From: Macrostomum lignano
Lineage: Eukaryota
NCBI GenBank assembly: GCA_002269645.1
Contig: NIVC01000006.1
Coordinates: 682,001 to 746,000 of the forward strand
Direction: 5' to 3'
Length of the DNA: 64,000 bases
Part shown: piece by piece, positions 1-64,000 of the stretch
Layout of the letters: every line of letters starts with the position of its first letter
Numbering within the stretch: position 1 is the first letter of the stretch
Notes under the pieces: generated by a model
What the model saw: only the letters and a program-made list of their open reading frames with translations
What the model was told of the DNA's origin: nothing
Database searches by the model: none
Position numbers and translations under genes: made by a program

Positions 1-3000
1 GTATTAGGATGGCTCTTCCGCGACGTGCACTTTGCATCGGATAGTACGGAGAAGAATCTGGATCGTCTGGACCACCACCATCATCGCCACCACCGCCACC
101 ACCTCCACCACCACCACCGCCATCATCGCCACCACCACCACCGCCACCATCGCCACCACCACCACCGCCATCTCCGCCGTGGCCGTTGCCTCTGTCGCTT
201 GGCTCCTCCACAGGAGAGTTGGATGGATCGCCGCTCTCTTCAGGTTGGTAGCCGCAGCCAGTTTCGCTATCAATACTTAATCCACTTTCGCTTCCTTCGC
301 TTGTTGGAGCGCGCTGTAATCTAAAATTATAATATTTTTTATTGTCTGTGTTTGAATACTAATCCAAAGTAACTACAAGATCAAGATGCAATAGCAAATA
401 ACTTACATCAAGCGTGAACAGTTGAGGTGACCCGAAAACTTCGCCCATTGATAAGCGTTCATATTCCTCTCTCCGGTCAGGCGCCAATAGTTCGCGTCTT
501 TCATCAACTCTCCGAATATTTCAATGACCTCGATGTGGCCGCAGCGAGCAGCCCAGATCAGAGGTGTGTTGCCGAAGCAATCTTTCAGCCATAAATTTGC
601 TCCGAAGTCACACAACATTTTGAAAGTTCCTGCGTGTCCCTTTTTCGCTGCGTGGACGGCAGCTGAGTATTTAAAAACGTCCTGAAAAACAATTGCATTT
701 TCTTAGGGTTTCATTCATACCAAAAAGGTTTAAATTTTTAACCTCACCTGGCAATCTATATCAGCTTGCATTTTGATGAGCTGCTCCAAAACAGATTTCT
801 GGTCATTTATGGCCGCCAGAATCAGCGGGGTTTGTCGAAGATTATCTTCTCTATTTACTTCTGTCGTCATAGTGCTAGCGTTGTTTGTCAATATTTTCTC
901 AAACGCTATCAGGACTTCTTTGTGGCCTTTGAGGGCGGCCCAGGAAATGGCTGTCCGACCCATTACATCCTGGACACTGACCAGGGATGTGTCAGAATTT
1001 CTATTGAGCAGCGATAGTACCAGGTCATGTTTGCCTCTGGCGGATGCGATTGTTAGCAGAGTCTGATTCAAAGTCCCAAACTTGTGGGCTGTATTCTCCT
1101 GAGATCTGCACAGGGCTGCAAGCTGCGCGTCCGACCACTTATCCGGGGACGCAGAGCTGAATATCCTAATTTGTGATGCGATAGATGGATGTAATGGATG
1201 TGATACGAGTATCTTTCACTTTTGATAGCCCCAGATGTATAGCATTTTATTTGTCTATCTAATAAAATAACAATTAAAACATCAAATGGAATTTTATTAT
1301 CAATGGTTGCTAATAAAGTTTGTACTTAAGAGATTAAAGCAGTGGTATCTGCGGATGTCTAAAACCAAGAAACATGGCTAACAGTGACAATAACTTACTG
1401 CACATCGTCAGATGCAGCGCTATTCAAGAAGAATTTCTTGGTCAGACTGGTGACTGCAGAAGCTTCAGTACCGAATTTTTCGGATCCACCTTTCATCTCG
1501 GGTATGCCCAGCCGCCTGTTCACCTCTGCCACCACGTTCACAATGTGCTCTTTGCTGAATATTTCCTCTTGAACGACGGAGCATAGAACCTCAGCAAGCG
1601 ATCCATTCTCTCCTAGTGAGCCACCGCGGCAGAGAAGAAAGTCTTTCTCAGGAAGTTTAAACGACGTCTCTTCCAGCGGGCAGGCGTTCAGGGTTTCAGG
1701 CTGCTGCTCAGTCTGAACAAAGAAGATCTTCGGTTTGCCCTTTAGAAAGGAGCACTGGTTGACTCGGAACCTGGCCACGATGTCTCTTACTTCGACCTCT
1801 TCACCGTCGCTAGCGAAGAAGCTGGCACCGGTCCCGTGTCCGATGATGAAGCACACGAAGCTGCCCATGTCGGGGAGATCGGACCTGACTATTTTGTTGA
1901 CCGCTGCAAAGATGTCAGCGCTAGTAGGCTTACTTGTGCATTGTTGGATTGTAAAACCAAGGTTTTCGAAGGTGTCGGTAATTATTTTAACTTCCTTCTG
2001 TTGGTTGTGGCTTGAGCTGCGATTGTAGGTCTCGACACTTATTACCAAGCACAGGCCTTTTGCCGTAATGATCTCTGCGTATATGTCGCTTTCCGGCTTG
2101 TTTGAAGTTGAACTGAATGAAAAGGTGCCAAATAGATTTCCATATATTTTCGCCACAATGATTCGAAAGATTCAAATTTTAGCAAAGATTTGTGTGAAGC
2201 TGACTTACGCGACAACTTGCTCTTTGCCAATCCTAACATGCGAATGAGCCCCATCAAACTGTAGCTCATGTTCCTCTTGGCCTTCCGTTTCAAACGCAGG
2301 AACCTTGCACGTCAGTCCTCCTTGTTCTGGTTTAGAAAAAATGTTTAAGTTAGTACTAGATGTACGTCACCTGGTGCCAGTGGCCAAAATATCCGGTCAA
2401 TTCGATATTCAAGCCTAGCCTTGTACGAAAAGCATGCATGTAGTTGCTTTACCTTTATTATAGATGAGAGGGTGCTTCATCAACTCAATAGCCAGCGTCC
2501 GGTCACGAGCTTGTTTTTTAGTGCATTTGTCATAGAAATCTTTCAGATTAGCCGAGCAACTTTCCGGAAGCACTGGAGCCCCCTGCCGTTCCACCCGGCG
2601 AACAATGGCCAGCATGTTCTTGCACTCCCAGTAGGGCCGTTTGGCGATCACCATCTGGTAGATCACGCAGCCGAACGCCCACACATCGGAGGCGCAGCTA
2701 TAGGGAGGGTCCTCGGTCTCAGAAGACAGGAACATCTCAGGCGCCATGAAGTGCGGGTCGCCTCTCTCCCCAGTGGACGGATGCTCCGTTACTGTTTGGA
2801 GAATCTGGATGGCCAGACCGAAATTGACGATCACAATTCGATCGCCCGGACAAACGAGCACCGTCTTGCAGTTGATGTTGCGGTGAATCACCGGATCGTT
2901 GAGACCGTGCAAATATGAAAGGGCGTCGCATATCTGAAATCAGTCGGTGATTCAGGATTTTAATATCGTAGTTTAAATAAGAATGGTGTAAGAAAGCAGC

Positions 3001-3556
3001 CGAACACGTTTTTAAAACCATTGCCAATTTTTACTGTCGTTTAAAAAAGTGGTCATGGACTTCTTAGTAAAGTCGTGTATTTTTTTATTAGCTCATTAGC
3101 TCGTAGAAGTCATTAAGACCCTTCGAGTACCCTTCAAGCCCTGGCTGGGTTCATGGCATAACAAACTTTCGATAATGTACAATTTTACAATTATTTATTA
3201 CGCACCTGTCTTGTAAGATTACAAATGCTCTTCTCAGGCAAGCCTTGTTGGGCGGTGATATGTCGTTCCAGAGTTACCGGTCCCGAAAGCAAGCTCATCT
3301 GTACGGTCACGCACATCTGCTCCTTGTCCACCATGATGCGCTTGAATTTGACCACGTTTTTGTGATCCAATGCGCACAGTTTCTTAGCCTCTTTGTCGCA
3401 AGCCTTAGTCAGAGTTTCTAGCTTATCATGAGCTCCAGCTTCGACAAGATGCCATGGCAAGCGGATTTGTTTTACAGCCTGCAGTTGCTCTGCCTCGCCC
3501 ACCGCTTCGGCGTAAGTTTCGCCTCGATCGCCTCTCGATAGAAGCTCCCGGACCAT
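1..3556 (-). CDS. Multidomain pseudokinase - pseudo-caspase - ankyrin repeats - Gly linker - caspase-like protein (paralog L; 3' end runs off the window)
   Basis: Hand-spliced exons on minus strand: 3556-3206, 2933-2453, 2326-2209, 2112-1399, 1156-748, 681-407, 320-<1. All introns are GT-AG and all junctions are in frame (phases 0,1,2,2,0,2), giving 889 codons in the window. Kinase motifs QAVK, HRNINCKT, NFG, FMAPE, DVWAFG. Caspase motifs KGLCLVI, FVCFIIGHG, LKGKPKIFFVQ. Ankyrin motifs GRTAISWAA, QTPLILAA, GNTPLIWAARCGH. Last exon reads ...GGGGDDGGGPDDPDSSPYYPMQSARRGRAILI, which is the typical caspase p20 N-terminus. Confidence 0.88.
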
Positions 3557-4780
3557 TGCTTGGCTTAGGGGAGAGTTTCAAAACAGTGTTTTACAGCTTC
3601 ATGTGAGCTTCAAATTTACCTGCAATTTTTTGCTAGTGCAGTTAATGTTTAACTGCAGTGTTTCTGCTTAGCCGTAAGAAAGTGGCAAGGCTTTTTAAAA
3701 GCTGTCTAGCTATAGTGTCATTGGTAGCAAGCTTACTCTGCCAAATAGAGGCTTGTTTCTCTTGCCATTATAATACCTTATCTGTCTTTTCTCTTTTCTA
3801 CCCCTATTTTTGTATGAAGAATTAAGTACAGTCTAGACAAGTACTTGCGTTGTAGGGTATAGACTGGGAGAGAAGTAATCTGGGGGAGGGTTAATGTACA
3901 TTAAGTACAGCACATTGCTGTCAGGCAGCATTCTGGAGAGTTTTACACACTGCTTTGCATATCAAATTGAAAAGAAAAGAAAAATAGTACAGCAAGAGTT
4001 GCATTTCATACCCATTTGTGCAGACGTTGTCTCTTGGCTCTCATGCCATTCCATAGCCAGCAATTCTTATCTATAGAACTTGCTCTCGTAGCATGGAGGC
4101 TTAAAACCAACTGGTTTGTAGTTAGAAATTTGGTACCTTATTCTACTGTACAGCGCTTTCCGCCTAGCTAGCTAGTGCAGCCAGTCCCTATCTGTCCTAT
4201 TTTAGAAAGAAACAGTCATTTGGTATATGAATAATAGCTAATTTCTCACTTAGTAGCTATATGTGAATTCGCTATTGGTAATTTCAACTAGCGGCCGTTG
4301 CTCACAGAAGCTTGTTGCAAACTTTTTTTGCCTGTAAAAAACTGTTGAAACATAACAACTAGTGAGAATTAAACAATCGCGAGTGCGACTGTTTGTGGCT
4401 TAAATACAAGGTAAGAAGCTTCACGACAAGTGCTTATTAGCTAATCGTACCAGCTTTTGTAGGTCCAAGCGACATGTAGCCCCTGTCAGTGACTCCGGGA
4501 GGCGTGGCGGGCCACATCATCCACGCCGAGTCACACTGCCCACAGGCGGAGTAGGAGGTGCTGCTGCTAGCGCTGCAAACGGGGAGGACAGACATGGGCT
4601 CGGCGCTTGTTAAACTGCCTTCTGGCTGACGACCGCGCACGCTCAAGCCTTCACACACGCTCTGTGGCGTGACGCTGCATTATACTGTTTTATTATCGTG
4701 TATGCATATAGGCTATCTGGGGTTAAATAATTATCCTATCTGTTGCTTTGTCCGAAGATATTTACGTTGACAAAAGACCG

Positions 4781-6144
4781 CAATGAGGCGGAAGGCCTTT
4801 TATTTTCAATAGATGTGCGGTGCGCACATGTGGCGTGGCGTGATTGGCTACGCCAACCCCCCTGGCTTAGCCAGCCGGCTAGCGCGGTACGCCACCACCC
4901 CACCTCAGCTAGACAGAGGTTGGCGGGGGGGGGGGTTTCCAGTGCGGCTGCACTGGTGCTGCCGGTCGCGTAGTCTGGCCGCCACACAGCTCCCCCCAAC
5001 ACCGAGCTAGGCCCCGAATGTCAGGTGATAGCCGTGCCGAGGAGCGGGCGCCGAAAGCATCGGAGGCAGAGGCGCCGAAGGCTGCGGAGCTGCAGAGGAG
5101 CGGGCGCAGAAATCAGCCGGGCCCCGAAGGCGGCAGGAGTGCGAGATGAGCGCAGAAGGCTGCCAGGGCACGAGGCGGGCGCCGAAGGTGGCAGAGGCGC
5201 GAGGCGGGCGCCGAAGGCGGCAGGGGCGCGAGGCGGGCGCCGAAGGTGGCAGAGGCGCGAGGCGGGCGCCGAAAACGGCAGGGGCGCGAGGCAGGCGCCG
5301 AAGGCGGCAGGGCGCCGAGCGGGCGCCGATGGCAGCAGGGCGCCGAGCGGGCACCAGGCGGGCGCCGAAAGCAGCAGGGGTGCCAGGCGGGCGCCGATGG
5401 CAGCAGGGGTGCCAGGCGGGCGCCGATGGCAGCAGGGGCGTCAGGCGGACGCCGATGGCAGCAGGGGCGTCGGCGGGCGCCGAAGTCGGCAGCGCGCCAG
5501 GAGGGCGCCAAAGGCAGCAGCAGGGGCGCGCGGCCGGACCAGACCAGAGGCAATCGACAGTCAGTTGCCGCCGTGAGCCGGGTCGATGCTCCTGCACAGA
5601 GGCTGGGGACGTTAGGCTAGCAGCAGCGGTGCTAACCTAGAGTTTGCTGCAGCGTGTGGCGCTGGTTGGTCCAACGCGGGGGCCGAAAAGCGAGACCCCA
5701 GGAGCTACCGGGGGGCGGGCTGACTGGGCCGATTCGTGCGGGGTACTGCTGTGGCTGCGGGGCTGCTGTGCTGCCGTTGCAGTCGGCCAAGGCAGTTGGC
5801 TGCCAGGACCGCACAGGGCCGACCAGGTAGGCCCAGCGTTCCGCGCTGGGAGTCGGGCTCACCAATGAGGCGGAAGGCCTTTTATTTTCAATAGATGTTG
5901 TGGCAGCGAAGATTGTGCACTGCGTTGCGCGTATATATTTATATGATTGAAAACAGCGCGAGATTATTGAGGGGCCTAGGGAGGTGCGCACATGTGGCGT
6001 GGCGTGATTGGCTACGCCAACCCCCCCCCCCCTGGCTTAGCCAGCCGGCTAGCGCGGTGCGCCACCACCCCACCTCAGCTAGACAGAGGTTGGCGGGGGG
6101 GGTTTCCAGTGCGGCTGCACTGGTGCTGCCGGTCGCGTAGTCTG
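4781..6144 (+). mobile_element. Element bounded by ~197-bp direct repeats (4781-4977 and 5863-6144, the second with an ~85-bp insertion) around a GC-rich core; type unresolved
   Basis: CAATGAGGCGGAAGGCCTTTTATTTTCAATAGATGT...GGTCGCGTAGTCTG occurs twice almost identically. No clear TG..CA ends, TSD or coding capacity seen. Confidence 0.5.
5040..5525. repeat. GC-rich ~29-bp minisatellite (GAGGCGGGCGCCGAAGGCGGCAGGGGCGC-like)
   Basis: Repeated AGGCGGGCGCCGA core visible; explains the low-complexity ORFs in several frames on both strands. Confidence 0.85.
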
Positions 6145-6178
6145 CCCCCCACAGCAACCTATTTTCCTTCACTTCAGC

Positions 6179-9100
6179 ATGGTCAAAAACTACTCAATCG
6201 GGGAACAGATCGGTCGAGGCGAGTATGCTAGTGTCCATGCCGTCACCATCAAGGACCGGAGCCCAACAGCCACTTGTGTAAAGCTGATCAAACTGCCAAC
6301 GAACTCTGAGCAAGTCTTAGACAAAAAAGAGCTCACTGAATTGGTAGAAAAACACAAGCCACTCAGAGAACTGAAACACCGGAACTTGATTCAAATTGAA
6401 GACCTTCATGTCATTCAACAAGACTACTCTATCGCAGTGTTCATGGAGCGGTTTCAAGGAAAAACATTGGAATATTTACTGAAAACAAAGGGTGCCATCA
6501 CCCAAGAAGATAAGATTCGGCACTACTCCAAGCAGGTGAGCACTGCATGGATTTCTATGACGTGTTAATTCACAAGCCCCATAACCAAACAGTCTCTGAC
6601 TTATTTCTAATTAATTAGTTGGTTTTTTATTTAATTAAGCACAATTCTCAACTTCTCTGCAGATCTGTGAAGCTTTGAAGTATCTTCACCACGACTTAAA
6701 GGACCCCGTCATTCACAGAAACATCTGCAGTAAAACAGTTATGATAGACGACAACGATTTAGTTAAGTTAATTGACTTTGGCATCTCCATTCAGCTGATT
6801 GATGCGGTGAGCCATCAGGTGACGCAGTGTCCGAGAGGCCATCCGAACTACATGGCTCCAGAGTTGTTCTTGGAGGAATCCCGCTCTGAAGTCCAGAGCC
6901 TCTACAGTCGGGGCTCAGACATCTGGGCTTTCGGTTGCGTTGTGTACGAGATGACCACTGGTGCGAAGCCGCTTGGAGATTGCAGAAACATGCTGGCCAT
7001 AGTTAACAAAATCAAATATCACGGAGCTCCAAACCTACCGGAGGCGAGCTCTGAGCAGCTGAGAGACTTCTATAAAGGCTGCATGAGAATGAATAGGAAA
7101 GAGAGAATGTCGGCAGCAGATCTGCTACGACACGAGTTTCTCAGTCCTGGTATGCAATTTTATGGTTTTTTGAGCTACATGTATATTTTTCACTGTTATT
7201 TTGGCTAGTTGTTAACTGATATAAGCTCTCTTTTAGTATATGACAAACACTGGGACAATGTCCGTCTGCTGAGCAGAGGAGGCTTCGCAGAAATTCACGA
7301 GGCTCTCACGGACAAGGGTATCCGTTGCGCCGTAAAAACTCTGAAGCTGCCCCTTCAACTCGGTGATCAACGGGACAAAGTGCAGAGAGAAACCGATCGA
7401 GCTATTGAAAGCGAGATGAACCTGTGCAGATTACGGCATGACAACATCGTAAAGATCTTTGACATTTTGCAGCCAGAAATTGCCACGGTTGTTGTGTTCA
7501 TGGAGCTGCTGGATGGCAAAACTTTGGAATTGGTGATAGATGGAAAACCACTGGATGAGGGAATGATTCGTCTTTTCGCTTCACAAGTAAGCATGAATAC
7601 TGAGTTGAATTATCAGGTTTGCTCATTATCCTGATCGCATTACTTTCGTTTACTCATATTTCAGATCTGCAGCGCACTTAGCTACATGCACAATCAGCCA
7701 GAAAAATCAGCCGTGATTCACAGAGACCTCAACTGCTCAAATATCGTGATTCTAGATGATAACAAGGTCAAGTTGATTGATTTTGGCTTATCGCACAGGC
7801 TAGGAACGTCGATTAGTCACAGCACCGCCTCGTCAGTGAAGGGCACGCTGAACTTCATGGCGCCGGAGCTACTGGGTGACGACGAAAAAATTGTGTACAG
7901 CACAGCATCAGATGTCTGGGCATTCGGTTGCGCCGTCTACCAGATGGCCACTGGAGAGCGGCCGTTCGAGAAAATTAAAAACCTAAATCGTCTTATTCAC
8001 ACTCTGAAAGAGCAAGGCGCCCAATTATTGCCAGATTCTTGTTCGAGTCTGCTGAAAGATTTCTATGCCAGTTGCGTTATGCGCCAGCGCTTGGAGAGGG
8101 CGTCCGCTATAACGTTGATGAAGCACGAGTTTCTGACTTTCAAGTAAGTCTGCTTGCATTTTGTCTATTAAAGTTCATATTTTTGTATCAACGATGGCTC
8201 TGTATTTTTGTACTTTTAGTCGAGCATATTGTTTCTTTTAATTCCTTTAATTAGAGCCTCGGAGTACGAGGATGAAGACCGATACGAATCCAGTGCTAGC
8301 CAGAAAGGAATGTGCGCAATCATTGACATGCTCCCATCTGGCTCGGACTCAAAACTCTCTGCTAAAATCAGCAAAAGTTTTGAAAAGTTCGATTTCATCG
8401 TCAAGTCGCTACCAGACGCAACCTGTCAAACCGCTTGGAGCTTCATCGGGGACATCGCAAACAGTCAAGAGCTTGCAGACTCGAAATGCTTTGTTTGTTT
8501 TGTTATAGCTTCCGGTTCGAACGGACATCTGTACTCAGCTGACAATGATGAGAGCATTGAAATCAGAGATCTGCTTGCCAGGTTTCGCTCTAGCCAGTGT
8601 CCCAGCCTGAAGGACAAGCCGAAGCTTTTCTTCATTCAGGCCGCGCAACCGGCCAGTGCAGCCGCCGGCTTGGACGAATCCACGACGCGAATTCGAGACG
8701 ATGACTTTCTGGTTTGCATCAACGATGCCGACCTGGATTCATCGTTTGTCGGGACATTGTGCACCGTTTTAGAAGAGGACAAATTTAGCGACTTAGACAT
8801 TGAAGGAGTTGTGGATGAGGTGAACAATCGCCTAAAACTGGAACCGTTGGTTAAAGCGAAAAACCGGGCTCTTAAATCCATGTCGGAAGCAGTTTCCACT
8901 TTGACGAAGAAATTTTACCTGAAGCCGGAACCGGTGAAACCGGATCCCAGGTGAGCTTTTTCGTTGTTTTAGAGGCTTATTGAGAAGAATGCACAAAAAT
9001 TAGCTAAATCAGCAACACTAATTGCTGGTATTCGAGGAGCACTTCATCCTGCAGACAAACAAGTTTCCAGTACCACCACCGAACTAACCTACTTATTAAC

Positions 9101-12100
9101 CTACTATTATTAACCTATTCGTCCTACTTTAACCTAATAAAGTAGGTTAGGTTAAGTTAAAGTAGGTTAGGTTAAAGTAGGTTAAAGTAGATTAGGTTAA
9201 AGTAGGTTAAAGTAGGTTAGGTTAAAGTAGGTTTATATTTTAAATATCATATTTAAAATGATCATATTTTAAATTATATATTAAACGATCATATTTTAAA
9301 TGATCGATACTCAATGAAACGATTGGGCCCGATGATGCCATCTTTGATCACTTCCACCACAAGAGCTTTATTTAAAACAGTTGTTTAGTGAATAGGAGGG
9401 ATTTCTTATTCTTCCCATTGATTCATACTGTTTAGCATAGAAAGATAACGAATATTTCAGAGCGGAGTCGCCAGAAAAGTGGGACGATGAACAATTGAAG
9501 AGGCTAATAGAGGAGGAGGCAAGTCAATGCGCGAACCCGGACTTCACCAGCCAAAAGTACGGCCCGTTAGGACAGACGCTGCTGTCGATCGCAGCAGACA
9601 AGGATAGCAGCGAGTTAGTCAAGCTTGCGCTCCAGACGGCGGCCACTTTTCCATCCATTCACTCAGATCTCGACGTGATGGGCAGGACGGCCCTTTCCTG
9701 CGCCGCAGCCAAAGGATCAGACGCGGTTCTGGCCGCTTTCGAGCAGGCATTCATCGATGCGGCCGATGTTCAGAAATCAGTGGTCAACGAAGCCAACTAT
9801 ATGCGCCAGACTCCTATCATTGTGGCAGCCAAGCAAAACAGGACGAATGTTCTCGAGAAGTTGGTCCGGATGGGAGCAGATATCAATCAGAAGGTGAGGC
9901 TGTGTTGATACTCACTAGTTTTACTCAACTATCAATCACAAAAATGTCCTATCAACTCTGAATCACAAAAACAGACAGAGACAGAAAGAAACAATCATGA
10001 TAGAAACCAAAGGCTGATTCAGTTCAAGAAGCAACTTTATCGCCTTTATCAAAGAGCTCAGGAACTTATACAGCGCAGACACATCCGCCCGGCCTCTGCA
10101 CGACCAAGCATGATGTTCTCTTTTACTGCCTCGATGACGGCCTTCTTAAAGCCATTGAAATGAAACAAATATGTTTGCGTTTTGCGATTGCCTACCTGCT
10201 TTCACGTTGGGTTTTTAGGAATTTTGAGACGCTTTAGTCCCGGTTCCGTCAGCAAGCTCTACTGCAGCATGGCCGGTTCCAAGGACCAGGCTGCCAAAAT
10301 TTAATTTTCAAAACAGTCGATTCTCTTTCGAAGTGTAGAACCCTTTTGCACTTTTTTCCGTATTTCAAGCACCTGGCAGGCAATTCGAATTCTTCCGATC
10401 AACTTGCTGGCTTCATGCTGCTCACATAATCCTTATCCAGATGCATCTTGCGGCAAAACGTTTGAAGGGTTTTAACTCTGGGTCTATAGTCGTCTGATCT
10501 GTATGACCTTTAGCATTTGTAAACATTCGATATTTGGCTACAAGTGGCCACTGGCCAGTTAGTGTTTATGACGTATGGCGTCTCTACGCTCGTACATTTC
10601 ATTATATTTGATTTCGTAAAAATTCTGCACATGCAGCTTATATATATGAATTTGCATTTCAGGATATTGTAGAAGCCACCGCATTAATCTACGCGGCTAA
10701 ATTCGGATTTGTTGACGCGGTGCGCAAGCTGCTGGAACTCGGCGCCGATGCAGCTCTCGCAGACCGTTCGGATCAAACACCGCTAATTTGGGCAGCTCGC
10801 TGTGGCCACACCGATGTTATCAACGCTCTATCTGAAAAGTTCAATAGTCTGGAGCCCTGGAACCACCGGAGCACGCGGTTGCGCAACTTAACCGCGCTTG
10901 AATGGGCTAAGCTCTGCGGCCATGATGCCACTGCGGACAGGATTCAGCAGCTGTAAGTAATTGGCGACGTAATTTTTGTTCCAATGGCTGAATGCTCTGT
11001 AGAAATCTGCACCTCCTGCTTTAATGGGCGTAGGAAATCGGCCGTCACGAGGGTCCTCCGTTTCCACCAGACCATTTAAAATTTTTCCGTGAATATCCTC
11101 TAAGCTACTTTAAACTTTTTCCTGTCTTGAACCCTCACAATGACACCCAGGAGCCATCCATGATCCTGTTAAGCCATTAAGAAGTTTTTAATTATTTAAA
11201 TATTTTAAATGATCGATGCAAACTATTTCAGAATTCAACAGATAACCGGAGCGACACAGGAGGCGGACGCCACTACCGACCCACAATCAAGGGGTGGCGG
11301 TGGCGGTGATGACGGTGCCAGTAGTGAAGCGACAGGAACTTCCGCCGGAAGTAGCCACGGAAGCGGAGGAAGCGGCGGCGGAGCCGTTGGTGGAGGAGGT
11401 GGTGCTGATGAAGTTGGTGGAAGGGGTGCCGGTGGCGGAGGTGCCGGTGGCGGAGGTGGTGGTGGCGGAGGTGGTGGTGGCGGAGGTGGCGGTGGCGGAG
11501 GTGGTGGTGGCTGGCCTATTTACCATATGAACAACCCAGTCAGAGGCCTAGCAATAGTTATCAGTCGGAACACGATTCCACCAAATGCAGGTTTTCAGAA
11601 CATACATTGGATGCCGGATCAGCAGACTCAATCTTTTGTCGGTTGTTTAAGCGACCTACGCTTCGATTTCTTAGTGCTACCAAATATTCCGAGAAACCTT
11701 TATTATAATCTCCGAACCACGGTACTCAATTGGCCGACGTATGCCACCTCTGATTCTCTTCTCCTCTGCCTGATGTCTTATGGCGAACACGGCCGAGTGT
11801 ATGACTGCAATGGAGAGCGTGTTGAGCTGGAAACAATGTTTCGACAGTTCAGAGAGTGTCCACTGCTCTCTGGTAAGCCGAAAATATTCATGGTCGATGC
11901 TGGTCGTGACATTCCTCATGAGAGACTGGTGTTGGAGCAGGCAATTCAGGAGAACGCGGGCCAGCACCAGGACTGTAATTACATTTACAGTGTTGTAAAA
12001 GGAAACGCCTGCTACCAAGAGGTAGAGAACGGCTTTTGCTTCATGCAGTCCATGGTGAATTTACTGCGCTGGCCAAGTTTCGATTCAGCCACGGAAGATT

Positions 12101-12210
12101 TTGCGTCCTTTCTGACGAAAGTCGTCAGCGACGTGTCGAACAAGTGCACAGCAAAGCAGATTGTCTGCCACACGAGCACCTTGCAGCGCCATATCATTTT
12201 AGGAAATTAA
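6179..12210 (+). CDS. 1356-aa tandem kinase (pseudokinase + kinase) - pseudo-caspase - ankyrin repeats - poly-Gly - pseudo-caspase protein (paralog R)
   Basis: Exons 6179-6535, 6663-7149, 7237-7586, 7665-8143, 8255-8950, 9461-9893, 10663-10952, 11232-12210 total 4071 nt (1357 codons). Every GT-AG junction keeps frame. Kinase 1: GRGEYA, CVK, HRNICSKT, DFG, YMAPE. Kinase 2: CAVK, HRDLNCSN, DFG, GTLNFMAPE. Caspase A: FVCFVIASG, LKDKPKLFFIQAAQ. Ankyrins: GRTALSCAA, QTPIIVAA, QTPLIWAARCGH. Caspase B: YHMNNPVRGLAIVI, LMSYG, LSGKPKIFMVDAGRD. Confidence 0.9.
9065..9310. repeat. Degenerate AGGTT(AAAGT) simple repeat with an upstream inverted copy, followed by AT-rich ATATTTTAAATGATC repeats (intron 5 of paralog R)
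   Basis: AACCTAC/CCTACTTTAACCTAA units precede AGTAGGTTAGGTTAAAGTAGGTT units. Confidence 0.65.
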
Positions 12211-13372
12211 CCCGAGAACTCGTAATTTTTATGACGCTGATCCTGTAAGGTAAAATGCATAAAGTATATTTACTTTTATAATTTCATCTGGTGACAGTGT
12301 CTCGTTATTTTCATCCAGTTGCTTTTCCTCCAACTATCTAAAAATTGTTTTAATGTGGGGATCCAATATAAACCCAGATGATACTACTTCAAACTAATCA
12401 AACAGACCCGTGTGGCAGTGAGAAAACAAATTTAAGTTAAGCCTAAATCCTAACCGACGACTGATATTATAATTTTCGTATACTGCGCACTTCGATTGCT
12501 TGTTGGGTTTTAACATTAACATTTATTGTTGTTATCTTTTGTTTTTTCGATGCTTTTATGATGACGTCAATGTATACATTTGATTCACCTACATATCCTA
12601 CTTTGTATACTGAATGATTTTTTTGTATGTTTTAAAAAAATTGTTATAGACAAAGCAGTTTAACATAATTAAATCTTTATTAGGAATAATGTATTGAACT
12701 CAAAAAGTTGTGTATTAGATTGCATCTACAAACTACATGTAATTGGAACTTGCAATGCCCCTGAATATACAGCCGCTGGTTTTGTTTGCTAATGAGGGAC
12801 AGAGGCTCCCTCCATCGTGTGAATTTCCCGCCGAAACTATACGGAAAATGTTACAATTTTATACCGCACCCAATTTGTTTGAATGCGCCGCACCCCCACC
12901 CCCTTTTACTAAAAATACAAGAACGTTTTTTCACCCGTGAATTCTAACTTGGCCCTTGCTGGCAGCGCTCATTTTTTTCTCTAATAATACCTAAGTAACT
13001 GACGGATCTTTCCAATATAGTTTTTCGTATTAGCTAGAATCGGAAAAGCAAGTGCAAATTGGCTGGGTGGGAAAACCAAGTCGTGCAGTAGTTTTGCTTC
13101 AGGGCGCCAAATGAGTGCCTGCGGCGCCAATATGAGTGCCTGCGGCGCTAAAATGCTAAATTGAGTGCGGCGCCAAAATGAGGCTAGTGCTAACAGCACC
13201 GCTTTTCAAAATAATGTAGGAATTTAGCCATGTAGACTTCTTGGCTTTGTCCCCCACTATAAAATCCATGGTGACGCCCCTGGCTGTAATTATCTTAAAA
13301 AGTGCTAATTAAAAATCAATCTTATAATATCTTAAAAATCTGGGGACCCCACATACAGGTGGTGAGACATGT

Positions 13373-14025
13373 CAGTGGCGTATACTCGAGAATTTTATTT
13401 GCAGGATTTGCAACATTACAGAGACCAGTATTTGGTCTCTAGGTTAATACCTCGATCGCTTGTTGGGCGCCCCTGTCTCTTGGTGGGTGCCCCTGTCTCT
13501 TGGTGGGCGCCCCTGTCTCTTGGTGGGCGCCCCTGTCTCTTGGTGGGCGCCCCTGTCTCTTGGTGGGCGCCCATATCTCTTGGTGGGCGCCCCTGTCTCT
13601 TGGTGGGCGCCCCTGTCTCTTGGTGGGCGCCCATATCTCTTGGTGGGCGCCCCTGTCTCTTGGTGGGCGCCCCTGTCTCTTGGTGGGCGCCCCTGTCTCT
13701 TGGTGGGCGCCCCTATCTCTTGGTGGGCGCCCCTGTCTCTTGGTGGGCGCCCATATCTCTTGGTGGGTGCCCCTGTCTCTTGGTGGGCGCCCCTGTCTCT
13801 TGGTGGGCGCCCCTGTCTCTTGGTGGGCGCCCCTGTCTCTTGTTGGGCGCCCATATCTCTTGGTGGGCGCCCCTGATCTCTTCTAACAAGAGAAGGTAAT
13901 TAAACACGAGCCCCTCTGTCATTCGTCAAGCTCGCGGTTACCTCTTATTTAGTTTCTTGGGGATTACAATTATTATAAAGGGGCCATTGGGGGGGGCACC
14001 TCCACCCTAGCTGCGTACGCCACTG
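13373..14025. mobile_element. hAT-like MITE (653 bp) with an internal 20-bp minisatellite
   Basis: 10-bp TIR CAGTGGCGTA...TACGCCACTG; perfect 8-bp TSD AGACATGT at 13365-13372 and 14026-14033. Confidence 0.85.
13445..13875. repeat. 20-bp minisatellite TTGGTGGGCGCCCCTGTCTC, about 21 copies
   Basis: Directly visible tandem units inside the MITE. Confidence 0.95.
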
Positions 14026-14396
14026 AGACATGTACAGCAGTAAGTTTTATTCTGCTGTACTTGTAAATATACCGGCATAATGTACTGCACATGTACACTG
14101 CAGTCTTTCACAAGCACTTGGACGATCGATTTAGTCTCATCTGTATTGTGGTCCAAAAGTGCAATGTACCTATACGAACATGTACTCTCAAGGACATCAA
14201 AAGTTTTTGGATTCTAAATTTAAATGTACTAGCTCTTTAATTAGGCTACTAGGGGGCAGAGCAGCCTATAGGCTCTCGCTCCATGACCTCTGGTTTATTG
14301 ATTCCCTGCGCAACCGCATTTGGGGTTGTGAAACGAAAAATTGGCCATGTGTGTTTTGTCGCCATGAGGGCCAACCCCCAATAAAGCACAGGGAGT

Positions 14397-14552
14397 GTAC
14401 ATGCCTGATGATTAGAAAGACAGTCAGGGCCGCTGTACACCTTGTGTGAGCTTTGTGTTAGACGTGACTGTGTACGCTCGTATAATATTAGCTTGCTTGT
14501 ATGTGCATCAGGAGAGTCAGTGGAATGGGAGGAACTGCCTCAGCGCTGGTTG
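14397..14552 (+). repeat. Dispersed repeat family copy 1 (related copies at 34948-35089 + and 44660-44771 -)
   Basis: Shared motifs GTACATGCCTGA..., GTCAGGGCCG.TGTACACC and GAGTCAGTGGAATGGG..GAA.TG.CTCAGCGCTGGTTG. Confidence 0.65.
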
Positions 14553-15757
14553 TGGGGCGATATCGCAAAAGAATTTTCGCCAGATTTTTGCGAGTATTAT
14601 TACATTTTTGTTACATTTTTGTACAAATATTATTGCATCTGAATATTATCGTATTATTTATATTTTAGCGAACGCTGAGCTTTTTGGTTGGACCGTGGAC
14701 CGATTTGCTCAGCTGCCATCGGTTGGGATTTTTTTCCAATTTTAATACGAATGTACATGCAGAGTTTATGCAACACCGCCAGATCCCCAGTGAAAACTCT
14801 GCAGCTTCTGACGAAAACTTAGACGAAAACCCCAGTTTTTGTGTCCTTTTTGTATTACTCTTCTTTAATCCTTCACATTTCGGGACTTGAGTGGATATAG
14901 AATTTCTTCGTTAATTTTCTAACTTTTACTCGCCATAACTCCTCAAACTCCCATCGATGACGGTCTACATATCTTCTCAACGCAACTTGAAATTAACACA
15001 TGAGATATGACAGTTGCTACGTGTAGATGTAAACCCAAATTTCTTACCACATATCTAGTATCGCACCCAGTGGTACTATTAATTTGCTATTAAAAATTCG
15101 AAACACTGCACGTACATACGCAAATAAGCCGCGAATTTTCCCTCCCTCATTTATAAACAGCAACGCTAAAAGTAGCGCCTTTAATTACAAGCCTTTGAGG
15201 GCCAAATTTGTCTTCCGAAACTCACTAGATACTTATAAGCAGAGATTTTAGATTTTTCTTAGCTCTGAGTAACCTACCATACCATCAGAAATATATCTTG
15301 CTAAAACTAAAACGCTACTATTAGTAGTAAGTAGTATAACAATAACATTGGTTGGTGCCCGTGAGTCGTGGGTGGGACATCGGTTAAAAATTACAAGTTA
15401 AACGGTAATTTGAATTTAATGTTGGCAAGCCTGCAGAAAATCTTAAAGCAAATCATAAAAGCAGTAGCATCTGAAATCAGTTATTTACTCCCACGACTAT
15501 CTGTTTTTAAAGTTTGAATACCTCAGCAGTCCGAGATTCTTTATATGCATAGCAAATTTGTTTTAACCGTAAAACAATTTTAAATGCAGTTAATTTTTGA
15601 AGAAAAATATGTACAAATCATCATCATGATTTTTGCAGCAGGTGCACCATTCACGTTAGCATTAAATTGTTGTGTTTATTATTAGAACCAAAAATTGAAA
15701 GCTCAACATAAACATTTTTTAGTTTAAAAAAAAAACAAATCGAAATATTTAAAGGTC

Positions 15758-18700
15758 ATGACTTTAAGCTCTAAAGAGTTGGGTAATTTGATGAGGTAAG
15801 TACTTATGGTTTTGTATCATTATTATAGCTTGTTTTAGTGTATACTTTAGTAATTGCCCTCCATAAGCATTTTTAAAACTATTCTCACCGCCAGTGATGT
15901 CCGTGACATGTGACAGACATCACTGAGGGTGAGAGCATTTTTAAAAATCTGGTATGTGGTCTCCTTAGACCTTTTTCCCCTTATCCAGTTCTTAAATTTT
16001 TCCTTGAACTTTCCTTGAACTTAAGGATTTTAAATGTCTAAATCTTCTTATTTTCAGCCAATTAAGAATCTAATTCCCTTTTATAATTAGTTATATTAAG
16101 ATATTTAATGCCCTGCTAAACAAATTGCTTAATGAATCATTTACAAAGCAATTCAATGTGTTGGGTATTGTTATTGGCTATTGGATCAATTCACTAAAGT
16201 CATATCAATTTGGCCTATGATTAAAAATGTGCAAGCTGTGCCAATCCCCATGCTAGCAAGCTCAACAGGTGCAGTATAAAGTAGCTACTTAGTTAATAGC
16301 CTTTAGACCTATGTTAGATGCATGCAAATTCAGTGACAAACAAATTCGGCAACAGAAATTTAACATAAACAATTTTGGCAAAAGCAAATTTGGTAACAAT
16401 CTAGGCAAATTTAGCAAACATCTCTTTATAGCTAAGACAAGTTAAAGCAAATTACAATTAATAAAGGCTTTTTAAAATGCTTGTAAAAGTTTATAAATGT
16501 AAAATAATTATTGCATAAGGGTGTCAAAATAACTAAAAAGTGTTTTGTTACATAGGACATCTCGCATATTCAAGAATGTGGTATGTATGAGTAATATGTG
16601 TGGGCCACTTGACATTTTTTAAATTTTGTTAGTTTTCTTTGCATAGCATATTTTTGCAAATATTTTTCCCTAATATTATAACCAATAGAAGGACCTTATT
16701 AGGCATAAAAGAAGTTTATTGTTTTGTTTTTTCCAAGTTTTTGCTTATTATTAGAGGTTTTTCTCAAATGATTCAGTCAATCATTATGATTGTTATTAGT
16801 TTTTGAAAAGTCTAAAGCCTTATTAGAAAGACAATGATATTTTACTTTAATAAATATATAGTCCCTTGTGCTCATTTGTCTATAGTTATAACTCCTAATT
16901 GAAATTTTTTATAAATATAAGTTGCTTAAACCCTAGGCCCCATAGTGCGGAAGGATTTCTGTATACGATGGAAGGTAAATTTTCATTTCGGCCTGTTGTA
17001 TGACAGTACGACAGGGATTGGAAAATGGTACTAGTGTTGTACGACAGAGTTAGAGTTTAAGGAAGTGCTGTATGACAAAAATAGTGGCATTTACATGAAA
17101 TTGGCAATAAATAAAAAGTCAACTTTTTGAATATGTGGGTAGGTGCGGGAAATTCTTGATATTGCGTTTTTTTAATATGCAAAGTAAAACAACAGATATA
17201 TTGTACTTTTCTGCTTGCAATGTCAAGTATAGTTTTGCACCAATAAAATTGAATTTAAGAGTTTGTACGAATATAATACTGATAATTTAAATTACCCTTT
17301 GAGTGGAAAAGTGCAACTATTGAATTTTTACTTCTTTGCTTCAACACAATACGTTAACAATGACGTTATGAGTTAGTTACGAGACTACAAGTATCTGGTA
17401 CTGGTGTCCGATTGTCCATCAAAGGAATACTAACTATGTCTATACTTCACGTATGAGTCGTATGACATTGACAAGTGTACGACAGTGTACGACATAGCGC
17501 CCCCCAAAAATTAGCGATGTACAACATGTACGACAGGCGATCCCTGTGTACAACGGAGATTTCTGGCATATACCCGTCCTTCCGCACTATGGCCTAGGCC
17601 TAATTAAAAAAGGCTTGAAAAACCTAAAAGCAAAAAATCAAAGCTTGTTTTTAACAACTCTAAGTTTTATATCTTGGATTAAATTTTGGCTATTGATAAC
17701 TATGGGTATTTCAAATATATTGAATCTAGAAACAATATTTAGGCAGGTTTTTTTACTTTTGAGATCTAAACCTGATCTATATTCTATTATATATGTAGGT
17801 TTCTTGACAAATATTTATCTTAGATGTATATATATATGTCTAGAGACTAGAGAGGCATTTAGCCTAAAAGTATAATTATATATTTTATTAAAAATGTATG
17901 TATATTTATAGCTAATACTTTTAAATAACAATTTTAAGTAAATCTATCATTTTAAAGCTTTAATAATATTAGAAACAATATTTTCTTGCCAATAGCTTTT
18001 ATGTCTAGTTTCTTTTTTATTATAGAACCATGTCTATCTTAGATAGCAATAAAGATAACCAAACCAATTTCACTTGGATTCAAAATTTCATTTCTTAAAG
18101 TTTGCAAAAGGGGGTTGTAGCCTCATACATGCGCAACCTCCAAAATTTGGTCGGCTATGCGACTTAGTTTTAACAAAAATGTGACATAGTTTTTGGCCAA
18201 AAATGCAACTTACATGTAAAAAAAACCCTTAATGCAAAATTAACGCAACTTTGGGTAAACGGCACGAGTAACTATGACTGTCTTATTAAGGCAAAATGCC
18301 TCGTCAGCTACTTAGTACTACACTGGTATTTTTTCGAGTGGGCATTTTTGCAACTTCCTTGGTTGGCTGCCAAATCGGTCGGCCGAATCGGCCGACTCGG
18401 CCAACTGTTGCGCATGTGTGTGTAGCCTAGAGGTCAAAGTGTTAGACTTATGACTAAAAGGTTAGGGGTTAAATTCCTGAATCCTACTGGAACAATTTGT
18501 CCTTGAGCAAGACCATACATGCGCAACAGTCGGCTGAGTCGGCCGATCCGGCTGACTGATTTGGCGGCCATTGGCCAACCAAGGTGAGTTGCAAAAATGC
18601 CCAGCCCAAAAAAAACAGATGTAGTACTAATTATATGATGAGGCATTAAGCCCTTATAAGACACTCATAGTTACTCCTGCCGTCTACCCAAAATTGCGTC

Positions 18701-21700
18701 GCATTTTTGTTAAAACTAAGTCGCACAGCCAACAAAATTTTGGAGGTTGCGCATGTATGAGCAAGACACTTAACTCTGCATTGCTTTAGTTCACCCAGCT
18801 ATAAAATGGGTGCTAGTATTAGCTGGGATAATTGAGGGTGTATGTGGCAACCCCCTAGTCCTTGGACTGAACAGCTATATATGGCCTTCAGATGTGCCAT
18901 GCAATAGCTATGGCTGAGCTGTTGGTTGCACATCTGCTTATTATGGCAGATATAATCAATTATTATTATAATAATTATTATTATTAATTATATTATTGTT
19001 AATATTGCAATATAGAACTTATAAAGGTTGAATTTAGCCAAAATAGTAATTAAAAAATATAGTATCAAAGTAACAATCTTTAAATTTTTCTAAGATTTGT
19101 TAGTTGAATATTCCTAACTACATATTGTGTAATACTAGTGCCAATGTGAAAGGAAAATAAAATTATTTTAAAAAAATTTCTTTCCTCACAAAACTTTTAG
19201 CCTGCTTACTTTGGACCAGTGTGCCAATAATACTTTTGAAAACATTGGTCAGCAAGTGCAGAAGTATTTTACTAAACAAGATGGATTCAAGGTTGGCACT
19301 GCTTTGGTAAGTAGAAGAATGCTTCATATGCCATTTTTAATACTTTAATGGTAGAATTTGTGTTCAATTGTTAAAGGCAGGTGGGTGAAAGGTTGTGAAG
19401 GGAGGTCAGTGAAGGGAGGTGGGTAAAGGGAGGTGGATGAAGGGAGATGGAATGATGGATGAAAGGAGGTGGGTGAAGGGAGGTGGGTGAAGGGAGGTGG
19501 TGGAGGGAGGTAGGTAAGGGAGGTGGTGAAGGGAGGTGGGTGAATGGAGGTGGTGAAGGGAGGTGGGTGAATGGAGGTGGTGAAGGGAGGTGGGGGAAGG
19601 GAGGTGGGTGAACGGAAGTGAGGTTAAAAATGAACACCGACAGTTTTTGCATTCTCATCTCGCATTCTCTTCGCCAGGTGTTGCTCCTGCAGAACCCCGA
19701 TCTGCTGCCTAATCGGATGCAACAGCTGGTGGCTCTCTACCTGCTCTTGGAGTTGACCCGAGTTGACCCGCCCAATGTGAACCCATTTCAACCCGCGTTT
19801 GTTTACGCCATGCGATCGGACGAGAACGATACGAGGCATTTTCGCGTTCCCTGCCTGCCGCTGCAGGAGCGCGTGTTCTTGTACAGCCTGCTGCAGAGCA
19901 CCCACGCCAGCGGCCAGCCTTCTAGGGAACTCTTGAAGAAAACCCCTCAGCAGGTTTGTAAAACTGTTGGTGTCTGTCATCTTGAAATGCATGAGTCAGT
20001 GTTTCATTAATCATTTCGAGGCCATAAATCATATATCTGCAACCAAAAATCATCATTCAGAAACTAAAAATCATCATTCAGAAACCGAAATCATCATTCA
20101 GAAACTAAAAATCATCATTCAGAAGCCATAAATCATCATTCAGAAGCCATAAATCATCATTCAGAAGCCATAAATCATCATTCAGAAGCCATAAATCATC
20201 ATTCAGAAGCCATAAATCATCATTCAGAAACTATAAATCATCATCAAAATCCAAGAATCATCATTCAGAAACCATAAATCATCATTCAGAAACCATAAAT
20301 CATCATTCAGAAACCATAAATCATCATTCAGAAACCATAAATCATCATTCAGAAGCCATAAATCATCATTCAGAAGCCATAAATCATCATTCAGAAGCCA
20401 TAAATCATCATTCAGAAGCCATAAATCATTACTCAGAAACCATAAATCATCATTCAGAAACAAAAAATCATCATTCAGAAACCATAAATCATCATTCAGA
20501 AACCATAAATCATCATTCAGAAACCATAAATCATCATTCAGAAACCATAAATCATCATTCAGAAGCCATAAATCATCATTCAGAAGCCATAAATCATCAT
20601 TCAGAAGCCATAAATCATCATTCAGAAACTATAAATCATCATCAAAATCCAAGAATCATCATTCAGAAACCATAAATCATCATTCAGAAACCATAAATCA
20701 TCATTCAGAAACCATAAATCATCATTCAGAAACCATAAATCATCATTCAGAAACAAAAAATCATCATTCAGAAACCATAAATCATCATTCAGAAACTATA
20801 AATCATCATCAAAATCCAAGAATCATCATTCAGAAACCATAAATCATCATTCAGAAACCATAAATCATCATTCAGAAACCATAAATCATCATTCAGAAAC
20901 AAAAAATCATCATTCAGAAACCATAAATCATTACTCAGAAACCATAAATCATCATTCAAAAACCATAAATCATCATTCAGAAACCATAAATCATCATTCA
21001 GAAACCATAAATCATTACTCAGAAACCATAAATCATCATTCAAAAACCATAAATCATCATTCAGAAACCATAAATCATTACTCAGAAACCATAAACCATC
21101 ATTCAAAAACCATAAATCATCATTCAGAAACCATAAATCATAATTCAGAAACCATAAATCATCATTCAGAAACCATAAATCATTACTCAGAAACCATAAA
21201 TCATCATTCAGAAACCATAAATCATCATTCAGAAACCATAAATCATCATTCAGAAACAAAAAATCATCATTCAGAAACCATAAATCATTACTCAGAAACC
21301 ATAAATCATCATTCAAAAACCATAAATCATCATTCAGAAACCATAAATCATCATTCAGAAACCATAAATCATTACTCAGAAACCATAAATCATCATTCAA
21401 AAACCATAAATCATCATTCAGAAACCATAAATCATTACTCAGAAACCATAAACCATCATTCAAAAACCATAAATCATCATTCAGAAACCATAAATCATTA
21501 CTCAGAAACCATAAATCATCATTCAGAAACCATAAATCATTACTCAGAAACCATAAATCATCATTCAGAAACCATAAATCATCATTCAGAAACCATAAAT
21601 CATCATTCAGAAACCATAAATCATCATTCAGAAACCATAAATCATCATTCAGAAACAAAAAATCATCATTCAGAAACCATAAATCATTACTCAGAAACCA

Positions 21701-23612
21701 TAAATCATCATTCAAAAACCATAAATCATCATTCAGAAACCATAAATCATCATTCAGAAACCATAAATCATCATTCAGAAACAAAAAATCATCATTCAGA
21801 AACCATAAATCATCATTCAGAAACCATAAATCATCATTCAGAAACCATAAATCATCATTCAGAAACAAAAAATCATCATTCAGAAACCATAAATCATTAC
21901 TCAGAAACCATAAATCATCATTCAAAAACCATAAATCATCATTCAGAAACCATAAATCATTACTCAGAAACCATAAATCATCATTCAAAAACCATAAATC
22001 ATCATTCAGAAACCATAAATCATCATTCAGAAACCATAAATCATCATTCAGAAACCATAAATCATCATTCAGAAACCATAAATCATCATTCAGAAACCAT
22101 AAATCATCATTCAGAAACAAAAAATCATCATTCAGAAACCATAAATCATTACTCAGAAACCATAAATCATCATTCAAAAACCATAAATCATCATTCAGAA
22201 ACCATAAATCATAATTCAGAAACCATAAATCATTACTCAGAAACCATAAATCATCATTCAAAAACCATAAATCATCATTCAGAAACCATAAATCATCATT
22301 CAGACGCCATAAATTATCCCCAAATCACCGCAGATAGCCAACAGTGTATTCCCGCCCAACGTGATTCCCAGCGAGCTGGACCTGAGTTTCCTAGAAAGCC
22401 CATACGCGGAGCGGGCCAAGGAGATGCCGGTGGTGAGTCGGGTTGCTATGCCGTGCGTCCTGTCCGATCCCGAGCGCCGTCTGGCCTCGATGGAATCTTA
22501 CAGCGGCTCGGGCAGCTCTGCGGAGGCCCAGCGCCAGGTGCTGGACTCGCTGCTCACTGGTGACCAGGCAGCTGTCCGATCTCACCTGCGGCCGGAGTTT
22601 CTCCTGCTGGCGCCGCCGCTGCACAGCGTCGGGATCGAGGACGAACTCGTGTGGATGTCGCCGACTGGCCTTGAGCACACCGCTCAGTGGGACGCCTCTA
22701 TGTGCCAGAGCGGCTCTTCCGGGGGTGAGTGACATTTGAAGGTCAAACTAGTTATTTTCTAAGCTGCTAAAATGCTACAGGTGTCGAATCTCACCCAACA
22801 TCACCTGAGAATCTCACCCAACCCCACCTGAGAATCTCACCCAACCCCATCTGAGAATCTCACCCAACCCCATCTGAGAATCTCACCCAACCTCGTCTAA
22901 TCTCACCCAACCCCACCTGTGAATCTCACCCAACCTCACCTGAGAATCTCACCCAACCCCTATCCTCCCAGCCGAGACCCGGAAGCTGATGGTGCGGGCC
23001 TTCAAGCAGACTCTGCAACAGTCGCAGATTCGCCAGCTAAACGAGGCCATCTCCCAGGATCCCAAGCTGATCAGCCTAAGCGGCATGTCTCCATCCCGGC
23101 TGCCCGAACTGGTTGAGCACAATCCCCTGGTTGCTATCGAGGTGCTGCTCACCCTGATGAAGGCCAGCTCGCCCCAAGTCACGGACTATTTCTCTGTCCT
23201 AGTGAACATGGAGATGTCCCTGCACAGCATGGAGGTTGTCAACCGCCTGACAACCAGTGTTGAACTGCCTGCGGAGTTCATCCACCTGTACATCAGCAAC
23301 TGCATATCGTCGTGCGAGTCAACCAAGGACAAGTACATGCAGAACAGGCTGGTCAGGCTGGTGTGCGTGTTCCTGCAGTCGCTGATCCGCAATAAGATTA
23401 TTGACGTCAAGAATATCTACATCGAGGTGCAGGCTTTCTGCATCGAGTTCAACCGCATCCGGGAGGCTGCTGGCCTGTTCCGGCTGCTAAAATCCTTGGA
23501 GTCCAGCGATGGCAGCGTCGACTCCGCCGCCGCTTCTGCCGCTCTGGCTGCTGGCGGCGGCGGCCCGGGTTCGAATCCGCCTAGCGCCGCCACCACGCCT
23601 TCGAAGCCGTAG
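15758..23612 (+). CDS. CNOT11: CCR4-NOT complex subunit 11 (C2orf29 / DUF2363), 483 aa
   Basis: Exons 15758-15795, 19201-19306, 19678-19953, 22334-22724, 22972-23612 total 1452 nt, all in frame. N-terminus [12 protein letters not shown]...TFE...[23 protein letters not shown] and C-terminus [16 protein letters not shown]...[59 protein letters not shown] match the recognisable CNOT11 sequence. Confidence 0.95.
16940..17592. mobile_element. MITE (653 bp) with 8-bp TSD (hAT-like), CNOT11 intron 1
   Basis: 16-bp TIR CCATAGTGCGGAAGGA...TCCTTCCGCACTATGG; TSD CCTAGGCC at 16932-16939 and 17593-17600; subterminal GTA(C/T)GACA motifs. Confidence 0.8.
18124..18420. mobile_element. hAT-like MITE family A, copy 1 (297 bp)
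   Basis: TIR CATACATGCGCAAC / GTTGCGCATGTGTG; 8-bp TSD TGTAGCCT at 18116-18123 and 18421-18428. Confidence 0.85.
18514..18759. mobile_element. hAT-like MITE family A, copy 2 (246 bp, opposite orientation)
   Basis: Perfect 14-bp TIR CATACATGCGCAAC...GTTGCGCATGTATG; TSD AGCAAGAC at 18506-18513 and 18760-18767; internal sequence is the reverse complement of copy 1. Confidence 0.88.
19375..19622. repeat. Purine/G-rich simple repeat (GAAGGGAGGTGGGT-like), CNOT11 intron 2
   Basis: Directly visible tandem units. Confidence 0.85.
20030..22312. repeat. 21-bp minisatellite AAATCATCATTCAGAAACCAT, about 108 copies, filling CNOT11 intron 3
   Basis: Directly visible; produces the spurious (NDDLWFL)n ORFs. 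Confidence 0.97.
22790..22960. repeat. ~20-bp repeat TGAGAATCTCACCCAACCCC, CNOT11 intron 4
   Basis: About 8 units visible. Confidence 0.85.
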
Positions 23613-23699
23613 GCTGTATGTTTGGGGGACTCTGGGCGGAACATGTTTTTTTGTTGTTTATTATTTCACTTACCTAGCAAAACCTATAGGCCATAATAA

Positions 23700-24535
23700 T
23701 AAGCTAAGCCATTCTAAGAATCTTCCTATAAATAAAACATTTTCTAATCGTCTCAACGAGCCATTTTCTAAGAATCGTCCCAATTAACTATTTTCTAAGA
23801 GTCGTCCTATAAACAGATTTCTAAGAATTATCCCAATCTGCCATTTTCCAAAAATCTTCCTATAAGCCAGTTTCTAAGAATCGTCCTATAAACAGTTTTC
23901 TAGGAATCGCTCTATAAACAGATTTCTAAGAATTATCCCAATCTGCCATTTTCCAAAAATCTTCCTATAAGCCAGTTTCTAAGAATCGTCCTATAAACAG
24001 TTTTCTAGGAATCGCTCTATAAACCGATTTCTAAGAATCGCTCTATAAGCTAGTTTCTAAGAATCTTCCTATAGGCCATTTTCTGAAAATCGCTCTATAA
24101 GCCAGTTTCTAAGAATCTTCCTATAGGCCATTTTCTAAGAATCGCTTTATAAGCCAGTTTCTAAGAATCTTCCTATCGGCCATTTTCTAAGAATCGCTTT
24201 ATAAGCCAGTTTCTAAGAATCTTCCTATCGGCCATTTTCTAAGAATCGCTTTATAAGCCAGTTTCTAAGAATCTTCCTATCGGCCATTTTCTAAGAATCG
24301 CTTTATAAGCCAGTTTCTAAGAATCTTCCTATCGGCCATTTTCTAAGAATCGCTTTATAAGCCAGTTTCTAAGAATCTTCCTATCGGCCATTTTCTAAGA
24401 ATCGCTTTATAAGCCAGTTTCTAAGAATCTTCCTATAGGCCATTTTCTAAGAATCGCTTTATAAGCCAGTTTCTAAGGATCGTCTTATCAACAGTTTTCT
24501 AAGAATCGCTCTATAAAAAATTTCTAAGAATCGTC
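23700..24535. repeat. 26-bp monomer / 52-bp dimer minisatellite with TTTCTAAGAATC core
   Basis: Alternating AAGCCAGTTTCTAAGAATCTTCCTAT and CGGCCATTTTCTAAGAATCGCTTTAT units in the central part. Confidence 0.9.
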
Positions 24536-25051
24536 CCTTGAGTTTCGAGTTGAAGTATCTCTGTTGTTTTCTCTGCTTTTGCATCTGTTAATGTTTGAGT
24601 TCAAAACCCCTGAATTAAAATGCATGTACCTGACACGGCATTTTGTAAGCATCTAGATACTTGAAGTAGTTAAGGTGTAACTAGGCTGTTAGTAATATTA
24701 ATTAATTGTTATGATAGGTTCTGTCGTTCTATTTACTGCTTGACTTCTTTGCATTGCTGATTTGTATTTCTGAATGATAATAACGTTAAAACTTCTTCTA
24801 GTTTTACCCGTGTTCAACTAACTGTCTGTCTAAAATCTTGTTGTCTATTGCCCCATCCTGACTGTTGATATATACTCCTTAGTACGAGTATTTTATAAGG
24901 AAAATTTAAAATAAACAATAAATCATCAGTGCAACATTGAGATTTGTTTGTGTACATCTCCCTTATCGCCTCTAGTGTTTGTGAAATCCTTATGAATATT
25001 TTTATTGTCGATTGTTTCTATCTAAAAAAAATTAACTTGGTGTGCCATCTA

Positions 25052-25565
25052 AGGGTGAGATTTAGGTTTGAGGCTGTACTATCTATCTCGGGATGAGATT
25101 TAGGTTTGAGGCTGTGCTATCTATCTCGGGATGAGATTTAGGTTTGAGGCTGTGCTATCTATCTCGGGATGAGATTTAGGTTTGAGGCTGTACTATCTAT
25201 CTCGGGATGAGATTTAGGTTTGAGGCTGTACTATCTATCTCAGGGTGAGATTTAGGTTTGAGGCTGTGCTATCTATCTCGGGATGAGATTTAGGTTTGAG
25301 GCTGTACTATCTATCTCAGGGTGAGATTTAGGTTTGAGGCTGTGCTATCTATCTCAGGGTGAGATTTAGGTTTGAGGCTGTACTATCTATCTCAGGGTGA
25401 GATTTCTGTTTGAGTCTGTACTATCTCAGGGTGAGACTTCTGTTTGAGGCTGTGCTATCTATCTCAGGGTGAGATTTCGGTTTGAGGCTGTACTATCTAT
25501 CTCAGGGTGAGACTTCTGTTTGAGTCTGTACTATCTCAGGGTGAGACTTCCATTTGAGGTTGTTC
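25052..25565. repeat. 38-bp minisatellite GGATGAGATTTAGGTTTGAGGCTGT(A/G)CTATCTATCTCG
   Basis: About 13 units visible. Confidence 0.92.
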
Positions 25566-26234
25566 TATTCCAGATTTAAATCGTCTTTTGAAATCAATGT
25601 GATACGTATAGAAATAATTTCTTTTTGTGATTGTTGTGTGATTTTGAATCTTGTTGATTTAATAGAGATTTTCTGCTTTGAGTCTTTAAGTCTCATCAAT
25701 TATTTCTCACGTGCTACGTGACAAGCGCTGGGAAAGAAATCAACAAGTGCCAATTCAATAATTCACTGAGACGGACTTTTACGAGTTGAGACCTCAACTA
25801 GGCATTAAAACGTAATAAAAAATAATTTCTCAGCGAACGTGGGGCTCCAAGCAATGCGCGGTAGCGCGAAACATAAAAATATCCTTACAAATTGTGGACT
25901 TCTGTAATAGAACTGGAATGCTTGGTGGACAGTCTAAAAACAATTGCTCTAATAGAACGCTCTGGCAGTTTAGTTCAAAATGTTGGTTTAGCCGCTTGGC
26001 TGAGGCATTGGGGTTGGAAATGACGTAAAAAAACATTTTTTAGGAGCTTTAGAACTTATAGTGGTGATATTTTTCGGATTTTTTCTCAATAAATTCATTT
26101 GTGTTCTGTGTTAACTGGATCTTTATTTGCAATGATGCGATGCTTAGGGACCAGGGGGTGTCTAAAACCACCTGAATTGCCCATGAGCGACAGGTGTAGA
26201 ATTATAGGGTTTAGCTATCAGCTAATCAGCTAAC

Positions 26235-26882
26235 ATCTGAAGATTTAGCCATCAACCCACACCTGAAGGTTTAGCCGTCAGCCCACACCTGAAGGTTCAG
26301 TCATCAACCCACACCTGAAGGTTTAGCCGTCAGCCCACACCTGAAGATTTAGCCATCAGCCCACACCTGAAGGATCTTAGGGTTCAGCCATCAACCCACA
26401 CCTGAAGATTTAGCCATCAGCCCACACCTGAAGGATCTTAGGGTTCAGCCATCAACCCACACCTGAAGATTTAGCCATCAACCCACACCTGAAGATTTAG
26501 CCATCAACCCACACCTGAAGATTTAGCCATCAACACACACCTGAGGTTCAACCATCGAACCACATCTGAAGGTTCAGCCATCGACCCACATCTGAAGGTT
26601 CAGCCATCGACCCACATCTGAAGGTTCAGCCATCAACCCACACCTGAAGGTTCAGCCATCAACCCACACCTGAAGGTTTAGCCATCAGCCAACACCTGAA
26701 GATTTAGCCATCAGCCCACATCTGAAGGTTTAGCCATCAGCCCAAACCTGAGGTTCAACCATCGAACCACATCTGAAGGTTCAGCCATCGACCCACATCT
26801 GAAGGTTTAGCCATCAGCCCAAACCTGAGGTTCAGCCATCAGCCCGCGCCTGAAGGTTTAGCCATCAACCCACACCTGAAGG
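26235..26882. repeat. 26-bp minisatellite GATTTAGCCATCAACCCACACCTGAA
   Basis: About 24 units visible. Confidence 0.92.
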
Positions 26883-26936
26883 AGCATACAAACAAAAACG
26901 AATTGGCACAGTTTCGCTTGCACAGCCAGTCGGCAG

Positions 26937-28611
26937 TCACACAGCCCTGGCGGACAGCAGCAAGCTGGGATCCAGAGCTCGGCAGAACACCCTCCGAAAC
27001 AGGCGAGCCTCCGCCGAGTTCAAATTGTATGGCGCCTCGGTGGTGTACAGCCGCTCAGTCACCGACGGCATCCGGCCAAATCGACCGCCGGCCGAGGCGG
27101 CGGCTGCGGCGGCGGCTGCCACCCCGGCAAAGTCCGGCCCGGCCCTGGCCTGAATGTCGCGGCCTTTGGCGACAAGGGGGCGGCGATCCCGGCACAGGCC
27201 GCTCAGGCCCGTCAGCTGCACTCGGCGGCGGGCGGCGGTCGGTGTCGCCTCGGGCACCGGCACTGGCGGCATCGCGGCTGAGTCCACGCCTTTGGGCGGG
27301 GGGAGGAATGGGTAACCGATTGGGATCAATAACATACATGTAATGGGATTAATAACATAATATCGTCAAAAACACAGTGAGATCAATAACAGAATGGGGA
27401 TCAATAAACTTCTAGGGATTAATAATCTACTGGGGATCAATAACATATGGGATCAATAATCTACTGGGATCAATAACATAAGGGGATTAATAAACTTATT
27501 GGGATCAATAATTAAATCTGTTGATATCAATAAATCAATTGGGATCAATAAATCAATTGGGATCAATAAATCTATTGGGATCAATAAATCTATTGGGATC
27601 AATAAATCAATTGGGATCAATAATCGATCGAACGTATCCCTATCTCTCTCTCACCCTTCAACGCAGCCGGAACGTCAAAATCCCAGCCTTCAGCAGCAGC
27701 TGCTGGGCCGACTCCGTTGCTCCTCTGCTGCTGCACCGCGGCCCGCCTCTCATCGTCTCCGTTGTCGCCATAGTCTGAGCCGGTCGCCTCCGCGGCGGCC
27801 GCAATTCCCTCCAGAGCCGCCCGACGGTGCTGCATGGCCGCCTCCAGCCCGGGTTCCACTCCAGCTCCGGCGACGCCGGCAGTGGCGCCCGAACGCATGG
27901 CCTGCAGTTCGCGCTCCTTCTGCTGCTCGAGCAGCACGCAGCGGGTCAGCTCTGACTGGCGAGCGCGCATTCGCGACATTGCGGAGTCGTAGGTGCTGTG
28001 CGTCAGCATCGAGGCGCTGGCGGCGTCCGCGTCCACTGTGCGGCCCGGTCGGGACGCCTGCGGCGGATTGTTGGGTTGGTAATTGGCCAACATCTTTTTG
28101 AGCAGTTTGAATTTGTAGGTAATTAGATCATCCTTGAGTAGTTTGAGTGAGTAGGTAATTAGATCATCCTTGAGTAGTTTGAGTGAGTAGGTAATTAGAT
28201 CGCATTGAGTAGTTTAGGTGAGTAGGTAATTACACCATCCTTGAGTAGTTTGAGTGAGTAGGTAATTACTTCATCCTTGAGTAGTTTGGTTAATTGGAAA
28301 GCTGACCATTGGGTTTGCCAGCAAGGAAGATCATTTAGGTTTAGTGAATGCAGCTCAACTCTGACTTATCGCTCACCAACTCGCTGGATTCCGCCGTGAA
28401 GCACCGCCTTCCATTGCCATTCTTCAGTATTGATCTGCAGGTGCTCTGCTCAACTGTGGCAGCCTGCATGGTGCGGTCCTGGCTCGCCGCTGTGCCCTGC
28501 TGCTGCTGCTGCTGCTTGAGCAACTGAGTTTGTTCAAATGACAGAGCAGCCCTAATCTCGTTATCGGTGTAAGCTGCGGAGCGATTGTCAAGTATTGGTG
28601 ATATTGGCTTA
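26937..28611 (-). CDS. Three in-frame exons of an uncharacterised low-complexity protein (5' part unresolved; may be the 3' half of the gene at 28918-30104)
   Basis: Exons 28611-28377, 28093-27655, 27289-26937 join via GT-AG in frame (phases 0,1). GC-rich coding-like composition; contains RSILK and a coiled-coil-like LLEQQKERELQAM stretch. No family recognised. Confidence 0.6.
27320..27625. repeat. GGGATCAATAA-core degenerate repeat (intron)
   Basis: Directly visible. Confidence 0.8.
28100..28290. repeat. 36-bp repeat GTAGGTAATTAGATCATCCTTGAGTAGTTTGAGTGA (intron)
   Basis: About 5 units visible. Confidence 0.85.
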
Positions 28612-28917
28612 CTGGCGAAACTTAATCAACAGGTAAATAATAAGGATCAATAGCAGTTGATTCAAGAAAAGCTAGCAATAATCAACAATCTCCCATTAGG
28701 CACCAGTGCACTTGGAGGATTTGTTCAGTTGATAAACTGCTAGAGAGCAAGGACACGAAATTTGTCACCCAAGGGGCTTGGGTTGCCGTGAGATTCTCAG
28801 CTATGATGGTCAACCCCAATGCTCAGCTCAGAAAGAAAACATGAAAAATTAGGCACAATCGGTAGACCCTTTATCGTTGAAGAGAACAGGTAAACCCTAT
28901 GGTGATTGGTTCCATTG

Positions 28918-30104
28918 CTATCTGGCGATTTTTGTTTTTATTGATCGATTCAGTTGGAAATGAGAATTAGTTCGCCAATAGTGGAGATAGTCCTGGATGG
29001 ATAGGGTCCTGGATAGGGACAGCTCCGAGCAGTCGATGAGAAGAGGCTGTTTCGGAATCACTTTATTTGGGCCGCTCATGAGAAGATGCCCTTGGACACA
29101 GGATGTGTGAAGGTCCTTCACAACTTGGCGGAGCGGCTGAGGATGGTCTTGGTGCAGCTGAATGTTTTGCAGGTAGGAGTGGAGGCTGAGGAAGTGGTGA
29201 GCAGAGGAGGAGAGCGAAGGAGCGGATGAGGAGCCCCTCAAGAGCCTCAAGATGCGATAGTCGGACGCGTTGTCGTTGAGTTCCCCTGCCTTTTTTCAAT
29301 CCATACACAAGAAGTACTCAGAGAAGTTCAATCGGGATGCTCACCGGTGGCGGCCTCGTCTCCGGAGAAAATCCGATAGCCAGCTGTTGACGTCATCTCG
29401 CCCTCGATGATCCCGCAGCTGTCGCTGACGCTGCTGCCGCGAGTGTCAACAGCTCGGCGCTGCTGCATCAGCGAGCTGGAGCTGCCTCTCCTGGCGGCGG
29501 CAATGATCGACTCGGTGCACGCCTCGTCCGCGTCCTCGGCCTCAGCCTCCTCGTTGGCTTCCTCATCGTCTTCATCCTCGAGAGTTTCCTCGTCATCGGC
29601 CGATGACTCCTCTTCATCAACTTCGGCTTCTTCGCTCTGTTCCTCCTCCTCCTCCTCCTCCTCGTCCTCCTCCTGAATGTCCGGAGCAAAGCTCACCCGA
29701 TCGCCGCCACCGCTGGACAGCAGCGCCGCCGCGGCCTCCTCAACATCCTCGTCTGGCTCGCCGGCCTCGCAGAGAATCGCCCGCATCCGCTGGTAGATGG
29801 CCCGGTCCATCGAGCGCCTGCGTCTGGGCAGATAAGGCGGAGGCTGCGGCGGAGTTCTGATGGTGCACGAGGTCAGAGAGTCGATCATGAGCGGATCGGG
29901 AGACTGCCGGTCCGGCGACTGCGATTTTATTGGCTGCTCCTGCTGCTCCTGTTGCTCCTGCTCCTGAGACTGTACAAGCCTGTGAAACTCCTCGCAAGGA
30001 ATCCTCAGCAGGTGATAGCCCCGACGACATGCCTGATTAGAGTCCACCTCGTACGAGGCCAACTGAAACTGCTGCAGATCACTGCTAAGATAATTAGTTG
30101 ACAT
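28918..30104 (-). CDS. Uncharacterised acidic, low-complexity protein with an RVSF (RVxF-like) motif; about 375 aa if it ends at 28918
   Basis: Exon 30104-29345 joins exon 29285-28918 through a short GT-AG intron in phase 1. Poly-Glu tract present. Confidence 0.6.
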
Positions 30105-31134
30105 CACGGTGGCTAGCAATGTTTGATAGAAACAAATTATTTTTGGTGAGAGACTATGCCATTTTGAGACTAATAAAGAGACACCACAGGGTCGTTACGA
30201 GCTCAAATTGATTGATGATGACGCCATAGACAAGTGGCTTACCGTCTTTGCGATCTAGCTTGAGCAGCGGGCAATTATAGTTAGACGCTTGTGAAACCTG
30301 GTTAAGTTAGCTCGTAGACATGAGGCAGTCAATTCTGACAATTGTCTTGCTGCTTTTAAACCGTTTATTCGCTATTAGGCAAGAGACACTCTCATAGTTA
30401 TCCTTGCATACAGCGAATGGGTCCTTAGTCTTTCTGCGTTGTGCGGTCTGTATTTTTTGACGAGGAAGTATAGAGCCATGGAGGGCATGAGTTTATCTAT
30501 TGTTATGTCCAAATTCGGCTGCCCCTGTCTAACCTGATTTCTAATCGGTGTCATTTTGTCTATGGCCTTAGTCTATGGATTCCTGGCTGAGCCCCAGATG
30601 ATGAGACCATAGGACTGTCATCTCCTCCATCCGACCCATAGCATATCTTCAAACAATTGACATTGTCCTACAGCCAGAGCTGACGGCAAGTCTGCACATT
30701 TCGCTCACTCCTGAACACAGGATGTACAGCAGCCCTGACTTTCAACTTATTAAATTCATTGTGAAAGCGCAAAAGAGTTAAAAGGGTCAGGATTTTCATC
30801 TGCAGAAGGCGGCTGTACTTCTTGTACTCGTATCAAAGCTACGAGGCTTCTTTTAGTAGTTGCTATGGTTTTTATGTTCTTTTTTCTACAAATTTTCACG
30901 CTCATGTTAGACTTTATATCGTTCTCTAACTGTTTCAAGGACGACTATCTGGGACGACGAAAATATCTGGGGCTCGTGCTAAATGCAAATCAGCTTCATC
31001 TTCTAAAGATTAGTATTAAACATGCTGGACTATGAAATATATTTTTTAGCATTGCATACACTGTAGATAGCGATTGGCTCATATGGTGATTTAAGATTAT
31101 TGATAATAATAATAATAATTGATTACACCTGCCC

Positions 31135-31365
31135 CAACGGGCAGATGTGCAACCGACAGCTCAGCCGCAGCTATTGCACGGCGCATCTGAAGGCTGCGTA
31201 CGGCTCCAGGGACTGGGGGGTCGCCACACACATCCTCAATTACCCCAGCTAATGAACTGAAGCAATGCAGAGTTGAGTCTTACTCAAGGACAAAAATCGT
31301 TCTGTGGGATCGGGAATCGAACCCCCAACCTTCAAGTCGCGAGTCCAACCCGCTGACCACTAGGT
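31135..31365 (-). mobile_element. tRNA-derived CORE-like SINE copy
   Basis: Reverse complement has tRNA-like head CCTAGTGGTCAGCGGGTTGGACTCGCGAC...GGGGTTCGATTCCC, then GTCCTTGAGTAAGACTCAACTC and the same tail as the other two copies. Confidence 0.8.
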
Positions 31366-31637
31366 TATAGATTATTTCTGGCTGCTATAGTCACGGGACC
31401 ATAGTTTTTGTGTTTTGTATTGGTATTGTGGTTCCCTTAACTTTGTCAAAACTGATGAATTTACTATCATGCGAGCATACAGATGCGCATGATTCTCAAG
31501 CTATCTATAGAGCCGTGATCAGCAACCCAGAACAGTCTATGGACAAAGCGCCCAGTCAAGACTGCCAAGTCTGCAAGCTTTCCCCTATTTGACAGCTAAA
31601 AGTGGCAGTTGTTGCGTAGCAGCGGCCCTCGTCATTC

Positions 31638-32366
31638 ATGCCGGCAGACTCCCTGACTGTCAGACTGCAGCTGGACGAATCCGAGTCAAGCGTCGGCATG
31701 CCAACAGCCGAGCCGATCCTCATCAAGCTGCTGTGCAGCACTAAGCAGACAGACAGCGCTGAAGACCACGCTGACGGCAACAGCAGCTGCGGGGACTGCA
31801 GCAGCCGGTGCAGCAGCAACCATAACAACAACAACAGCGGCAACTCCCGCGCCACCAACAGGTCCTCGGCAGCTGGAGACGCCAGCAGGAGCAGCAGCTT
31901 GGCGGTGCAGAAGCGGCTGCAAAATGAGCAGCTTCGCCAGGACCTGGCCAAGCAGCTCGACACTCGACTGCACGACATCGGCGGGCCGATCAGCGCCGAG
32001 TGGTCAGCCATCAAGCAGTTCGTCAGCTCGGAGATTCAAGCCAACCTTGGCAACAAGCTCCGGTCGGATGTCGAGTCCCTCATGGAACATCCGCATCTCC
32101 GCAAGATGGTGCGAGAGCTGCAGGCGGAGCGGCCGGAGTCCGCGACTCAGACAGACATGCTGGACCGGATGACGGCGTCGCTGTTGCCGAAAGTCCGACG
32201 AAATCATCGACAGTTTCTAGACAGATTGAACCGGCGCGTCTCCCAGATGCTGGTGCAGCTCATGCACAATGACCAGATGGTGACCGTCATTGATGATGAA
32301 CAGCTCATTAACGATCTGTTCAAGCTGTCCTCCGGCAGCGACGAGGACACTTCGAGGACTGCTTGA
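31638..32366 (+). CDS. Uncharacterised 242-aa protein (Ser/Asn-rich N-part, helical C-part), single ORF
   Basis: Uninterrupted GC-rich ORF in AT-rich surroundings; possible acceptor TTTGACAG just upstream. No family recognised. Confidence 0.6.
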   Translation: MPADSLTVRLQLDESESSVGMPTAEPILIKLLCSTKQTDSAEDHADGNSSCGDCSSRCSSNHNNNNSGNSRATNRSSAAGDASRSSSLAVQKRLQNEQLRQDLAKQLDTRLHDIGGPISAEWSAIKQFVSSEIQANLGNKLRSDVESLMEHPHLRKMVRELQAERPESATQTDMLDRMTASLLPKVRRNHRQFLDRLNRRVSQMLVQLMHNDQMVTVIDDEQLINDLFKLSSGSDEDTSRTA

Positions 32367-33357
32367 GGCGCGCTGAACTTATACAGCATCAGCTTAAACT
32401 ATAGTCAGAGTACTGAGCTCAATTTTCGATCGTAAGTCATCAAAAACAAACGCGTTACTGATTTGGTCGTGCTGAATTCAATAAAAATCAAATTCAAATT
32501 CATGCCCAACGTCGATAAACAAGTACACGCAGAGAAGTCTGTTAGTAATACAATTTTTTTGCGTGTTTTAAGGCAGTTATTATTTGTTTTACCAATATTC
32601 TTCGTTGGCGCTAATTTGAATCGCATTTATTTAACTACCGGTTCTGAGTGAACCAAGAGGCCAGAAACTAATGCAGGCAAATATTTCAAATTTAGCATTT
32701 TGTTTGTTTACCTTGACTTTATTTATCGCATCAAAATGGTTCGGTCTTATTGAAATATCTACATAACTGTCCATCCTCGATAGCAGATCAGTGACTTTTC
32801 CATCCGGTATGTAGCTTTTCATTCGACACTCGTCGTTGATTGGCTGATCCAAAGTCGCCAGACGTACAGTTGACCCGCAAGCGAACTTATTTACGACCCA
32901 AATAAATGTAACCCAATTACCAGTTGCTAAATAGCCGGCCTTGTCAGTCGCGATAGGTTTAGAATTTGTTTCTGAAAAAGCCTCGTAATGAAAAGTTTAC
33001 GACATTTATCTCATATTATATTTCGGATAAGAAGGTTTGTCTTTGTTATACTTTTTCTTTGTTACACGTAGCTTTTCATTGGCATTGAAACTCGTTTTGG
33101 GACGAAAAATTTCTGATTTTGAAACTTTTTCACTTTTTCCAACCTCTACTTTTATTTAAACTCTTCAATAATAACAAAAAACTTTGTTTTAAATAGTAAA
33201 CGATCGAATATCCATATGTGAACAATATTTTTGCAAGTCTAAATTCGTTTAATCTTGAAGTTCATTCCCTGACGATACGAAACTGGTGTAATTATAAACA
33301 GAAAAACATATATACTTTATTTAACGTGTATACTTTATTTTCAATAAATAATAGTTA

Positions 33358-33625
33358 GAGGTTGTATGCAGCCTTGTGGTTAAGAGCGTGGGACTCAAGA
33401 CTAAAAGGTCGGGGGTTCGATTTTCGATCACTCTGAACAATTTGTGTCCTTGAGCAAGACACTTAACTCTGCATTGCTTCAGTTCACCCAGCTGTAAAAT
33501 GGGTGCCAGCTTTAGCTGGGGTAGTTGAGGGTGTGTGTGGCGACCCCCCAGTCCTTGGACTGAACAGCCGTACGCAGCCTTCAGATGCCAATAGCTGCGG
33601 CTGAGCTGTCGGTTGCACATCTACC
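33358..33625 (+). mobile_element. tRNA-derived CORE-like SINE (most intact copy)
   Basis: A-box-like GCCTTGTGGTTAAGAGCG, B-box GGTTCGATT, then GTGTCCTTGAGCAAGACACTTAAC...CAGCTGTAAAATGGG resembling the MIR/CORE central domain. Confidence 0.8.
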
Positions 33626-34265
33626 CTTTAGTTGACATTATGACAGGATTTCAGCTATCACCAAAGCAACTTTTGATTTATCCGCATCTTAGTCGAGTAG
33701 CTAAAAAGATAGCTCCTACATTTCGCAAAATGGTTCCTTTTTACATTTCGCAACTGGCGCAATATGAAAAGCCTCAAAGAAGTTCAGAAGCGGCGGAGTT
33801 AATAGGAATTGAATCAATTTCTGGAATATGCTTTGTAGTTGTTATAATGTAATCATATTTAACTTTTATTGAATAGTTACGCTTTTGTTTACAGATCCGA
33901 AACGGATCTTGTAGCTGGAATATTTCATTTTTGCACCTTGTTAAGCATTAAAGCTCAACCATTGAAACCGTGTAGATCGCGGCAGTCGTATTTTTCACGT
34001 TGGTAAAATGGAGTTGAGACCGACTCTGTACCTCGCAGTAAATCCGAGCGTCTTTGAAGCCTCACTGGGATGCCATTTCTTCCAACATCATTTTGCAAGA
34101 TCATTTTGTTGGGTCAATTCAATTTAATATTTGAACAACTAACCTCCAATAAAATTTTTGCAGGATCTTACAAGTTTAAGATAGATTCCTAAGAGTTTGT
34201 CAGCTAAGAATCATAGAGGACCATGGAGTCAGACTTGAATAATATCGCACCGTAGCTCCAGCCTC

Positions 34266-35756
34266 TTAGTCCAGCAATCCTTGACCAGCGGTCGTCTCCT
34301 CGACGCCCTCCTCAATGGCATCCTGTTGAGTATCTTGAGCCCGACTAGATGACACAGCAGACGACGAAGGTGTCTTAGCGGCGGCGGCGGCCGCACTACT
34401 GGACGTCGGTGGACGGCGCTTGCGGTTGGCCGCGCCGATTCGGCCACCAGCGATCGGCTTCAGCGAGTCCAGCTGCTGCTGGTGCTGCTCCAGCTGGCCT
34501 TTCTCGACGACGATTTCCACGTTAGTGACCGATCTGCCGTCTCGGTTGGACAGCCAGCAGAGCGCCGTCTGGCAGATCAGCGCCAGGATGACGGCCAGGC
34601 CGACGCAGACGTAGGCAGTGCCGTTCGAGTTCGAGAAAGTGCAAGCTTCGGGCGGTCGGATGGTCACCGGGTCACTGTGGAAATTTCCAATTTGAATTTG
34701 CGCCAAATTCTAGTGAGAGTATAACAAGCCCAGATTATTAAGTAGCTCGTATTTGGACACTTGGTTGTGAATAAAGTGGCCAAACGCGTAAGAAAAGTAC
34801 AATATTTGGAATGCAATCGGGGGCGAATATTTCGAAATACGTCGCTAGCAGTCTACAGCAGTTGTCCATGGCCAATGGACAAAACTTTACTGTTTGTCCT
34901 GGCTTACATCTTTTTTCTCAATCTCTGATCAGACAGCCAAAGCAAGGGTACATGCCTGACTATTGGAAAGTCAGGGCCGATGTACACCTCTGTGAGGGTG
35001 TGGATGGGTGCGTGCCCTGAGTACAGTATTGGCGCGCTTTTGCGCTCAGGAGTCAGTGGAATGGGCAGAATTGACTCAGCGCTGGTTGTTCCGCGGGGCC
35101 ACTGCCCTCCTGCAGTTATTATTATTTATTAACCTAGAAGATTCTTGGTTTTTTTCATGATTGAAAGTCTTAGACCAGACAAGCAGACAAAATTCTCACC
35201 TGGTCGAGAACTCATTGACAGAGTCGTTAGCGCTCGACCTTGACGGCTGCAATTTGTTGGCAGTTTTTATTTGGGCTGAGTTAGCAAAACCTAATATTGT
35301 GAGTAGTACAGCGATGATGGCAGCCGAGTGCTGAGCCACTTGGAAGGCCAATCGACGTCTCTGAGCAGTGCTTGAGTCGTTGCTACCTTGTGTCACTACA
35401 GAGCTGCACGCGGCCGTCACACCGACCAAGCCAGACAGGAGCACCAGGCCGGGACTCAGCGACCTGGCAACATCGGTGACAGCCGCTGACTGAGCCTGCT
35501 GGCGGTCGCAGCTGCTGAAGATGGCGCTGAGAGCCAGAGACAGGCTGAGCGCGCAGCAGCACAGCGCAGAGATCAGCTCTGGAGCCAAAAACCGATCCTG
35601 AGGCATCATGCGTCTTGCTGGCTGTACAAGCGTTTGCTGTCCAGAGGCAATACAGGCTTTATGAGGGCCGCACGATTCATTCGTGTGTGCATAAATATCC
35701 GCCGGCTGGACACCCAAACTTAGTTGCGGGCTGCTTGAAATGGGTATTGCGCACAA
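34266..35756 (-). CDS. Putative four-pass membrane protein with low-complexity C-tail (splice structure not fully resolved)
   Basis: Three hydrophobic segments in ORF 35756-35200 (donor AG|GTGAG at 35199) and one in 34709-34266. Donor phase 2 does not match the obvious acceptor (phase 0), so a small intermediate exon is needed. Confidence 0.5.
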
Positions 35757-35999
35757 GGCTGCATTGTTTGGAATTTGAATGCTAAACTGTAAAGATCAGC
35801 TATCGCTGTTAGCCATCTGGACAGAAACTGGGCAATGGAGGCGAAGTTTATGCATTTACGAGCTACACGCGGTTGCTAAATAATATTCTAGTTTGCAAGT
35901 CATGCATATGCTAAATAGTTATTTGAAATCTAAATTTCAGCGATTCTTACCTTTAGTTTCACCACAATCTTTGTTAAACATCGCTCAGGTTTAGTTTAG

Positions 36000-36556
36000 T
36001 CCTATATACTAAAAATGAGTTGTCTGTATGTGGGTAGGTATGCGATAGATTTCAGAAAAAATGGCTCAACCGATTTTCTTCAAACTTGCACCATTTGATC
36101 AGAAATTTTCCTGGGACGGTACATGCATCTTGGCTAAGAAATTTCTCAATTTTAAAGGGATTAAATATTCGAAAAACATGCTTTTTTGCAAAGGTCAAGC
36201 AGCTCTTTCGACCTGAAATGCATTGTAAGAATGCTAGAGAAAAAACTGACTGGCTGAATTCCGATTGTGATAAAGATTGCATCACAAGTTGAAAACAGTG
36301 CCCAAGAAATGCACACACGACTTGATTTAAATTGCGTAACCATATTGCTAACTTAAATTGAGACTGATACTGGCTAAATGAGAAATAGATATCTGACTTA
36401 CTTTTTACTCCAAAGTATGTCTGAAGAAACTTTTTACTCCAATTGACTTGCTGTAAGAATTGAATTATAAGGGCCACAATTCCACAAGAAAAGAGATAGC
36501 CCTGATGCGAACATACTGGAATGCTAATGTAGCGACCTGGCTTCGAATCTTAGTAG
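36000..36556 (+). mobile_element. Possible non-autonomous Helitron-type element
   Basis: 5' TCCTATATACTAAAAATGAGTTGTCTGTATGT...GGCTCAACCGATTTTCTTCAAACTTG resembles common insect/invertebrate Helitron-like 5' ends; 3' end GCGACCTGGCTTCGAATCTTAGTAG is CTRR-like. Based on recalled pattern only. Confidence 0.4.
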
Positions 36557-36654
36557 TGCAAAAAGATTTTTTTATTAAAACACCTTAAAAACACAACAAA
36601 ACTGCTAAACATCAAAGAAGCGCAATGTCAAACATAGAAGAGCCAACATATCGA

Positions 36655-39600
36655 ACATAAAAGAGTTACCATGTCAAACATAAAAACCCACCATGTCAAA
36701 CATAAAAGAGCCACCATGTCAAGCATAGAAGAGCCACCATGTCTAACATAAAAGAACCACCATGTCGAACATAAAAGAGCCACCATGTCAAACATTAAAG
36801 AGCCACCATGTCTAACAGTAAAGAGCCACCATGTCTAACATTAAAGAGCCACCATGTCGAACATTTAAGAGCCACCATGTCTAACATTAAAGAGCCACCA
36901 TGTCTAACATTAAAGAGCCACCATGTCAAACATAAAAGAGCCACCATGTCAAACATAAAAGAGCCACCATGTCAAACATATATGTGACTCCATGTCAAAC
37001 AGTAAAGAGCCACCATGTCAAGCATAAAAGAGCCACCATGTCTAACATAAAAGAGCCACCATGTCAAACATTAAAGAGCCACCATGTCGAACATTAAAGA
37101 GCCTCCATGTCCAACATAGAAAAGCCACCATGTCGAACATTAAAGAGCCACCATGTCTAACATTATACTGTAGAGCCACCATGTCGAACATTAACGAGTC
37201 ACCATGTCAAGTATATTCGTGACTCCATGTCAAACATAAAAGAGCTACCATGAAGAACATTAAAGAGCCACCACGTAAAACATTAAAGAGCTATTATGTC
37301 AAACATAAAAGAGCCACCATGTCAAACATAAAAGAGCCACCATGTCAAACATTATAGAGCCACCATGTCGAACATTAAAGAGCCACCATTTCAAACATTA
37401 AAGAGCCATCATTACATTAAGGTGCCACCAGGTCAAACATTAAAGAGCCACCATGTCTAACATTGAAGAGCCACCATGTCAAACATAAAAGAGCCACCAT
37501 GTCAAACATAAAACAGCCACCATGTCAAACATTAAAGAGCCACCATGTCTAACATTATAGAGCCACCATGTCGAACATTAAAGAGCCACCATTTCAAACA
37601 TTAAAGAGCCATCATTACATTAAGGTGCCACCAGGTCAAACATTAAAGAGCCACCATGTCGAACATTAAAGAGCCACCATTTCAAACATTAAAGAGCCAT
37701 CATTACATTAAGGTGCCACCATGTCTAACATAAAAGAGCCACCATGTCAAACATTAAAGAGCCACCATATCAAACATTAAAGAGCCACCATGTCAAACAT
37801 TAAAGAGCCACCATATCAAACATTAAAGAGCCACCATGTCAAACTTAAAACAGCCACCATGTCAAACATTAAAGAGCCACCATGTCAAACATATATGTGA
37901 CTCCATGTCAAACAGTAAAGAGCCACCATGTCAAGCATAAAAGAGCCACCATGTCTAACATAAAAGAGCCACCATGTCGAACATAAAAGAGCCACCATGT
38001 CAAACATTAAAGAGCCGCACTGTCAAACATTAAAGAGCCATCATGTCTAACATTAAAGAGCCACCATGTCTAACATTAAAGAGCCACCATGTCAAACATA
38101 AAAGAGCCACCATGTCTAACATAAAAGAGCCACCATGTCAAAAATATATGTGACTCCATGTCAAACATTAAAGAGCCACCATGTCTAACATAAAAGAGCC
38201 ACCATGTCAAACATTAAAGAGCCACCATATCAAACATTAAAGAGCCACCATGTCAAACATAAAAACCCACCATGTCAAACATAAAAGAGCCACCATGTCA
38301 AGCATAGAAGAGCCACCATGTCTAACATAAAAGAACCACCATGTCTAACAGTAAAGAGCCACCATGTCTAACATTAAAGAGCCACCATGTCGAACATTTA
38401 AGAGCCACCATGTCAAACAGTAAAGAGCCACCATGTCTAACATAAAAGAGCCACCATGTCAAACATTAAAGAGCCACCATGTAGAACATTAAAGAGCCAC
38501 CATGTCCAACATAAAAGAGCCACCATGTCTAACATTATAGAGCCACCATGTCGAACATTAACGAGTCACCATGTCAAGTATATTCGTGACTCCATGTCAA
38601 ACATAGAAGAGCTACCATGTCTAACATTATAGAGCCACCATGTCGAACATTAACGAGTCACCATGTCAAGTATATTCGTGACTCCATGTCAAACATAAAA
38701 GAGCTACCATGAAGAACATTAAAGAGCCACCACGTAAAACATTAAAGAGCCATTATGTCAAACATAAAAGAGCCACCATGTCAAACATAAAAGAGCCACC
38801 ATGTCAAACATTAAAGAGCCACCATATCAAACATTAAAGAGCCACCGTGTCAAACTTAAAACAGCCACCATGTCAAACATAAAAGAGCCACTATGTCAAA
38901 CATATATGTGACTCCATGTCAAACAGTAAAGAGCCACCATGTCTAACATAAAAGAACCACCATGTCGAACATAAAAGAGCCACCATGTCAAACATTAAAG
39001 AGCCACCATGTCTAACATTAAAGAGCCACCATGTCTAACATTAAAGAGCCACCATGTCAAACATTAAAGAGCCACCATGTCTAACATAAAAACCCACCAT
39101 GTCAAACATAAAAGAGCCACCATGTCAAGCATAGAAGAGCCACCATGTCTAACATAAAAGAACCACCATGTCGAACATAAAAGAGCCACCATGTCAAACA
39201 TAAAAGAGCCACCATGTCTAACAGTAAAGAGCCACCATGTCTAACATTAAAGAGCCACCATGTCGAACATTTAGGAGCCACCATGTCTAACATTAAAGAG
39301 CCACCATGTCTAACATTAAAGAGCCACCATGTCAAACATAAAAGAGCCACCATGTCAAACATAAAAGAGCCACCATGTCAAACATATATGTGACTCCATG
39401 TCAAACAGTAAAGAGCCACCATGTCTAACATAAAAGAGCCACCATGTCAAACATTAAAGAGCCACCATGTCGAACATTAAAGAGCCACCATGTCGAACAT
39501 AAAAGAGCCACCATGTCAAACATTATAGAGCCACCATGTCGAACATTAACGAGTCACCATGTCAAGTATATTCGTGACTCCATGTCAAACATAGAAGAGC

Positions 39601-41155
39601 TACCATGTCTAACATTATAGAGCCACCATGTCGAACATTAACGAGTCACCATGTCAAGTATATTCGTGACTCCATGTCAAACATAAAAGAACTACCATGA
39701 AGAACATTAAAGAGCCACCACGTAAAACATTAAAGAGCCATTATGTCAAACATAAAAGAGCCACCATGTCAAACATAAAAGAGCCACCATGTCAAACATT
39801 ATAGAGCCACCATGTCGAACATTAAAGAGCCACCATGTCGAACATTAAAGAGCCACCATGTCTTTTAACATTAAAAAGCCACCATGTCAAAAATTAAAGA
39901 GCCACCAAGTCTAACATTAAAGAGCCACCATGTCTAACATTGAAGAGCCACCAGTAAAAAATTATAGAGCCACAATGTCTAACATTAAAGAGCCACCATG
40001 TCGAACATTAAAGAGCCACCATGTCTAACATTATAGAGCCACCATGTCGAACATTAAAGAGCCACCATTTCAAACATTAAAGAGCCATCATTACATTAAG
40101 GTGCCACCAGGTCAAACATTAAAGAGCCACCATGTCAAACTTAAAACAGCCACCATGTCAAACATAAAAGAGCCACTATGTCAAACATATATGTGACTCC
40201 ATGTCAAACAGTAAAGAGCCACCATGTCAAGCATAAAAGAGACTCCATGTCAAACATAAAAGAGCCACCATGTCCAACATAAAAGAGCCACCATGTCAAA
40301 CATTAAAGAGCCGCACTGTCAAACATTAAAGAGCCATCATGTCTAACATTAAAGAGCCACCATGTCTAACATTAAAGAGCCACCATGTCGAACATAAAAG
40401 AGCCACCATGTCTAACATAAAAGAGCCACCATGTCAAAAATATATGTGACTCCATGTCAAACATTAAAGAGCCACCATGTCTAACATAAAAGAGCCACCA
40501 TGTCAAACATTAAAGAGCCACCATATCAAACATTAAAGAGCCACCATGTCAAACATAAAAACCCACCATGTCAAACATTAAAGAGCCACCATATCAAACA
40601 TTAAAGAGCCACCATGTCCGACATAAAAGAGCCACCATGTCTAACATTATAGAGCCACCATGTCAAACATAAAAGAGCCACCATGTCAAACATTAAAGTG
40701 CTACCATGTTAAACATAGAAGAGCCACCATGTCGAACATAAAAGAGCCACCATGTCTAACATTATAGAGCCACCATGTCGAACATTAACGAGTCACCATG
40801 TCAAGTATATTCGTGACTCCATGTCAAACATAGAAGAGCTACCATGTCGAACATTAAAGAGCCACCATGTCAAACATATATGTGACTCCATGTCAAACAG
40901 TAAAGAGCCACCATGTCAAGCATAAAAGAGCCACCATGTCGAATATAAAAGAACCACCATGTCAAACATTAAAGAGCCACCATGTCGAACATTAAAGGGC
41001 CACCATGTCAAACATAAAAGAGCCACTATGTCAAACAATAAAGAGACACCATGTCAGACATTAAAAAACCCCGAATCAAACATAAGAGAGCCACCATGTA
41101 GAACATAAAAGAGCTACCATGTCAAACATTAAAGAGCCACCATGTCAAACATAAA
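36655..41155. repeat. 4.5-kb 23-bp minisatellite AAACAT(T/A)AAAGAGCCACCATGTC, about 195 copies, with recurring variant blocks
   Basis: Directly visible. Confidence 0.97.
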
Positions 41156-41254
41156 ATTTACACAATTTCAAACGTAAACGTAAGCGTCATGCCAATTTTA
41201 AAGGAGCCACTATAGAGCTAAGGAAATTGTAGCACTAGCTACTTATTGTATGGT

Positions 41255-41362
41255 GGATGCTTACTATTTGGGGATGCTTGCTATCTGGGGGATGCTTGCT
41301 ATCTGGGCGATGCTTGCAATCTGGGGGATGCTTGCTATCTGGGGGATGCTTGCTGTCTTGGG
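41255..41362. repeat. 18-bp repeat GGGGGATGCTTGCTATCT
   Basis: About 6 units visible. Confidence 0.9.
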
Positions 41363-43446
41363 ATGATTTCTTTTTGCATTACACTTTATTTGAGCAGTTT
41401 GTCTGTCGTCTTTGTGAAGGCTTTTTTGGCTGTCTTTTTGTTACTTGTAGAGAACAGAGATTCTATACAGATGTCCCCCAACGGGGGGCGAAGATTGCTA
41501 GTCTATACTAAATCAGTGGCGTCAGTTACTAAGCATGCATTATAGCCTGAGCCGGCTTACTTCGTCTTCGCACCTTGACTCGCTATATTTTAACGTAACC
41601 CTCACTTCACCCTGTTATTTCCTCTGCAGTTTACCCATCTCGCTTCCCTTGGTCTCAAAATGTTCTGCGATTTCTATTTTTATTGCTCACCCAAATATTG
41701 GCCATCGACCAACTCCAGACCCGAACAGCCCCGACGAATCTCCACTTTTCTTCGTTTTCCTCATGCGTCGTATCTATTTTTAGCCACAGTTGCATGACGT
41801 CATACCGCCGGGAACGAGTTTGAGAGAGCTTCGGGTGGCAACGGCTTTAAAGGAAGACTTTTGAGCACATCTGGCGACTCTATACATGTGTTCACTGGGC
41901 AATTTGAGCCTAAATATCCTCAGTATCGTCGGTTTTCTCAGGAGTGGGACTACATAACATAAGCCGTGCCTTGCATTTTCCTTGATTTGAGATCTCTGGG
42001 GGTAAAATGTACATGAGCGGTGTACAGCCTCGGGGCTAAAACTCTGCCAAATAATTATTGGTTGCATGTGCAGGGACTCACACGGCCTTTATATGCAAAA
42101 AGCTAACATATCTGTACCTAGCAGAGGTGAGCTCTAGATGAATTGTCAGTGTAATTGCGCAATGTATACTTCAGTCTCACTGATGCTTAGTGTATTTTAA
42201 TAGATATTTAATTAAGAATTTAGAAGGCTTGCAAGTGTGACTGAGGTACTTTTAGTTTCAAGTGGAGACAGACATGGCAAAACCAAGTGTTCTTTTGCGA
42301 GCTCGTATTGAACGAGTACGTCGAAATTCCCAGAGACTTGCCGGCCAAAGTGAGGGACAATTTGAAGCGCAAAATTCGAGAGAAAAGTAATTAAAGCCTT
42401 TGCTTCCAAGACTTCTAAAAAGTGAAAACCGGAACCGCGGCAAGAAAAGGCGCCCAGAACAGCGGCGGCGTGTGCTCTTTGCGGAGGATGAAGTCAGGGA
42501 AAAGATCAAAGCACTGCACGTCGAGTCATGTTAAATGGGAATAAGGAGCACCATTGGCCTCTTTACCGCGTGATTTTACAACGAAAAGTAGCATCGGGGC
42601 ATCGGGGAATGGGGGGTTTTAGGTTGGAGAAATTCTTCATGGGAGATCGATTTTTATACCTAAACTTCGCGGATAGAGGCGTGGGGGTCTATTGAAGATT
42701 AGGTATATAAAAGTTTTTGGGGGTCGAAAGTTGGGGGGGGCAGACCAACAAAGGACAATAACCAATAACCAGGGCATTTCATTCTTTGACCCGGACATCA
42801 CAATCCGGATGTCTCAAAGCAAACCTTAGTTTTTCGGCAGGATATTTCAACCTTAGCTTGTGACTATCGGGGGGAGACTGCAAGTACCCGGAGAACGCAA
42901 AGCAGCTTGAGATATCCGGGGGGAGATCAAAAAGCACTTGTACTATGTGGGCGGATCACACAAGACACGGATATCCGCAAGTATAACACCGGTCCACAAA
43001 GTCCTCCCCCCGTTAGAAGAAGTGCGGATGATACGGTATAGATTTCAAAATAAACTCCCAAGTCATGAATGCATCGCTTACGGCTTTGCTTGAAAACCGC
43101 GGATAAATAAAGAAAAACAAATATTAATAGCGATGATGAAGTTTAAAATAGGCACATTCACAATAGCCAGTGTTAAGTGTTAAGGAAGTCTACCCTTCCT
43201 TTCTGCTCCTGTACGTTATTCCGCCGTGAATTGTGTCTCTCATGGAGGTGGGTGTGTGCTCATTGTGCTATCCGAGCTCAGTCTGTGGCCCCTAGGGTAG
43301 ACAGAGAGCATCGCTGATGCTAGTAGAAAAGCCATGTGCATCTAGACATACAAAACAGCAAAAACTGCAGAGAAGCTGCCTTTAACCGAGGCGTCGAGAC
43401 TTCAGAGAATCGCAAGCAGAAATAAAACAGAGCATCAAACGTCGCT

Positions 43447-44072
43447 ATGCTTCATCTTGCAACCAGTGTCTGTCTGCTAATCTTCGTTGAGCTTATTGGT
43501 AAGTGTTCCAGCAGCGTCAGCTGTGCCGTGGTTTTCGTGTATTTTCTGTATATTCAATATTTTCTGGACCTCCAGAGTAGTGCTACCATTGAAAATGAAT
43601 TTGCAGGGACAACCCAGGCAGCGGGCTGCTCAACAGTCACCTGCTACAACGGTGGCACCTGCAACAGCTACACAGAAAGCCCGCCGTGCCTGTGCCCGCT
43701 GCCCTACATCGCACCTTACTGCGAATCAGCTGCAGACTACTGCTTCACCCTGCAGCCTGACAAGGGCATCACTAAGCTGCCTGTGTGCCTGCATCACGGC
43801 AACTGCACTCTGGCGTACACCGATCCATACTTTAACTGCAGCTGCCCCTCTAACTACACAGGTGTAAAAATGCGATTGCAAGTCTTGTGTGACAGACGCT
43901 TGAAAAAAATTCAAGTAGATTATTAGTTCAATTAGGCACCAAGCTGAGTGAAATATTAAAGTTTGATTTGAAGCTTGTATGTACGGGCGTACTCTGTCTT
44001 CGATATCTTTGTTTGTGCCTGACTGACTGTCCGTCTGTCTGTCTGTCCGTCTGTCTGTCTGTCTGTCTGTCC

Positions 44073-44155
<83 letters not shown>

Positions 44156-44639
44156 ATTCTGTCTGTCTGTCTGTGTGTCTGTCTGTCTGTCTGTCTGTCT
44201 GTGTGTCTGTCTGTCTGTCTGCCTGCGTCTGTCTGAACATGAAACTAGCTGCAGTGACACAGCGTGATAAAATACTATCATAAGCATTCACATTTGCTCA
44301 GGTTGGCGCTGCGAGGTACGAGTTGGAGAGGAGGAGACTACAGAATTTTCTACTACCACAACAACCACTGCTGCTACTGAACAGAGTAAGCTACTTTCTA
44401 ACACCAACTACAGTTCAGAGTTTTAAGCATCTAATTGCAGTCATTTACAACAGTTATGACTTTTTTCAGCCAGCGAGCAGAGCCAAATCTCGACAGCGGT
44501 GATCATAGCGACTGCCTGCGGTGCAGGCTTACTGACTGGTGGCGCCATCCTGGTGGGCGTTTATTTGATTCGCTCCTGTCGCCATAAAAAGCCTCAAATA
44601 AAGGAAACAATAACTACGGGTACGGGGAACTTCTATTAG
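43447..44639 (+). CDS. Type-I membrane protein: signal peptide, 2 EGF-like domains, Thr-rich stalk, TM, short tail (EGF paralog 1, 186 aa)
   Basis: Exons 43447-43498, 43607-43861, 44302-44385, 44470-44639 total 561 nt; all phase-1 GT-AG introns. EGF Cys pattern [12 protein letters not shown]...[12 protein letters not shown] and C...CLHHGNC...[12 protein letters not shown]; [26 protein letters not shown]. Confidence 0.88.
44030..44235. repeat. (CTGT)n microsatellite, intron 2 of EGF paralog 1
   Basis: Directly visible. Confidence 0.97.
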
Positions 44640-45289
44640 CAGTACAGTGGATGCGGTTCCACGACCATCGCTGAGGCAATTCTGCCCATTCCGCTGACTC
44701 CGGAGCACATGCAAGCGCGCCAATACACACGCTCACACAGGGTGTACACCTTCTAATCGTCAGGCATGTACAGTCTCTACGTGCCTTGGAACTTGGATTT
44801 TCAGCTTATGCTATTCAAAGAAGCAAGCTTATTTTAAATGACGACTGTTTCGTTAAAATTTGTTGGAAAGTAAAACAGTGTTCTGCATCGCAACTAATCA
44901 AGGTCGAATTTGACGTACAAATTGTCTAAAATATAGAATTTTCAAGTATAATCAACTTGATTTTATTTTTATTATTTCCATCTGCTAAAGCTAAATTGTT
45001 TTGTTATTGTGTACGGCTCTTCAGGCACAATTTAAATTTGCTTTGATGGGTGTTTTTTAAAGACCCGATGTGAATTTTATTGGCTGTCTGTCTGTAATCT
45101 GCACACGAACAATTTTTCTATTTAATCAATGTAGTTTAATTAAATTGTTATTAAATAAATCTGCTATACCATCAGTTCTGATAATCTCCTACTAATTCAC
45201 GTTTACTGTAAATCTTCAATAGTGGTATTGTACGGAAAAAAAATTGATTCGTAAATACATGTATTTTACCGCAAAAGTTTTTGAACGGA

Positions 45290-47192
45290 ATAGCTGGATA
45301 CTGCTACTGGACACGGGAACAGCTGGATACTGCAGGGACATGGGAACAGCTGGATACTGCAGGGACACGGGAACAGCTGGATACTGCAGGGACATGGGAA
45401 CAGCTGGATACTGCAGGGACATGGGAACAGCTGGATACTGCAGGGACATGGGAACAGCTGGATACTGCAGGGACACGGGAACAGCTGGATACTGCAGGGA
45501 CACGGGAACAGCTGGATACTGCAGGGACACGGGAACAGCTGGATACTGCAGGGACATGGGAACAGCTGGATACTGCAGGGACACGGGAACAGCTGGATAC
45601 TGCAGGGACACGGGAACAGCTGGATACTGCAGGGACATGGGAACAGCTGGATACTGCAAGGACACGGGAACAGCTGGATACTGCAGGGACACGGGAACAG
45701 CTGGATACTGCAGGGACATGGGAACAGCTGGATACTGCAGGGACACGGGAACAGCTGGATACTGCAGGGACACGGGAACAGCTGGATACTGCAGGGACAC
45801 GGGAACAGCTGGATACTGCAGGGACACGGGAACAGCTGGATACTGCAGGGACACGGGAACAGCTGGATACTGCAGGGACACGGGAACAGCTGGATACTGC
45901 AGGGACATGGGAACAGCTGGATACTGCAGGGACATGGGAACAGCTGGATACTGCAGGGACATGGGAACAGCTGGATACTGCAGGGACACGGGAACAGCTG
46001 GATACTGCAGGGACATGGGAACAGCTGGATACTGCAGGGACATGGGAACAGCTGGATACTGCAGGGACACGGGAACAGCTGGATACTGCAGGGACACGGG
46101 AACAGCTGGATACTGCAGGGACACGGGAACAGCTGGATACTGCTACTGGACACGGGAACAGCTGGATACTGCAGGGACACGGGAACAGCTGGATACTGCA
46201 GGGACATGGGAACAGCTGGATACTGCAGGGACATGGGAACAGCTGGATACTGCAGGGACATGGGAACAGCTGGATACTGCAGGGACACGGGAACAGCTGG
46301 ATACTGCAGGGACACGGGAACAGCTGGATACTGCAGGGACATGGGAACAGCTGGATACTGCAGGGACACGGGAACAGCTGGATACTGCAGGGACACGGGA
46401 ACAGCTGGATACTGCAGGGACATGGGAACAGCTGGATACTGCAGGGACATGGGAACAGCTGGATACTGCAGGGACACGGGAACAGCTGGATACTGCAGGG
46501 ACACGGGAACAGCTGGATACTGCAGGGACACGGGAACAGCTGGATACTGCAGGGACACGGGAACAGCTGGATACTGCAGGGACATGGGAACAGCTGGATA
46601 CTGCAGGGACATGGGAACAGCTGGATACTGCAGGGACATGGGAACAGCTGGATACTGCAGGGACACGGGAACAGCTGGATACTGGACACGGGAACAGCTG
46701 GATACTGCAGGGACATGGGAACAGCTGGATACTGGACACGGGAACAGCTGGATACTGCAGGGACATGGGAACAGCTGGATACTGCAGGGACACGGGAACA
46801 GCTGGATACTGCAGGGACATGGGAACAGCTGGATACTGCAGGGACATGGGAACAGCTGGATACTGCAGGGACACGGGAACAGCTGGATACTGCAGGGACA
46901 CGGGAACAGCTGGATACTGGACACGGGAACAGCTGGATACTGCAGGGACATGGGAACAGCTGGATACTGGACACGGGAACAGCTGGATACTGCAGGGACA
47001 TGGGAACAGCTGGATACTGCAGGGACACGGGAACAGCTGGATACTGCAGGGACATGGGAACAGCTGGATACTGCAGGGACATGGGAACAGCTGGATACTG
47101 CAGGGACACGGGAACAGCTGGATACTGCAGGGACACGGGAACAGCTGGATACTGCAGGGACACGGGAACAGCTGGATACTGCAGGGACACGG
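45290..47192. repeat. 27-bp minisatellite GGGAACAGCTGGATACTGCAGGGACA(C/T), about 70 copies
   Basis: Directly visible; occasional shortened units shift frame between the spurious ORFs. Confidence 0.97.
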
Positions 47193-48455
47193 CAAGTTCG
47201 AAGACGCTAAGTGACGGTGTAATGATGGTGAATGATCGATGTGAAATTTGGTTATTAAGAAACAGTCTTAGTCCGTTTCTTGTCGCTGCAGCCTCTGATG
47301 TCCCGCCACTTGCCCACGTTCTCCATTGTTTTCAAACAGGAAATTAATTTTCCATGGAGCGCTTCTCGCTATTCACCTTAATGTGGACAGGTTTTTGCCT
47401 GAATTCGATCATCCTGTGAAGCCCGTGAAACTTCATTCCGTGCGATCGATAGAATTAGAGAGCTGACGTGTGCAGTACATAGGAAAACTGTTGTGGCAAG
47501 TAAGCATTAGCTTCTGTACCTTTTCTCTGGGGCGAATAGAAGATCTTCCGATACCGAGTGGATTTCGGCTGGGTAGAGCAAATCCGCCTCGACAAGGTAG
47601 CCGATTGGAGCGTCATCATCAAGGTCAAGAAAGCGGCAGTCGGACCAGGGCAAATCCGAAAACCTTCAAGACCTTCAGTAGACTAATTTACCACTTCGCA
47701 GTTCACCAAGTTCACAAAGTTCACCAAGACAATAAACCCAGCAAAATAATCAACGTTGCAGCAACGCTACATATCAAACGGCAATTGTGCTGCCAGGCAA
47801 ATAATTAGGATTTTGTAGTTACTGAATAACCGGTTCAAAAATACGGTAAATAAAGCCGGGCGGGAAGCAGAAAAACAAAAATCTAAAAGTGAGAATATTA
47901 GACAGATATTTGGTAACATTGGCAGGCTAGTGGGTTAAGGAAGAGTCGGAAGCCGATTGAGATGGAGCCCAGAGCTCTTCCAGTTTAAGCAGGTGCAAAG
48001 CACGGCGATGCAAGTCACTCCCAGCCCGCACTCCGCAAGTTCGCAGAGGTTTGTAGAAAACGCCTATAATTCAGCCACTATTGTTAAGCAAGCAGCTGTC
48101 TACCCCCCCACCCCCAGACTCTCTCTAATAGAGCCTCCCCATCCTATGGCCTGAAGGATGTTTATAATACGAAAAATATTTCACAATAGAGACAGCAGCT
48201 ATAAATAGCTTGAAGGTGTACAAAGTTGACAGCATAGCTGTGCACACGAACGCTTCTATTGTGCAATAGAGAATTTCTATTGGCGGACAGAGCCTGGCCC
48301 ACATCGCTGATGCCGACTATGAGCAGAAAAAAAAGAAAAAAAACACTTTATACATGTACATGCACATACTTTAGAGCTGCGTAAACAAGCGACAAATAGC
48401 TGCAAGAAGAGAACTTCATCTTTGAACGGAACCACAGCAGAAATTTCTAGCAGCC

Positions 48456-48957
48456 ATGCAAGCGTCAGGAATAATAGCAAACTTAGCCTTAATTGCACTT
48501 TGTCTGTTTGCCTTCCACGGCATAATTGGTAAGTTTTCAAGTCTGGTATGCGGAGTCAAGTTTTGTGTTAATTGAGCACCATTTTTATTGACATTAAAAA
48601 CGAATTTGCAGGGCCAACTGAGGCAGCGGACTGCTCAACTGTCACCTGCAACAACGGCGGCACCTGCAACAACTTTACAGTCAGCCCGCCCTGCCTCTGC
48701 CCGCTGCCCTACATTGCACCGTACTGCTCAGCTGCTGCAGACTACTGCTTCACCCTGCAGCCTGACAAGGGCATCAACGCACTGCCTGTGTGCCAGAATG
48801 GCGGCACCTGCACTCTGACCTACACCGATCCGTACTTTAACTGCAGCTGCTCCGATGGCTACACAGGTTAATGAGCTAATGCCTAGTCTGTTTCTTTGTC
48901 TGTCTGTCTGTCTGTCTGTCTGCTGTCTGTCTGTCTGTCTGTCTGTGTGTCTGTGTT

Positions 48958-49036
<79 letters not shown>

Positions 49037-49129
49037 TTCTGTCTGTCTGTCTGTCTATCTGTCTGTCTGTCTGCCTGTCTGTTAGAGTGTCTGTCTGTCT
49101 GTCTGTCTGTCTTTCTGTCTGTCTGTCTT

Positions 49130-49192
<63 letters not shown>

Positions 49193-49265
49193 TTCTGTCT
49201 GTCTGTCTGCCTGTCTGTTAGAGTGTCTGTCTTTATGTCTGTCTGTCTGTCTGTCTGTCTGTCTT

Positions 49266-49326
<61 letters not shown>

Positions 49327-49342
49327 GTGTCTGTCTGTCTGC

Positions 49343-49405
<63 letters not shown>

Positions 49406-49416
49406 GTGTCTGTCTT

Positions 49417-49481
<65 letters not shown>

Positions 49482-49492
49482 GTGTCTGTCTT

Positions 49493-49523
<31 letters not shown>

Positions 49524-49542
49524 GTCTGCCTGTCTGTTAGAG

Positions 49543-49591
<49 letters not shown>

Positions 49592-49592
49592 T

Positions 49593-49655
<63 letters not shown>

Positions 49656-49782
49656 GCCTGTCTGTTAGAGTGTCTGTCTGTCTGTCTGTCTGTCTTTCTG
49701 TCCGTCTGTCTGCCTGTCTGTTAGAGTGTCTGTCTGTCTGTCTGTCTGTTTTTCTGTCTGTCTGTCTGCCTGTCTGTTAGAG

Positions 49783-49849
<67 letters not shown>

Positions 49850-50393
49850 GTGTCTGCTGTCTGTGTGTCTGTCTGTCTGTCTGTCTGTCTGTCTTTCTGT
49901 CTGTCTGTCTGTCTGTCTGTTAGAGTGTCTGACTGTCTGTCTGTTCTTACGCTATAAAGCAATTAGAATTACACAACTGGTGTACAAAACCACAAAGCAA
50001 TGCACATGTGATCCAGCAAAATTTCGCCTATATTTGATGGTGTTTGCTGTCTGACTGAGGCTCTGGCATCGCCACCCACTTTAATTTCACTTCTATTGTC
50101 TAAACTTGTGCACAGGTGTGCGCTGCAACGCAACGGTAACAACCACAGCGCCCCTGTCTAAAACAACAGAGCAGGGATTAACAGGCGGCGAAATAGCGGC
50201 GATTGTGATTTGCATTACTTTCGTTGTCGCGGGCGTTGTAATTGTGATATTGATTTTCTGCAAAGTCATTCCTGTAACAGAGTCATGCACTCTGTGCGTT
50301 GATAGTTGTCACAGCTCCTGCAATTGCCAGTGCGAGTGCTGCCAGTGCGAGTGCGAATGCCGCAGATCGGTAAGCACAGAATGCACTCTGTAG
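48456..50393 (+). CDS. EGF paralog 2 (201 aa): signal peptide, 2 EGF, TM, Cys-rich cytoplasmic tail
   Basis: Exons 48456-48528, 48612-48866, 50116-50393 total 606 nt, phase-1 introns. Tail [29 protein letters not shown]. Confidence 0.87.
48890..49945. repeat. ~1-kb (CTGT)n microsatellite, intron 2 of EGF paralog 2
   Basis: Directly visible. Confidence 0.97.
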
Positions 50394-50775
50394 TGAGCCC
50401 GATTCAAATTGGTTCTCACAATCTGATTCACCAATTGCAACTTCAGGAAGTCAACCCAGAATCGGAAACCGAGAAAGTCTGATGAAACGAAAATTGTACT
50501 TTTGAAACCGTATATAACCGCAGACATTTGACTAGGTAAAAAATAACTTTGTATATACCGGTAAATTTGCTTTTCAAAAATGATTTTTAAATCATAAGCT
50601 CATTTTGTTTTTCTATTTTTTTGGCTTACTGATTAGATTGAGTACTTTGATATTTTTAGGATGTGCGCATGCGAAAAATACACTGATTTGACAGCCAGTT
50701 TGTTCCATAACCAACTGAATTGTGCTTCTTCTCCAAACTTTCAAATCGACTTTTACTGCTTGTTTTCCAGCCTTG

Positions 50776-50838
<63 letters not shown>

Positions 50839-50849
50839 AGTGTGCCAAC

Positions 50850-51570
50850 ATCCAGCGGGGTGCTGTCTCGTCCAGTGATGGCAGTCTGGAAGCCCCTCCT
50901 GATGTTGTGTGGGGATCGGCGACTATCCACACTCGGGTCGATGTGGATGCTGATCAGATCGTGACGGATGAAATCCATACGCAGGATTTGAGTTTCATCA
51001 GAGCCAGAGGGTGCGTTCTTTTTTATCTTCGACAAGTCGATAGGCGGATTTTATTGTCTCCGCCTTAGCAAATAAATGAAGTGGAGGTAAATTAAGGATA
51101 TTGTTCAGCTCCTCGAAGCGGGTTGATGGGTACGCACTTGTGATGGTGTGGCAGATGCTGCCCTGCAACTGGTAGACGCGCTCACGAGCGGTCTTCTCCA
51201 GCACGAATCCAGATAGTTGGGATGTAACCCAAGTGCCAACGATTAAGCAACTCAGAGAAAAGTCTGCAAAACTTTGCAGCTTAAGCGCCTCCTGGAGAAT
51301 ACAAGAAGCGATGTTATCGGAGCGATTTGAACGGCTTAAACGAATTATTTGCCGCCAGCTGAAGCAGTGGGCGGAAAGCAAAAGAAGTGGGCGATCGCTG
51401 GGTCTCAGCTGGGTCGCTGGGTCTCAGCAGGGTTGCTGTTGACCACATACTCCAGGTCATCAACCTGCGGAAAGCAGGTGAACAATAGTAGATTAAGCGA
51501 GCCTTCAGCACTGGTAGTGTAGGTTCCCATCAATGTTGCCCTAAGCAGCCAGTTGTGGACCTGATTGAGG
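50850..51570 (-). mobile_element. Degenerate non-LTR retrotransposon fragment (post-RT region, R1/LOA-like)
   Basis: Minus-strand peptide QLQGSICHTITSAYPSTRFEELNNILNLPPLHLFAKAETIKSAYRL resembles the conserved ...ITGAxxTTP..ALE.LLNLPPLHL....A..SAYRL segment that follows the RT domain; frames are interrupted. Confidence 0.6.
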
Positions 51571-52376
51571 GCGTTTTTAGAAATGAGAGTGAAATCAGTA
51601 ACCTCGCGCTTCAGGTGGGTAATGCAGGCTTTCAGGTGGGTAATATTGTCTTCAGATGTGCAATATTGGCTTTGCATAGGCAATAAATGATTTATGTGGG
51701 TAATATTGACAGGCTAGTGGGCAAAGGTATAAGGATCATATTTAATCTAATATAATTTAGGGAGCATAGTAGGGAACATTGAGAATAGGATTTTGGTTAA
51801 GTTAGGTTAGGAACTTGCAATGTTATCAGAGCGTGGTGAAGTGCTGTGGACAGCTGCCTCTTACAAAAAGCCACAAGTGCTTGATGGACGGCGCATTGCA
51901 AACGGCGAGTGCAGACCGCCCTAAAAGTCCACTTAAAGTCCCTAAAAGTTTATTTTATCTCTTTTTATGTGGGTTGGGGATTCATTGATTTGTCTTACTG
52001 AAGATGATGACCAGCGAAGGCTGAGAGAGCTAGAAACTTATTTAAGGGAGTGGAGGAAGCCGATTGAGATGGATGCACGACCGCAGCCCGCACTTCGCCC
52101 AATATTGTTAAACAAGTAGTGCAGTCTCACCCCCAGGCTCTGCTACCTCTCCAGCCTCTCCACCCTAGCCTTTAGGAATATCCTGAATGTGTACAAAGCA
52201 GACAACAAAGTTGTGCACACGAACGCGTCTAAAGTGCGAATTTTTTTTGACGGACGAGAGCTGGTCAACATGGCTGATGTGCTGACTATGAGCAGAAAAA
52301 AAGAAAAATACTTTATAACATGCACAGAAGAGAATTTCATCTTTGAATGGCACAGCAGCACAGATTTAAAACAGCC

Positions 52377-53207
52377 ATGCAAGCGTCAGCAATAATTGCA
52401 AATTTAGCCTTAATTGCACTTTGTCTGGTTGCCTTCCTCGAAATGAGTAAGTTTTTATTAAGTCAAGTGTTTGACAGAGTCAATTTTGTGTTAATTGAGT
52501 CACCATTTTATTAAATAACTGCAATTGAAAATGAATTTGCAGGGCCAACTGAGGCAGCGGACTGCTCAACGGTCACCTGCTACAACGGCGGCACCTGCAA
52601 CAACTTTACAGTCAGCCCGCCCTGCCTGTGCCCGCTGCCCTACATCGCACCTAACTGTTCAGCTGCTGCAGACTACTGCTTCACCCTGCAGCCTGACAAG
52701 GGCATCACGGAGTTGCCTGTGTGCCTGAATGACGGCAACTGCACTCGGGCTTACACCGATCCGATGGCTACACAGGTAGCTAATAGATTTGGTTAATGCC
52801 TAGTCTGTTTGTCTGTCTGCCTGTCTTTCGTCTGTCAGCGGAGGTGAATCACAACTAATGTGTACACAGAATCACAAAAAATTGCCGCTTGGTCAAGCAA
52901 CCATCGGCCTGCATTTGATAACGTCCGTCCACTTGTTGGAGTCTCTTGGTCTGATTTGCCATCCACTACCCATTTTCATTGTCTAAAATTTTGTGTAGGT
53001 GTGCGCTGCAATGCAACGGAAGCAACTACGGTAACAACCACAGCGCCATCTACAGCAGAGCCGGGATTAACAGACGGAGAAACAGCGGCAATTGTGGTTT
53101 GCGCAGTTATCGCTGCCGCAGCTGTTGTAATTGTGATATTGATTGTCACCAAAGTCATTCCTGTACCATGCGGCGGCAGCTCGGTAAGTGCAGAAAGCAC
53201 TCTATAA
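52377..53207 (+). pseudogene. EGF paralog 3 with a 22-bp frameshifting deletion in exon 2 (pseudogene or truncated secreted form)
   Basis: Exons 52377-52446, 52543-52775 (233 nt versus 255 nt in the paralogs), 52999-53207. TACTTTAACTGCAGCTGCTCCG of paralog 2 is missing after ACCGATCCG. Confidence 0.82.
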
Positions 53208-54485
53208 CTGTGAACCCGGTTCAAACTTGGGTCTCACAATCTGACCCACCAATCGCAATTTCAGTCAGTCGGCCCGGCAAAATCCTGATTAAACGAAAAT
53301 TGCACGTTTAGAAGCTTCTCCGCAGACTTTTTTAACCGATTATTGCACGTTTGAACAGAACAATAGTTCAGTATATAAATTAGCATTTCAAAAATGGTCT
53401 TAAAAATCCTAATCTCATATTTTTTCTCTATGACTTTGCTTACTGTCTACTGCAGGCAATAATACACAGATGTTATCTATTTCTTTTTTTCCATATTTTA
53501 TCAGTCGTCACTTTGCCTGTCTGTCCGTCTTAAAAGTTCGTTCACACCGATCAAAATCTTAGCTTCTGTTAAGCAATGGAGAGATAGCCATTATAAAGTT
53601 TTACGATCGTACTTTCAGTGTATCTGGCATAACAGCCAAGTCAAGTGCAATTTAACCTATCAGAACGCTTCTCAATGTTACCCCATTGTGCCGCAATGAC
53701 AACGATCTGGATATAAAAGGCCAAATCAAGTGCGACCGAAAGCAACTCAACAGTAAAACGGCTGCCGCACGAGCCAGAATATCCGCTGGGGAGAAGCAGC
53801 GATTGATGGACGCAGTTGAGCGAGGAGAATACTGCTTGGACTTGGCAGAGTGCCAGCTGATCATAAGAGAAATATGCAGAAATGAACGGCCCGCTGCTTG
53901 AAATGCCAATGATGCACTTGACTAGATATTTTGGTAACTCTGAATTGACAATTTGCAATACTGATTTGGCTTGCTGCAATTTGACTTGAATATGCCGCAC
54001 TTGAACAGATTTATTTTGCATTTATAAATCAGTTAGAAAGGCGCACCCAGTGTGAATCAAGGTAAAGACACAACCTGTCAAATGCACTGAAGAAAGTGCA
54101 TGATAAACTACAATACTAGGCCAGCCAAGTCGCCAAAATTTCCATTATAGATTTCGTTCGTAAATGCTCATCTGCAACATTCCTCAGTCAGCGCTAAAGC
54201 TCAGAAGTTCACCAAGACAATAAATCCAAAATTTTATATTCAAAGTTGCAGCATTGCTAAAAAGTCAAGCGCCCATTGTGCTGCCTGGCAAAGAAGTTGC
54301 ATTTTATATTTCCTGAATAACCGGTTCAAGAATAAACAAAGCCGGGCGAGAAAGCATAAAAACAAAAATCCAGTTGATAAATGCGAGAAAATTAGAGAAA
54401 AATGAAAATGCTAAAATAATAAATTTGCCGCCCGTCCAAGCTACTGTTAGTAGAAATGAGGGATTTTTTTTAGAGAAATGAGGGC

Positions 54486-57400
54486 TCACAGCAGGTCGTA
54501 GAACCGGGGTCGCCGGGAGACGCCGAACCGGAGCCAGGCGGCGCGGGTCCACAGGGCGCGGGCGCTCGAGACGCCGTAGCGCAGCCGCAGCTCCTCCTCG
54601 AAGTGCCGCACCGGCCTGTGCCAGTCGACGCTGAGTCGACCCGCCGAGTGGCCGCCGACGTCGCTGCTGTCAGCGCTGGACTCGGCGTCGCTGGCTTCGC
54701 TCGCTACGCTTCTGGCGCCGCCGCTGCCGATGCTGGCCAGGGCTCTGCCGAGGCCCGAGCTGCCGAACACCAGCGACGGCCGCCAGCCTCTGCTGTACTT
54801 GGCCACGCTTTCTAGGAAACTCAGCACCGCCGTGTACGACTCGTGCTGCCTGTTGGGCGGCTTGCAGATCTGAATGTGATCGGTGGGTAGCCGGAGCACC
54901 GCGCCCACCTGGGGAGGCGGAGAGAGCAGTCTTTCAGGTGGGTAGTCAAGGCTTCAGGTGGGTAATGCAGGCTTTCAGGTGGGTAGTGAAGGCTTGAAGT
55001 GGGTAATGCAGGCTCTCAGGTGGGTAATGCAGGCTTCAGGTGGGTAATGCAGGCTTTCAGGTGGGTAATATTGGCTTTCAGGTGGGTAATGCAGGCTTTC
55101 AGGTGGGTAATGCAGGCTTCAGGTGGGTAATGCAGGCTTTCAGGTGGGTAATATTGGCTTTCAGGTGGGTAATGCAGGCTTTCAGGTGGGTAATGCAGGC
55201 TTTCGGGTGGGTAATATTGGCTTTCAGGTGGGTAATGCAGGCTTTCAGGTGGGTAATGCAGGCTTTCAGGTGGGTAATGCAGGCTTCAGGTGGGAATATT
55301 GGATTTCAGGTGGGTAATGCAGGCTTCAGGTGGGTAATATTGGATTTCAGGTGGGTAATGCAGGCTTCAGGTGGGTAATATTGGATTTCAGGTGGGTAAT
55401 GCAGGCTTTCAGGTGGGTAGTGAAGGCTTGAAGTGGGTAATGCAGGCTTCAGGTGGGTAATTCAGGCTTCAGGTGGGTAATGCAGGCTTCAGGTGGGTAA
55501 TGTAGGCTTCAGGTGGGTAATATTGGCTTTCACGTGGGTAATATTGGCTTTCAGGTGGGTAATGCAGGCTTCAGGTGGGTAATGCAGGCTTCAGGTGGGT
55601 AATGTAGGCTTCAGGTGGGTAATATTGGCTTTCACGTGGGTAATATTGGCTTTCAGGTGGGTAATGCAGGCTTCAGGTGGGTAATGCAGGCTTCAGGTGG
55701 GTAATATTGGATTTCAGGTGGGTAATGCAGGCTTCAGGTGGGTAATGCAGGCTTCAGGTGGGTAATGTAGGCTTCAGATGGGTAATATTGGCTTTCACGT
55801 GGGTAATATTGGCTTTCAGGTGGGTAATATTGGATTTCAGGTGGGTAATGCAGGCTTCAGGTGGGTAATGCAGGCTTCAGGTGGGTAATATTGGATTTCA
55901 GGTGGGTAATGCAGGCTTTAGGTGGGTAATGCAGGCTTCAGGTGGGTAATGTAGGCTTCAGGTGGGTAATATTGGCTTTCACGTGGGTAATATTGGCTTT
56001 CAGGTGGGTAATGCAGGCTTCAGGTGGGTAATGCAGGCTTCAGGTGGGTAATGTAGGCTTCAGGTGGGTAATGCAGGCTTTCAGGTAATATTGGCTTTCA
56101 GGTGGGTAATGCAGGCTTTCAGGTAATATTGGCTTTCAGGTGGGTAATGGAGGCTTTCAGGTAATATTGGCTTTCAGGTGGGTAATGCAGGCTTTCAGGT
56201 AATACTGGCTTTCAGGTGGGTAATGCAGGCTTTCAGGTAATATTGGCTTTCAGGTGGGTAATGCAGGCTTTCAGGTAATATTAGCTTTCAGGTGGGTAAT
56301 ATTGGCTTGAAGGTTGGTAATATTGGCTTTCAGGTTGGTAATATTGGCTTTGCATTGGCAATAAATGATTCATGTGGTTAATATTGACAGGCTAGAGGGC
56401 TAAGGTATAAGGATCAAATTTAATCTAATATAATTTAGGGGCTATTGTAGGAAAAATTGGGAATAGGATTTTGGTTAAGTTAGGTTAGGAACTTCAATGT
56501 TATCAGAGCGTGGTGAAGTGCTGTGGTCAGCTGTCACTCTTACAAAAAAGACACAACTATGTATAAGCTAGGATAGAATACCGGTAGATCAATAGCAGAA
56601 TTAAACTAAGAATTAGGCTCCGTATTATATCATCGGAAGCCGATTAAGTAGGAGCAAGGAGCTCCTCTAGATATGGCACAACAGGCAGGTTTAACGCTAA
56701 ATTTCTAGCAGGTGCAAAGCACGGCGATGCAAGTCACACCACAGCCCGCATTCCGCAAGTTCGCAGCAGAGGTTTATAGAAAGCGCCTATACTTCAGCCA
56801 CTATTGTTAAGCAAGCAGTGCGGTCTCACCCCCCTCTCTACCTAGTCTTTAGGATGTCTATAGTATAAAAAATATATCACAATAGACAGCAGATATAAAT
56901 ATCTTGAAATGTGTACAAAGCAGATAGCCAAGTTATGCACACGAACGCTTCTATTGTGCGAATTTCTATTGGCGGACAGAGGCGGGCCCACATCGCTGAT
57001 GCTGACTATGAGCAAAAAAAAAAGAAAACACTATAGATGCGCATATTTTAGAGAGCTTTCTAGAAAATAAGCGCCAAACACACGCAAAAAGAGAACTTTT
57101 TTTCTCAGAACGGAGCAACCCTGAGCAGCACAGATTCGAAACAGCCATGCAAACGTCAGGAATAATTGCAAATTTAGCCTTAATTGCACTTCGTCTGTCT
57201 GCCTTCAACGGAATAATTGGTAAGTTTTCAAGTCTAGGTATAAAGAGTCAAGTTTTGTGTTAATTGAGCAAAACCATTTTTATTGACATTAAAAATAAAT
57301 TTGCAGGGCCAACTGAGGCAGCGGACTGCTCAACTGTCACCTGCGACAACGGTGGCACCTGCAACAACTTTACAGTCAGCCCGGCCTGCCTCTGCCCGCT

Positions 57401-57615
57401 GCCCTACATCGCACCTAACTGTTCAAATGCTGCAGACTACTGCTACACCCTGCAGCCTGACAAGGGCATCACCGCACTGCCTGTGTGCCTGAATGGCGGC
57501 AACTGCACTCTGACTTACACCGATCCGTACTTTAACTGCAGCTGTCCTGATAGCCACACAGGTTAATGAGCTAATGCCTAGTCTGTTTCTTTGTCTGTCT
57601 GTCTGCCTGTCTGGC

Positions 57616-57668
<53 letters not shown>

Positions 57669-57679
57669 GCCTGTCTGGC

Positions 57680-57716
<37 letters not shown>

Positions 57717-58570
57717 TAGTGTCTGCCTGTCTGCCTGTCTGTCTGTCAGTGAGTGGAGTTGAATCACACACACAGCTGGTGTACGGGAAAATTGCCGCAT
57801 GATCAAGACACTGTTGGCTTTTGTTTTATTGTCAGAGTCTCATTACTCATAGGTCTGATTCACTTTCCACATCCTGTCTAAAATTTTGCGCAGGTTTTCG
57901 CTGCGATGAAATGGTAACAACTACGGTAACAACCACAGCGCCATCTACAGCAGAGCCGGGATTAACAGACGGAGAAACAGCGGCAATTGTGGTTTGCGCA
58001 GTTATCGCTGCCGCAGCTGTTGTAATTGTGATATTGATTGTCACCAAAGTCATTCCTGTACCATGCGGCGGCAGCTCGGTAAGTGCAGAAAGCACTCTAT
58101 AACTGTGAACCCGGTTCAAACTTGGGTCTCACAATCTGACCCACCAATCGCAATTTCAGTCAGTCGGCCCGGCAAAATCCTGATTAAACGAAAATTGCAC
58201 GTTTGAGCAGGTGCACAATGACTTTGTAAATAAATTAGAAACGTTCTTAAAAATTCTAAATAAGACCATATTTTGCTTACTCTACGATTTTGCTTACTGT
58301 CTACTTTGATTTCTAAAGATTTATCTATTTCTTTTTTCTATATTTTATCAGTCACTTTGGTCCTTAACGAAACGAATTGCGCTTTTTCTTACAACTTTCA
58401 AATAAACGTTAGTGCCTATCTGCCTGTCTGCCTATCTGCCTGTCTGCCTATCTGGCTGTCTGCCTGTCTGCCTGTCTGCCTATCTGCCTGTCTGCCTATC
58501 TGGCTGTCTGCCTATCTGTATGTCTGTCTGTCTGTCTGTCTGCCTGTCTGCCTATCTGGCTGTCTGCCTA

Positions 58571-58641
<71 letters not shown>

Positions 58642-58820
58642 GCCTGTATGCCTATCTGTATGTCTGCCTGTCTGCCTATTTGGCTGTCTGCCTGTCTGCC
58701 TATTTGGCTGTCTGCCTGTCTGCCTATCTGGCTGTCTGTATGTCTGCCTATCTGGCTGTCTGGCTGTCTGCCTATCTGGCTGTCTGCCTGTCTGCCTGTC
58801 TGCCTATTTGGCTGTCTGTA

Positions 58821-58851
<31 letters not shown>

Positions 58852-58880
58852 ATCTGTCTGTCTGTCTGTCTGTCTGCCTA

Positions 58881-58915
<35 letters not shown>

Positions 58916-59073
58916 GCCTGCATGCAATTGCGGTTCATCTTGACACAGTTTCTTTTAAAATTTGAATACCAAATGTTCATCACAACTGGCATTTGATGAG
59001 TTAAAGTTATTCTGATTCTTCGGATTGCAACTTTTTGCAAGACGATTTCGAAACTGGAGCAGGCATTGACTAC

Positions 59074-59134
<61 letters not shown>

Positions 59135-59135
59135 T

Positions 59136-59205
<70 letters not shown>

Positions 59206-62200
59206 CAGCTCCGCCAATCTTTCCCAGCGATCAGTGGGAGCACACTCAGGTGTCAGAAGCAGCAGCGCACAGTCAGTACTCACCAGCTTGTCAGCCCAGG
59301 ACTCCGGGCAGACTTTGAGCCCGATTCCGCCAGGGGCCACGGGTGTCCTGCTCAGCTCGATGATGTTGAGCACTCGCATATCCGGCCGGGTCTGCGCGTA
59401 CTGCACGAACCAGGCGTGCAGGTGGCTGAGCACGTTGCAGCTGCCGTCGAATACGTATCTGGCCTCCTCGGACAGGCAGAGCTGGCGGAGCGGCCGCCAG
59501 TAAATTCTGCTCACGTTCACCGCCTGCGGGTGGCGGATGGACCGGGGCGAGTGTGAAAGGGGAATCCCAAAAATGGCAAATATATCATTTCAAACTGAAG
59601 AAAATTTCATACCTAGCGGAAAGGAGAATGTCAAAAGCTAATAAAAAGGGATTCTAAAACTCACGGAAAGGGGGAATCCTCAACCTGCTAAAAGGGTTAT
59701 CCACAAACTCGCGGTAAGGATGGAAAGAGTAAAATCCATCCCCAAAAGGAAAAAGAGGAATCTTAATCTGCTGGAAATGAAAATTCTAAACCTTGCAGGA
59801 AAGGGTATCATAAATTTTACGAGAATAGAATCCTTAGTCACAGAAAAAGGAATCCCAAACTCACGGAAAGGGGAATCCCAAGATCACGGGAAAAGGGAAT
59901 CCCAAGCTTACGGAAAGGGGAATCCAAAGCTCACGGAAACGGGAATCTTAAGATCACGGAAAGGGGAATCCCAAACTCACGGATAGGGGAATCCCAAGCT
60001 TACGGAAGGGAGAATCCCAAGATCACGGAAAGGTGAATCCAAAGCTCACGGAAAAAGGGAATCCCAAGCTCACGGAAAGGGGAATCCTAAGATCACGGAA
60101 AGGGGAATCCTAAACACACGGAAAGGGGAATCCTGAGATCACGGAAAGGGGAATCCTAAACTCACGGAAAGGGGAATCCTAAACCTATGAAAAGGAAATC
60201 CCAAACTCAAGTAAATGAGAATTAACAAACAAACAAGAGTATTAAAGCTAACATACCTAACATAACATAACAAACAAGGTATATCGCAGAATAATTTTCT
60301 CACCTTGCTGCGCCCCAGATGCGGCACTGCAATGAACACAACGCCGCGAATGCTAGCCAGCAATCTCTTTCTAAGCCGATCTTCGCTCGAATTCAACACC
60401 TGCATCATCTGCTTGACGATGAGGCCGCCGAATGAGTGACAGACGAAGGCGGTCATGCGGTTGCCGACCCCGGCCGCCAGCAGCTGGTTGGCGGCTTCAT
60501 TGGCTCGGCGGGGCAGAAGGCCGGACGAGTCGCCGGTCTGGCGGCAGCCGCGCCACTTCATGGCGGCGATTTTCATGTTCAGCGCTGCGGGTGTTCGGGC
60601 AGGATTAGCGTTATTGCTTGAGACCAGGACTTAATAAGGGCTACTCAATGTATCTATATTAGGCCCTCCAATCAATCAGTAAATCAATCGAAACATGGGT
60701 GTCAAGCAAAGTAATAAATCAACTAAAGGTGTTAAACCAATAAACCAATCAATCAATCACAGATGTCAAACTAATCAATCAAACAAAGGTGTCAAACCAA
60801 GAAATCAATCAAACACAGGTGTCAAACCAATTAATCAATTAGAAGTGTAAAACAAATCAACCAAACACAGGTGTCAAACCAATCAATCAATCAAACACAG
60901 GTGTCAAACCAATCAATCAATCAATCAAACAAAGGTGTCCAACAAATCATTCAAATAATTGTCACATGAATCAATCAAACACAGGTGCCAAACCAATCAA
61001 TTTAGAGCACAGCTGCCCTACCCAGCACCCGAGCTCTGGGCATGTCCTCGGCCAGCCAATCTCTCGGCCAACATTCCGTCACTTGAGGCGCGTCATTCTC
61101 GCTATTAGAATCGGACTTAACCGCGGCTGTCCGCCCAGCCTCCGAAGCCGATGAAGCCGGACAGTCGCCCTGTTTCCACGTGTAGAACACGCTGCCCAGC
61201 ATGCCATTAATAAAGACTACATCGATACAGGGAGTGGCCAGAAACGGCTTAGCCAACTCGTACACGTCCGGCTGGTAGATGCAATGCGGCCGGTAGGAAC
61301 TGTCAGTTGCCAGGGCGTTCAGCAGGGCGTAGGTGGACAGATTCGCACAGATCTTCCTGCCGCACAGGCCCAGCGCCAGACAGGAGCTCTCTGACCAGCC
61401 ATCAACGAGATTGCACACGAAGCTGTCACTGGAGAACATGGAATAGGCGGCCCGGTGGCAGCTCAGGTTGGCCAAAGTTTTGGCTAAAATAATTTCGCAA
61501 GCCGGCGGCATGTCATAAAAATTCGCGCAGATCGCCAGCGGCAGCAGGCGGCAGAAAACTTCGTCAGAAACCAGGCGGATGGCCGAATCCAGGCACCTGC
61601 GGGTGGGAGTTTATATCAATTCTAACACTAGTATAAGCGGCGCACGGCTGCCAATGCATGTAAGAATCGCCCCTGATCCACCCAGTAAGAATCGCCCCTG
61701 ATCCACCCAGTAAGAATCGCCCCTGATCCACCCAGTAAGAATCGCCCCCTGATCCACCCAGTAAGAATCGCCCCTGATCCACCCAGTAAGAATCGCCCCT
61801 GATCCACCCAGTAAGAATCGCCCCTGATCCACCCAGTAAGAATCGCCCCTGATCCATACAATAAGAATCGCCCCTAATCCACCCCTAACACCCCTGACTG
61901 CCGCAACGAACCTAGTCGCGGACTGCAGCCGTTTGAGCAGCTTGAGCATGAGTAGCATACACCGGCGTCGCTTCTGCAACACCTGACGCTCCGTCATTGG
62001 CCTGAAGCCGGGCAACATTCCGCCGCCGCCGCCGCCACCGCCAACGCCGGGGATGCTCAGCGCCGACAGCCGGCTGGCGGTGAACCTCGGCAAAACCTCC
62101 GGCTGAGGAGGCGACTCGCCTGGAGCCAAGCTGAGCAGCAGTTCCACACGGTTGTGCAGCCACTCCAAGCTGCTGGCCAGGACGGCCTCGGAGTCTTCAT

Positions 62201-63891
62201 CTCTGAGGTTGATGCGGACTGTCTGCACGCTGACCTGCGACCTGCGGCGGCTGAGGATGGGGAGGCAGGGACAAGTTTTCAATTGCGATTCCAATTGGCG
62301 ATTTTTCAATGGCGATTCCAATTGGCGATTTTTCGATGGCGATTTCTTAAGGGCGATTCCAATTGGCGATTTTTCGATGGCGATTTCTTAAGGGCGATTC
62401 TCATTGGCGATTTTTCGATGGTGATTTCTCAAGGGCGATTCTCATTAGCGATTTTTTGGTGGTGATTTCTTAAGGGCGATTCTCATTAGCGATTTTTTGG
62501 TGGTGATTTCTTAAGGGCGATTCTCATTAGCGATTTTTTGGTGGTGATTTCTTAAGGGCGATTCTCATTAGCGATTTTTTGGTGGTGATTTCTTAAGGGC
62601 GATTCTCATTAGCGATTTTTTGGTGGTGATTTCTTAAGGGCGATTCTCATTGGCGATTCTCATTGGCGATTTTTCGATGGTGATTTCTCAACGGCGATTT
62701 TCATTAGCGATTTTTGGTGGTGATTTCTTAAAGGCGATTCTCATTGGCGATTTTTCAATAGCGATTCTCATTGGCGATTTTTAGATGGTGATTTCTTAAG
62801 GGCGATTCTCATTGGCGATTTCTCGATGGCCATTTCTTAAGGGCGATTCTCATTGGCGATTTTTCGATGGTGATTTCTAATGGGCGATTCTCATTAGCGA
62901 TTTTTGGTGATGATTTCTTAAAGGCGATTCTCATTGGCGATTTTTAGATGGCGATTTCTTAAGGGCGATTCTCATTGGCGATTTTTCGATAGCGATTCTC
63001 ATTGGCGATTTTTCGATGGTGATTTCTCATGGGGGATTCCCATTAGCGATTTTTGGTGGTGATTTCTTAAAGGCGATTCTCATTGGCGATTTTTCAATAG
63101 CGATTCTCATTGGCGATTTTTAGATGGTGATTTCTTAAGGGCGATTCTCATTGGCGATTTCTCGATGGTGATTTCTAATGGGCGATTCTCATTAGCGATT
63201 TTTTGGTGGTGATTTCTTAAAGGCGATCCTTATTGGCGATTTTTCGATAGCGATTCTCATTGGCGATTTTTAGATGGCGACTTCTTAAGGGCGATTCTCA
63301 TTGGCGATTTTTCGATGGTGATTTCTCAACGGCGATTTTCATTAGCGATTTTTGGTGGTGATTTCTTAAAGGCGATTCTCATTGGCGATTTTTCAATAGC
63401 GATTCTCATTGGCGCTTTTTAGATGGTGATTTCTTAAGGGTGATTCTCATTGGCGATTTTTTGATAGCGATTTCTCGATGGCGATTTCTTAAGGGCGATT
63501 CTCATTGGCGATTTTTCGATGGCGATTTCTTAAGGGCGAGTCTCATTAACGATTTTTCAAGGGCGATTTTTAAATGGCGATTCTCATTTGCAATTTTTCA
63601 AGCGCGATTTTTAGGGAAATTTTTCCAAGGCGATTCCGAGGCAGTTTTAAGCAGACCCAGGTTAAACACGAGTGATGCTGTAGTACTAGCTAAAAACGCA
63701 TCTAGGCTTGATTAAAAGCAGTCTAATCTCTCACCTTGTACTGCTGCATAGTCCGCAAGCCCCTGACATTTGCGGCGGCAGTCGACAAGCCGACAACGGG
63801 CCTAGGACGGCTGCAATTGTAAGTGAAGGTAATCATCTTGACAACATGCACACTGCAGAGCGGCTCTGGGATTGCAACGGAGATTGTTGAA
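54486..63891 (-). CDS. SERAC1: Protein SERAC1 homolog (alpha/beta-hydrolase lipase domain; 5' part probably extends past the last exon found or off the window)
   Basis: Exons 63891-63735 (tentative), 62234-61912, 61596-61022, 60584-60304, 59523-59284, 54908-54486, with compatible phases. Motifs IDVVFINGMLGSVFYTWKQ, CWPRDWLAEDMP, LLAAGVGNR...VCHSFGGLIVKQM, IRGVVFIAVPHLG, DHIQICKP match SERAC1. Confidence 0.88.
54935..56345. repeat. 20-21-bp minisatellite CAGGTGGGTAAT(GCA/ATT)GGCTT(T), SERAC1 last intron
   Basis: Directly visible. Confidence 0.95.
57147..58102 (+). CDS. EGF paralog 4 (178 aa), nested antisense in the last SERAC1 intron
   Basis: Exons 57147-57219, 57307-57561, 57894-58102 total 537 nt, phase-1 introns; intact 2xEGF and TM (AAIVVCAVIAAAAVVIVILIV). 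Confidence 0.87.
57590..57750. repeat. (CTGT)n microsatellite, intron 2 of EGF paralog 4
   Basis: Directly visible. Confidence 0.95.
58410..59205. repeat. Degenerate (CTGT/CTGC/CTAT)n tract (58410-58920) and opposite-orientation (GACA)n tract (59075-59205)
   Basis: Directly visible; together they form an imperfect inverted repeat. Confidence 0.93.
59840..60205. repeat. 23-bp repeat CACGGAAAGGGGAATCCCAAACT (SERAC1 intron)
   Basis: About 15 units visible. Confidence 0.9.
60660..60995. repeat. ~26-bp repeat AATCAATCAAACACAGGTGTCAAACC (SERAC1 intron)
   Basis: Degenerate units visible. Confidence 0.8.
61662..61885. repeat. 25-bp repeat AGTAAGAATCGCCCCTGATCCACCC (SERAC1 intron)
   Basis: About 9 units visible. 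Confidence 0.92.
62272..63625. repeat. ~41-bp minisatellite built from three G(C/T)GATT-initiated sub-repeats (SERAC1 intron)
   Basis: Unit GGCGATTCTCATTAGCGATTTTTTGGTGGTGATTTCTTAAG; sub-repeats are dropped or added in variants. Confidence 0.92.
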
Positions 63892-63945
63892 CTTTGTACG
63901 CAATAAATTGTAGTTTAATTGATGCTAGATATGGTGGATTGCCTC

Positions 63946-64000
63946 AGGTGGTAGATGGTCGAAGGTGGTAGATGGTCGAAGGTGGTAGATGGTCCCAGGT
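63946..64000. repeat. 17-bp repeat AGGTGGTAGATGGTCGA, truncated by the window end
   Basis: Three units visible. Confidence 0.8.

What the first reader, a model, noticed from the sequence alone, without database searches (positions are those of the whole stretch)
1..12210. Head-to-head paralog pair with the same architecture and conserved intron positions
Seen: the minus-strand gene has the same domain order and matching intron positions/phases (phase 0 at Q|IC in the kinase, phase 2 after caspase A, phase 0 inside the ANK region, phase 2 before the Gly exon). The proteins are strongly diverged, so the inverted duplication is old and both copies stayed open. Inference: divergent pairs are typical of co-regulated sensor/helper pairs (plant paired NLRs are the known analogy). 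Paralog L lacks an active kinase and might act as decoy or regulator of paralog R.
Basis: partly seen in the sequence, partly recalled or inferred. Interest (0 to 1): 0.72.

Follow-up and report, generated by a model that had tools for sequence, protein, structure and literature searches.

The report
Divergent flatworm kinase–caspase gene pair
Two neighbouring, oppositely oriented genes of the flatworm Macrostomum lignano encode old, intact, transcribed copies of a flatworm-only protein that joins kinase, caspase-like and ankyrin modules; almost all their catalytic sites are mutated, so they probably act as scaffolds or regulators, not as cell-death proteases.

Summary
Window 1-12210 is Macrostomum lignano scaffold NIVC01000006.1 and carries two head-to-head paralogues, with start codons 2,622 bp apart.

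- **Gene R (+, 6179-12210):** 8 exons, 1356 aa.
- **Gene L (-, 3556 to 619 nt beyond the window edge):** 7 exons, 1095 aa. I fetched the flank, and L is open to its stop codon.
- **Similarity:** the proteins are 36% identical (E 2e-133).
- **Expression:** GenBank's purely RNA-seq-derived gene models match both genes, so both are transcribed.

- R has two kinase domains. Its second kinase sits where L has a 118-nt mini-exon.
- L's kinase is indeed dead (HRN, NFG), but so is R's first kinase.
- All four caspase-like domains of the pair lack the catalytic cysteine. Only R's second kinase is canonical.

A second head-to-head pair of the same family on another scaffold keeps catalytic C-terminal caspases.

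The family is the "kinase pro-domain caspase" of M. lignano, noted once in the literature as sister to flatworm ankyrin-caspases. Functional coupling of the pair (L regulating or partnering R) is plausible but untested. The analogy to plant paired immune receptors rests on orientation alone.

The parts
1..320 (-). Gene L, last exon (window part). Holds the Gly/Asp-rich linker and the first residues of the C-terminal caspase-like domain (CaspB). The exon continues 619 nt beyond window position 1 to a TAG stop.
   Evidence: Pfam Peptidase_C14, E 2.5e-17, for the full exon read from L003. CaspB keeps SHG, but QACRG is QANRG and the S1-Arg loop is deleted.
407..681 (-). Gene L exon 6: second part of the ankyrin region. 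Entered in phase 0 and left in phase 2.
748..1156 (-). Gene L exon 5: first part of the ankyrin region. The GenBank and UniRef models use an alternative in-frame acceptor 9 nt upstream, at 1165.
1399..2112 (-). Gene L exon 4: caspase-like domain A. It is a pseudo-caspase: GHG is kept, but the catalytic Cys is replaced (VQTEQ).
   Evidence: (PF00656, E 9e-21).
2209..2326 (-). Gene L exon 3: 118-nt linker mini-exon (phase 1 to phase 2). It occupies the slot that holds kinase 2 in gene R.
   Evidence: It is present independently in UniRef model P0121 and GenBank PAA94593.1.
2453..2933 (-). Gene L exon 2: kinase C-lobe, with HRN instead of HRD and NFG instead of DFG.
3206..3556 (-). Gene L exon 1: start codon at 3556 and the kinase N-lobe. 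It ends at the phase-0 Q|IC intron.
3557..6178 (.). Shared 2,622-bp region between the two start codons. It contains a 29-bp GC-rich minisatellite (5047-5534), two ~93% identical direct repeats (about 4781-4990 and 5863-6155), and a probable 5'UTR exon of R (about 5653-5835).
   Evidence: It shows no similarity to the intergenic region of the second pair.
6179..7149 (+). Gene R exons 1-2 (6179-6535, 6663-7149): kinase 1, a pseudokinase. It has HRN and Thr in place of the catalytic-loop Asn, while DFG is kept. It has the Q|IC phase-0 intron and ends in phase 1, as L's kinase does.
7237..8143 (+). Gene R exons 3-4 (7237-7586, 7665-8143): kinase 2, the only domain of the pair with canonical catalytic motifs (Lys, Glu, HRDLNCSN, DFG, APE). 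It is closest to the kinases of paralogues P0004 and P0007 (52-56% identity).
8255..8950 (+). Gene R exon 5: caspase-like domain A, a pseudo-caspase (the His position is Ser, and Cys is replaced by Ala in IQAAQ).
   Evidence: (PF00656, E 1.2e-19).
9461..10952 (+). Gene R exons 6-7 (9461-9893, 10663-10952): ankyrin repeats, split by a phase-0 intron at the same position as in L.
11232..12210 (+). Gene R exon 8: poly-Gly linker plus C-terminal caspase-like domain B. CaspB is catalytically dead (SHG to SYG, QACRG to DAGRD, S1 Arg lost). The stop codon is at 12208-12210.
   Evidence: (PF00656, E 2e-16). The GenBank model has the same span and length.

Best explanation
**What it is (shown)**
- L and R are an ancient inverted duplicate pair.
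- They belong to a Macrostomum-specific family with the architecture atypical or pseudo-kinase, pseudo-caspase, about five ankyrin repeats, low-complexity linker, caspase.
- This is an extended form of the flatworm ankyrin-caspases.
- Both genes are intact and transcribed.

**Catalytic state (shown)**
- L has lost the key residues of its kinase and of both caspase-like domains.
- R has lost them in kinase 1 and in both caspase-like domains.
- R carries an extra, canonical kinase (K2), inserted where the other family members have a short linker exon.

**How it probably works (inferred, not shown)**
- The pair no longer acts as proteases. It acts as a kinase-plus-scaffold module.
- R supplies phosphotransfer from a pseudokinase-kinase tandem, as in JAKs.
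- L is a catalytically inert partner or regulator. It would bind through its caspase-fold and ankyrin surfaces, as cFLIP binds caspase-8.
- L's target would be R or the still-catalytic paralogues at the second locus.
- The shared 2.6-kb upstream region would give coordinated expression.
For: **Gene models and identity**
- Gene models.
- The window is 100% identical to NIVC01000006.1.
- GenBank models derived only from RNA-seq (PMC5730564) match L exactly over 846 aa (PAA94593.1). They match R in start, stop and length, 1356 aa.

**Domains and catalytic residues**
- Pfam domains.
- Catalytic-residue survey.
- CaspA and CaspB are true caspase folds, nearest to caspase-3 and -7.

**Evidence that K2 is a later insertion**
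- L, R-K1, P0005 and P0124 all share Thr at the catalytic-loop Asn position.
- A phase-1 intron follows R-K1, as it follows L's and P0124's kinase.
- K2 is 52-56% identical to the P0004 and P0007 kinases, against 39-44% to the others.

**Evidence of constraint**
- The reading frames of 1095 and 1356 codons are open, and every intron has GT-AG ends.
- dN/dS is about 0.14-0.31 in the kinase C-lobe, CaspA and ankyrin region between L and its nearest paralogue. This is a rough figure because dS is saturated.

**Evidence bearing on coupling**
- The only other locus with this architecture is also a head-to-head pair.
- The CaspB catalytic state is concordant within pairs.
- CaspB sequences group by locus partner in 97% of quartet bootstraps.

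**Literature**
- An M. lignano caspase with a kinase pro-domain is reported as sister to the ankyrin-caspases (PMC11463336).
Against: - There are no expression-correlation, interaction or activity data.
- Head-to-head adjacency of inverted duplicates can persist without selection.
- Concordance of the caspase state in two pairs has about a 1 in 3 chance expectation.
- The CaspB grouping of L with R may be long-branch attraction between two fast-evolving dead domains. CaspA gives the conflicting topology (L,P0005)|(R,P0124) at 89%.
- The two pairs' intergenic regions share no detectable sequence.
- R-K2 has a degenerate Gly-loop (SRGGFA), so its activity is not assured.
- My exact R protein was not found in the protein collection, although its span and length agree with GenBank.
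Confidence: 0.55

Rival explanations
1. L and R are merely neighbours. An inverted tandem duplication made them, a later segmental duplication copied the pair, and the genes now function independently. The head-to-head layout would be historical inertia with no regulatory or physical coupling.
For: - Two events explain both pairs.
- Breaking a 2-3 kb intergenic region is rare, so adjacency needs no selection.
- The intergenic regions of the two pairs are not conserved.
- Related genes with other architectures (P0007, P0250) are unpaired.
- The domain trees conflict.
Against: - All four genes with this architecture sit in pairs.
- The partners share the CaspB catalytic state and group together in CaspB.
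- L and R share a poly-Gly linker that the other pair lacks.
Confidence: 0.3
2. Sensor/helper pair in the sense of plant paired NLRs. L would be a decoy-bearing sensor whose dead kinase baits a pathogen or stress factor, and R would be the executing helper.
For: - Head-to-head layout.
- L is a complete pseudoenzyme.
- In M. lignano the ankyrin-caspase module is fused to varied N-terminal domains, including Mab-21-like ones. This is a pattern typical of innate-immunity gene families.
Against: - R has no working caspase to execute anything.
- No NB-ARC, LRR, death-fold or TIR domains were found.
- No immune-induction data exist.
- The other pair has the dead-HRD kinase in a different member (P0124, HRQ), which the CaspA tree places on R's side of the quartet rather than L's.
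Confidence: 0.1
3. L (and perhaps the caspase parts of R) is a transcribed gene in decay, released from constraint after losing its catalytic sites and not yet hit by stops.
For: - All catalytic residues of L are lost.
- L's kinase N-lobe and CaspB are only 29-31% identical to its nearest paralogue, against 55-58% for the kinase C-lobe and CaspA.
- One UniRef model of R uses an acceptor that frameshifts before CaspB.
Against: - L is 1095 codons long with no stop, and all six of its introns have GT-AG ends.
- dN/dS is well below 1 in three of its regions.
- The dead CaspB still matches the full caspase profile at E 2.5e-17.
- A 98% identical second copy, P0121, is also open.
Confidence: 0.05

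Closest known systems
[quoted passage not shown]
   Same: Ankyrin repeats lie directly N-terminal to a caspase domain, and the group is flatworm-restricted. The paper places an M. lignano kinase-bearing caspase as sister to the ankyrin-caspases. L and R have that ankyrin-caspase core plus kinase.
   Different: - The text I could read mentions only a kinase pro-domain.
- Here there is also an internal pseudo-caspase domain, and one or two kinases.
- The genes lie in head-to-head pairs.
- In L and R the catalytic Cys of the terminal caspase is lost.
- The paper calls ankyrin-caspases specific to parasitic flatworms. M. lignano is free-living.
cFLIP (CFLAR) and other pseudo-caspases
   Same: A caspase fold that lacks the catalytic cysteine. 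cFLIP is encoded next to its active paralogues and acts by heterodimerising with caspase-8 (established knowledge). CaspA in every family member, and CaspB in L and R, are such pseudo-caspases.
   Different: There are no DED domains. The pseudo-caspase is fused in one chain with a kinase, ankyrin repeats and a second caspase domain. Heterodimerisation has not been shown here.
JAK-type tandem pseudokinase-kinase (JH2-JH1)
   Same: R has a catalytically impaired kinase immediately N-terminal to a canonical one. JAK2 proteins appear among distant hits that span both domains.
   Different: There is no FERM or SH2 region. The kinases are not tyrosine-kinase-like in particular: the nearest solved structures are a mixture of EGFR, PLK, MAP3K, PAK, MST and BRAF.
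RIPK4/ANKK1 (kinase plus ankyrin repeats) and RIPK1-caspase-8 signalling
   Same: A Ser/Thr-type kinase is combined with ankyrin repeats, and kinase and caspase modules are linked in one pathway (established knowledge).
   Different: No specific similarity to RIP kinases was found. Here the modules are covalently fused, and there is no death domain or RHIM.
Plant head-to-head paired NLRs (e.g. RGA4/RGA5, RRS1/RPS4)
   Same: Divergent orientation with a short shared upstream region, and one partner carrying non-catalytic "bait-like" domains.
   Different: The protein family is unrelated. The partners here are paralogues of the same architecture. There is no evidence of immune function, co-regulation or interaction.

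Membership tests
Caspase family (peptidase C14A) | Caspase fold, shown by a profile match over the p20 and p10 regions | tested here: met
   PF00656 scores: L CaspA E 9e-21, R CaspA E 1.2e-19, R CaspB E 2e-16; L CaspB E 2.5e-17 over profile positions 1-231 of 233. The nearest solved structures are caspase-3 and -7.
Caspase family (peptidase C14A) | Catalytic His-Cys dyad (SHG ... QACxG) | tested here: not met
   L CaspA has GHG/VQTEQ. R CaspA has SGS/IQAAQ. L CaspB has SHG/QANRG. R CaspB has SYG/DAGRD. Paralogues P0005 (QSCRD) and P0124 (QACRG) keep the dyad in CaspB.
Eukaryotic protein kinase | Kinase fold (Pkinase profile) | tested here: met
   All three kinase domains match PF00069 and PF07714.
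Eukaryotic protein kinase | Catalytic residues: HRD Asp, catalytic-loop Asn, DFG Asp | tested here: inconclusive
   Met in R kinase 2 (HRDLNCSN, DFG). Not met in L (HRN, Thr, NFG) or in R kinase 1 (HRN, Thr). Enzymatic activity was not assayed.
Flatworm ankyrin-caspases | Ankyrin repeats as the pro-domain directly upstream of the caspase domain | tested here: met
   The order ankyrin exons, linker, CaspB holds in L, R, P0005 and P0124.
Flatworm ankyrin-caspases | Phylogenetic grouping with the ankyrin-caspases of parasitic flatworms | not tested
   This rests on the literature only (PMC11463336). No Schistosoma sequences were fetched.
Paired sensor/helper immune receptors (plant NLR pairs) | Head-to-head genes with a short shared upstream region | tested here: met
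   The start codons are 2,622 bp apart (3556 and 6179). The second pair on NIVC01000166.1 has the same layout.
Paired sensor/helper immune receptors (plant NLR pairs) | NB-ARC/LRR receptor architecture | tested here: not met
   Only kinase, caspase and ankyrin profiles were found.
Paired sensor/helper immune receptors (plant NLR pairs) | Co-regulation and physical or genetic interdependence of the partners | not testable with these tools
   Only the existence of transcripts for both genes could be shown.
JAK-type pseudokinase-kinase tandem | FERM-SH2 receptor-binding region upstream of JH2-JH1 | tested here: not met
   R starts directly with kinase 1, and no FERM or SH2 profile was found.

The most novel reading that the evidence does not exclude
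L and R form an obligate heteromeric pseudoenzyme complex: a cFLIP-like inert partner plus a JAK-like pseudokinase-kinase partner. The complex would be encoded as a bidirectional gene pair and would gate the still-catalytic ankyrin-caspases of the sister pair (P0005/P0124). This would be a flatworm-specific, kinase-controlled cell-death or immune switch, organised like paired receptors in plants.
Probability: 0.12. Interest if true: 0.75.

Novelty: new variant of a known kind. Interest (0 to 1): 0.45.

Why it matters
- **Gap in flatworm cell-death biology.** Flatworms lack FADD and, in parasitic lineages, DED caspases. How their lineage-specific ankyrin-caspases are controlled is unknown.
- **What this locus adds.** In a free-living, transgenesis- and RNAi-amenable flatworm, the ankyrin-caspase core is fused to kinases and to an internal pseudo-caspase.
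- **A natural comparison.** The genes come in divergent pairs. One pair has kept its caspase catalytic residues and the other has lost them. That contrast allows a direct test of what the protease, kinase and scaffold parts each contribute.
- **If the genes are independent.** The locus would still be a clean example of pseudoenzyme evolution, and of a domain inserted into a phase-compatible exon slot.

Tried and rejected
- **Fetching L's flank.** The flank was reached only after the representative search returned P0350, which is L's last exon.
- **Third homologue search.** A CaspB alignment returned only generic caspases and not the family itself.
- **Shared promoter elements.** Comparing the intergenic regions of the two pairs found no similarity.
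- **Recent gene conversion.** At the DNA level L and R match only in GGN runs and short motifs.
- **dN/dS.** L against the P0005-like gene has saturated dS, so the ratios are rough. R against P0124 was not attempted for the same reason.
- **A single family tree.** The domains disagree: CaspA and CaspB give opposite quartets, and kinase and ankyrin are unresolved. I therefore do not claim that the pair was copied as a unit.
- **RIP-kinase identity.** This was considered and dropped because the nearest solved kinases are a generic mixture.
- **Pairing at related loci.** P0007 and P0250 have no partner within 10 kb.
- **Literature search by locus tag.** Mlig003293 returned nothing.
- **Structure prediction.** Not run, because the tool reports no inter-domain geometry and so could not test the dimer idea.
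Full report
**Origin of the window**

The best protein hits are all from Macrostomum lignano. Window 1-10112 is 100% identical to the reverse strand of GenBank scaffold NIVC01000006.1 of assembly GCA_002269645.1. The sequence is therefore flatworm nuclear DNA with spliceosomal introns.

**Gene models**

From stop-to-stop frames and splice sites I built both genes. Every intron in both has GT-AG ends.

| Gene | Strand | Exons (window coordinates) | Intron phases | Protein |
|---|---|---|---|---|
| R | + | 6179-6535, 6663-7149, 7237-7586, 7665-8143, 8255-8950, 9461-9893, 10663-10952, 11232-12210 | 0,1,0,2,2,0,2 | 1356 aa |
| L | - | 3556-3206, 2933-2453, 2326-2209, 2112-1399, 1156-748, 681-407, 320-1 and onward | 0,1,2,2,0,2 | 1095 aa |

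- Joining L's kinase exon (phase 1) directly to its caspase exon (phase 2) would shift the frame. A 118-nt exon at 2326-2209, with a TACTAAC branch site upstream, resolves this.
- That exon is present independently in UniRef model P0121 and in GenBank PAA94593.1.

**Finishing gene L**

A search of protein representatives returned P0350, whose start matches L's last 37 window-encoded residues.
- Its contig gave 10.6 kb of flank.
- L's last exon runs 619 nt past window position 1 to a TAG stop. L is 1095 aa, or 1098 aa with an in-frame acceptor 9 nt upstream in exon 5.
- No further family member lies in the next 10 kb.

**Expression**

- The GenBank annotation of this assembly was built only from genome-guided RNA-seq transcripts (StringTie/TACO/TBONE plus TransDecoder) (PMC5730564).
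- **L:** it appears as BOX15_Mlig003293g4 (846 aa, partial), identical to my model. A 243-aa partial model follows in the same frame, 27 nt further on inside the poly-Gly run.
- **R:** it appears as a 1356-aa product with exactly my start and stop. My exact R sequence was not found in the protein collection.

**The observation**

- L and R align at 35.6% identity over 790 positions, E 2.4e-133.
- On a three-way alignment with paralogue P0124, four introns fall in the same column and phase: Q|IC in the kinase (phase 0), after caspase A (2), inside the ankyrin region (0), and before the linker exon (2).
- The architecture differs in one respect. R has two kinases, each with the Q|IC intron.
- L, P0005 and P0124 instead have a short linker exon. 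It is 118 nt in L and 58 nt in P0124, entered in phase 1 and left in phase 2.
- R's kinase 2 (829 nt, also phase 1 to 2) sits in that same slot.

**Domains and catalytic residues**

Pfam finds kinase, caspase (PF00656) and ankyrin profiles only. Both caspase-like domains are true caspase folds, nearest to caspase-3 and -7.

| Domain | L | R | P0005 | P0124 |
|---|---|---|---|---|
| Kinase | HRN, Thr for catalytic-loop Asn, NFG | K1: HRN, Thr, DFG. K2: HRDLNCSN, DFG, Lys, Glu, APE (canonical) | HRD, DFG, but Thr | HRQ, Thr |
| CaspA | VQTEQ, no Cys | IQAAQ, no Cys | no Cys | no Cys |
| CaspB | SHG, QANRG, 6-residue deletion removing the S1 Arg loop | SYG, DAGRD | SHG, QSCRD (intact) | SHG, QACRG (intact) |

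- L is therefore a threefold pseudoenzyme.
- R keeps one canonical domain, kinase 2.

**Origin of R's second kinase (inference)**

Three points suggest that K1 is the ancestral domain and K2 a later exon-pair insertion:
- L, R-K1, P0005 and P0124 share the Asn-to-Thr change.
- R-K1 ends in a phase-1 intron, as L's and P0124's kinases do.
- K2 is 52-56% identical to the canonical kinases of paralogues P0004 and P0007, against 39-44% to the rest.

**A second pair**

- P0124 lies on NIVC01000166.1, head-to-head with a P0005-type gene about 2 kb away.
- Searches with R and with L found this architecture only in four groups: R, L, P0005 and P0123/P0124. So every known member sits in a divergent pair.
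- Relatives with other architectures are unpaired. These are P0007 (ankyrin, kinase, CaspA) and P0250 (Mab-21-like, ankyrin, caspase).

**History**

- Synonymous sites between L and its nearest paralogue are saturated (pS about 0.7).
- dN/dS is roughly 0.14-0.31 in the kinase C-lobe, CaspA and ankyrin exons.
- L and R share no DNA-level similarity beyond GGN runs, so there has been no recent gene conversion.
- Quartet bootstraps disagree by domain:
  - CaspA gives (L,P0005)|(R,P0124) at 89%.
  - CaspB gives (L,R)|(P0005,P0124) at 97%.
  - Kinase and ankyrin are unresolved.
- Either the pair was copied as a unit and partners later co-evolved or exchanged their last exons, or the CaspB result is long-branch attraction between two dead domains. 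I leave this open.

**Mechanism (inferred, none of it tested)**

- Caspases work as dimers, and pseudo-caspases such as cFLIP act by pairing with active ones (established knowledge).
- A chain with a dead and a live caspase domain could form such a pair internally.
- In L and R, where both domains are dead, what remains is a scaffold of ankyrin and caspase folds. R adds a pseudokinase-kinase tandem.
- The most likely role is non-proteolytic signalling or regulation. L would be an inert partner of R or of the catalytic sister pair, co-expressed from the shared 2.6-kb region.

**Comparison with the literature**

- One paper reports an M. lignano caspase with a kinase pro-domain as sister to the ankyrin-caspases of parasitic flatworms (PMC11463336).
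- In the text I could read, it does not mention the internal pseudo-caspase, the pairing or the dead sites.
- I rate the locus a new variant of a known kind, of moderate interest.

Noticed in passing
window 4781-6155: The region between the two genes holds a GC-rich 29-bp minisatellite (5047-5534). Two ~93% identical direct repeats flank it (about 4781-4990 and 5863-6155). The N-terminal extension of UniRef model P0001 maps to 5653-5835, which suggests a 5'UTR exon of R between them.
   Followed up: partly
window 11232-11264: UniRef model P0001 joins R's exon 7 to an acceptor 32 nt downstream of the one used here and in GenBank. This shifts the frame and removes CaspB. It may be an alternative isoform or a model error.
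   Followed up: partly
L001 (NIVC01000166.1:124892-150261), genes at about 3437-7997 (-) and 10001-15367 (+): A second head-to-head pair of the same family (P0005-type and P0124). Both members keep the catalytic dyad in the C-terminal caspase. GenBank annotates the left gene only as a 559-aa kinase plus caspase fragment.
   Followed up: yes
L004 (NIVC01002235.1) and proteins P0250, P0392, P0281: M. lignano also has ankyrin-caspases whose N-terminal part gives a weak Mab-21 (cGAS-like family) C-terminal-domain match, at 22-25 bits against a cut-off of 24.1. The ankyrin-caspase module is thus combined with different N-terminal domains.
   Followed up: partly
proteins P0003 and P0004 (BOX15_Mlig034440g1): Related M. 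lignano proteins carry two or three nearly identical tandem kinase domains (79% identity between repeats). The inter-kinase junction (…EFFIVSPVF…) resembles R's K1-K2 junction (…EFLSPVY…).
   Followed up: no
window 19618-23612 (+): A CNOT11 gene (PF10155, E 4e-52 for 22989-23612). A 2.3-kb array of about 110 copies of a 21-bp unit (20022-22318) lies between apparent exons.
   Followed up: partly
window 13459-13882, 45200-47350, 43700-44300, 48900-49700, 58300-59500: The rest of the window is rich in satellites. There is a 20-bp array, a ~2-kb array of 27-bp units, and several tetranucleotide-type runs that read as (DRQT)n or (LSVC)n in translation.
   Followed up: no
window 60139-62321 (-): Exons of a gene with a DUF676 putative serine-esterase match (E 8e-6 for 60139-60576).
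   Followed up: no
window 14361-14566 and L001 8401-8586: A ~200-bp stretch at 69% identity is shared between the flank of R and the intergenic region of the second pair. It is probably a dispersed repeat.
   Followed up: no

What the first reader, a model, noticed from the sequence alone, without database searches (positions are those of the whole stretch)
1399..12210. All three visible caspase active sites are dead, each by different substitutions
Seen versus canonical SHG and QACRG: L-caspase A has GHG but QTEQQ; R-caspase A has ASG and QAAQP; R-caspase B has SYG and DAGRD. The S1 Arg loop (SWR...GSWF) reads CYQ...GFCF in R-caspase B and is unrecognisable in the A domains, yet KPKxF and the p20/p10 framework are retained. 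Inference: selection for fold rather than catalysis, like c-FLIP. Two pseudo-caspases in one chain could form an intramolecular dimer, or bind true caspases or pathogen caspase inhibitors as bait.
Basis: partly seen in the sequence, partly recalled or inferred. Interest (0 to 1): 0.72.

Follow-up and report, generated by a model that had tools for sequence, protein, structure and literature searches.

The report
Flatworm gene pair of dead caspases
Two head-to-head genes of the flatworm Macrostomum lignano encode large kinase–caspase–ankyrin–caspase proteins in which all four caspase-like domains have lost the catalytic cysteine but keep the fold, and they sit about 25 kb from a sister gene pair whose second caspase is intact, which looks like an independently evolved c-FLIP-type arrangement.

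Summary
The window is Macrostomum lignano contig NIVC01000006.1. It holds two divergently transcribed paralogs. The part of L caspase B outside the window was recovered: it keeps His but reads QANRG, so all four domains lack the nucleophile. AlphaFold models of R-B and L-A are confident and match caspase-3/7/8. Structural columns are conserved while catalytic and S1 columns are lost. All exons are open, and rates are no higher than in a live paralog, so these are maintained pseudo-caspases rather than decaying exons. The A position is dead in every paralog examined. B is intact in the neighbouring head-to-head pair (P0008 and a P0130-like gene) on the same contig. The ground plan therefore resembles coral caspase-X or a c-FLIP/caspase-8 pair in one chain, and L/R are fully dead derivatives. 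Their action as regulators of the live neighbours is inferred, not shown. A 2024 paper noted one M. lignano "kinase pro-domain caspase" without examining active sites.

The parts
2..3556 (-). L gene (NCBI PAA94593.1 / BOX15_Mlig003293g4, annotated 'partial', 846 aa). My full model is 1098 aa. Exons: 3556-3206, 2933-2454, 2327-2208, 2111-1398, 1164-748, 681-407, 319-2, continuing about 620 nt beyond the window's left edge.
2454..3556 (-). L pseudokinase. VAIK Lys is kept, but the motifs read HRN (2891-2862), catalytic-loop Asn replaced by Thr, and NFG (2828-2811).
   Evidence: Pfam; motif alignment
1398..2111 (-). L caspase A (pseudo-caspase): GHG / QTEQQ, L3 loop deleted.
407..1164 (-). L ankyrin-repeat region (two exons).
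2..319 (-). Start of the last L exon: Gly/Asp-rich linker and the first residues of L caspase B (YYPMQSARRGRAILI). The rest is off the window (L002:10001-10732) and reads SHG / QANRG.
3557..6178 (.). Shared 2.6 kb intergenic region between the divergent L and R starts. It contains a GC-rich 58/87-bp tandem array (5118-5534) flanked by ~175-bp direct repeats (4819-4990 and 5983-6155).
6179..12210 (+). R gene, 1356 aa. Exons: 6179-6535, 6663-7148, 7236-7586, 7665-8144, 8256-8951, 9462-9893, 10663-10953, 11232-12210. UniRef model A0A1I8GSV6 (P0001) mis-splices the last exon.
6179..7148 (+). R kinase 1 (pseudokinase): HRN (6708-6737) and catalytic-loop Asn replaced by Thr; DFG is kept.
7236..8144 (+). 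R kinase 2. All catalytic residues are kept (Lys, HRD 7713-7742, Asn, DFG 7776-7793), so it is probably active.
8256..8951 (+). R caspase A (pseudo-caspase): ASG / QAAQP, L3 loop deleted.
9462..10953 (+). R ankyrin-repeat region (two exons: 9462-9893 and 10663-10953).
11232..11511 (+). R Gly-rich linker, including a run of about 25 Gly (11446-11511). It is entered through the consensus acceptor ctatttcag| at 11231, in phase with the donor CT|GTAAGT at 10953/10954.
11512..12207 (+). R caspase B (pseudo-caspase): SYG / DAGRD / CYQ...GFCF. All five catalytic/S1 residues are replaced.

Best explanation
L and R are two divergently transcribed, lineage-specific paralogs of Macrostomum lignano from a family with this ground plan: Ser/Thr kinase or pseudokinase, pseudo-caspase (A), ankyrin repeats, low-complexity linker, caspase (B). 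In every member examined, A is a non-catalytic caspase fold that has lost its substrate loop. In most members B is a canonical caspase. In L and R, B has also lost the nucleophile, so L has no predicted catalytic activity in any of its three enzyme-like domains, and R keeps only one intact kinase. Shown: the homology, the residue states, the predicted fold, the open reading frames, the conserved splice phase, and the linkage to a live pair. Inferred: (1) A serves as a built-in dimerisation partner for B through the conserved last beta-strand, as c-FLIP(L) does for procaspase-8 and as the inactive domain does in coral caspase-X. (2) L and R arose by duplication within the cluster and now act as non-cleaving regulators, scaffolds or competitors of the live neighbours P0008 and the P0130-like gene. 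They would do this either by pairing with the neighbours' B domains in trans or by competing for the same ANK or kinase ligands. My separate estimates: the domains are catalytically dead, 0.9; they are maintained by selection, 0.75; they act on live paralogous caspases, about 0.4.
For: Residue states. Fold: AF2 pLDDT 87.3 / pTM 0.87 for R-B and 84.9 / 0.86 for L-A; Foldseek top hits are caspase-3/7/8 at E 1e-18 and 1e-13. Gene integrity: the same phase-2 intron joins ANK to B in L, R and P0008; the R model length of 1356 aa equals the gene called on the contig. Constraint: Tajima tests show L-B and R-B are no faster than the live P0008-B (p 0.1-0.9) and only moderately faster than P0130-B. L-B and R-B group as sisters (78% NJ bootstrap) at 37% identity without any stop codon. 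The dead A domain of P0130 has omega 0.22 between homeologs (4N/5S, p=0.03), and the whole gene 0.27 (p=1e-5). L-A and R-A differ from second-copy proteins at only 1.2-1.9% of residues. Live paralogs: P0008-B is SHG/QSCRD/SGR and P0130-like B is SHG/QACRG/SFR, verified in genomic DNA at about 645.7-657.1 kb of the same contig. That pair has the same head-to-head orientation as L/R at 681.4-694.2 kb. Precedents: caspase-X (PMC4715348) and FLIP(L) (PMC7586951, listed).
Against: No expression, interaction or activity data were examined. No dN/dS could be measured on L or R themselves because no second-copy DNA was obtainable. R-B is the most diverged domain (26-37% identity) and is significantly faster than P0130-B (p=0.0002). 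Public annotations omit or mis-frame both B exons. A second copy of R (P0002) has a frameshift-like stretch inside caspase A, which could be an assembly error or a real lesion. The domain trees conflict (A: L groups with P0008; B: L groups with R), so the duplication history is unresolved. Whether A and B contact each other could not be evaluated.
Confidence: 0.5

Rival explanations
1. L and R are redundant duplicates on their way to becoming pseudogenes in a recently polyploid, repeat-rich genome. On this view the dead sites reflect relaxed selection and the domains have no function.
For: R-B and L-B evolve faster than P0130-B. The annotations call L 'partial' and miss or mis-frame caspase B. 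P0002 has a frameshift-like segment in caspase A. Several near-identical family copies exist.
Against: The 1356 and 1098 codons across 8 and 7 exons contain no stop or frameshift, and the splice sites are consensus and conserved. Structural columns are fully kept. The AF2 models are confident. Rates equal those of the live P0008-B. L-B and R-B are only 37% identical yet both open, which by my rough estimate has a probability of order 1e-6 under neutral drift. Amino-acid divergence between copies is low.
Confidence: 0.12
2. The proteins are kinase-centred signalling scaffolds. R's intact second kinase, with the pseudokinase as a JAK-like regulatory partner, would be the effector. The caspase folds and ANK repeats would be docking modules unrelated to caspase regulation.
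For: R kinase 2 keeps all catalytic residues next to a pseudokinase. A large M. lignano kinase-ANK family exists without caspase domains. P0009 has ANK, kinase and dead A but no B.
Against: L has no live kinase at all. The B position is a canonical caspase in the closest relatives, which ties the family to proteolysis.
Confidence: 0.15
3. The dead caspase folds are decoys or baits that bind pathogen-encoded caspase inhibitors or proteases, or sense them.
For: The evidence is circumstantial: a lineage-restricted, clustered, fast-diverging family with repeat-type interaction domains.
Against: Nothing in the sequence points to a pathogen ligand. No known pathogen of this worm was considered. The S1 and L3 substrate-binding loops, which inhibitors normally engage, are deleted in the A domains.
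Confidence: 0.1
4. One or more of the domains are not dead and use a non-canonical catalytic arrangement. Candidates are His plus Glu in L-A (also in P0008-A), His plus Asn in L-B, or a Cys in the L3 loop of R-B.
For: His is retained in L-A and L-B. Glu at the Cys position is shared by L-A, P0121-A and P0008-A. P0130-A has Cys and His swapped (GCG...QTH). R-B carries Cys at the SWR and GSWF positions and a His three residues after the canonical one.
Against: To my knowledge no caspase-fold enzyme uses Glu or Asn as nucleophile. The S1 arginines are lost and the L3 loop is deleted or altered. R-A and R-B have neither residue of the dyad.
Confidence: 0.05

Closest known systems
c-FLIP(L) (CFLAR), the vertebrate pseudo-caspase
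   Same: It is a caspase-fold domain lacking the catalytic Cys (and His), retained for its fold. It is encoded next to its live paralogs after tandem duplication (CASP8/CASP10/CFLAR; my own knowledge) and is thought to act by pairing with a live caspase domain (PMC7586951).
   Different: L and R have no death-effector domains (Pfam). They carry two pseudo-caspase domains per chain plus a kinase or pseudokinase and ANK repeats. The origin is independent, within a flatworm lineage. No interaction has been demonstrated.
Coral caspase-X (Acropora; PMC4715348)
   Same: It has tandem caspase domains in one chain, with the N-terminal one inactive and the C-terminal one active. This is the same order as the ground plan of this family (P0008, P0130). 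The inactive domain was shown to damp killing and was modelled as a c-FLIP/procaspase-8-like pair.
   Different: In L and R the second domain is dead too. The two domains are separated by about 225 aa of ANK repeats and a Gly-rich linker of about 100 aa. A kinase is fused at the N-terminus. The host phylum is different, so this is presumably convergent.
[quoted passage not shown]
   Same: The organism is the same, and the ANK-plus-caspase module is the same as the C-terminal half of L, R, P0008 and P0130. The paper places an M. lignano kinase-caspase as sister to ANK-caspases.
   Different: The paper describes one protein. It does not mention active-site loss, two caspase domains, pseudokinases or genomic pairing. 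It states that ANK-caspases are restricted to parasitic flatworms, whereas ANK-caspase modules are evident here in free-living M. lignano.
JAK-type pseudokinase-kinase tandem
   Same: R has a degenerate kinase (HRN, Asn replaced by Thr) immediately N-terminal to an intact kinase. JAK2 appeared among two-domain hits.
   Different: There are no FERM or SH2 domains. The kinase domains resemble a generic Ser/Thr mix (PLK, MAP3K, PAK, STK24, BRAF) and not JAK or RIPK specifically.

Membership tests
Caspase (peptidase C14A) as a homologous fold | Caspase/hemoglobinase fold with p20- and p10-like halves | tested here: met
   PF00656 E 2e-16 to 9e-21. AF2 plus Foldseek give TM 0.8-0.85 to caspase-3/7/8.
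Caspase (peptidase C14A) as an enzyme | Catalytic Cys in QACxG and His in SHG | tested here: not met
   The Cys is replaced by Glu (L-A), Asn (L-B), Ala (R-A) and Gly (R-B). The His is kept in L-A and L-B and lost in R-A (Ser) and R-B (Tyr).
Caspase (peptidase C14A) as an enzyme | S1 pocket Arg179, Gln283 and Arg341 (caspase-1 numbering) for P1 Asp | tested here: not met
   R-B has Ile, Asp and Gln at these positions. The A domains have Ser at the first Arg and the L3 loop deleted. L-B keeps the first Arg and the Gln but lacks the L3 Arg.
c-FLIP-like pseudo-caspase | Tandem death-effector domains N-terminal to the pseudo-caspase | tested here: not met
   No DED hit in Pfam scans of the L and R exons or the paralogs.
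c-FLIP-like pseudo-caspase | Heterodimerises with a live initiator caspase and modulates it | not testable with these tools
   Only indirect evidence: the last beta-strand motif (xVTSLTKKFFL) is the best-conserved stretch of the A domains, and live paralogs lie next door.
Caspase-X-type tandem caspase | Inactive N-terminal plus active C-terminal caspase domain in one chain | tested here: not met
   Met by the paralogs P0008 and P0130. Not met by L and R, where both domains are inactive.
Flatworm ANK-caspase clade | Ankyrin-repeat pro-domain directly N-terminal to the caspase domain | tested here: met
   ANK repeats (PF12796 and others) precede caspase B in R, L, P0008, P0130, P0132/4 and P0136.
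Flatworm ANK-caspase clade | Phylogenetic grouping with Schistosoma and other parasitic-flatworm ANK-caspases | not tested
   None of the ten nearest named outside hits was a parasitic-flatworm protein. The sister relationship rests on PMC11463336 only.
Active eukaryotic protein kinase | VAIK Lys, HRD Asp, catalytic-loop Asn and DFG Asp | tested here: inconclusive
   The result is mixed across the three kinase domains. R kinase 2 has all four. R kinase 1 lacks the HRD Asp and the Asn. The L kinase lacks the HRD Asp, the Asn and the DFG Asp.

The most novel reading that the evidence does not exclude
Macrostomum, a flatworm from a phylum reported to have lost FADD (PMC11463336), may have built its own caspase-control module. 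In this reading, genomically paired kinase-pseudocaspase-ANK-caspase proteins are self-contained 'pre-dimerised' initiators. A duplicated, fully dead pair (L and R, one of them a triple pseudoenzyme) acts as their c-FLIP-like brake or specificity switch. That would be an independent reinvention of the caspase-8/c-FLIP/kinase logic within single polypeptides.
Probability: 0.3. Interest if true: 0.7.

Novelty: new variant of a known kind. Interest (0 to 1): 0.55.

Why it matters
Pseudo-caspases are rare: FLIP(L) is described as the only human one (PMC7586951), and how they control live caspases is a central question in cell-death signalling. This locus offers a natural series in one genome. It has a dead A plus live B in one chain, a dead A plus dead B next door, and kinases in live and dead states fused to them. 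Macrostomum lignano is a transgenic-tractable, regenerating model animal. The locus also corrects the record in three ways. Public gene models drop or mis-frame the second caspase domain. The 'kinase pro-domain caspase' reported in 2024 belongs to a multi-member family. ANK-caspase modules are not confined to parasitic flatworms. If the inferred regulator role is wrong, the locus is still a clean example of repeated pseudoenzyme formation within a multi-domain protein.

Tried and rejected
(1) A word-indexed homology search with R caspase B found nothing. The domain is unannotated and too diverged, and the exhaustive HMMER search was needed.

(2) Exact-product look-ups for P0001, P0008 and P0121 failed, so DNA for second copies of L and R could not be obtained and direct dN/dS on L and R was impossible.

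(3) A RIPK-like identity for the kinase was suggested by weak RIPK4 hits. It is not supported: the best PDB matches are a generic mix.

(4) A cGAS/Mab-21-like sensor domain in the relative P0136 rests on a sub-threshold Pfam hit (21.9 bits against a cut-off of 24.1) and has no PDB sequence match, so I left it as a hint.

(5) A simple 'duplication of the whole head-to-head pair' history is not cleanly supported. The A-domain tree pairs L with P0008, while the B-domain tree pairs L with R.

(6) No further family members lie elsewhere in the window or downstream of P0009.

(7) An intramolecular A-B contact could not be assessed, because the structure tool returns no coordinates or inter-domain error estimates.

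(8) The supplement of PMC11463336 is not held, so I could not establish which accession they described.
Full report
WHAT THE WINDOW IS. The ORF pattern is eukaryotic, with short open exons. A protein search with the spliced right-hand gene returned a 100% match to a Macrostomum lignano UniRef model (P0001). A locus fetched from NCBI assembly GCA_002269645.1 (L002, contig NIVC01000006.1) is 100% identical to window 10112-1 over 10,112 bases. The window is therefore positions 682,001-746,000 of that 1.11 Mb contig of this free-living flatworm.

GENE MODELS. Two genes start 2.6 kb apart and run in opposite directions. R lies on the plus strand at 6179-12210 and has eight exons. P0001 supports the first seven. 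Its last exon is read from a weak acceptor (acacag| at 11259) in the +1 frame, which turns the Gly-rich linker into a Val/Ala/Glu-rich tail and truncates the protein. The consensus donor CT|GTAAGT (10953/4), joined to the pyrimidine-rich acceptor ctatttcag| (11231), keeps the frame into the linker and caspase B. This gives 1356 aa, exactly the length of the gene called on the NCBI contig. L lies on the minus strand from 3556 to 2 and beyond, with seven exons. Its NCBI model (PAA94593.1, BOX15_Mlig003293g4, 'partial', 846 aa) and the UniRef models of a near-identical copy (P0121, P0122) all stop after the ANK region. The same phase-2 intron (AT|GTAAGT ... TTTTAG|A) joins ANK to a Gly/Asp-rich linker and a caspase domain. 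That domain starts at window 319-2 and continues off the window. The collection holds it as a separate 243-aa call (P0131), located at L002:10001-10732 on the same contig. The full L model is 1098 aa. The 'L|I' junction is also present in the annotated paralog P0008.

THE OBSERVATION. A MAFFT alignment of the family's domains shows a 6-9-residue deletion of the L3 (S1-arginine) loop in all A domains. I then used 60 outside caspases as a yardstick, in which 38 columns are at least 80% conserved. The structural columns are kept in every L and R domain. All four caspase-like domains of the two genes lack the nucleophile.

FOLD. AlphaFold2 with a 66-sequence alignment gives confident models for R-B (pLDDT 87.3, pTM 0.87) and L-A (84.9, 0.86). 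Foldseek against the PDB returns only caspases at the top: R-B at TM 0.84-0.85 and E about 2e-18 to (pro)caspase-3, and L-A at TM up to 0.8 and E about 2e-13 to caspase-7/6/8. Coordinates are not returned, so I could not inspect whether another Cys/His pair sits in the cleft. By sequence, R-B has a His three residues after the canonical position and Cys residues in the L3 region, and L-A and L-B keep the His. A non-canonical activity is therefore unlikely but not excluded.

KINASES. The alignment of the family's kinase domains gives three results. The L kinase has HRN, Thr for the catalytic-loop Asn, and NFG. R kinase 1 has HRN and Thr. R kinase 2 keeps Lys, HRD, Asn and DFG. L is thus predicted inactive in all three of its enzyme-like domains, and R keeps one live kinase behind a pseudokinase. 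The kinase is not specifically RIPK-like; its best PDB matches are PLK, MAP3K, PAK, STK24, ASK1 and BRAF.

THE FAMILY. The exhaustive HMMER search with R-B found as nearest relatives only M. lignano proteins:
- P0130 (PAA89054.1, 1072 aa), which has kinase (HRQ), A (GCG/QTH), ANK and B (SHG/QACRG/SFR).
- P0131, which is L-B.
- P0008, which has kinase, A (GHG/QAEKQ), ANK and B (SHG/QSCRD/SGR).
- P0132 and P0134, which have ANK and a caspase (QACRL).
- P0136 and P0279, which have an unknown N-terminal region, ANK and a caspase (QACRH).

P0009 has ANK, kinase and A (AKAG/HTLAN) with no B downstream. So A is dead in every member, and B is canonical everywhere except in L and R. In an NJ tree, all A domains form one clade and all B domains another. 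Beyond these, the hits are ordinary metazoan caspases at about 25-30% identity.

GENOMIC CONTEXT. On the same contig, about 25-36 kb to the left, lies a second head-to-head pair in the same orientation. P0008 is on the minus strand at about 645.7-650.3 kb, and a 98%-identical copy of P0130 is on the plus strand at about 651.8-657.1 kb. Both have live B motifs, verified in the DNA. A homeologous copy of that pair is on contig NIVC01000166.1. A 'live' pair and a 'dead' pair are therefore neighbours.

IS THE FOLD UNDER SELECTION? Five lines of evidence bear on this.
(a) All 15 exons are open, with consensus splice sites that are conserved in phase.
(b) Paralogs are 26-61% identical per domain. 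L-B is as close to a live B (41% to P0130-B) as live B domains are to each other (38-43%).
(c) In Tajima relative-rate tests, L-B and R-B have more unique changes than P0130-B (39 vs 19, p=0.009; 43 vs 15, p=0.0002, with the P0132 outgroup) but not more than the live P0008-B (p 0.1-0.9). Live P0008-B is itself faster than P0130-B (p=0.036).
(d) L-B and R-B group together (78% bootstrap) and share derived motifs. If the loss of Cys predates their split, they have since diverged to 37% identity without a single stop codon.
(e) Between the two homeologous copies of the live pair (dS about 0.04), the dead A domain of P0130 has omega 0.22 (4 nonsynonymous vs 5 synonymous, binomial p=0.03). That is similar to the whole gene at 0.27 (p=1e-5).

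For L and R themselves only second-copy proteins were available. L-A differs at 4 of 213 residues and R-A at 2 of 169. Against roughly 9% expected for neutral change at dS 0.04, this implies omega of about 0.1-0.2, but it assumes those copies are homeologs of the same age. Overall, maintained pseudo-caspases are much better supported than decay, although the direct test on L and R is still missing.

MECHANISM (inferred). Caspase domains are activated by dimerisation across the last beta-strand. c-FLIP(L) uses a dead caspase fold to pair with procaspase-8 (PMC7586951). Coral caspase-X carries an inactive and an active caspase domain in one chain, and the inactive one damps killing and was modelled as a c-FLIP/procaspase-8-like pair (PMC4715348). 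The M. lignano ground plan (dead A, ANK, live B) fits the same logic. The last-strand motif (xVTSLTKKFFL) is also the best-conserved stretch of the A domains. L and R, with B dead as well, cannot cleave. The most economical reading is that they are non-cleaving partners, competitors or scaffolds for the live neighbours. This is analogous to CFLAR sitting beside CASP8 and CASP10, which I state from my own knowledge. I put this at about 0.4. The alternatives are a kinase-centred scaffold, a pathogen decoy, decay, and residual non-canonical catalysis.

WHAT IS KNOWN. [quoted passage not shown] It does not mention active sites, a second caspase domain, pseudokinases or gene pairing. The present locus is therefore a new variant of known kinds (pseudo-caspase, tandem caspase). 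It has an unreported architecture and an unreported all-dead state, in a family whose existence has been noted once.

VERDICT. I rate the interest as moderate to good (0.55).

Noticed in passing
window 11232-11530 (+), window 4-324, and protein P0001: The Gly-rich linkers are encoded by GGN microsatellite-like runs, about 25 consecutive Gly in R. In other frames they read as His-rich or Val/Ala-rich ORFs. The UniRef model A0A1I8GSV6 (P0001) ends in exactly such an off-frame tail because it uses a weak acceptor at 11259.
   Followed up: yes
window 4819-4990 and 5983-6155; 5118-5534: In the L/R intergenic region, two direct repeats of about 175 bp (92.7% identical) flank a 60% GC block that holds a 58/87-bp tandem array. 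This could be an inserted repeat element inside the shared promoter region.
   Followed up: no
P0130 (L004:12434-13093) and its copy on L003:6661-5999: The dead A domain of P0130 has the dyad residues swapped: Cys at the canonical His position (GCG) and His at the canonical Cys position (QTH).
   Followed up: no
P0002 (second copy of R), corresponding to window 8611-8769: The second-copy model carries a 35-residue stretch inside caspase A that equals the window's alternative frame (RNRPVQPPAWTNPRREFETMTFWFASTMPTWIHRL). This is either a 1-bp indel in that copy or an assembly error.
   Followed up: partly
P0132/P0134, P0136/P0279, and L003/L004: Free-living M. lignano has several ANK-plus-caspase proteins with canonical active sites, whereas PMC11463336 states that ANK-caspases are restricted to parasitic flatworms. 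P0136 has a sub-threshold Mab-21_C Pfam hit N-terminal to ANK-caspase, which a PDB sequence search did not confirm.
   Followed up: partly
A-domain versus B-domain trees: The relationships are mosaic. L-A is 61% identical to P0008-A, but L-B is only 31% identical to P0008-B and groups with R-B. This suggests gene conversion or exon exchange among clustered paralogs, or strong rate differences.
   Followed up: partly
window 13459-13882, 20022-22318, 23759-24538, 25047-25536, 26225-26882, 36607-41156, 45287-47192, 48886-49944, 54926-56342, 58413-58920, 62279-63610: The window is very rich in tandem satellites. Examples are a 21-bp unit at 110 copies, a 23-bp unit at 198 copies spanning 4.5 kb, a 27-bp unit at 71 copies, and (GTCT)n at 265 copies. 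These arrays produce many long spurious ORFs.
   Followed up: partly
hits, for example P0178 and P0167: Other invertebrate caspase homologs in the hit list also have dead sites (P0178 FEAGRG; P0167 TYG/QAYKD), so pseudo-caspases may be commoner outside vertebrates than the literature suggests.
   Followed up: no

What the first reader, a model, noticed from the sequence alone, without database searches (positions are those of the whole stretch)
6179..12210. Single polypeptide fusing tandem kinases, two caspase-fold domains and ankyrin repeats: candidate undescribed death/immune signalling scaffold
Seen: the six-frame track shows separate ORFs, but all seven introns splice in frame into one 1356-aa ORF (kinase - kinase - caspase - ANK - poly-Gly - caspase). 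Known: kinase+ANK (RIPK4, ANKK1), ANK+pseudokinase (RNase L) and pseudo-caspases (c-FLIP) exist separately. I do not recall a characterised animal protein with kinase and caspase domains in one chain. Inference: a sensor/adaptor coupling ANK-mediated recognition or caspase hetero-dimerisation to phosphorylation, e.g. in innate immunity or regulated cell death.
Basis: partly seen in the sequence, partly recalled or inferred. Interest (0 to 1): 0.92.

Follow-up and report, generated by a model that had tools for sequence, protein, structure and literature searches.

The report
Flatworm kinase–dead-caspase–ankyrin fusion gene
This is a real Macrostomum lignano (free-living flatworm) gene whose single 1356-residue protein joins a dead and a probably live kinase, ankyrin repeats and two caspase-like domains that cannot cut protein; it looks like a non-cutting regulator of sister genes that keep a working caspase, the gene is already in GenBank, and the kinase-caspase combination has been noted once in print.

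Summary
Pfam finds two kinase domains, two caspase domains and six ankyrin repeats.

The window is 100% identical to Macrostomum lignano GenBank contig NIVC01000006.1. Its RNA-seq-based annotation already calls a gene at window 6179-12210 with a 1356-residue product, so the gene is not undescribed.

- **Caspase domains:** both lack the catalytic His and Cys (C1 SGS/QAAQP, C2 SYG/DAGRD).
- **Kinases:** kinase 1 is a pseudokinase (HRN). Kinase 2 keeps all core motifs.
- **Family:** the gene belongs to a Macrostomum family with the order kinase, pseudo-caspase, ANK, Gly-rich linker, caspase.
- **Neighbour:** a second member lies head-to-head in the same window at 3556-1, minus strand, and is also Cys-less.
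- **Live pair:** a paralogous head-to-head pair on another contig (PAA89054.1 and the P0005 gene) keeps SHG/QACRG-type sites.

A 2024 paper already lists one M. lignano caspase with a kinase pro-domain. Independent kinase-caspase fusions exist in Daphnia and reportedly in Eisenia.

The most likely role is a protease-dead, FLIP-like regulator or scaffold with one live kinase. That role is inferred, not shown. I rate it a new variant of a known kind, of moderate interest.

The parts
5650..5826 (+). Probable non-coding 5' exon of gene A. Donor CAG|gtaggc at 5826/5827, spliced to the acceptor ...cacttcag|C at 6177/6178 just before the ATG.
   Evidence: The UniProt model P0001 starts with a translation of this stretch joined directly to MVKNYS. 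The sequence was read. The 5' end is approximate, and the exon is inferred from one public model only.
6179..6535 (+). Gene A exon 1: start codon and N-lobe of kinase 1 (aa 1-119).
   Evidence: Pfam Pkinase begins at aa 5.
6663..7149 (+). Gene A exon 2: C-lobe of kinase 1 (aa 120-281). It is a pseudokinase. HRD is HRN, the catalytic-loop Asn is Thr (HRNICSKT), and the alpha-C Glu is His. DFG and APE are kept.
   Evidence: Alignment to ASK1/MAP3K5 and the family alignment.
7237..7586 (+). Gene A exon 3: N-lobe of kinase 2 (aa 282-398). The VAIK Lys (CAVK) and the alpha-C Glu are present.
7665..8143 (+). Gene A exon 4: C-lobe of kinase 2 (aa 399-557). HRDLNCSN, DFG and APE are all present, so the domain is predicted catalytically competent.
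   Evidence: Alignment to PLK2 and the family alignment. It is 55-59% identical to the M. lignano ANK-kinase family.
8255..8950 (+). Gene A exon 5: caspase-fold domain C1 (aa ~558-789). It is a pseudo-caspase. SHG is SGS, QACRG is QAAQP, and the L3 substrate loop is deleted.
   Evidence: Pfam Peptidase_C14 E=1.3e-19, alignment to caspase-7, family alignment.
9461..9893 (+). Gene A exon 6: the conserved SPxKWxDxQL motif and ankyrin repeats 1-3 with the start of repeat 4 (aa 790-934).
   Evidence: Pfam Ank_2/Ank. Repeats were counted by eye from the translation.
10663..10952 (+). Gene A exon 7: ankyrin repeats 4-6 (aa 935-1030). It ends in a phase-2 intron.
   Evidence: The same phase-2 intron sits at the homologous position in gene B and in PAA89054.1/P0146.
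11232..11511 (+). Gene A exon 8, first part: Gly-rich low-complexity linker (aa 1031-~1125). An alternative acceptor at 11259/11260, used by the UniProt model P0001, shifts the frame and ends the product at 11530 without C2.
11512..12210 (+). Gene A exon 8, second part: caspase-fold domain C2 (aa ~1126-1356) and the stop codon. It is a pseudo-caspase. SHG is SYG, QACRG is DAGRD, and the S1 Arg of the L3 loop is Gln.
   Evidence: Pfam E=7.5e-17, alignment to caspase-3/-8, AlphaFold2 pLDDT 82 and pTM 0.83, Foldseek TM ~0.8 to caspase-3/-7/-8, family alignment.
1..3556 (-). Gene B, a paralog lying head-to-head with gene A. Exons are 3556-3206, 2933-2453, 2326-2209, 2112-1399, 1156-748, 681-407 and 320-<1. 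Domain order is pseudokinase (HRN, NFG), pseudo-caspase (GHG, VQTEQQ), ANK, poly-Gly linker, then the start of C2. The gene runs off the left edge of the window. The rest of C2, read from L003, has SHG but QANRG (Cys to Asn).
   Evidence: tblastn, sequence, spliced model with no stops, UniProt A0A1I8GSX3 and GenBank PAA94593.1 plus a 243-aa piece.
4819..6153 (.). Intergenic region between the divergent genes. It holds a ~170-bp direct repeat (4819-4986 and 5983-6153, 95-100% identical) flanking a GC-rich 29-bp tandem array (5109-5534) and the putative 5' exon.
   Evidence: A promoter function was not tested.

Best explanation
**Shown**

Window 6179-12210(+) is one transcribed gene of the flatworm Macrostomum lignano. 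It encodes a 1356-aa protein with this order of parts:
1. Pseudokinase K1 (HRN, with the catalytic Asn and the alpha-C Glu lost).
2. Kinase K2 with an intact motif set.
3. Pseudo-caspase C1 (no His, no Cys, no L3 loop).
4. Six ankyrin repeats.
5. A Gly-rich linker.
6. Pseudo-caspase C2 (His to Tyr, Cys to Gly).

The gene belongs to a Macrostomum-specific family with the conserved order kinase-like, C1 pseudo-caspase, ANK, Gly-rich linker, C2 caspase, and with conserved intron positions. Family members sit in head-to-head pairs. On another contig the pair P0005-gene / PAA89054.1 keeps SHG plus QSCRD or QACRG in C2. In this window both partners, gene A and gene B, have lost the C2 cysteine. Gene A has also gained a second kinase (K2) from the species' large ANK-kinase family.

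**Inferred**

Gene A cannot cleave substrates. It most likely acts as a c-FLIP-like, non-proteolytic partner of the live family caspases. It would bind them through caspase-fold dimerisation, and possibly through the ANK repeats, and either hold them inactive or template their activation. K2 would be its only enzymatic output, and K1 a JAK-like regulatory pseudokinase. The pathway (regulated cell death, stress or immunity) is a guess from the domain types and from the lineage-specific, rapidly diversifying nature of the family.
For: - **Gene model:** in-frame GT-AG splicing, and identical span and product length in the transcript-based GenBank annotation. Exons 1-7 are identical in UniProt A0A1I8GSV6.
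- **Last junction (ANK to linker-C2):** a phase-2 intron at the homologous site in gene B and in GenBank PAA89054.1. Paralogs P0005 and P0146 carry the same domain order in one CDS.
- **Domains:**. The C2 fold is supported.
- **Dead caspase sites:** alignments to caspase-7, -3 and -8 and the family alignment.
- **Kinase states:**
- **Live versus dead paired loci:**
- **Lineage restriction:** among the 150 best of 1.84 billion representatives for K2+C1, only Macrostomum proteins contain a caspase domain.
- **Intact ORF:** 4071 nt over 8 exons, with K2 motifs and the caspase structural core kept. This argues for continued constraint.
Against: - No expression level, interaction or activity data exist for this gene.
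- I could not read the GenBank protein itself.
- UniProt models of this gene and its near-copy stop before C2 (P0001 uses an acceptor 28 nt downstream; P0002 ends at exon 7). A C2-less isoform is therefore possible.
- K2 has Asn in place of the catalytic-loop Lys (HRDLNCSN) and a weakened Gly-loop (SRGGFA), so its activity is not certain.
- The M. lignano genome is recently duplicated and redundant, which would allow relaxed selection. I could not compute dN/dS.
- Heterodimerisation with live paralogs is argued by analogy only.
Confidence: 0.6

Rival explanations
1. Gene A is a transcribed but functionally decaying duplicate. After the locus was duplicated in the recently polyploid M. lignano genome, the A/B pair lost its caspase active sites and is drifting toward pseudogenisation. 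It has no regulator role.
For: Both caspase dyads are lost in gene A, and Cys is lost in gene B. K1 is degenerate. The genome carries large-scale redundancy. The repeat-encoded poly-Gly linker suggests tolerance of slippage.
Against: There is no stop or frameshift in 4071 nt across 8 exons, and all 14 splice sites are canonical. The K2 catalytic motifs are fully retained. C2 still gives a confident caspase fold (pLDDT 82, TM ~0.8). The C1-type pseudo-caspase is conserved as 'dead' in every paralog, including those with a live C2. Loss of catalytic residues is therefore a stable, long-standing state in this family and not recent decay.
Confidence: 0.17
2. The locus does not make one 1356-aa chain as its main product. 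Either the C2 exon is expressed separately (polycistronic precursor resolved by spliced-leader trans-splicing, or an internal start at ATG 11209 or Met ~1131), or the main isoform uses the 11259/11260 acceptor and ends before C2.
For: About 7% of M. lignano assembled transcripts are polycistronic precursors. An in-frame ATG lies at 11209 inside intron 7. UniProt models P0001 and P0002 lack C2. GenBank splits gene B into an 846-aa partial product and a 243-aa C2 piece.
Against: The GenBank pipeline cut transcriptional units at experimentally mapped trans-splice and poly(A) sites, yet it still reports one 1356-residue product over 6179-12210. The reading frame is continuous through the linker. 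The intron position and phase are conserved in three paralogs. PAA89054.1 and P0005 have C2 in the same chain. The two gene-B pieces are in frame and separated by only 27 nt inside the poly-Gly repeat, which looks like an assembly break and not a gene boundary. No stand-alone M. lignano protein matching gene A's C2 turned up in the C2 search, which returned only proteins of 152-412 aa.
Confidence: 0.13
3. The protein is mainly a kinase-signalling protein or a tandem-kinase 'integrated decoy' sensor, analogous to plant tandem kinase-pseudokinase immune proteins. The caspase-fold and ANK modules would act only as baits or interaction surfaces, for example for pathogen or endogenous proteases or inhibitors. 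There would be no functional link to the live family caspases.
For: K2 is the only intact catalytic domain. M. lignano has a large, diversified ANK-kinase expansion with many accessory domains: tandem and triple kinases, Ras/Roc, a Mab-21_C-like domain and an ANF receptor domain. Such lineage-specific expansions with pseudo-enzyme domains are typical of conflict and immune gene families (general knowledge).
Against: The conserved co-linearity and paired genomic arrangement with live-caspase paralogs point to a shared pathway. There is no evidence of pathogen interaction. The sensor analogy is from memory, not tested.
Confidence: 0.1

Closest known systems
[quoted passage not shown]
   Same: They share the domain order, the exon-intron layout including the phase-2 intron before the linker-C2 exon, the C1-type pseudo-caspase, the SPxKWxDxQL motif before the ANK repeats, and the head-to-head gene pairing.
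   Different: Gene A has an extra, probably active kinase (K2) inserted after the family's pseudokinase. Its C2 has lost both His and Cys, whereas those paralogs keep SHG plus QACRG or QSCRD. The paper lists one such protein without an accession I could read, so which paralog it saw is unknown.
ANK caspases of parasitic flatworms (Lee et al. 2014, as cited in PMC11463336)
   Same: Ankyrin repeats lie directly N-terminal to a caspase domain in one chain. The paper places the M. lignano kinase-caspase as sister to this clade. M. lignano also has ANK-caspase proteins without a kinase (P0294, P0295).
   Different: Those are described as presumptive initiator proteases with ANK as the pro-domain. 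Gene A adds two kinase domains and a second caspase fold and has no catalytic dyad. I could not test the phylogenetic relation because no parasitic-flatworm sequences were retrieved.
c-FLIP(L) / caspase-8 (vertebrates)
   Same: Both involve a caspase-fold domain that has lost the catalytic Cys and His. Both arose by duplication of a live caspase gene and coexist with live paralogs, where it modulates them by heterodimerisation (established knowledge for FLIP). The live-pair versus dead-pair loci here mirror that logic.
   Different: There are no DED domains and no close sequence relationship. Gene A has two pseudo-caspase domains plus kinases and ANK. Heterodimerisation is untested.
JAK-type tandem pseudokinase-kinase proteins
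   Same: An N-terminal pseudokinase is immediately followed by a catalytically equipped kinase. JAK2 proteins appeared among distant hits because of the tandem arrangement.
   Different: There is no FERM/SH2 region. The kinases are closest to STE/MAP3K5- and PLK-like Ser/Thr kinases. K1 and K2 are only 38% identical and have different origins within the Macrostomum expansion.
Kinase + ANK proteins (RIPK4, ANKK1, DAPK1, TNNI3K, ILK)
   Same: They combine a protein kinase and ankyrin repeats in one chain. Several act in death or inflammatory signalling (established knowledge).
   Different: The best solved-structure matches are MAP3K5/MAP3K2/PLK, not RIPK or DAPK. None of these proteins carries a caspase fold.
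Daphnia magna XP_032778082.2 / KAK4020129.1 (UniProt name 'Caspase-8') and the Eisenia andrei kinase-domain caspase
   Same: Pkinase plus Peptidase_C14 in one predicted chain (PMC11463336).
   Different: The Daphnia protein has a kinase-like domain only ~20-24% identical to the Macrostomum ones (HRN, DFR). It has no ANK repeats and one live caspase (SHG/QACQG). It is an independent fusion.

Membership tests
Caspases (peptidase family C14A) | Caspase/hemoglobinase fold (p20+p10 alpha/beta sandwich) | tested here: met
   Peptidase_C14: C1 71 bits, C2 62 bits, against a cut-off of 21.4. phmmer to caspase-7/-3/-8 structures gives E 1e-15 and 1e-10. The C2 AlphaFold2 model has pTM 0.83 and Foldseek TM ~0.8 to caspase-3/-7/-8.
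Caspases (peptidase family C14A) | Catalytic dyad: His of SHG and Cys of QACxG | tested here: not met
   C1 has SGS and QAAQP. C2 has SYG and DAGRD. Both are pseudo-caspases.
Caspases (peptidase family C14A) | S1 pocket arginines (Arg179, and Arg341 on loop L3) for Asp specificity | tested here: not met
   C1 lacks the L3 loop entirely. C2 has Gln where the paralogs and canonical caspases have S-x-R.
Eukaryotic protein kinases: kinase 2 (aa 290-555) | VAIK Lys, alpha-C Glu, HRD Asp, catalytic-loop Asn, DFG, APE | tested here: met
   CAVK, ESEMN, HRDLNCSN, DFG and MAPE are present. The Lys of HRDxK is Asn, as I recall it is in LIM kinases (from memory). Activity is not testable here.
Eukaryotic protein kinases: kinase 1 (aa 5-279) | HRD Asp, catalytic-loop Asn, alpha-C Glu | tested here: not met
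   The motif is HRNICSKT (Asp to Asn, Asn to Thr) and the alpha-C Glu is His. DFG and the beta-3 Lys are kept. It is a pseudokinase.
Macrostomum kinase / pseudo-caspase / ANK / caspase family (PAA89054.1 type) | Co-linear domain order with a C1-type pseudo-caspase, ANK, Gly/Pro-rich linker and C2, plus shared intron positions | tested here: met
Macrostomum kinase / pseudo-caspase / ANK / caspase family (PAA89054.1 type) | Catalytically equipped C2 caspase | tested here: not met
   Gene A has SYG/DAGRD and gene B has SHG/QANRG. P0146 has SHG/QACRG and P0005 has SHG/QSCRD. Gene A is a dead member.
Flatworm ANK caspases | ANK repeats as the N-terminal pro-domain of a caspase domain | tested here: met
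   Six ANK repeats lie directly upstream of the linker-C2.
Flatworm ANK caspases | Phylogenetic grouping of the caspase domain with Schistosoma/cestode ANK caspases | not tested
   No parasitic-flatworm sequences were recovered. The only support is the published tree that places a M. lignano kinase-caspase as sister to the group.
c-FLIP-like pseudo-caspase regulators | Catalytically dead caspase fold derived from, and coexisting with, live caspase paralogs | tested here: met
c-FLIP-like pseudo-caspase regulators | Tandem DED pro-domain, and heterodimerisation with the live caspase | tested here: not met
   Pfam finds no DED, CARD or DD at E<=0.1. Heterodimerisation cannot be tested with these tools. 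The resemblance is one of working logic, not of family membership.
RIPK4/ANKK1/DAPK-type kinase-ANK proteins | Kinase domain orthologous to RIPK or DAPK | tested here: not met
   The best solved-structure matches are MAP3K5, MAP3K2, PLK2/3, TNIK and WNK at E 1e-21 to 1e-27. No RIPK or DAPK appears among the listed hits.

The most novel reading that the evidence does not exclude
The family may be a flatworm-specific, self-contained death or immune switch. In it, the always-dead C1 domain would pair within the same chain with C2 as a built-in FLIP:caspase-8-like heterodimer, gated by the N-terminal kinase module and the ANK repeats. The head-to-head 'dead' pair in this window (genes A and B) would have evolved as dominant regulators of the 'live' pair on the other contig. 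Gene A would add a working kinase so that caspase-fold engagement is turned into phosphorylation instead of proteolysis. If so, this would be a previously unknown way of wiring kinase and caspase signalling in one polypeptide.
Probability: 0.15. Interest if true: 0.75.

Novelty: new variant of a known kind. Interest (0 to 1): 0.45.

Why it matters
Caspase-kinase cross-talk normally happens between separate proteins, such as RIPK1/3 with caspase-8 and FLIP. Here one flatworm lineage has fused the two folds repeatedly. It has also produced both protease-live and protease-dead versions in paired loci.

M. lignano is experimentally tractable, with RNAi, transgenesis and regeneration and irradiation assays (PMC5730564). 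The family therefore offers a natural system for three questions:
- How do pseudo-caspases and pseudokinases regulate live partners?
- What replaced the extrinsic FADD/DED pathway, which has been reported lost in flatworms (PMC11463336)?
- Are ANK caspases older than parasitism?

The last point follows from an observation made here: the M. lignano kinase-caspases carry ANK repeats next to the caspase domain. That qualifies the published statement that free-living flatworms lack ANK caspases.

The value is limited by three things. The gene is lineage-specific, it is already annotated, and it has no functional data.

Tried and rejected
- **Profile search with the C2 domain.** It returned only short generic caspases of 152-412 aa. 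Hit lengths in all three searches stayed within roughly 0.55-1.75 times the query length. It therefore could not recover the multi-domain paralogs, and it found no stand-alone M. lignano C2 protein.
- **Exhaustive phmmer with K2+C1.** The listed top 150 are swamped by multi-kinase proteins. A home-made caspase HMM over all fetched proteins found caspase domains only in Macrostomum entries. This is not an exhaustive census of kinase-caspase fusions elsewhere.
- **ANK+C2 profile search.** It was dominated by ANK-only proteins. It did reveal ANK-caspases in Penaeus and a kinase-caspase in Daphnia, but no parasitic-flatworm ANK caspases.
- **Retrieving the GenBank 1356-aa protein.** The exact-sequence look-up says the sequence is not in the collection, and the locus table shows no Pfam record for it. 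The entry appears to be absent or masked, so the accession is unknown.
- **Supplements of PMC11463336.** They are not held, so the accession of the published M. lignano kinase-caspase could not be matched to a paralog.
- **Literature searches.** 'Mlig003293' and 'Peptidase_C14' + 'Pkinase' gave nothing relevant.
- **Downstream of the ANK-kinase-pseudo-caspase paralog P0007.** I looked for hidden ANK/C2 exons and found none. That paralog really ends after the pseudo-caspase.
- **Rejected: a chance concatenation of ORFs.** Kinase 1, kinase 2 and the ANK region are each split by an intron and are only complete after splicing, and GenBank has the same span and length.
- **Rejected: RIPK/DAPK orthology**.
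- **Rejected: any death-fold domain**.
- **Other checks.** No tRNAs in the window. dN/dS could not be computed because no DNA of the near-identical copy (P0002) is available.


Full report
**1. The observation**

I read window 5500-12800 and joined the eight exons implied by the finding: 6179-6535, 6663-7149, 7237-7586, 7665-8143, 8255-8950, 9461-9893, 10663-10952 and 11232-12210. Every intron starts with GT and ends with AG behind a pyrimidine-rich tract. The joined sequence is 4071 nt and translates to 1356 aa with only the terminal stop.

Three of the seven introns split a domain (kinase 1, kinase 2, the ankyrin region). Those domains are complete only after splicing. The remaining four junctions are in frame.

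**2. The domains**

Pfam on the whole protein and on each segment gives:

| Segment | Pfam family | aa range | E-value |
|---|---|---|---|
| K1 | Pkinase | 5-279 | 2.8e-45 |
| K2 | Pkinase | 290-555 | 1.1e-46 |
| C1 | Peptidase_C14 | 595-779 | 1.3e-19 |
| ANK | Ank_2/Ank | ~826-1027 | 2e-35 |
| C2 | Peptidase_C14 | ~1126-1354 | 7.5e-17 |

The ankyrin region holds six repeats by eye. A Gly-rich linker encoded by a 15-nt GGT/GGC repeat separates ANK from C2. No DED, CARD or death domain appears even at E 0.1. An AlphaFold2 model of C2 (pLDDT 82, pTM 0.83) matches caspase-3, -7 and -8 structures with TM about 0.8.

**3. Catalytic state**

Alignment to solved caspases and to paralogs shows:
- C1 has SGS for SHG and QAAQP for QACRG, and it lacks the L3 substrate loop.
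- C2 has SYG for SHG and DAGRD for QACRG, with Gln at the S1 arginine.

Neither domain can be a cysteine protease.

K1 aligned to ASK1 and to the family reads HRNICSKT: the catalytic Asp is Asn and the Mg-binding Asn is Thr. The alpha-C Glu is replaced by His. K1 is a pseudokinase that keeps DFG and the beta-3 Lys.

K2 aligned to PLK2 keeps the VAIK Lys, the alpha-C Glu, HRD, the catalytic Asn, DFG and APE. Its only oddity is Asn for the Lys in HRDLNCSN, which I recall also occurs in active LIM kinases (memory, not tested). K2 is therefore the one domain likely to be enzymatically active.

**4. Source and existing annotation**

The best protein matches are all from Macrostomum lignano. UniProt A0A1I8GSV6 (P0001) is identical through exons 1-7. 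It then uses an acceptor 28 nt downstream (11259/11260), shifts frame and ends at 11530 without C2. A0A1I8GSE8 (P0002) stops at the end of exon 7.

Looking up a neighbour's protein returned GenBank contig NIVC01000006.1 of assembly GCA_002269645.1 (L003). It is 100% identical to window 1-13556. In that record a gene is called at L003 1347-7378(-), which is window 6179-12210(+), with a product of 1356 residues.

Wudarski et al. 2017 (PMC5730564) state how the deposited annotation was made. It derives solely from StringTie/TACO assemblies of RNA-seq and a de novo transcriptome. Boundaries were set from mapped trans-splice and poly(A) sites (TBONE), and ORFs were called by TransDecoder.

I could not read that protein itself.

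**5. A family, and a second member in the window**

tblastn of the model and its paralogs against the window revealed a second gene on the minus strand, head-to-head with the first. I assembled it as seven exons from 3556 down to the left edge, with no stop. Its order is:
- pseudokinase (HRN, NFG);
- C1-type pseudo-caspase (GHG, VQTEQQ);
- ANK repeats;
- poly-Gly linker;
- the start of C2.

The rest of its C2, read from L003, has SHG but QANRG. UniProt A0A1I8GSX3 and GenBank PAA94593.1, plus a separate 243-aa piece, correspond to this gene. The two GenBank pieces are in frame and only 27 nt apart inside the Gly repeat.

On another contig (L002, NIVC01000166.1) a second head-to-head pair exists: the P0005 gene and PAA89054.1 (P0146). 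It has the same domain order, but C2 is live-looking (SHG/QSCRD and SHG/QACRG).

The intron between the last ANK exon and the linker-C2 exon is phase 2 at the homologous position in PAA89054.1, gene A and gene B. This independently supports the 10952/11232 junction.

Further paralog types are:
- ANK, kinase, pseudo-caspase (PAA..., BOX15_Mlig026099g1);
- ANK, kinase, live caspase (PAA47029.1 and copies).

K1 is the counterpart of the single kinase-like domain of gene B, P0005 and P0146. All four have Thr for the catalytic Asn and share the KNMLAIV motif. K2 is 55-59% identical to the large M. lignano ANK-kinase expansion and is an addition specific to gene A.

**6. Outside Macrostomum**

Among the 150 best of 1.84 billion representatives for K2+C1, only Macrostomum proteins contain a caspase domain.

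The ANK+C2 profile search found three things:
- ANK-caspases in penaeid shrimp;
- M. lignano ANK-caspases without a kinase;
- a Daphnia magna RefSeq protein (XP_032778082.2) with Pkinase plus a live caspase.

The Daphnia kinase is only ~20-24% identical to the flatworm ones. It is an independent fusion.

**7. Literature**

Genome Biol Evol 2024 (PMC11463336) surveys lophotrochozoan caspases. It reports ANK caspases as specific to parasitic flatworms. [quoted passage not shown]

The paper does not mention the following:
- the second caspase fold;
- the ANK repeats in the Macrostomum proteins;
- the tandem kinases;
- the dead and live paired loci.

I found no functional study.

**8. Interpretation**

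Shown:
- It is a single transcribed gene with the stated architecture.
- It has two dead caspase folds, one dead kinase and one intact kinase.
- It belongs to a lineage-specific family with live and dead paired loci.

Inferred: gene A acts without proteolysis, most plausibly as a FLIP-like partner of the live family caspases. K2 would be its output and K1 a JAK-like regulatory module.

The fact that C1 is dead in every paralog, including those with a live C2, suggests that a pseudo-caspase/caspase pairing is intrinsic to how the family works, perhaps within one chain. I could not test this because the structure tool gives no inter-domain contacts.

The rivals are relaxed-selection decay, a C2-less or split product, and a kinase-centred sensor role. 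Each is listed with its own tests.

**9. Verdict**

Relative to what is known, this is a new variant (tandem kinase, doubly dead caspase) of a kind already catalogued, namely flatworm caspase-family proteins with kinase or ANK pro-domains. Interest is moderate. It is an attractive, tractable pseudo-enzyme system, but it is lineage-specific and already annotated.

Noticed in passing
window 1-3556 (minus strand), continuing in L003 13557-14176: A second family member (gene B) lies head-to-head with the finding's gene. Its order is pseudokinase (HRN, NFG), pseudo-caspase, ANK, poly-Gly, then a C2 with SHG but QANRG. GenBank splits it into an 846-aa partial product and a 243-aa piece that are in frame and 27 nt apart inside the Gly repeat.
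   Followed up: yes
L002 (NIVC01000166.1) 3437-7997(-) and 10001-15370(+): A paralogous head-to-head pair (the P0005 gene and PAA89054.1) has the same architecture but intact SHG/QACRG-type C2 sites. The GenBank model of the minus-strand gene (PAA89053.1, 559 aa) is truncated. tblastn shows its ANK and C2 exons downstream.
   Followed up: partly
window 4819-4986 and 5983-6153; 5109-5534: A ~170-bp direct repeat (95-100% identical, 1.17 kb apart) flanks a GC-rich 29-bp tandem array in the 2.6-kb spacer between the two divergent genes. One copy ends 25 bp upstream of gene A's start codon. It could be a duplicated promoter module or a small inserted element.
   Followed up: partly
window 11259/11260: There is an alternative 3' splice site 28 nt inside exon 8, used by UniProt model A0A1I8GSV6. 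It shifts the frame into a Val/Ala/Glu-rich tail ending at 11530 and removes C2. It may be an annotation artefact or a real C2-less isoform.
   Followed up: no
window 8951-9460 (intron 5): The intron contains short AT-rich tandem repeats (TAGGTTAAAG-type at 9148-9233 and ATATTTTAAATGATC-type at 9235-9305).
   Followed up: no
window 9461-9500 (aa ~792-803) and paralogs: A short motif SP(D/E/S)(K/Q)W(D/S/T)D(E/A/Q)QL just before the ankyrin repeats is conserved in gene A, gene B, P0005 and P0146. It could be a proline-directed phosphosite or an ANK capping element.
   Followed up: no
window 22989-23612 (+): An ORF with a strong CNOT11 (CCR4-NOT subunit 11) domain, Pfam E=3.6e-52. This is an unrelated housekeeping gene downstream.
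   Followed up: no
window 13459-13882, 20022-22318, 23759-24538, 25047-25536, 26225-26882, 36607-41156, 45287-47192, 48886-49944, 54926-56342, 58413-58920, 59838-60222, 61660-61884, 62279-63610: The rest of the window is packed with long minisatellite arrays of 20-27-bp units, up to 4.5 kb and 198 copies, plus two (CTGT)/(GTCT)n microsatellites. These explain the long ORFs open in all six frames and the strong local skews. They fit the high tandem-repeat content reported for M. lignano.
   Followed up: partly
proteins P0003, P0004, P0008, P0011, P0015, P0019 (M. lignano, not in window): K2 belongs to a large M. lignano expansion of ANK-kinase proteins. Members include tandem and triple kinase domains and fusions to Ras/Roc and a Mab-21_C-like domain. 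The HRD(I/L)NC catalytic-loop variant is a hallmark of the expansion.
   Followed up: partly
literature versus data (PMC11463336): The paper states that free-living flatworms lack ANK caspases. Yet the M. lignano kinase-caspases, and the proteins P0294 and P0295, have ANK repeats directly upstream of the caspase domain. The ANK-caspase unit may therefore predate parasitism.
   Followed up: partly

What the first reader, a model, noticed from the sequence alone, without database searches (positions are those of the whole stretch)
6179..8143. Pseudokinase-kinase tandem formed by internal duplication
Seen: kinase 1 has HRNICSKT (catalytic Asp->Asn, Mg-binding Asn->Thr) while kinase 2 keeps AVK, HRD..N and DFG. 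Both carry an intron at the same Q|IC position, indicating tandem duplication. Known: pseudokinase-kinase tandems regulate activity in JAKs (JH2-JH1) and in cereal tandem-kinase resistance proteins. The motifs (GTxxFMAPE, DVWAFGC, ERxSAxxLxxHEF) look STE/MAP3K-like (inference). Kinase 2 has Asn in place of the usual HRDxK Lys, so activity is not certain.
Basis: partly seen in the sequence, partly recalled or inferred. Interest (0 to 1): 0.72.

Follow-up and report, generated by a model that had tools for sequence, protein, structure and literature searches.

The report
Flatworm pseudokinase–kinase tandem on dead caspases
The two kinase domains are real, the first dead and the second probably active, but they come from two long-separated kinase lineages rather than from a duplication inside the gene, and they head a 1356-residue Macrostomum lignano protein that also carries two dead caspase domains and ankyrin repeats.

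Summary
Window 6179-8143 (+) encodes two Pkinase domains. K1 has HRNICSKT, so it lacks the catalytic Asp and the Mg-binding Asn. K2 keeps AVK, HRDLNCSN, DFG and APE. Each domain has a phase-0 intron at Q|IC.

The region is exons 1-4 of an 8-exon, 1356-aa Macrostomum lignano gene (6179-12210): pseudokinase, kinase, pseudocaspase, ankyrin repeats, Gly run, pseudocaspase. UniProt A0A1I8GSV6 matches exons 1-7 exactly.

The origin by internal duplication is not supported.
- The Q|IC intron occurs in every family gene checked, including single-kinase genes.
- K2 nests among 11 other M. lignano kinase domains (51-59% identity, bootstrap 93-98%).
- K1 and K2 are 37% identical and were never sisters in 500 replicates.
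- K1 shares derived motifs with the single kinase-like domains (one keeps its HRD Asp) of three kinase–pseudocaspase–ANK–caspase paralogues.
- One of these paralogues lies head-to-head at 1-3556 (-). It has a 118-nt linker exon where this gene has the K2 exons, with the same intron phases.

Asn in place of Lys in HRDxK is shared by the whole K2 clade and also occurs in active LIMK1. I infer that K2 is the only live enzyme, K1 is an HRN-type partner like JAK JH2 or HER3, and the dead caspase domains dock onto active paralogues as cFLIP does. None of this was tested biochemically.

The parts
5644..5826 (+). Probable 5' untranslated exon, spliced from 5826|gt to the acceptor at 6177-6178 just before the ATG. 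The 5' limit is approximate.
   Evidence: The N-terminal extension of database protein P0001 (...GPTS|MVKNYS) maps here. A 1-nt frame difference from the window argues that it is non-coding.
6179..6535 (+). Exon 1: start codon and K1 N-lobe (G-loop GRGEYA, beta3 K35, alphaC with His59 and Pro61). It ends ...SKQ in phase 0.
6536..6662 (+). Intron 1 (127 nt, GT-AG, phase 0) at Q119|I120-C121.
   Evidence: The same position occurs in all family genes examined.
6663..7149 (+). Exon 2: K1 C-lobe with HRNICSKT (6714-6737), DFG (6774-6782) and APE. It ends in phase 1.
7237..7586 (+). Exon 3: K2 N-lobe (SRGGFA, AVK with K315, IESEMNL alphaC). It enters in phase 1 and ends ...ASQ in phase 0.
7587..7664 (+). 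Intron 3 (78 nt, GT-AG, phase 0) at Q398|I399-C400.
7665..8143 (+). Exon 4: K2 C-lobe with HRDLNCSN (7719-7742), DFG, GTLNFMAPE, DVWAFGC and HEF. It leaves in phase 2.
8255..8950 (+). Exon 5: first caspase-like domain (pseudocaspase C1). SHG is replaced by ASG (8505-8525) and QACRG by QAAQP (8631-8651).
   Evidence: Pfam Peptidase_C14 E=1e-19. The alignment to caspase-7 shows both catalytic residues replaced.
9461..10952 (+). Exons 6 (9461-9893) and 7 (10663-10952): ankyrin repeats.
   Evidence: Pfam Ank_2 E=5e-35. The splice sites are and are identical in P0001.
11232..12210 (+). Exon 8: linker, Gly-rich run (11290-11511), second caspase-like domain (pseudocaspase C2) with SHG replaced by SYG (11773-11793) and QACRG by DAGRD (11890-11910), then the stop codon.
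   Evidence: Pfam Peptidase_C14 E=8e-17. The homologous exon start and domain are present in GENEA, P0005 and gene X.
1..3556 (-). Head-to-head paralogue 'GENEA', a partial gene that runs off the window start. It encodes a single pseudokinase (HRNINCKT, with NFG for DFG), a 118-nt linker exon (2326-2209), a pseudocaspase, ANK repeats, a Gly run and the start of C2.
   Evidence: The database copy P0129 is 97% identical.

Best explanation
The region is the N-terminal half of one Macrostomum lignano gene (8 coding exons, 1356 aa). The domain order is K1 (pseudokinase), K2 (kinase), C1 (pseudocaspase), ankyrin repeats, Gly-rich linker, C2 (pseudocaspase).

Shown here:
- K1 lacks the catalytic Asp (HRN) and the Mg-binding Asn (Thr), and probably the alphaC Glu. 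It keeps the G-loop, the beta3 Lys, the DFG Asp and a well conserved C-lobe.
- K2 keeps every residue needed for catalysis. Its HRDLNCSN loop is the normal form for its clade.
- Both caspase-like domains have lost the His/Cys dyad.
- The two kinase domains belong to different, long-separated branches of a Macrostomum-restricted, STE-like kinase expansion. K1 is the counterpart of the single kinase-like 'pro-domain' of the kinase–pseudocaspase–ANK–caspase paralogues. K2 is of the type found in ANK–kinase genes. K2 occupies, with matching intron phases, the slot where the paralogues GENEA and P0005 carry a short linker exon (the intron phases were determined for GENEA).
- By the criterion used for plant tandem kinases, the tandem is therefore a fusion or exon-shuffling product, not an intragenic duplication.

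Inferred:
- K2 is the only catalytic module. It is an RD-type Ser/Thr kinase with a Ser/Thr-rich activation loop.
- K1 acts in cis as a nucleotide-binding, non-catalytic regulator or scaffold of K2, as JAK JH2 and HER3 do. Both of those are also HRN pseudokinases.
- The dead caspase domains and the ANK repeats recruit catalytically competent paralogues such as gene X (SHG + QACRG) or P0005 (SHG + QSCRD), much as cFLIP pairs with caspase-8.
- The protein would thus turn a caspase-type scaffold into a phosphorylation output that modulates ANK-caspase activation.
For: - Gene model: all introns are GT-AG and the ORF is intact. Exons 1-7 are identical in UniProt A0A1I8GSV6.
- Domains.
- Catalytic residues.
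- Family-wide Q|IC intron.
- Trees: K2 clade 93-98% bootstrap; K1+K2 sisters in 0 of 500; the duplication controls P0008 and P0004 behave as expected.
- Derived characters shared by K1, GENEA, P0005 and gene X: Asn to Thr in the catalytic loop, G[HD]PxxMAPE[LM]FL (GDTHYMAPELFL in gene X) and C[KR]NML[AN]I.
- C1 is closest to P0005 C1 (41%) and GENEA C1 (33%).
- GENEA shares every intron position and phase with this gene, except that a 118-nt linker exon (phase 1 in, phase 2 out) stands where the K2 exons (phase 1 in, phase 2 out) lie. P0005 also has a linker exon.
- Neither gene of a second head-to-head pair (L004) has a K2.
- Paralogues with an intact caspase dyad exist.
- HRDLN occurs in active LIMK1. 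HRN pseudokinases JAK2 JH2 and HER3 bind ATP and regulate partner kinases.
- STE-group affinity.
Against: - No biochemical or expression data were available here. K2 activity, K1 nucleotide binding and any K1-K2 or caspase-domain contacts are inferences from motifs.
- K2's G-loop is degenerate (SxGxxA).
- The AlphaFold model of K1-K2 was poor (pLDDT 66.7, pTM 0.47, four-sequence alignment), so it says nothing about a cis interface.
- K1 sits on a long branch. Its grouping with the other caspase-linked pseudokinases has only 51-64% bootstrap.
- On the tree alone, one gain of K2 in this gene and one loss in the sister lineage are equally parsimonious.
- The state of the neighbour's C2 dyad is unknown, because it lies off the window and the database models are truncated.
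- Three dead domains out of four could also mean decay.
Confidence: 0.5

Rival explanations
1. One reading: the tandem arose by duplication of a kinase-coding segment inside this gene, after which the upstream copy decayed into a pseudokinase.
For: - The two domains are homologous (39% identity) and adjacent.
- They share an intron position.
- Genuine internal duplications do occur in this family, in P0004 and P0008.
- A very old duplication followed by the spread of K2-type exons to other genes cannot be strictly excluded.
Against: - The intron is present in every family member checked, including single-kinase genes.
- K2 is 51-59% identical to 11 other genes' domains but only 37% to K1.
- K1 is no closer to K2 than to any other K2-clade member (37% against 36-41% for all but the truncated P0019 at 32%).
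- K1+K2 were sisters in 0 of 500 bootstraps, and the K2 clade has 93-98% support.
- K1 shares derived motifs with the single kinase-like domains of three paralogues that have no K2.
Confidence: 0.07
2. The gene is a decaying, functionally irrelevant paralogue. The dead K1, C1 and C2 reflect relaxed selection in a recently expanded, partly polyploid genome.
For: - Three of the four enzyme-like domains lack catalytic residues.
- The family is restricted to M. lignano in the databases.
- A second genomic copy, P0002, shows two frame-shifted blocks relative to this gene.
Against: - The ORF is intact over 1356 codons and 7 coding introns, all with canonical splice sites, although K1 is only 34-38% identical to its nearest relatives. 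That is long divergence without disruption.
- Structural kinase motifs are retained in K1 (APE, DIWAFGC, HEF), and its C-lobe is better conserved than its N-lobe (44% against 32%).
- C1-type domains lack the Cys in all five genes examined (WIN, GENEA, P0005, P0007, gene X), so that loss is old and has been maintained.
- Between the two copies K1 differs at 1 of 164 compared residues and K2 at 5 of 259.
Confidence: 0.15
3. K1 is an integrated decoy or sensor, as proposed for plant tandem kinase proteins. It is bound or modified by a pathogen or stress factor, and this releases K2 or the caspase-like scaffold to trigger defence or cell death.
For: - The family is lineage-specific and expanded, with repeated domain shuffling and repeated, independent loss of the catalytic Asp: HRN twice, HRQ once, and a far more degenerate domain (HSS in the HRD region, DFP for DFG) in P0006. 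This is a pattern common in innate-immunity genes.
- Plant TKPs arise both by fusion and by duplication, and a decoy role has been suggested for them (PMC6170490; PMC13519141).
Against: No pathogen, ligand or expression data exist here. The argument is by analogy only. It is also compatible with the main explanation rather than exclusive of it.
Confidence: 0.15
4. K1 is not dead. It retains an unconventional phosphotransfer or other nucleotide-dependent activity despite HRN, as reported at low level for some HRN pseudokinases.
For: K1 keeps the G-loop, the beta3 Lys and the DFG Asp. Weak activity has been reported for some pseudokinases of this type.
Against: The catalytic Asp, the Mg-binding Asn, the HRDxK position and the family's alphaC Glu are all replaced together, and a Pro lies in alphaC.
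Confidence: 0.05

Closest known systems
JAK family JH2-JH1 (pseudokinase then kinase in one chain); HER3 as an HRN pseudokinase partner
   Same: - The order is pseudokinase first, kinase second.
- The pseudokinase has HRN in place of HRD and lacks the alphaC Glu, while keeping the beta3 Lys (PMC13519141).
- The proposed role is regulation of the neighbouring kinase.
   Different: - It is not homologous at subfamily level. These domains are STE-like Ser/Thr kinases, not Tyr kinases.
- There are no FERM or SH2 domains.
- K1 keeps DFG, whereas JAK2 JH2 has DPG.
- The downstream partners are caspase-like and ANK domains.
Plant tandem kinase proteins (TKPs such as WTK1/Yr15, RPG1, Pm24)
   Same: - There are two kinase domains in one cytoplasmic protein, one of them dead.
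- The origin is fusion of domains from different kinase branches, by the same tree criterion used for TKPs (PMC6170490).
- The family is lineage-specific.
   Different: - This is an animal gene with unrelated kinase subfamilies.
- The order here is pseudokinase then kinase.
- It is fused to pseudocaspases and ANK repeats.
- No link to immunity has been shown.
[quoted passage not shown] 2024, PMC11463336)
   Same: - The C-terminal half is ankyrin repeats followed by a caspase-fold domain.
- It comes from the same species and belongs to the same kinase-plus-caspase family as P0005 and gene X.
   Different: - This copy has lost the caspase dyad in both caspase-like domains.
- It carries a second kinase, which is probably active.
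- The published note mentions one kinase pro-domain caspase only. It does not mention a tandem, pseudocaspases or the head-to-head gene pairs.
cFLIP(L), the pseudocaspase paralogue of caspase-8
   Same: It has a caspase-fold domain without the catalytic Cys, and it exists alongside catalytically competent paralogues. One related paralogue lies next to it in the genome, but whether that neighbour's caspase is active is unknown.
   Different: - There are no DED domains.
- There are two pseudocaspase domains plus kinases and ANK repeats.
- Heterodimerisation is only inferred.
- The comparison with cFLIP rests on my own knowledge of cFLIP, not on a test here.
ASK1/MAP3K5 and other STE-group kinases
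   Same: - They are the best solved-structure matches by sequence and by fold.
- They share the GTxxYMAPE-type subdomain VIII.
   Different: - Identity is only about 30%.
- In the NJ tree the family forms its own clade (97% bootstrap), with the STE11+ASK pair (98%) outside it.
- The HRDxK Lys is replaced by Asn.
- No ASK-type flanking domains are present.

Membership tests
Eukaryotic protein kinase domain (Pfam PF00069) | Significant match to the Pkinase profile over the whole domain | tested here: met
   K1 scores 155 bits and K2 160 bits against a cut-off of 31.7. Both cover profile positions 1-263 or 4-263.
Pseudokinase (sequence definition: lacks the VAIK Lys, the HRD Asp or the DFG Asp) | At least one of the three catalytic residues is absent | tested here: met
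   In K1 HRD is replaced by HRN (N139), while K35 and D157 are present. K2 has all three (K315, D419, D437), so K2 is not a pseudokinase by this definition (definition from PMC13519141).
Tandem kinase formed by intragenic duplication | The two domains of one gene are each other's closest relatives in a domain tree | tested here: not met
   K1+K2 were sisters in 0 of 500 bootstraps. K2 lies inside a 12-member clade with 93-98% support. The controls behave as expected: P0008 K1/K2 are sisters in 86%, and P0004 K1/K2 are 77.5% identical and fall in one subclade (100% support) without being each other's closest relatives. The criterion is that of PMC6170490.
Tandem kinase formed by intragenic duplication | The shared intron is specific to the two copies | tested here: not met
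   The Q|IC (or Q|VC) phase-0 intron is present in GENEA, P0005, gene X, P0007, P0012 and both domains of P0008.
JAK-type JH2-JH1 proteins | FERM-SH2 N-terminus and tyrosine-kinase-class domains | tested here: not met
   There are no FERM or SH2 hits. The closest solved kinases are STE-group Ser/Thr kinases.
STE group / MAP3K-like kinases | Closest similarity to STE11/ASK/STE20 kinases and the subdomain VIII G-T-x-x-[YWF]-M-A-P-E | tested here: inconclusive
   ASK1 and MAP3K2 are the top hits for K1, and STE20-type kinases, MAP3K2 and ASK1 rank among the top hits for K2, whose best hit is PLK2. PLK, WNK and TTK score nearly as well and identity is about 30%. The motif is present in K2 (GTLNFMAPE), and K1 has GHPNYMAPE. 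Fold matches are all STE group, but the model is of low confidence.
Caspases (MEROPS C14A, Pfam PF00656) | Caspase fold (p20/p10) | tested here: met
   Peptidase_C14 gives E=1e-19 for C1 and 8e-17 for C2. Both align with caspase-7, -3 and -8 chains.
Caspases (MEROPS C14A, Pfam PF00656) | Catalytic dyad: His of SHG and Cys of QACxG | tested here: not met
   C1 has ASG and QAAQP. C2 has SYG and DAGRD. Both are therefore pseudocaspases.
Platyhelminth ANK-caspases (PMC11463336) | Ankyrin pro-domain directly upstream of a caspase domain | tested here: met
   ANK repeats (aa ~830-1030) are followed by C2 (aa ~1125-1356).
Platyhelminth ANK-caspases (PMC11463336) | Phylogenetic placement of the caspase domain within or next to the ANK-caspase clade | not tested
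   No parasite ANK-caspase sequences were retrieved. The word-indexed search with C2 found nothing. The paper places one M. lignano kinase-caspase as sister to the ANK caspases.

The most novel reading that the evidence does not exclude
This protein could be a new kind of cell-death or defence regulator that combines the logic of RIPK, caspase-8 and cFLIP in one chain. Its dead caspase domains would heterodimerise with the active ANK-caspases encoded by its paralogues. Whether the head-to-head neighbour is one of these is unknown, because its caspase lies off the window. The K1-regulated K2 kinase would then phosphorylate those paralogues or their substrates, so that kinase signalling gates caspase activation. 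The gene pair would have evolved as an enzyme-plus-regulator module specific to Macrostomum.
Probability: 0.15. Interest if true: 0.8.

Novelty: new variant of a known kind. Interest (0 to 1): 0.55.

Why it matters
Pseudokinase–kinase tandems are established regulatory devices (JAKs, GCN2, plant resistance TKPs), but few animal examples are known. I found none described that is joined to caspase-fold domains.

In this protein three of the four enzyme-like domains are dead and one is probably alive. It sits in a family where the same domains are alive in sister genes. Both duplication-type and fusion-type tandems occur side by side in that family. This makes it a natural series for asking how pseudoenzymes arise and what they do.

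M. lignano is a laboratory flatworm in which RNAi and transgenesis are available (from my own knowledge). The idea that kinase signalling was grafted onto an ANK-caspase scaffold is therefore testable. It bears on how cell-death pathways were rebuilt in flatworms, which have lost FADD; the parasitic lineages have also lost DED-caspases (PMC11463336).

On the practical side, the public protein model for this gene is truncated and hides the second caspase-like domain.

Tried and rejected
- **AlphaFold2 of K1-K2** with a four-sequence alignment gave pLDDT 66.7 and pTM 0.47. Both halves have kinase secondary structure, but the domain packing cannot be trusted. Foldseek matched only single STE-group kinase domains and no two-domain template.
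- **Word-indexed homologue search with C2** returned nothing. I therefore could not test the link of C2 to parasite ANK-caspases. C2 was compared only with paralogues and PDB caspases.
- **The state of the neighbour gene's C2 dyad** was sought through its database copies, but both are truncated before C2.
- **Supplementary files of PMC11463336** are not held. I could not learn which M. lignano accession that paper calls the kinase-pro-domain caspase.
- **A short catalytic-loop query against the PDB** did not bring up LIMK. The HRDLNSHN precedent was confirmed from a paper instead.
- **dN/dS for K1** was not possible, because no DNA of the second copy (P0002) or of orthologues was available. 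The protein-level comparison has too few differences to interpret.
- **K1 and K2 as separate genes or alternative exons** was considered and rejected. An independent model joins them, retention of intron 2 would stop translation at 7206-7208, and skipping exons 3-4 would shift the frame.
- **Upstream ANK exons**, as in ANK-kinase genes, were considered and rejected. The upstream + strand holds only a GC-rich minisatellite and the divergent neighbour gene.
- **Rfam and tRNA scans of the window** found nothing.
Full report
**What is at 6179-8143**

The sequence and the ORF list show four + strand coding blocks joined by canonical GT-AG introns. Spliced together with four further downstream exons, they give an uninterrupted 4071-nt reading frame of 1356 codons plus a stop. 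The exons are 6179-6535, 6663-7149, 7237-7586, 7665-8143, 8255-8950, 9461-9893, 10663-10952 and 11232-12210.

Pfam finds, in order:
- Pkinase, aa 1-281, E=2.7e-45
- Pkinase, aa 282-558, E=1.1e-46
- Peptidase_C14, E=1e-19
- ankyrin repeats, E=5e-35
- after a Gly-rich run, a second Peptidase_C14, E=8e-17

The finding's coordinates are therefore exactly exons 1-4, the two kinase domains of a much larger gene.

A homologue search identifies the organism as the free-living flatworm Macrostomum lignano. UniProt A0A1I8GSV6 (P0001) is 100% identical over exons 1-7, including the K1-K2 junction. That model uses a weaker acceptor at 11260 instead of 11232. This shifts the frame into the Gly-run and ends at 11530, so it lacks the second caspase-like domain. 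My acceptor has the better pyrimidine tract. It keeps a Pfam-significant domain in frame. It also matches the exon start of three paralogues.

**Checking the observation**

- K1 has G-loop GRGEYA, beta3 Lys K35 and catalytic loop HRNICSKT. In that loop Asp is replaced by Asn, the HRDxK Lys by Cys and the Mg-binding Asn by Thr. DFG and APE are present.
- K2 has AVK (K315), HRDLNCSN, DFG, GTLNFMAPE, DVWAFGC and ERASAITLMKHEF.
- Both domains are split by a phase-0 intron between Q and IC at aligned positions.
- The domains are 39% identical (E=1e-60).

Two further points emerged.
- In the column where the K2 clade, P0005 and gene X keep their alphaC Glu (ExxNL), K1 has His59. K1 also has Pro61 inside the helix, so a fourth catalytic element is probably gone.
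- K2's G-loop is SRGGFA, with the first Gly replaced by Ser. Other family members that are otherwise intact also vary at that position.

**Is K2 likely to be active?**

In the family alignment all 12 domains of the K2 clade have HRD[IL]NCxN. The sister clade (P0008, P0022) and outgroups keep HRDIK. The substitution is therefore old and maintained, not a private defect. LIMK1, an active kinase, has HRDLNSHN (PMC8750758). K2 has no missing catalytic residue. I rate it as probably active, but this was not tested.

**What kind of pseudokinase is K1?**

By the standard sequence definition (loss of the VAIK Lys, the HRD Asp or the DFG Asp; PMC13519141), K1 is a pseudokinase. Its pattern is HRN with no alphaC Glu, while the beta3 Lys is retained. 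The review describes the same pattern for JAK2 JH2 and HER3, both of which still bind ATP and regulate a partner kinase. K1's C-lobe is better conserved than its N-lobe (44% against 32% identity to K2). This fits retention of interaction surfaces.

**Origin of the tandem**

Three lines of evidence argue against an intragenic duplication.

(i) The Q|IC intron is a family character. It occurs in:
- the single-kinase neighbour gene on the minus strand
- P0007 and P0012, which are single-kinase genes
- both domains of P0008
- P0005 and gene X

(ii) Neighbour-joining trees were built with 22 kinase domains and again with 23 after adding gene X, each with 500 bootstraps.
- K2 falls inside a clade with 11 domains from ANK-kinase and ANK-kinase-pseudocaspase genes. 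Support is 93% without gene X and 98% with it, and identities are 51-59%.
- K1 is 37% identical to K2. That is no closer than to most other members of that clade: 36-41% for all but the truncated P0019 domain, which is 32%.
- K1+K2 were sisters in 0 of 500 replicates.
- The method does recover real internal duplications. P0008 K1/K2 (55% identical) are sisters in 86%. P0004 K1/K2 (77.5% identical) fall in one subclade with 100% support.

(iii) K1 shares derived characters with the single kinase-like domains of GENEA (window 1-3556, minus strand), P0005 and gene X.
- All have Thr for the Mg-binding Asn: HRNICSKT, HRNINCKT, HRDVNCRT and HRQINPST.
- All have the motif G[HD]PxxMAPE[LM]FL (gene X has GDTHYMAPELFL).
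- All have the motif C[KR]NML[AN]I.

All four genes have the same backbone of kinase-like domain, pseudocaspase C1, ANK repeats, Gly-rich linker and C2. WIN C1 is closest to P0005 C1 (41%) and GENEA C1 (33%). Bootstrap support for the four-member K1 clade is only 51-64%, because K1 sits on a long branch.

**Exon structure**

GENEA's clean partial model shares every intron position and phase with this gene except in one place. Between the kinase exon (which ends in phase 1) and the C1 exon (which starts in phase 2), GENEA has a 118-nt linker exon. This gene has the two K2 exons there, entering in phase 1 and leaving in phase 2. P0005 also has a short linker exon.

A second locus, L004, carries another head-to-head pair, P0005 and gene X. 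Neither has a K2. So one of four sampled genes has the K2 cassette.

Because K1 branches outside the other three, one gain and one loss are equally parsimonious on the tree alone. In either case K1 and K2 separated before the radiation of the family. By the criterion Klymiuk et al. applied to plant tandem kinases (same branch means duplication, separate branches mean fusion; PMC6170490), this tandem is of the fusion type.

**The rest of the protein**

Both caspase-like domains align with solved caspases over p20 and p10, but both lack the dyad.
- C1 has ASG for SHG and QAAQP for QACRG.
- C2 has SYG for SHG and DAGRD for QACRG.

All C1-type domains in the family lack the Cys, so that loss is old. 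C2 is intact in gene X (SHG, QACRG) and nearly canonical in P0005 (SHG, QSCRD). The window gene is thus the only sampled member with a dead C2, and the only one with an added kinase.

Krasovec et al. [quoted passage not shown] The family described here is evidently that lineage. The tandem, the pseudocaspases and the paired gene arrangement were not reported in the literature I could search.

**Distribution**

An exhaustive phmmer search of K1 against 1.84 billion representatives found no relative above about 36% identity outside M. lignano. The better-scoring foreign hits are generic multi-kinase proteins at 25-32% identity. The nearest solved kinases are STE group (ASK1, MEKK2, TNIK/MAP4K4, MST) at about 30% identity.

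**How it most likely works**

Shown:
- one apparently competent kinase
- one HRN pseudokinase
- two pseudocaspases
- ANK repeats
- paralogues with live caspases
- divergent gene pairs

Inferred:
- K2 provides the only catalytic output.
- K1 regulates or scaffolds K2 in cis.
- The caspase-fold and ANK modules bring the protein to active paralogous caspases, as cFLIP does for caspase-8. The cFLIP comparison rests on my own knowledge.
- A protease scaffold would thus have been converted into a kinase-output regulator.

Rival readings:
- K1 as an integrated decoy or sensor, as proposed for plant TKPs
- neutral decay
- residual K1 activity

Decay is disfavoured for three reasons. The 1356-codon ORF is intact with canonical introns despite deep divergence. 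Structural motifs are retained. K1 differs no more than K2 between the two genomic copies (1/164 against 5/259). A second copy (P0002) does show two frame-shifted blocks, which may be assembly error.

**Limits**

- The trees are neighbour-joining trees on about 276 columns.
- No nucleotide-level selection test was possible.
- The AlphaFold model was poor.
- Expression rests only on a database model that carries an apparent 5' UTR exon.
- Nothing biochemical is known.

**Verdict**

The pseudokinase–kinase reading is supported. The internal-duplication origin is not supported. The feature is a new variant of a known kind, set in an unusual architecture rich in dead enzyme domains.

Noticed in passing
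window 1-3556 (-): A paralogous gene ('GENEA') lies head-to-head with the studied gene. It encodes a single pseudokinase that is even more degenerate (HRNINCKT, with NFG for DFG), a 118-nt linker exon, a pseudocaspase (GHG present, QTEQ for QACRG), ANK repeats and a Gly run. The start of a second caspase domain runs off the window. All splice sites are canonical. The database copies P0129 and P0130 are truncated before that last domain.
   Followed up: yes
L004 (NIVC01000006.1) 3722-9283 (-) and 10001-15043 (+): A second head-to-head pair from the same family sits at another locus. P0005 has HRDVNCRT and a C2 with SHG/QSCRD. 'Gene X' (P0131/P0132) has HRQINPST and a C2 with canonical SHG/QACRG. 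The divergent pairing seems to be a conserved arrangement, and the NCBI model of the + gene (583 aa) looks truncated.
   Followed up: partly
window 11232 vs 11260 (+): The public model A0A1I8GSV6 uses a downstream acceptor that shifts the frame into the GGN repeat (tail '...VAVAVMTVPVV...'). It therefore misses the whole C-terminal caspase-like domain. The 11232 acceptor restores it.
   Followed up: yes
window 4819-4986 and 5983-6153; 5118-5534: The 2.6-kb region between the two divergent genes is GC-rich (about 60%). It holds two 174-bp direct repeats (93% identical) flanking a 29-bp minisatellite. Translations of this element appear inside predicted proteins P0001 (N-terminus) and P0010 (between ANK and kinase). 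They are probably UTR or repeat sequence mis-read as coding.
   Followed up: partly
P0004, P0008, P0006/P0016/P0017 (other M. lignano genes): Tandem kinases recur in this family. P0004 (77.5% identical halves) and P0008 (55%) look like true internal duplications with both halves intact. P0006/16/17 carry a far more degenerate upstream pseudokinase (HSS in the HRD region, DFP for DFG) before an intact kinase.
   Followed up: partly
P0002 (A0A1I8GSE8) vs window gene: A second genomic copy of the gene is nearly identical in K1 and K2. It shows two out-of-frame blocks (aa 688-723 in C1 and 917-937 in ANK) and missing segments. This could be assembly or model error, or a decaying duplicate.
   Followed up: partly
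window 13459-13882; 20789-22261; 45216-47347; 48896-49540; 58273-59556: There are several long tandem arrays. One is a 20-bp satellite of 21 copies at 93% identity. The others were seen only as long repetitive ORFs ('NDDLWFL', 'SLQYPAVPV', 'LSVC'/'DRQT' units) and were not run through the tandem-repeat finder. They give long spurious ORFs on both strands.
   Followed up: no
window 9148-9305 (+): Two adjacent 15-bp AT-rich microsatellite-like arrays lie inside intron 5 of the studied gene.
   Followed up: no
window 22989-23612 (+); 60139-60576 (-): Two unrelated genes are nearby. One ORF has a CNOT11 domain (E=3.6e-52). An exon-sized ORF has a weak DUF676 putative serine-esterase match (E=7.6e-06).
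   Followed up: no
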